Origin: Acaryochloridaceae cyanobacterium VAR_48_metabat_390 | GTDB lineage: Bacteria; Cyanobacteriota; Cyanobacteriia; Thermosynechococcales; Thermosynechococcaceae | Direction: 5' to 3' | Length of the DNA: 14,005 bases | Assembly: GCA_031422435.1 (NCBI GenBank) | Contig: JANPLU010000006.1 | Coordinates: 1-14,005, forward strand | Shown here: in pieces, positions 1-14,005 of the stretch | Numbering within the stretch: the stretch's first letter is position 1 | Layout: the number at the start of each line of letters is the position of its first letter | Program-made: the position numbers and the translations under genes | Notes under the pieces: generated by a model | The model's input: the letters and a program-made list of their open reading frames with translations, nothing else | Database searches by the model: none | Told to the model about the DNA's origin: nothing

Positions 1-2217
1 GGCAAGGCGATCGCCGGAGTCGCTAATCGCCAAGACAGAAAAAGTCTTGGGCTGCGTTTGAAGCGGCTTTTGTAACGTTCCGGTCAATAAATTCCAAACT
101 AAGATTGAGCCATCCCAACTGCCGCTGACCATCACCCGTCCATTTAAGCTCAGAACCAGCGCACTAATCGACTCAAACGATGAACTACTGGGACTGATGC
201 CGCTAGAAAAACTTTTGGTAAGCCGCCCAGTTGCAGTATCCCAAAGCTGAAATTTACCGTCACTACTGCTGCTAATGACCGTTTTACCGTTGGGGAACAT
301 CCCCAGAGCCTGTCCCGAAACTAAGGAATTAGACGGAATGGGGATCTTTTTCCCAGACTTAACATCCTGAAGAAAAAGACTGCCGTCCCAACCACTGCTG
401 ACAAACATTTGCCCGCGACGATCAGTGGCTGCGGCACGAATGGTGCCCTCAAGCCCCCAAGGGTTGTTAGTCGGCAGCGTTGGCAGTAGCGCCTGGGTTT
501 TTAAGTCCCACACTAAGATTTTGCCGCTGATGCTGCTGGTGACAAGGGTTTGCTTATTATCACTAATGCCAACGGAAACAATTGGCTCATAGTGATCTGC
601 AAACGTCTGCTTCAGTTGTCCTGAAGGAAATTCCCAGAGCTTAATGGTCATATCTTTGCTGCCGCTGATCAAAAGCTGGTTATCAATGCTTAGATCGAGC
701 GCTGTAATGGCATCCCAATGCCCACCGCGAGCCACATCAGCAATGGGCTGAGAGTCCGCCGGAAGAACCAAGGTACTCTTCAGCTTTAAATTAACCTTGC
801 TGGCGGCTGGCGACTGCCCCCCCCGCGTTAGGGCGGTCTGTAGAACCGTCCCACCTCTCTGAATCATCTCTACATTAAGATCCGGAAGGAGTAAAATTGC
901 GAGACCTGCTAGCCCAACGGCAACGCAGGCTGCACCCCACACAACCGGATTAGATCGGTTGATCCAAGATACGGTTGATTGCGACGTTTTCGCCACAATC
1001 GGGGGAAGTAACATTGCGGCGGTAGTTTGCAGTGAAGCCGCTCTCTGCTGTCCGCTGCTGCCTATGAGGGATGAGAGGCTCGATGCAGCAGACTGAGGCT
1101 GTCGTGGAAAGGCGGCGACGGCTTTTTTGCGCTGGGTAGGCTTGATAACCCGAGGTGTAGCAGAGGTTGGGCTGAAAACGTCTAGGCCAACGGAAGATCG
1201 GCGATCGCACCAATAGCACCGACCATAAATGCGGCTGTAGTAGTGGTTATTCTCAAGGTGACACATCCGCAGATCGGGAATGGCTAACTTCAGCGCCTCA
1301 CTCCAATCCTGCGCCGAGGGGCGAGCTAGGGGGTTATGGTGCCCCTCCGTGAAGCAGCGCTGAAAGCAAACCTGAAGCTGGGGATGAATAATCGAAAGCG
1401 GAATTGTATTGGGGCCTGGCTGCACCATGCTATTGGGGGCGTAGGGCCAGTGGCCTTGACGAATCAGTTCGGCAGGTTGGGGAGATTCCCCCCGCCCAAT
1501 CCATTTACCCTTAAACGGCTGGTCGCCAAACAGCAGCATAAACACCATCACACCCAGCCGAAACCGATCGTGAATCTCAGTTTGATCAATGGTTGATAGC
1601 TCCTTGCCCAATAGCTCAACAGGCGTAAACCCTTCAGAGCCAACCGGACAGCGATACAGGGTTTGAGTGCGAGGATCTCGCACCTGAAACGAATCTGCAT
1701 CAATCACCGAAATCAGCGCGCGGCTGTTTACTAGCAAATTTTGGGGCTTGATGTCTCCTACCACATAGCCTTCATCGTGAAGCGACTTGAGCGACAGGGC
1801 AAAATTGAGCGCGGCAGTGTGAAGGTAGTACCAATTGAAGCGCGGAGCCTTGCGATTTCTCAATTTTGCGTTGTAAATGAGCGAAAGCTTAACACCATCT
1901 ACAATCTCTGGCATTAAAAAGCCGAGACATTGCCCTCGAACATTTTGAAGCAGATCTTGAGGCCACGCAAACGTCACGTGATGATGATGCCGCATGGGAT
2001 TTTGAGGCGGATGGGCAATCATCACCCTCAGCTTCTCAATGCGATCGGGTGTAGGAGTATGATAGAGCTTGGCTAGAAAACCAGGAAAGTTTGTTGTCCA
2101 GACCGTCCCTTCACCACTGCTTGCCAATTTCTTGTCTAGGACAATGGAGCGACCCGAAATGAGCGCCGTTAAGCCTGCGCCCTCCATTGCTGCATCACCC
2201 ATTGCTACACCACCCAT
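1..2217 (-). CDS. YegI/TerY-P-type Ser/Thr kinase with Cys/His motif, one TM helix and C-terminal WD40 repeats (3' end beyond window, at least 739 codons)
   Basis: Manual translation is open from ATG 2217 (in-frame alternatives 2202, 2187) to base 1. Motifs: LASSGEGTVW (Gly loop), FLAKLY, FAWPQ, GFLMPEI, VGDIKPQNLLV (catalytic loop), IDADSFQ (in place of DFG), GFTPVEL, HDRFRLGV, RPSAQDW; CHLENNHYYSRIYGRCYWC (1207-1263); hydrophobic PVVWGAACVAVGLAGLAILLLP (883-948); WD repeats GHWDAITAL..SGSKDMTIKLWE, DHYEPIVSV..SGKILVWD, SSGWDGSLFLQD, SSSDGKFQLWD, SGSWDGSILVWN. Confidence 0.92.
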   Translation of the reverse strand, partial: MGGVAMGDAAMEGAGLTALISGRSIVLDKKLASSGEGTVWTTNFPGFLAKLYHTPTPDRIEKLRVMIAHPPQNPMRHHHHVTFAWPQDLLQNVRGQCLGFLMPEIVDGVKLSLIYNAKLRNRKAPRFNWYYLHTAALNFALSLKSLHDEGYVVGDIKPQNLLVNSRALISVIDADSFQVRDPRTQTLYRCPVGSEGFTPVELLGKELSTIDQTEIHDRFRLGVMVFMLLFGDQPFKGKWIGRGESPQPAELIRQGHWPYAPNSMVQPGPNTIPLSIIHPQLQVCFQRCFTEGHHNPLARPSAQDWSEALKLAIPDLRMCHLENNHYYSRIYGRCYWCDRRSSVGLDVFSPTSATPRVIKPTQRKKAVAAFPRQPQSAASSLSSLIGSSGQQRAASLQTTAAMLLPPIVAKTSQSTVSWINRSNPVVWGAACVAVGLAGLAILLLPDLNVEMIQRGGTVLQTALTRGGQSPAASKVNLKLKSTLVLPADSQPIADVARGGHWDAITALDLSIDNQLLISGSKDMTIKLWEFPSGQLKQTFADHYEPIVSVGISDNKQTLVTSSISGKILVWDLKTQALLPTLPTNNPWGLEGTIRAAATDRRGQMFVSSGWDGSLFLQDVKSGKKIPIPSNSLVSGQALGMFPNGKTVISSSSDGKFQLWDTATGRLTKSFSSGISPSSSSFESISALVLSLNGRVMVSGSWDGSILVWNLLTGTLQKPLQTQPKTFSVLAISDSGDRLA
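2173..2217 (-). repeat. Three imperfect 15-bp tandem units at the phosphatase/kinase junction
   Basis: ATGGGTGGTGTAGCA / ATGGGTGATGCAGCA / ATGGAGGGCGCAGGC; each unit starts with an in-frame ATG. Confidence 0.7.
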
Positions 2218-3005
2218 TGTTCTTCAGGCAATTCGGCGCTGTAAAGACAGGCTAGCAGCGTTTTATCATCATCCGTTTTTGCGTTCAGCCGTTCTGACTC
2301 GAGGAAGGTTTTGAGATAGCTATAGCGCTCTACCGCGGTGGGCAGTTTGCTCAGACAGTCTTCAAAGGGCTCAAAGAAGGGCGCATAGGGCTGCCAATCT
2401 TGGAGTCGAACGGCAACTCGCTCTAGCCCGTCCGTTGCGGCACATAGAAATGGCGACTGTACTGCCTCTACGCACACACCCATGTAGGCTTTAGCGCCAG
2501 AAGTTGTAACAAAAATGGTTTCGTTGATAAACTCACCCTTGTCAGGCTCAAACAATAGCTGGCAGGGTGCATCTGGGTGGCTGCGCAACATCATAAAGCC
2601 ATCCCCAATTTGCATTGCCGCAACCCAGTCTGGAGTTGCCACAAAGGCCAGCAGGGTACACCCTAAATCTCGGAGTTCGCAGCTGCTAGCAACGGTTTCT
2701 TGATGCAGCGCGCTCAAAATAGTGTCTAGCGCTTGCTCAAAGAGTTCTGGCGCTGCCTGCTCCATTTCTGACCAGGTTGGCAACTGATCAAATCGATGCG
2801 TCACAGCTTGAAAAATCGCTTCTAAGGCAGTTTCGACCGCAATCTGTGCGCCAATCTCCGAATGCTTGGCGCTCCCTGCACCATCCGATACTGCTCCAAA
2901 TAAATAAGGCGCTTCAACGCAATAGTTGCCATAGTCTTGGCAGGGTTGACCCCGCCGTTCGTGGCGGGTTCCAATTGCCGAATGAACCATCGCTTTCCAG
3001 GTCAC
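2205..3005 (-). CDS. PP2C-family (YegK/PphC-like) protein Ser/Thr phosphatase of the TerY-P triad
   Basis: Motifs GTRH..PCQD, AVSDGAGSA, GCTLL, QIGDG, GEFINETIF, ATDGL, TDDDKTL; GTG start with GAGG about 8 nt upstream; lies between vWA and kinase genes. Confidence 0.93.
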   Translation of the reverse strand: MTWKAMVHSAIGTRHERRGQPCQDYGNYCVEAPYLFGAVSDGAGSAKHSEIGAQIAVETALEAIFQAVTHRFDQLPTWSEMEQAAPELFEQALDTILSALHQETVASSCELRDLGCTLLAFVATPDWVAAMQIGDGFMMLRSHPDAPCQLLFEPDKGEFINETIFVTTSGAKAYMGVCVEAVQSPFLCAATDGLERVAVRLQDWQPYAPFFEPFEDCLSKLPTAVERYSYLKTFLESERLNAKTDDDKTLLACLYSAELPEEQWVV

Positions 3006-3055
3006 GAGTCATCCTCAAGGGGTAATAGGGGTGCTAAAGCAATTCTTAAACGGGA

Positions 3056-3721
3056 TTAGGTTGTAATTTGTCCCCATCCCACAGGTGGTAGCGCCACCAT
3101 TTCCCCCCCGACCGTGCTGGTTGAAACCCGCACCATTGAATCACTCAGCCACAAAAACATAGATCGAAAATCTAGCCCATTTAGCATTAAGGGCGGACGC
3201 ATGGGCGGTGCAATTTGGCGCAGAGTATTCATGTCTGCACCCTGAACGCCAACCGCAAAAAATGAAAGTTTACGCTGCTGCTCGGCATCCTGAAGTCTTT
3301 GAGCCGCCTGGAGCCACGGTGAACCTGGATTGGGAGCGCCATCGGTGATTAGAAAAACCCAAGGTCGATAATACTGAATGCCGTTGTTGCGATAGGTGGC
3401 CTTTCGCGTTTCGAGCAGATCGAGTCCAAAGGAAATGGCTTCACCAATGGGCGATAGGCCATTGGCGACTAGGTGGGGTGGAATCATCTGGTCAATGGTC
3501 ACAAAATCCTGCACCAGCTCTACGGGGCCAAAGCTGACGACTGCTACGTCTACGCGCAGGGCGGCCTGCTCATCCTGAATAACTGCTTCTCGAAACGTCT
3601 TTAACCCTTCGTTGAGCGCATCAATGGGCGCTCCACTCATAGAGCCTGAGGTATCGACCAGTAAGATCACTGGGCAGCGGTTTTCTGGATTTTCAACAAA
3701 TTCAGGTTGTCCGACAATCAT
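3056..3721 (-). CDS. TerY/YegL-like von Willebrand factor A (vWA) domain protein
   Basis: EFVENPENRCPVILLVDTSGSM (MIDAS DxSxS), YYRPWVFLITDG, FFAVGV, MFLWLSDSM. Start placed at ATG 3721 (alternative 3745) rather than the track's 3850, whose extension crosses an intergenic hairpin. Confidence 0.92.
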   Translation of the reverse strand: MIVGQPEFVENPENRCPVILLVDTSGSMSGAPIDALNEGLKTFREAVIQDEQAALRVDVAVVSFGPVELVQDFVTIDQMIPPHLVANGLSPIGEAISFGLDLLETRKATYRNNGIQYYRPWVFLITDGAPNPGSPWLQAAQRLQDAEQQRKLSFFAVGVQGADMNTLRQIAPPMRPPLMLNGLDFRSMFLWLSDSMVRVSTSTVGGEMVALPPVGWGQITT

Positions 3722-3822
3722 TGAGGGTTCCAGTGATGGAGGCATTTGAAAAAATGAAGCGAGATAGATTTGTTTTAGAGGTGTTTTGCACTCTACCTTG
3801 TTGTGTTTCAATACGCTCTCTA

Positions 3823-3844
3823 TTTTGGCAGTCGTCTGCCAAAA
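3823..3844. other. Perfect 9-bp hairpin (inner stem of a larger structure, 3778-3861) just downstream of the rel stop
   Basis: TTTTGGCAG-TCGT-CTGCCAAAA. No U-tract follows on the minus strand, so it is not a canonical intrinsic terminator. Confidence 0.6.
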
Positions 3845-3865
3845 GTGCAAAGTATCACCTCAAAT

Positions 3866-6154
3866 TCAGTCTTGAGGTTGGTTGAGGCGACGCAGATTCA
3901 GCACATCGCTCATTTTGCGAACTTGGGCAAAGATTTGCTCAAGTTGATTGTAGTGCTCAATGTCTAAGCCTAGATGAATCAGCGCTGGACGGCCTGGGAA
4001 GGTCTTAACTTGAGCATTGTGAACATTGACCTTACTGTCGGTGAGGCGAGTCAGAATATCTTTCAGCACACCCACTCGATCCAACACTTCAATCTGAATT
4101 TCAACGGGATAGGTGGGTCGGCGTCCTTTATTTTGAGTGCTGGTGTTCCATCGGACGGGGATGAGGCGATCGCCAGGTATCACGTCCACATTTGAGCAGC
4201 CCTGACGGTGAACCGAGATGCCGCGACTGCTAAGCGTCACCACGCCAATGATTGGCTCCCCTGGCACAGGCAGGCAGCAGCCTGCAATGTGGTGCATAAG
4301 TCCTTCTATCCCTAAAATAGGGGCGTCGCTGGGCGCAGATGGCGGCGGTGTATTTCGGTTAAGAGCATGAGTCGCAGTAGGCAGCAACACGCTATCTGCG
4401 GCGATGCCCATCTCGAGTTTGAGATCTTGAGGCTGAAGTTTATGAATGGTTTCGCGCAGGCGATTCACCACCAGATTAAGAGTGACTTCGCCATAGCCTA
4501 AGCCTGCCAGCAAATCTTCTGGTGCCTGGTAATTACATCGTTCTGCTACAGACTGCATGGGTTCAGACTTAAGGAGCGCATCAAAGCCGCTCTTGCCCAT
4601 TTCTTTTTCCAGCATTTCTCGTCCGCGCAGCACATTTTCTTCCCGCCGCGATCGCTTGTACCACTGCCGGATCCGGTTGCGCGCAGACGTGGTGGTGACA
4701 AAATTGAGCCAGTCCAAACTCGGATGGGCGTTTTTCTGGGTCATCACCTCTACAATGTCGCCATTTTTGAGGGGGGTGTCGAGCGGCACCATGCGACCGC
4801 TCACCCGCGCTCCACAGCAGTGATTCCCCACTTCCGTATGGATGCGATAGGCAAAATCGACGGACGTGGCACCCTGGGCCAAAGAAATGAGATCGCCCTT
4901 GGGGGTAAAAACGTACACCTCACTGTCAAACAGATTGGCCTTAATATCGTCCAGATATTCTTGAGCGTCCGTTTCCTTAAGATCGCTCTGCCACTCTAAA
5001 AGCTGCCGCAGCCAGGTAAATTTATCGTCCTTGGCATTCCACTGGCTAGGCAATGAATTGCCCGACTCTTTATATTTCCAGTGGGCGGCAATGCCGTACT
5101 CAGAAATATGGTGCATCTCTAGGGTGCGGATCTGCACCTCTAAGGGTCGACCATTGGAGCCAATGACGGAGGTGTGTAAAGACTGGTAGCGATTGGGCTT
5201 GGGTAGGCCAATATAGTCCTTAAAGCGCCCAGGAATAGGACGGAAGCAGTCATGCACCACTGCTAAGGCGCGATAGCACTCGTCATTCGACTTCACAATC
5301 ACCCGGACTGCAGACACGTCAAAAATTTCGTGGAATTCTTTTTGCTGACGCGCCATCTTTTGAAAAATGCCGTACAGATGCTTAGGGCGACCGTTTAGCT
5401 CTAAATGCCCTAAACCTAGAGGCTCTAGGCGCTGCTGTAAAATTTGAATCACCTCTGCCAAGCTGTCTTCACGGGTCGTCCGCTTTTCGGTGACAAGCTG
5501 CTGCATGTGGCGATAGGCATCTGGCTCAAGGTACTTAAACGAGAGATCTTCAAGCTCCCACTTAAACCGCCAAATGCCAAGGCGATTGGCGAGGGGCGCA
5601 AACACGTCTCGAGTTTCTTGAGCAATGCGACGGCGCTTTTCGTCGGCAAGGTGCTCTAGGGTGCGCATGTTGTGTAGGCGGTCGGCGAGCTTTACCACGA
5701 TGACACGGATATCCTTTGCCATCGCCATAAACATGCGGCGAAAGTTCTCGGCCTGACGTTCGGTCTTGGTCGAGAAGTTAAAGGTCGAAAGTTTGGTGAC
5801 GCCCTCCACTAGCTCTCTCACTTCTGTGCCAAAGGCCGCTTCTAAATCTTCTGAAGTAATGTCAGTATCTTCAACGACATCGTGTAAAAAGCCAGCGGCA
5901 ATCATTGCGGCACTGCCGCCCAGGTCACGCAGTAACCCTGCCACTGCTACGGGGTGAGCGATGTAGGGTTCTCCAGAGGCACGAACTTGACCTTGATGGA
6001 GCTGATACCCAAAGTTGAAGGCTTTACAGATTAGCGCTCGATCTTTCTCTTCAGCACTAGATTGTTCAAATGCGCCAGGCAACAGACAGCGCTGAAGCCA
6101 GTCTGGGAGTTCAACGTCTGAAGAAGCGGAATGAGCAGCAGCCGTCACATTCAT
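3866..6154 (-). CDS. rel: Bifunctional (p)ppGpp synthetase/hydrolase (long RSH, Rel/SpoT)
   Basis: R.SGEPYIAHP, LHDVVEDT (intact HD hydrolase), KLADRLHNMRTL, GRPKHLYGI, RFKDYIGLPKPNRYQSLHT, EVQIRT, YGIAAHWKYKE, TGS domain (VFTPKG..VDFAYRIHTEVG), CC..PG..HRQGC zinc-finger region, C-terminal ACT domain (DRVGVLKDI). Confidence 0.98.
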   Translation of the reverse strand: MNVTAAAHSASSDVELPDWLQRCLLPGAFEQSSAEEKDRALICKAFNFGYQLHQGQVRASGEPYIAHPVAVAGLLRDLGGSAAMIAAGFLHDVVEDTDITSEDLEAAFGTEVRELVEGVTKLSTFNFSTKTERQAENFRRMFMAMAKDIRVIVVKLADRLHNMRTLEHLADEKRRRIAQETRDVFAPLANRLGIWRFKWELEDLSFKYLEPDAYRHMQQLVTEKRTTREDSLAEVIQILQQRLEPLGLGHLELNGRPKHLYGIFQKMARQQKEFHEIFDVSAVRVIVKSNDECYRALAVVHDCFRPIPGRFKDYIGLPKPNRYQSLHTSVIGSNGRPLEVQIRTLEMHHISEYGIAAHWKYKESGNSLPSQWNAKDDKFTWLRQLLEWQSDLKETDAQEYLDDIKANLFDSEVYVFTPKGDLISLAQGATSVDFAYRIHTEVGNHCCGARVSGRMVPLDTPLKNGDIVEVMTQKNAHPSLDWLNFVTTTSARNRIRQWYKRSRREENVLRGREMLEKEMGKSGFDALLKSEPMQSVAERCNYQAPEDLLAGLGYGEVTLNLVVNRLRETIHKLQPQDLKLEMGIAADSVLLPTATHALNRNTPPPSAPSDAPILGIEGLMHHIAGCCLPVPGEPIIGVVTLSSRGISVHRQGCSNVDVIPGDRLIPVRWNTSTQNKGRRPTYPVEIQIEVLDRVGVLKDILTRLTDSKVNVHNAQVKTFPGRPALIHLGLDIEHYNQLEQIFAQVRKMSDVLNLRRLNQPQD

Positions 6155-6247
6155 GGCAGAGCGCAGGGTTTAAGAGGTTGGATGATTTAGAAAAGCAGTG
6201 GTGCTGAGAAGATAAGCTTGGCGCGAAGATAAAAACTTAAGGGAACG

Positions 6248-6281
6248 AAGCATACCAAAATGCTTTGCTTTTTTTATTCTA
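6248..6281 (-). promoter_or_regulatory. Candidate -10 (TAGAAT, 6276-6281) for rel with downstream inverted repeat AAGCAT-N6-ATGCTT (6248-6265)
   Basis: Seen in the AT-rich divergent rel/patD spacer; function inferred only. Confidence 0.3.
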
Positions 6282-6328
6282 TTAAAACATGGTTAAGTAA
6301 TGCTGCCCGTCGCCCTATTTTTACTAGT

Positions 6329-6697
6329 ATGCCCAATCCTTCCCTCTTAGGCTGGCAGACCTTTGAGAACCATCTCGAAGTGCTACAGTCTCTTTGCCAA
6401 GACAATGCTGAAGAATCTCCATCCTCTGGTCAATGCTTACTGCTGCTAGAGAATTTACGTCAACAGCTTCAGATTCAAATGGGCGATCGCCCAGAAACCC
6501 TAAGCCTTACCGCATCGAGTCAGCGCCATGTCACAGAGCTGCACCGTCTCCTGCGTTTATCGCTCACGGACGCGGCGCTTTATCAGTCCGCACGATGTGT
6601 AGCGACTCGGCAACAGCGCTTGAACCAACTGTGCGATCGCCTGACTCATTTGCGTCAGCACACGCAGGCCGTCATTCTCAACATTTCCGAAAAATAG
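6329..6697 (+). CDS. patD: PatD-like small helical protein (heterocyst frequency control protein PatD family)
   Basis: C-terminal TELHRLLRLSLTDAALYQSAR..TRQQRLNQLCDRL resembles the PatD consensus as I recall it (TE..K.LRLL..D..FLQAAR...T..QR..Q..DRL). ATG 6329 gives 122 aa. Head-to-head with rel. Confidence 0.75.
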   Translation: MPNPSLLGWQTFENHLEVLQSLCQDNAEESPSSGQCLLLLENLRQQLQIQMGDRPETLSLTASSQRHVTELHRLLRLSLTDAALYQSARCVATRQQRLNQLCDRLTHLRQHTQAVILNISEK

Positions 6698-6894
6698 GGA
6701 ATGTTCCACTGTGAAGGGTCACTCAATTTTGGCATCCACTCAAGTCAAAGAAGCCCTCAACGTCTGTCTTTTTCTGTGAGCCGTTCGGCATGACTGCACT
6801 GCAAACCTTTGTATTTTTGCGCTCTATCTCACTGTAAGCAATCATTGCATCTTTTAAGTTGGCATAATAGGGGCGACGTTTAGAGCGGCAGCTT

Positions 6895-8130
6895 GTGAAG
6901 CTTCAGGTTGGCTTCTTTTTAATGCTCACGGGATGCTCCTTAGCATTGGGCCTCTGGATGCGCGATCGCCTCATCACCCAGCCGCCCCACGCCCAGCTTT
7001 CCATGACGAGCAATGGCGTGGAAAGCCTTCCCGTGGAAGATTACGGCGGGCATCTGTATCTTCAGGGTAAAGTCAACGGTATTTCTACAAAAGACCTGAT
7101 TTTAGACAGTGGAGCCGCTGATGTCTTTATCAGTGAATCCCAGGCAAAAATCCTAGGGCTTCAGTCTCAAGGCAAAGTCAATATCCCGAGGAGATCCACA
7201 ACCATTCCAACGACCTATATCCCTAACGTCTCCCTTCAGTTAGGCGGCTCGTTAGTGCTGAAAGATCACACCTCTGTTGTGATTCCCCAGGCTAAGGTCA
7301 AAGGGTTAGAGCAATATTTCGGACGGGCAGTCAGCGGAATCATCGGCTATGAGCTATTTGAGCAGACTGTCGTTGAGCTAGACTACCAGCTTCAAACGCT
7401 GCGGCTTCACCGCCCTCAAACCTATCAATATCGGGGCAATGGACAGCGTATTCCTTTGATGATTGAGGGCGATCGCCCCTACATTAACGCCACCATTACG
7501 CCCTACGGCTACCCAGCCCTGCCCAGCAAGCTCATGGTTGACCTGGGCAGTAATACGGCGCTTTCATTGACGGCAGCCTGCGGTTTAGATCAGCGGCTCA
7601 TTGCGGCAGTCCCCCGCACCCTGCGGCGGAACCTTGCCACCCTTCAGGGTGTGGACGAAATTGTGTTAGGACGGGTACAAAGCTTAAATATTGGGTCAAT
7701 TTTGCTAAAGCAGCCCATCGCAATTTTGGGTAGAGCAGGCACAGGAGACTGCGATCGCCTCTTCGGCAAAATTGGCTATCAAATTTTGCGGCAGTTTAAG
7801 GTGATTTTAGATTATCCCCATCGTCAGCTTATTCTAGAACCACGTCTCCCGATCCTCTATGACTATGACCTCAGTGGGCTATGGCTAGAGGCGACTGGCG
7901 CACAACTCACCCAGTACCGCGTGGGTGCAGTTACAAAAAACACACCTGCCGCAACAGCAGGTGTGGAAATTGGAGATCGGGCTGTAGAGATTAACGGCAT
8001 CCCTACATCCGCACAAACCTTAGTCAAAATTCGACAGCAGTTAAGTCAGGTTGGACAGACCGTAACGCTACGTCTTGAGCGCCAGAAGAAGCAGTTTTTA
8101 GTGTATCTAAAGCTCCAGCCGCTGCTCTAA
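6895..8130 (+). CDS. Exported or membrane-anchored aspartyl protease with two retropepsin-like domains and C-terminal PDZ
   Basis: N-terminal hydrophobic segment; LILDSGA and GIIGYELF (domain 1); LMVDLGS and GKIGYQIL (domain 2); PDZ-like SGLWL..V..NTPAATAGVEIGD..VEING. GTG start. Confidence 0.88.
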   Translation: MKLQVGFFLMLTGCSLALGLWMRDRLITQPPHAQLSMTSNGVESLPVEDYGGHLYLQGKVNGISTKDLILDSGAADVFISESQAKILGLQSQGKVNIPRRSTTIPTTYIPNVSLQLGGSLVLKDHTSVVIPQAKVKGLEQYFGRAVSGIIGYELFEQTVVELDYQLQTLRLHRPQTYQYRGNGQRIPLMIEGDRPYINATITPYGYPALPSKLMVDLGSNTALSLTAACGLDQRLIAAVPRTLRRNLATLQGVDEIVLGRVQSLNIGSILLKQPIAILGRAGTGDCDRLFGKIGYQILRQFKVILDYPHRQLILEPRLPILYDYDLSGLWLEATGAQLTQYRVGAVTKNTPAATAGVEIGDRAVEINGIPTSAQTLVKIRQQLSQVGQTVTLRLERQKKQFLVYLKLQPLL

Positions 8131-9524
8131 GCCGATAGCTGTAGAGGCGGTCGAGCCGGAATGGGTTCTGCTAAAACATGGACAGGTCGATCTATGAGCG
8201 ACCCGACTAGGAGGCGACGATACAAATCACTAAGCTGCGCTGCAACGCCCGTCCAGCTGAAGTTTTCCTTTACCCAGGTGGTAGCCTGCATTCTCACTTG
8301 AGCCGACCAGTGAGACTGGGTTAAAACCTGCTCCATCGCTGCGGCAAAACCCTGTATATCTTGAGGTGCTACCAATAGCCCTGTTTCTTCAGGAACCACC
8401 GTAAACTTTAAGCCCCCCACGTTTGAGGCAATCACAGGCGTACCGCAGGCCATTGCCTCAATGGCAACTAACCCAAACGGTTCATAGTGACTAGGAATCA
8501 CGCAAACGTCCGCAGCGGTGTAGTACAACGGCAGACGGTCATGCCCCACTTGACCCGCAAACGTTGTGTTATCAGCAATACCCAGTTCTGCAACCAATGC
8601 CTCAATGCGCAATCGCTCATCGGCATCGGCTTGCCCAGGCTGACAGCCCCCCACAATTACAAGCCGGAGTGTTACTTTAAGCGCATCTTCGGTTTGGTCA
8701 TACAGTTGAGCAAAAGCCCTGACTAGGGTTTCAATGCCCTTACGCGGGTCAAATCGCCCCACGTAGACGACTACTTTTTCATCTGCGCCAAACCCTAGGG
8801 TTGATCTTGCGTCTGATTGAGGCATCAGGTGAAACGTTTCTACGTCAGTGCCACAGGGGATGACTTCTACATAGCCGTCTTTTGACACCAGCGATCGCAG
8901 ATAATCTTGCTCTTGAGGACTGGTCGCCACAACGCAGGCGACCTGCTCTAAAATTTGCTGTTCCATAGCAAGACGAGTCTGAGCAATGGGAGGCCGCGCT
9001 AAATTTTGGTACTTTACTGCGCCCAAAGAATGATAGGTGTGCACAAGCTGGATGTTGCTCACCTGCTTAAGCTGAAGCCCCACCCAGCCCGACATCCAGT
9101 AGTTGGTATGCACCAGAGGGTAGTTACCGCCGTCCTTCGCCTGAAACTTCAGCAGCGACTCTACAAACTCCGGCATGTGCCGAAACAGCTCATCGCGCGG
9201 CACAAAGTGCTCTGGCCCAGCGCTCAGGCGAATAGTGCGACAGTGAGGGGTGTGCTGCACAATGACGGCATCATCTGGTCGCGTCTTGCGCGTAAACATA
9301 TCCACCTGCCACCCTAAACGCGCGAGGGCTTCGCCGACTTTGCGAACATAGACATTTTGCCCACCCGCTTCTTCTCGACCAATATCAGCAGCAGGATCCC
9401 CATGCTCAGAAATGAGGGCGATCGACTGACGAGATGGAATGGAGCGCCGTGAGACGACAAAGGAAGAAGATTTTGATTTTGGACTTTCAAGTCTGGAGCT
9501 GTGGCCTATTAATGTTGTTTGCAT
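8127..9524 (-). CDS. sps: Single-domain sucrose-phosphate synthase (GT4, Anabaena SpsA/SpsB type, no SPP domain)
   Basis: IALISEHGDPAADIGREEAGGQNVYVR, GWQVDMFTR, CRTIRL.AGP, HTNYWMSGWVG, VHTYHSLGAVKY, VVATSPQE, YVGRFDPRKGIETL, PSHYEPFGLVAIEAMACGTPV match recalled cyanobacterial GT-only SPS proteins; sucrose synthase is nearby. Confidence 0.85.
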   Translation of the reverse strand: MQTTLIGHSSRLESPKSKSSSFVVSRRSIPSRQSIALISEHGDPAADIGREEAGGQNVYVRKVGEALARLGWQVDMFTRKTRPDDAVIVQHTPHCRTIRLSAGPEHFVPRDELFRHMPEFVESLLKFQAKDGGNYPLVHTNYWMSGWVGLQLKQVSNIQLVHTYHSLGAVKYQNLARPPIAQTRLAMEQQILEQVACVVATSPQEQDYLRSLVSKDGYVEVIPCGTDVETFHLMPQSDARSTLGFGADEKVVVYVGRFDPRKGIETLVRAFAQLYDQTEDALKVTLRLVIVGGCQPGQADADERLRIEALVAELGIADNTTFAGQVGHDRLPLYYTAADVCVIPSHYEPFGLVAIEAMACGTPVIASNVGGLKFTVVPEETGLLVAPQDIQGFAAAMEQVLTQSHWSAQVRMQATTWVKENFSWTGVAAQLSDLYRRLLVGSLIDRPVHVLAEPIPARPPLQLSA

Positions 9525-9606
9525 AACATTCGGTTCCGTTGCTTCACTTCATTGCTTAACGACTAGAATTTGGCTTTTGCCTGAGCCTGACGGCTCCTTT
9601 AACCCA

Positions 9607-10686
9607 TTAATGGTTGGTCAACAAAACAGGGGTGCGGCTATGACCATTTTTGGAGGCGACACTAGAAGCCAACTGGCGGTATACGGCTTCATAGCCATCG
9701 GTCATCTGCGTCACGCTAAAGCGAGCCGTAACGTGGTCACGACAAGCCACCCGATTAATCTTGTCAATGTCTCTAACGGCCTGGACACATTCTTCAACGG
9801 TGTTACACAGGTAGCCTGTTTTACCGTGGGCGATCACCTCTGGCGTAGAGCCAAGGCGCATGGCAACCACAGGCGTACCCGCTGCCATAGATTCAATCAT
9901 CACTAGGCCGAAGGGTTCGCGCCAGGTAATGGGGAATAGAGTGGCGATCGCCCGTCCCATCAGCTCGTTCTTCTGAACGTGTTTCGCCTCACCTAAAAAC
10001 TGAATTTGGTGACCATCAATGTGGGGCTTAACCTCACGCTCAAAAAATTCTTCATCTACGGGGTCAACTTTCCCTGCCATTTTTAGCGGCAGTCCGGTTT
10101 TTTGGGCAATGGCGATCGCGTGATGCGGCCCCTTCTCTTGCGACATTCTGCCCAAAAACGCGAGATAGGGCGGCTCATCTGCCGTTGGGAAAAACCGATG
10201 GCGGTTGACATCAATGGCGTTGTAGACCGTCGCCACACAGTTTAGCCCGAGATGCGAATCAACCTGGGAATTAGAAATACTGACGTAAGGCTGCTCTTTA
10301 GCATGGTTAAAAAGCTTAGTGCTATCAGGCGTAAAAATACCGTGCAGCGTATGCACGGTCGGGGTTTTAATCAATTTTGCATAGGGCAGAGCACCAAACC
10401 CCATATGAGAGTGAATAATGTCAAACTCCGCAGCGCGCTGATAAACATGGCTCAGCTGAAGCGCTTCGTAAACGCTATATTCTTTGACTGCCGCATCGAG
10501 TCGTAAAGCCCTGGGATGAATAGAAGACAGCTTTGCCTCAGTCGTAGAATCTCCAGACGCAAACAGCGTCACATCATGACCCCGATTCACCAGTTCATCA
10601 GTGAGTAAACCCACCACCAATTCAATTCCACCGTAGGCAGGAGGGGGAACACTTTCCCATAGGGGCGCAACTTGAGCAATTCTCAT
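9607..10686 (-). CDS. Glycosyltransferase family 4 protein (GT-B fold), substrate unknown
   Basis: MRIAQVAPLWESVPPPAYGGIELVV, VTLFASGDS, HTLHG, FLGRMSQEKG, WREPFGLVMIESMAAGTPV. ATG 10686 has AGGAG upstream and is preferred over the track start at 10716. Confidence 0.93.
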   Translation of the reverse strand: MRIAQVAPLWESVPPPAYGGIELVVGLLTDELVNRGHDVTLFASGDSTTEAKLSSIHPRALRLDAAVKEYSVYEALQLSHVYQRAAEFDIIHSHMGFGALPYAKLIKTPTVHTLHGIFTPDSTKLFNHAKEQPYVSISNSQVDSHLGLNCVATVYNAIDVNRHRFFPTADEPPYLAFLGRMSQEKGPHHAIAIAQKTGLPLKMAGKVDPVDEEFFEREVKPHIDGHQIQFLGEAKHVQKNELMGRAIATLFPITWREPFGLVMIESMAAGTPVVAMRLGSTPEVIAHGKTGYLCNTVEECVQAVRDIDKINRVACRDHVTARFSVTQMTDGYEAVYRQLASSVASKNGHSRTPVLLTNH

Positions 10687-10793
10687 GATCTCTCTCCTTG
10701 AGCTAAACGCCAGCAAAGAAAAAGTTTGTTGTTTCTCTGGCGTTGCTCGATAAAGTTTACTTAAGATTCAGTAAAAACGTCAGTGCTTACGAC

Positions 10794-10839
10794 ATTATAG
10801 CTGACCTCAATTCAGGGAGTGTAGTACGGATTTCCGAAT
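10794..10839 (-). promoter_or_regulatory. Putative promoter of the GT4-sps operon: TATAAT (10794-10799) plus upstream dyad GTACGG-ATTT-CCGAAT (10824-10839)
   Basis: Perfect -10 hexamer on the minus strand about 110 nt before the ATG. No good -35; an imperfect palindrome centred near -44 occupies the activator position. Confidence 0.5.
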
Positions 10840-11064
10840 TATTCTTTATATTTACAGTTATAAATGATTCAGATTTTGACATAGTTAATACTAGTTAGTT
10901 CTTGCCAATATTTTAAATGGGTCTAAAAGCTTATCAAAGAAAGGCTTATGGCTTTCATATCTATTTCAAGATTGGAGAATTTTTGCTATCAGCCAAGCAT
11001 AATTTGATCCAAGAGTATTAAAGAACTACATTGGATAGATTCTTCAGTAGACCAAAAGGAAGAT

Positions 11065-11100
11065 ATAAATCTCTTAAAAATATATTTTTAAGAGATTTAT
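11065..11100. repeat. Perfect 36-bp AT-rich palindrome
   Basis: ATAAATCTCTTAAAAATA|TATTTTTAAGAGATTTAT; the two 18-bp arms are exact reverse complements with no spacer. Confidence 0.95.
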
Positions 11101-11325
11101 CGTGTTAGCAAGCTTCGATTGATGGTGAGGAACAGAACACCAATACACTTTCGGTTTTACAGGGTAAGTGAAGAATATCTGCCGCCTCTACACAACCCAT
11201 ACAGCAGGCGTTATAGTCTTTGCAGATCCGTCACAAGCCGGAACAAACTACTGGGCTGCTGACCTGTGGGGAACTTCATTCATGGGCGGAGCGTTAACCT
11301 CATCTATCTAGCCATCTGAGGAATT

Positions 11326-11904
11326 ATGAACGATACAAGACTGAGCTTTGTGTGCATTTTGGGCGCAACGATGGCAGCAAGCTTTACACTCTCCTATCCG
11401 CTTTATGCCCAAGCCTCTGGAGAGGAGGTAAAGCCAATTTCTCCTGGGGGGGTGAAACCTGCCCCTCCTGTGCTGGGAAACCCCAGTCTCGGTACCGCTC
11501 CCTCAACGCCCCTTTCGGCATCACCAGCGCAGGGTTTAGAGGCCAAGTTTGATGGGCTAAGAGATTCCCAAGGGCAAGTTTGCGTCAGCCTTTTTTCTGG
11601 CGCGAATGGGTTCCCCAGTGATAGCAGCCCTGACTTACTCCTCAAACGCTGTACGCCTATTTCTAATCAGATGGCTTCCATTGTGTTCAGCGATCTGAAG
11701 CCTGGAGATTACGCCATGACAGCGTTCCATGATGCTAACAGCGATTCAAAACTAAATAAAGGAGATTTTGGCATTCCAGAAGAAGGCTTTGGATTTTCTA
11801 ATAATCCTGAAATTAGCTTTAGTGCCCCCAGCTTTGCTGAGACTAAGTTTAAGGTTTTAGGCACACCGTCTGTGGTTCAAATCAAGTTCCGCTACATGAA
11901 ATAA
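11326..11904 (+). CDS. DUF2141 family exported protein with Pro-rich linker
   Basis: Signal-like N-terminus ending YAQA; GQVCVSLF...GFP, F.DLKPGDYAMTAFHDANSDSKLN...GIPEEGFGFSNNP...PSFAETKF are typical of DUF2141; GAGG upstream. Confidence 0.88.
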   Translation: MNDTRLSFVCILGATMAASFTLSYPLYAQASGEEVKPISPGGVKPAPPVLGNPSLGTAPSTPLSASPAQGLEAKFDGLRDSQGQVCVSLFSGANGFPSDSSPDLLLKRCTPISNQMASIVFSDLKPGDYAMTAFHDANSDSKLNKGDFGIPEEGFGFSNNPEISFSAPSFAETKFKVLGTPSVVQIKFRYMK

Positions 11905-12022
11905 CTCTTACGAGATATGGCGCAGGGGGTCAGATCCTGGTGCGGCTATAGTGAAAGGGGGAGGCGAAATCTTGAATCTACTTGGATAGTTAGTGTATAC
12001 ATGTTTGCGTCAGAGGATCACT

Positions 12023-14005
12023 ATGTTCAAACTTGTGCAAGCTGTACTCCAAAGTGAGGAAAAATCAGACTTTCGGGAGCTGGTGGCCAAGTTTCGCAGC
12101 ACTGACAGAAAATATCTCCTACGAAACGAGATTTTGCAGGCATTTGAGCAAACATGCCAAGACCTGAATAAGCCTCCCTATTTTTTTCATAGCTCTCGAC
12201 TGGGGGAATTGATTCACCTTACCCATGAAGTTCTTTTAGAGAACGAAACCCTATGGATCATTTTGCGCCCTCGCATTGCGCGGCAGGTTATTTTGCGGGT
12301 ATCTGCCGATCTTAGTAGCGTAGACTCAATGCCCACAGAAGCGCTGCTCGATTTACGCGATCGCCTGGTGAATCGCTACGAGCAGGGCATTCTTGAAATT
12401 GATGTACAGCCCTTTTATGACCTGGACTTAACTATTCAAGATCCGCGCAGTATTGGAGAAGGACTCGCCTGTCTGCACCGATACCTTGCTACAGCGCTGG
12501 GTCAAGACCTCCAACAGTGGATTCAATCTATCTTTGAGGTCTTGCGAGGGCATCACTACGAAGGAATATCTCTGCTCATTAACGACCGCATTAGCAGCGG
12601 TGAGCATTTACAGCAGCAGGTCGGAGAGGCAATTTCCCTGCTGCACCATGCCGCACCCAATACCCCCTACGAAAAGATTCATCTCGATCTCCAGTCAGCA
12701 GGATTTGAGCCAGGTTGGGGCGGAACTGCCGCTCAAGCACTCGCCGCCTTAGAGCTATTGGCTCGACTCCTCCAAAGTCCAGACGTAGGCGTTTTAGAAG
12801 CTTGGATTGCCCGGATACCCACTAGCTTTAAGATTCTTCTCATTTCTATTCATGGATGGGTTGGCCAAGATGGCGTACTGGGTCGGCCAGAGACGGCTGG
12901 ACAGGTAGCCTACGTGCTCGACCAGGCAAGACATTTAGATCTAAAGCTCACGCAAGAAATTAAGGATGCTGGGCTAGATCGGTTTGGCATTCAGCCCAAA
13001 ATTGTAATTTTGACGCGGCTGATCCCAGACTGTGAAGGCACCCAGTGCAGTTTGCCCCAAGAGCAGGTTCAGGGCGCAGAACACACCTGGATTTTACGAG
13101 TGCCGTTCCGAGATCAAGCAGATGCCGTTCTTCAAGAATGGATTTCTAAGTTTGACATTTGGCCTTACCTAGAACGGTTTGCCCATGAAGCCGAAAAAAG
13201 CTTACTCGCTCATTTTCAAGGTAAGCCAGATTTGATGATTGGCAACTATACCGACGGCAACCTTGTGGCGTTTCTGCTGGCGCGTCGGCTCAAAGTGCCC
13301 CACTGCATGATTGCCCATGCCCTTGAAAAACCTAAATACCTCTTTAGCGACCTCTACTGGCAAGACCTCGAAGATCGCTACCATTTTTCCCTACTCTACA
13401 CCGCCGACATTATCGGCATGAACGCGGCTGACTTTATCGTCACCTCTTCTTATCAAGAGATTATGGGCACCCCCGACACCACAGGGCAGTTTGAGTCTTA
13501 CCAAAGCTTTAGTATGCCGCAGCTCTTTCATGTCGTAAACGGCATTGAGCTATGCAGTCCCAAATTCAACGTGGTTCCCCCTGGCATCAACGAGCGTGCG
13601 TTTTTCCCATTCCATCTGACCCAAGAGCGCGTGGTGGGAGAAGGCGATCGCCTCTCTCACCTGCTCTTTACCCAATCAGATGACCAAATCTTGGGCTACT
13701 TCAAAGACCCCGCCAAGCGCCCTATTCTTAACTTTGCCCCCATTAACACTGTCAAAAACCTATCGGGGCTAGTCGAGTGCTTTGGTCGAAGCCCTGAACT
13801 GCAAAGCCGCTGCAATCTGATTGTGCTGACGGGCAAACTGCACCCCAGCGAAGCCATTAACGCAGAAGAACAGTCTGAAATTGAAACCCTGCATAGTCTG
13901 ATTAAGGAGTATGACCTTGAAGGCCATATCCGCTGGATTGGACGCCCCATTTCCAGTATGGATTTAGGTGAGGCCATGCGTGTGTTGGCAGACCATGGCG
14001 GAATT
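12023..14005 (+). CDS. susB: Sucrose synthase, SusB type (3' end beyond window, 661 codons visible)
   Basis: Manual translation: MFKLVQAVLQSEEK..YLLRNEIL..PYFFHSS, RPRIA, LLDLRDRLVNRY, GFEPGWG.TA, ISIHGWVGQDGVLGRPETAGQVAYVLDQA, LTRLIP, ILRVPF, WISKFDIWPYLE, IGNYTDGNLVA, IAHALEKPKY, SPKFNVVPPG. GAGG upstream. N-terminus and loop substitutions resemble recalled SusB rather than SusA. Confidence 0.9.
   Translation, partial: MFKLVQAVLQSEEKSDFRELVAKFRSTDRKYLLRNEILQAFEQTCQDLNKPPYFFHSSRLGELIHLTHEVLLENETLWIILRPRIARQVILRVSADLSSVDSMPTEALLDLRDRLVNRYEQGILEIDVQPFYDLDLTIQDPRSIGEGLACLHRYLATALGQDLQQWIQSIFEVLRGHHYEGISLLINDRISSGEHLQQQVGEAISLLHHAAPNTPYEKIHLDLQSAGFEPGWGGTAAQALAALELLARLLQSPDVGVLEAWIARIPTSFKILLISIHGWVGQDGVLGRPETAGQVAYVLDQARHLDLKLTQEIKDAGLDRFGIQPKIVILTRLIPDCEGTQCSLPQEQVQGAEHTWILRVPFRDQADAVLQEWISKFDIWPYLERFAHEAEKSLLAHFQGKPDLMIGNYTDGNLVAFLLARRLKVPHCMIAHALEKPKYLFSDLYWQDLEDRYHFSLLYTADIIGMNAADFIVTSSYQEIMGTPDTTGQFESYQSFSMPQLFHVVNGIELCSPKFNVVPPGINERAFFPFHLTQERVVGEGDRLSHLLFTQSDDQILGYFKDPAKRPILNFAPINTVKNLSGLVECFGRSPELQSRCNLIVLTGKLHPSEAINAEEQSEIETLHSLIKEYDLEGHIRWIGRPISSMDLGEAMRVLADHGGI

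What the first reader, a model, noticed from the sequence alone, without database searches (positions are those of the whole stretch)
1..3721. TerY-P triad whose kinase looks like a receptor: kinase, Cys/His motif, TM helix, WD40 propeller
Seen: vWA, PP2C and kinase are tightly packed, and the kinase extends through a linker and one hydrophobic helix into at least 5-6 WD40 repeats. Known: vWA-PP2C-kinase triads (TerY-P; E. coli yegL-yegK-yegI) are described as stress or conflict modules, and a TerY-P system has been reported as anti-phage. Inference: an N-in single-pass topology would put the propeller in the periplasm or lumen as a ligand sensor, giving a receptor-kinase switch with its own phosphatase and a vWA substrate or adaptor. 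I do not know of a characterised triad with this sensor. Best candidate for an undescribed system in this window.
Basis: partly seen in the sequence, partly recalled or inferred. Interest (0 to 1): 0.78.

Follow-up and report, generated by a model that had tools for sequence, protein, structure and literature searches.

The report
Membrane receptor kinase triad with WD40
A cyanobacterium carries the same vWA, phosphatase and kinase gene trio as E. coli yegL-pphC-yegI, but its kinase crosses the membrane once and most likely carries a seven-bladed WD40 propeller outside the cytoplasm, a conserved and untested receptor-like form of a signalling module whose trigger is unknown.

Summary
On the minus strand lie a MIDAS-type vWA gene (3721..3056), a PP2C_2 phosphatase (3005..2205) and a Ser/Thr kinase (2217..1, cut by the contig end). 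They match E. coli YegL, PphC and YegI one for one: 51%, 32% and 31% identity.

The kinase has an invariant Cys-His-Cys-Cys zinc ribbon, a disordered linker, and one hydrophobic helix (aa 424-446). That helix is the only one in the protein, is present in 89 of the 120 best homologues, and follows the positive-inside rule in 60 of 63. A WD40 propeller follows, with seven blades in full-length relatives.

An N-in, propeller-out topology is therefore likely but unproven. Sister kinases in other cyanobacteria carry WD40 directly in the cytoplasm.

The architecture is a conserved clade (Acaryochloris, Altericista, Thermosynechococcaceae MAGs), usually spoT-vWA-PP2C-kinase. Across cyanobacteria the same kinase core carries many different tails: TM-WD40, TM-PQQ propeller, TM-TPR, FGE-sulfatase, pilin-like, GUN4 and polytopic.

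I found no defence context and no PADLOC match. The papers I could search describe no such variant.

Verdict: a new variant of a known kind, with moderate interest. This scan has noted TerY-P-like triads on other genomes, including a planctomycete form with a membrane kinase, but none listed with this WD40 tail.

The parts
3056..3721 (-). vWA protein (221 aa from the ATG), a YegL/TerY-type protein with an intact MIDAS motif
   Evidence: Pfam VWA E 2.6e-10. It is 51% identical to E. coli YegL, E 9e-70. In 57 cyanobacterial homologues D23, S25, S27 and D127 are invariant and T90 is at least 90% conserved. The longer TTG ORF reaching 3850 is unlikely to be real, because homologues start at the ATG.
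2205..3005 (-). PP2C_2-family Ser/Thr phosphatase (266 aa), PphC/YegK-like
   Evidence: Pfam PF13672 E 2.6e-47. It is 32% identical to E. coli PphC, E 4e-35. The aspartates D24, D41, D135, D192, D246 and D247 are invariant in 59 homologues.
1..2217 (-). Kinase gene with its 3' end cut by the contig start; 739 of about 804 codons lie in the window
   Evidence: ORF. The window is G000:C6:1-14005. The continuation lies on the end of contig C13. Homologues are 780-800 aa long.
1273..2172 (-). Ser/Thr kinase catalytic domain (aa 16-315), YegI-like
   Evidence: It is 31% identical to E. coli YegI over aa 21-337, E 7e-43. K50, D155, K157, N160, D173 and D175 are invariant. AF2 pLDDT is mostly above 90.
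1183..1272 (-). Zinc-ribbon-like Cys/His module (aa 316-345); C319, H325, C334 and C337 lie at nt 1263..1207
   Evidence: C319, C334 and C337 are invariant and H325 nearly invariant. The alignment to YegI ends at the CxxC. TerY-P kinases are described as fused to a C-terminal zinc ribbon (PMC10542128, passages).
949..1182 (-). Disordered cytoplasmic juxtamembrane linker (aa 346-423), 59% Ser/Thr/Pro/Gln/Ala
   Evidence: pLDDT is 33-43. Mean identity to 62 homologues is only 22%.
880..948 (-). Single transmembrane helix (aa 424-446)
   Evidence: Hydropathy peak 2.42, the only window above 1.6. AF2 makes it a helix. A helix at this position is present in 89 of the 120 best homologues. The N-flank is more positive than the C-flank in 60 of 63.
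727..879 (-). Post-membrane helix (aa 449-465) followed by a disordered linker
   Evidence: AF2 secondary structure and pLDDT. Mean identity to homologues is 19%.
1..726 (-). WD40 propeller: blades 1-5 and the start of blade 6 (aa 498-739); blades 6-7 lie beyond the contig end
   Evidence: Pfam WD40 E 9.1e-24. Foldseek best PDB matches are WDR5 and the PkwA WD40 domain 5yzv_B, E about 1e-18. The full-length homologue model has seven blades.
3866..6154 (-). Context: bifunctional RelA/SpoT (ppGpp) gene directly upstream on the same strand
   Evidence: TIGR00691 E 2.8e-256, with Pfam HD_4, RelA_SpoT, TGS and ACT. The same position is seen in 13 of 16 ortholog loci with enough upstream DNA.

Best explanation
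WHAT IT IS. This is a chromosomal Ser/Thr phospho-switch of the YegL-PphC-YegI (TerY-P) kind, whose kinase is built like a single-pass receptor.

ANATOMY. On the cytoplasmic side are an active-looking kinase domain, a Cys-His-Cys-Cys zinc ribbon and an ~80-residue disordered Ser/Thr-rich linker. One transmembrane helix (N-in) follows, and then a short helix, a linker and a seven-bladed WD40 propeller. By topology the propeller lies outside the cytoplasm, either in the periplasm or, if the protein sits in thylakoids, in the lumen.

MOST LIKELY MECHANISM.
1. The propeller binds a peptide, protein or envelope component.
2. Binding changes the self-association and activity of the kinase.
3. The kinase autophosphorylates and phosphorylates cytoplasmic targets.
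4. The co-encoded MIDAS-bearing vWA protein is the prime candidate target.
5. The PP2C phosphatase resets the switch.

SHOWN: gene content and order, one-to-one homology to the E. coli triad, conserved catalytic, MIDAS and zinc-binding residues, and a conserved hydrophobic helix with the charge bias of an N-in anchor.

INFERRED: the topology, ligand binding by the propeller, the vWA protein as target, and the physiological output.
For: HOMOLOGY TO THE E. COLI TRIAD. vWA 51% (E 9e-70), PP2C 32% (E 4e-35) and kinase plus zinc ribbon 31% (E 7e-43).

CONSERVED FUNCTIONAL RESIDUES.
- Kinase: K50, D155, K157, N160, D173, D175; zinc ligands C319, C334, C337.
- MIDAS: D23, S25, S27, D127.
- PP2C aspartates.

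TRANSMEMBRANE HELIX.
- It is the single hydropathy peak, 2.42, and an AF2 helix at 424-446 between disordered linkers.
- It is present in 89 of the 120 best homologues.
- In 63 aligned members the hydropathy is 1.75-2.78 (median 2.35).
- The N-flank net charge exceeds the C-flank in 60 of 63, is equal in 3 and is lower in 0; the means are +2.1 and -0.6.

SAME SLOT, OTHER MODULES. Related cyanobacterial kinases carry, behind a helix in the same place, a PQQ/BamB-type propeller (L080), TPR, FGE-sulfatase and pilin-like domains. Some Nostocales forms end in a TonB_C domain behind their helix (PF03544, source name 'TonB family protein').

TREE OF KINASE DOMAINS. A TM-WD40 kinase (L060) is sister to the TM-PQQ-propeller kinase (L080) with SH-aLRT 99.

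MEMBRANE PRECEDENT. E. coli YegI is experimentally an inner-membrane protein (bioRxiv 10.1101/819920, passages).

RATES OF CHANGE. The kinase core is 73% identical on average to homologues and the propeller 44%. A conserved enzyme with a faster-changing sensor fits this.
Against: - No experiment bears on this protein.
- Topology rests on hydropathy, charge bias and an AF2 helix. No dedicated topology predictor was available.
- Of the 120 best homologues, 23 have WD40 straight after the zinc ribbon with no strong helix before it, and 7 have WD40 before the helix. In the same kinase family WD40 therefore also works in the cytoplasm.
- The window's propeller is equally similar (about 30-35% identity) to the pre-helix and post-helix propellers of the double-propeller Nostocales forms. 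No 'outside type' of propeller can be recognised.
- The propeller has no cysteine in 61 of 63 homologues, but the cytoplasmic propellers of relatives are equally cysteine-poor. That feature says nothing about location.
- Only structural WD residues are invariant in the propeller, so no conserved ligand site is evident.
Confidence: 0.6

Rival explanations
1. It is an anti-phage defence system of the TerY-P kind. The outward-facing propeller would detect phage attachment or envelope damage. The kinase, phosphatase and vWA trio would then trigger growth arrest or another protective response.
For: - The gene trio has the same composition as the TerY-P system reported to protect against T7-like phages (commentary on Gao et al. 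2020, PMC7699616, passage; PMC10542128, passages).
- Distribution is patchy within the window's own family: the kinase was found in 13 of 20 other genomes and not in genera g2 (0/3) and g3 (0/2).
- The C-terminal modules are swapped often: 29 changes on a tree of 80 kinase domains.
- Some relatives carry FGE-sulfatase (C-type-lectin-like) tails. That domain type is diversified by retroelements in cyanobacterial kinases (PMC7517822, passages).
Against: - PADLOC gives no hit for the vWA or PP2C protein even at E 10. For the kinase it gives only generic PD-T4-6/kinase hits. E. coli YegL and PphC also get none, so this is weak evidence.
- The validated stand-alone system is described with an OB-fold on the kinase, not a membrane helix and propeller.
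- The locus keeps a fixed place beside core genes: spoT upstream in 13 of 16 ortholog loci, and an AmiC-like amidase downstream in 9 of 16.
- No nuclease, restriction, mobile-element or other defence gene lies in the 14-kb window.
Confidence: 0.15
2. The propeller stays in the cytoplasm. The hydrophobic segment would be a peripheral or re-entrant membrane anchor, or a dimerisation helix. The WD40 domain would be a scaffold that recruits cytoplasmic substrates to the kinase, as in the relatives that lack the helix.
For: - 23 of the 120 best homologues have WD40 directly after the zinc ribbon with no helix of KD 1.7 or more before it, for example the 636-aa protein P0118, whose best window scores 0.94.
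- The window's propeller cannot be told apart from such cytoplasmic propellers by sequence or by cysteine content.
Against: - The segment is about 20 uncharged residues with hydropathy 2.42. That length and strength fit a membrane-spanning helix.
- It is kept in 89 of 120 homologues although its sequence drifts; mean identity is 45%.
- The flanking charges follow the positive-inside rule in 60 of 63.
- Disordered linkers on both sides are typical of single-pass receptors.
Confidence: 0.1
3. The trio is a housekeeping regulator of the stringent response or of cell-wall turnover. It would be co-transcribed with spoT and would report envelope state to (p)ppGpp metabolism or to the neighbouring amidase. 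In that case the gene neighbours define its function.
For: - spoT lies directly upstream on the same strand, 144 nt away, in the window and in 13 of 16 ortholog loci.
- In the window's family, spoT and the kinase lie 1.6-1.9 kb apart on the same strand in 7 of the 13 genomes that have the kinase (coordinates).
- A convergent AmiC-like amidase (AMIN + Amidase_3) lies just downstream on C13 and in 9 of 16 ortholog loci.
Against: - The linkage is confined to one clade. No SpoT-like ORF was seen in any of the 60 broader cyanobacterial loci, although those reach only about 0.5-1 kb upstream of the vWA gene.
- The window genome's own second triad, on C101, has different neighbours.
- Conserved order among related genomes can be simple inheritance.
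- The promoter and terminator scans were no better than shuffled sequence.
Confidence: 0.1

Closest known systems
E. coli K-12 yegL-pphC(yegK)-yegI
   Same: The same three proteins in the same order vWA, PP2C, kinase. Identities are 51%, 32% and 31%. The kinase is followed by the same CxxC zinc ribbon. [quoted passage not shown]
   Different: YegI has two transmembrane helices with a short periplasmic loop, both termini in the cytosol, and a cytosolic C-terminal part. The window's kinase has one helix and a WD40 propeller beyond it. In E. coli yegJ lies between pphC and yegI on the other strand. Here the PP2C and kinase genes overlap.
TerY-P (TerY-phosphorylation) triads, including the stand-alone anti-phage TerY-P of Gao et al. 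2020
   Same: A vWA protein, a PP2C phosphatase and a Ser/Thr kinase fused to a C-terminal zinc ribbon (PMC10542128 and PMC4978471, passages).
   Different: - The described triads sit with ter genes, McrBC/CoCoNuT or other DNA-processing modules. None is present here.
- The validated defence form has an OB-fold on the kinase.
- There is no PADLOC match.
- I could not read the founding paper (Anantharaman et al. 2012) or Gao et al. 2020. Either may show kinase architectures that I did not see.
Receptor Ser/Thr kinases with an outside beta-propeller, e.g. Mycobacterium tuberculosis PknD
   Same: An N-terminal intracellular kinase, one transmembrane segment and an extracellular C-terminal beta-propeller sensor whose ligand is unknown (PMC1847690, introduction passage and reference list).
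   Different: This is an analogy, not a membership. PknD is a canonical Hanks kinase and not of the YegI type. From recall, its propeller is of the NHL type with six blades. It is not part of a vWA-PP2C triad.
Bacterial Ser/Thr kinase-WD40 fusions (Thermomonospora PkwA; cyanobacterial 'cbSTKII WD40(7)' proteins)
   Same: A kinase followed by about seven WD40 repeats, common in cyanobacteria (PMC2176072 and PMC1262709, passages). The PkwA WD40 structure 5yzv_B is among the best structural matches of the window's propeller.
   Different: Those surveys list domain content only. PMC2176072 holds no occurrence of 'vWA' or 'von Willebrand', and neither survey treats a helix between kinase and WD40. 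I did not test whether any listed protein has a YegI-type kinase.
Actinobacterial kinase/PP2C/vWA sets next to GAP1-N2 GTPases (Kaur et al. 2020)
   Same: [quoted passage not shown]
   Different: A different phylum and a different neighbourhood (GTPase conflict systems). The passage I saw mentions no WD40 propeller behind the helix.

Membership tests
TerY-P / YegL-PphC-YegI triad | Three adjacent co-directional genes for a vWA protein, a PP2C phosphatase and a Ser/Thr kinase | tested here: met
   The gaps are 50 nt and -13 nt. The same order is seen in all 19 ortholog loci as far as their DNA reaches, and vWA plus PP2C lie upstream in 42 of 60 broader loci.
TerY-P / YegL-PphC-YegI triad | vWA protein of the YegL type with an intact metal-binding MIDAS motif | tested here: met
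   51% identity to YegL, E 9e-70. D23-x-S25-x-S27 and D127 are invariant and T90 nearly so. Similarity to TerY of a ter operon itself was not compared.
TerY-P / YegL-PphC-YegI triad | PP2C-like phosphatase of the PphC type | tested here: met
   PF13672 E 2.6e-47. 32% identity to PphC, E 4e-35. Metal-binding aspartates are invariant.
TerY-P / YegL-PphC-YegI triad | Kinase of the YegI type fused at its C-terminus to a zinc ribbon | tested here: met
   31% identity to YegI up to the CxxC, E 7e-43. C319, C334 and C337 are invariant. The feature is named in PMC10542128.
TerY-P / YegL-PphC-YegI triad | Linkage to ter genes, restriction or other DNA-processing genes (typical context, not strictly required) | tested here: not met
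   The neighbours are spoT, an aspartyl-protease/PDZ protein, two GT4 glycosyltransferases, DUF2141, sucrose synthase and, on C13, an amidase.
Stand-alone anti-phage TerY-P (Gao et al. 2020) | Kinase fused to an OB-fold | tested here: not met
   The feature is as described in PMC10542128. Pfam finds only Pkinase and WD40-type families in the window's kinase, and the model shows a helix and a propeller.
Stand-alone anti-phage TerY-P (Gao et al. 2020) | Match to defence-system profile models | tested here: inconclusive
   There are no PADLOC hits for the vWA or PP2C protein at E up to 10, and only generic PD-T4-6, mad6 and MkoA kinase hits. E. coli YegL and PphC also score nothing. I could not verify which TerY-P models the library holds.
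Stand-alone anti-phage TerY-P (Gao et al. 2020) | Protection against phage | not testable with these tools
   Needs phage challenge of mutants or of a heterologous host.
YegI-type membrane kinase (E. coli topology) | Two transmembrane helices with both termini in the cytosol | tested here: not met
   YegI topology is from 10.1101/819920. The window's kinase has a single hydrophobic helix. Two-helix forms do exist among cyanobacterial relatives (L057, L058).
Single-pass receptor Ser/Thr kinase with outside propeller (PknD-like design) | N-in kinase, one helix, propeller outside the cytoplasm | tested here: inconclusive
   Predicted from hydropathy, charge bias and the model. There is no localisation experiment. 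This is an analogy of design, not homology of the sensor.
WD40 propeller (PF00400 type) | Seven four-stranded blades with WD-type repeats | tested here: met
   PF00400 E 9.1e-24. Foldseek matches WDR5 and PkwA at E about 1e-18. Seven blades appear in the model of the 797-aa homologue. The window itself holds five blades and part of a sixth.

The most novel reading that the evidence does not exclude
In cyanobacteria the vWA-PP2C-kinase triad is a general transmembrane signalling cassette, a bacterial counterpart of receptor-like kinase families. One constant cytoplasmic core (YegI-type kinase with zinc ribbon, its own phosphatase and a vWA partner) is combined again and again with different outside sensors: WD40 or PQQ propellers, TPR, lectin-like FGE-sulfatase and pilin-like domains. 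In the window's clade the WD40 version would read the state of the cell envelope or septal peptidoglycan. It would pass that state to growth control, which would explain its fixed place between spoT and an AmiC-type amidase. This would give the long-unexplained E. coli yegLKI and TerY-P modules an input logic.
Probability: 0.2. Interest if true: 0.75.

Novelty: new variant of a known kind. Interest (0 to 1): 0.5.

Why it matters
The vWA-PP2C-kinase triad is widespread, from E. coli yegL-pphC-yegI to TerY-P in defence and stress islands. In the papers I could read, neither the signal it responds to nor its target is established.

The cyanobacterial family found here offers natural domain-swap experiments. 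The same cytoplasmic core appears with many alternative tails, most of them behind a membrane helix. That argues the triad is a signal-input device rather than a fixed enzyme set.

The WD40 form is conserved. It occurs in named strains with complete genome records (Acaryochloris marina MBIC11017, Altericista sp. CCNU0014), so topology, ligand and targets should be open to direct testing. If the propeller really lies outside the cytoplasm, it would be a canonical WD40 propeller used as an extracytoplasmic sensor in a bacterium, which I found described in none of the papers I could read.

Tried and rejected
- COMPLEX PREDICTION. Kinase aa 1-345, PP2C and vWA, each with its own alignment and with the vWA protein as partner. 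The verdict was 'no answer' (scores 0.01 and 0.00, mark 0.32). This counts neither for nor against binding.
- EXPRESSION. No RNA holder is listed among the 14 public runs that share words with window 1-3800, so nothing can be said about transcription or co-transcription with spoT.
- LAYING CONTIGS. Contigs of four metagenome runs were laid on window 1-2400. They break in the same WD40 region (bases 1-260), and short variant contigs with 7 differences overlap the start. This explains the contig break as strain variation but did not bridge it.
- CYSTEINE DEPLETION as a mark of an exported domain. The propeller has no Cys in 61 of 63 homologues, but cytoplasmic propellers of relatives are equally poor in Cys. 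Rejected as evidence.
- INSIDE VERSUS OUTSIDE PROPELLERS. I tried to tell them apart by similarity to the two propellers of the Nostocales double-propeller forms. Both score about 30-35% identity. Uninformative.
- PROMOTER AND TERMINATOR SCAN of 1-6400. It found 4 and 9 sites against 4.0 and 7.5 expected from shuffles. No information on operon structure.
- NCBIFAM. Only sub-threshold hits for the three proteins.
- LITERATURE. Anantharaman et al. 2012 is not held, and I did not see Gao et al. 2020. I ran these searches:
  - TerY + PP2C + kinase + vWA (1 paper);
  - TerY-P (14 papers, 10 listed);
  - von Willebrand + PP2C + cyanobacteri + WD40 + kinase (2 papers);
  - COG4248 (2 papers);
  - WD40 + kinases + cyanobacteria.
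  No listing or passage I read describes a YegI-type or TerY-P kinase with a helix and a WD40 propeller.
- EARLIER NOTES OF THIS SCAN. There are none for this genome near the locus.

Full report
WHAT IS IN THE SEQUENCE

The window is bases 1-14005 of contig C6 of a 3.7-Mb, 136-contig genome. On the minus strand lie four co-directional genes:
- a RelA/SpoT gene, 6154..3866;
- a vWA gene, 3721..3056 from its ATG;
- a PP2C gene, 3005..2205;
- a kinase gene, 2217..1, which runs off the contig.

Pfam gives these matches:
- VWA, E 2.6e-10;
- PP2C_2, E 2.6e-47;
- Pkinase, E 8.4e-9, 35.6 bits against a cut-off of 31.7, aa 127-237;
- WD40, E 9.1e-24, with many propeller families over aa ~498-739.

The gaps are 144 nt (spoT to vWA) and 50 nt (vWA to PP2C). 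The PP2C and kinase genes overlap by 13 nt.

THE TRIAD IS THE E. COLI yegL-pphC-yegI TRIAD

Against E. coli K-12 (locus) the results are:
- the vWA protein is 51% identical to YegL, E 9e-70;
- the phosphatase is 32% identical to PphC, E 4e-35;
- kinase aa 21-337 is 31% identical to YegI, E 7e-43.

The kinase alignment ends exactly at the shared CxxC.

The functional residues are conserved in cyanobacterial homologues:
- the kinase residues K50, D155, K157, N160, D173 and D175 are invariant;
- the Cys/His module C319-x5-H325-x8-C334-x2-C337 has its three cysteines invariant and H325 nearly so;
- the MIDAS residues D23, S25, S27 and D127 are invariant;
- the PP2C metal-binding aspartates are invariant.

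All three proteins therefore look active. The literature describes TerY-P as a TerY-like vWA protein, a PP2C enzyme and a Ser/Thr kinase fused to a C-terminal zinc ribbon (PMC10542128, passages).

THE KINASE TAIL

A hydropathy scan of the 739 residues finds a single stretch above 1.6. Its peak is 2.42 at aa 425-443, and the next best window anywhere scores 1.28.

AlphaFold2 with a 63-row alignment (mean pLDDT 81.4) gives:
- a confident kinase plus ribbon, aa ~15-345;
- a disordered linker, 346-418, pLDDT 33-43, 59% Ser/Thr/Pro/Gln/Ala;
- a helix at 424-446;
- a second helix at 449-465;
- another disordered stretch, 466-497;
- a beta-propeller from aa 504.

Foldseek places the propeller with WDR5 and the bacterial PkwA WD40 domain, E about 1e-18.

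The window holds five blades and the start of a sixth. The missing end is on contig C13:
- its last 102 bases are 93% identical to window 1-102;
- the frame continues for about 65 residues to a stop;
- those 99 residues align with the last 101 residues of the 797-aa homologue P0001 at 82% identity, ending on the same residues;
- the gene next to it on C13, an AMIN + Amidase_3 amidase, is the gene found just downstream of the kinase in relatives.

The full-length model of P0001 shows 28 strands in seven blades. Public metagenome contigs break in the same place and include a variant with 7 differences. The contig break is therefore an effect of strain variation in a repeat-rich region and not a gene end.

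IS THE HELIX A MEMBRANE ANCHOR, AND WHICH WAY ROUND?

I classified the 120 best database homologues (534 hits in all) by hydropathy and by position of the kinase and WD40 matches:
- 89 have kinase, helix, WD40, like the window;
- 23 have WD40 directly after the ribbon with no helix of 1.7 or more before it;
- 7 have WD40 before a helix;
- 1 is a fragment.

In the 63 aligned members of the window's type:
- the helix scores 1.75-2.78, median 2.35;
- the 15 residues before it carry more net positive charge than the 15 after it in 60 cases, the same in 3 and less in none (means +2.1 and -0.6).

The kinase needs ATP, so this points to N-in, propeller-out.

Two further arguments failed their controls. 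The propeller lacks cysteine in 61 of 63, but so do the clearly cytoplasmic propellers of relatives. The window's propeller is also equally similar to the pre-helix and post-helix propellers of Nostocales double-propeller proteins. No dedicated topology predictor was available.

I put the N-in, propeller-out topology at about 0.8. Whether the membrane is the plasma membrane or the thylakoid cannot be told.

THE WIDER FAMILY

The kinase-plus-ribbon part finds a match (E <= 1e-20) in 108 of 401 sampled genomes of the phylum. In the window's own family the whole protein finds a match in 13 of 20 other genomes, with none found in genera g2 (0/3) and g3 (0/2).

Named relatives of the window's type include Acaryochloris marina MBIC11017, Altericista sp. 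CCNU0014, Petrachloros mirabilis, Stenomitos, and Thermosynechococcaceae and Acaryochloridaceae MAGs. In these 19 loci:
- the order vWA-PP2C-kinase holds wherever the DNA reaches;
- spoT lies directly upstream in 13 of the 16 loci with at least 2.5 kb upstream;
- the amidase lies convergently downstream in 9 of the 16 loci with at least 1.2 kb downstream.

I then fetched 60 further cyanobacterial loci, chosen by me from the match rows: the 40 best outside the window's genome, 16 from the middle band and 4 from other classes. Among them:
- vWA and PP2C genes lie upstream on the same strand in 42 of 60;
- a helix of 1.6 or more follows the kinase in 40 of 60.

The tails differ widely: helix-WD40 (8), WD40 without or before a helix (9), helix-PQQ/BamB-type propeller (1), TPR with or without a helix (8), FGE-sulfatase (5), pilin-like (2), GUN4 (3), six to seven helices (4), one to four helices only (8), short or unrecognised tails, one vWA-kinase fusion and one pseudogene.

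A maximum-likelihood tree of 80 kinase domains was built from 59 of the 60 loci (pseudogene L094 dropped), the 19 ortholog loci, the window and its own paralogue. It shows:
- the tail classes need at least 29 changes, against a minimum of 12 and a shuffled mean of 50;
- helix-WD40 needs 6 changes, at least 4 of them forced by well-supported branches;
- the window sits in a clade of 19 rows that are all helix-WD40;
- elsewhere a helix-WD40 kinase (L060) is sister to the helix-PQQ-propeller kinase (L080) with support 99.

The class labels were assigned by hand.

The genome also has a second triad, on contig C101, whose 439-aa kinase has the ribbon but no helix or propeller (55% identity).

HOW IT MOST LIKELY WORKS

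The best-supported reading is a single-pass receptor kinase. An outside propeller binds a partner. The kinase inside is switched, probably through self-association, autophosphorylates the Ser/Thr-rich linker or activation loop, and phosphorylates targets. The PP2C reverses this. The vWA protein, the most conserved of the three (68% mean column identity), is the likely target or adaptor.

The kinase core is far more conserved than the propeller (73% against 44% mean identity to the window), as expected of a constant enzyme with an adaptable sensor.

Everything after 'a helix is there' is inference.

The closest design analogue is M. tuberculosis PknD, a receptor kinase with an extracellular beta-propeller sensor of unknown ligand (PMC1847690, passage). 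That is a resemblance of design only.

DEFENCE OR HOUSEKEEPING?

TerY-P has been reported as an anti-phage system (PMC7699616, passage), and in that form the kinase carries an OB-fold. Against a defence role here:
- PADLOC gives nothing for the vWA and PP2C proteins even at E 10, and only generic kinase hits. The E. coli proteins also score nothing, so this is weak evidence.
- The neighbourhood holds no nuclease, restriction or mobile gene.
- The locus keeps its place beside core genes across two families.

I therefore rate defence at about 0.15.

The spoT and amidase neighbours could hint at envelope or growth control. However, the linkage is confined to one clade: no SpoT-like ORF was seen in the 60 broader loci, which reach only 0.5-1 kb upstream of the vWA gene. 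It may simply be inherited gene order.

KNOWN OR NEW?

Already in print:
- the triad;
- a membrane-bound YegI with two helices and both ends in the cytosol;
- triad kinases 'fused to TM helices' in actinobacteria (PMC7159879, passage);
- cyanobacterial Ser/Thr kinases with seven WD40 repeats (PMC2176072 and PMC1262709, passages).

Source databases name the homologues only 'WD40 repeat protein/serine/threonine protein kinase', 'hypothetical protein' or similar.

My searches found no description of a YegI-type triad kinase with a helix and a WD40 propeller, or of the modular cyanobacterial family. I could not read Anantharaman et al. 2012 or Gao et al. 2020, which may show related architectures.

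This scan has noted TerY-P-like triads on other DNA before, including a planctomycete form with a membrane kinase, but none listed with this tail.

My verdict is a new variant of a known kind: real, conserved and testable, and of moderate interest.

Noticed in passing
own genome, contig C101:60491-63314 (minus strand): A second, paralogous vWA-PP2C-kinase triad in the same genome. Its 439-aa kinase has the same Cys/His ribbon but no helix and no WD40. The kinase domain is 55% identical to the window's. Its neighbours differ (glpX-like, hemA, a PPM phosphatase, an ABC1 kinase).
   Followed up: partly
window 3866-6154 (-) and ortholog loci L034-L052: The RelA/SpoT gene lies directly upstream of the triad on the same strand in 13 of 16 ortholog loci. 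In the window's family it lies 1.6-1.9 kb from the kinase in 7 of the 13 genomes that have the kinase. It was not seen in the 60 broader cyanobacterial loci.
   Followed up: partly
own genome contig C13:5727-6920 (+); L037:9407-10621, L045:9408-10517 and others: An AmiC-like cell-wall amidase (AMIN + Amidase_3) lies convergently just downstream of the kinase in 9 of 16 ortholog loci and on C13. This supports C13 as the continuation of the window's contig.
   Followed up: partly
window 1-260 and contig C13:7156-7257: The assembly breaks inside the WD40 repeats. The two contig ends overlap at 93% identity, and public metagenome contigs break at the same place with a variant form. This suggests that two close strains were co-assembled.
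   Followed up: partly
proteins P0069, P0082, P0078, P0087, P0088 (Nostocales); P0028, P0036, P0037; P0111, P0112, P0116: There are further architectures of the same kinase: kinase-WD40-helix-WD40 (propellers predicted on both sides of the membrane), two tandem kinase domains before the helix and WD40, and kinase-WD40-helix-TonB_C.
   Followed up: partly
L095:15-3629 (+): A 1204-aa protein fuses about 600 unassigned residues, a YegL-like vWA domain and the YegI-like kinase in one chain, with no separate PP2C gene seen nearby.
   Followed up: no
L086:4021-5442, L087:1067-2527, L091:1215-2570, L088:3990-5072: In several triads the PP2C protein is lengthened to 360-486 aa by an unassigned C-terminal part. 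The partner kinases are short with a C-terminal helix, or carry pilin-like tails.
   Followed up: no
L084, L085, L089, L090, L092: YegI-type kinases in one family end in FGE-sulfatase (C-type-lectin-like) domains. This is the domain type reported as the target of diversity-generating retroelements in cyanobacterial kinases (PMC7517822, passages). I did not check whether these are such targets.
   Followed up: no
window 8127-14005: A sugar-metabolism cluster: two GT4 glycosyltransferases (8127..9524 and 9607..10716, minus strand), a DUF2141 protein (11326..11904) and a sucrose synthase that runs off the window end (11993..14005). G+C falls to 0.43-0.45 around 10-11.5 kb.
   Followed up: no
window 6260-6697 (+) and 6895-8130 (+): A 145-aa ORF without a Pfam match lies divergent from spoT. 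A similar ORF lies beside spoT in L034. It is followed by a secreted-looking aspartyl-protease/PDZ protein.
   Followed up: no
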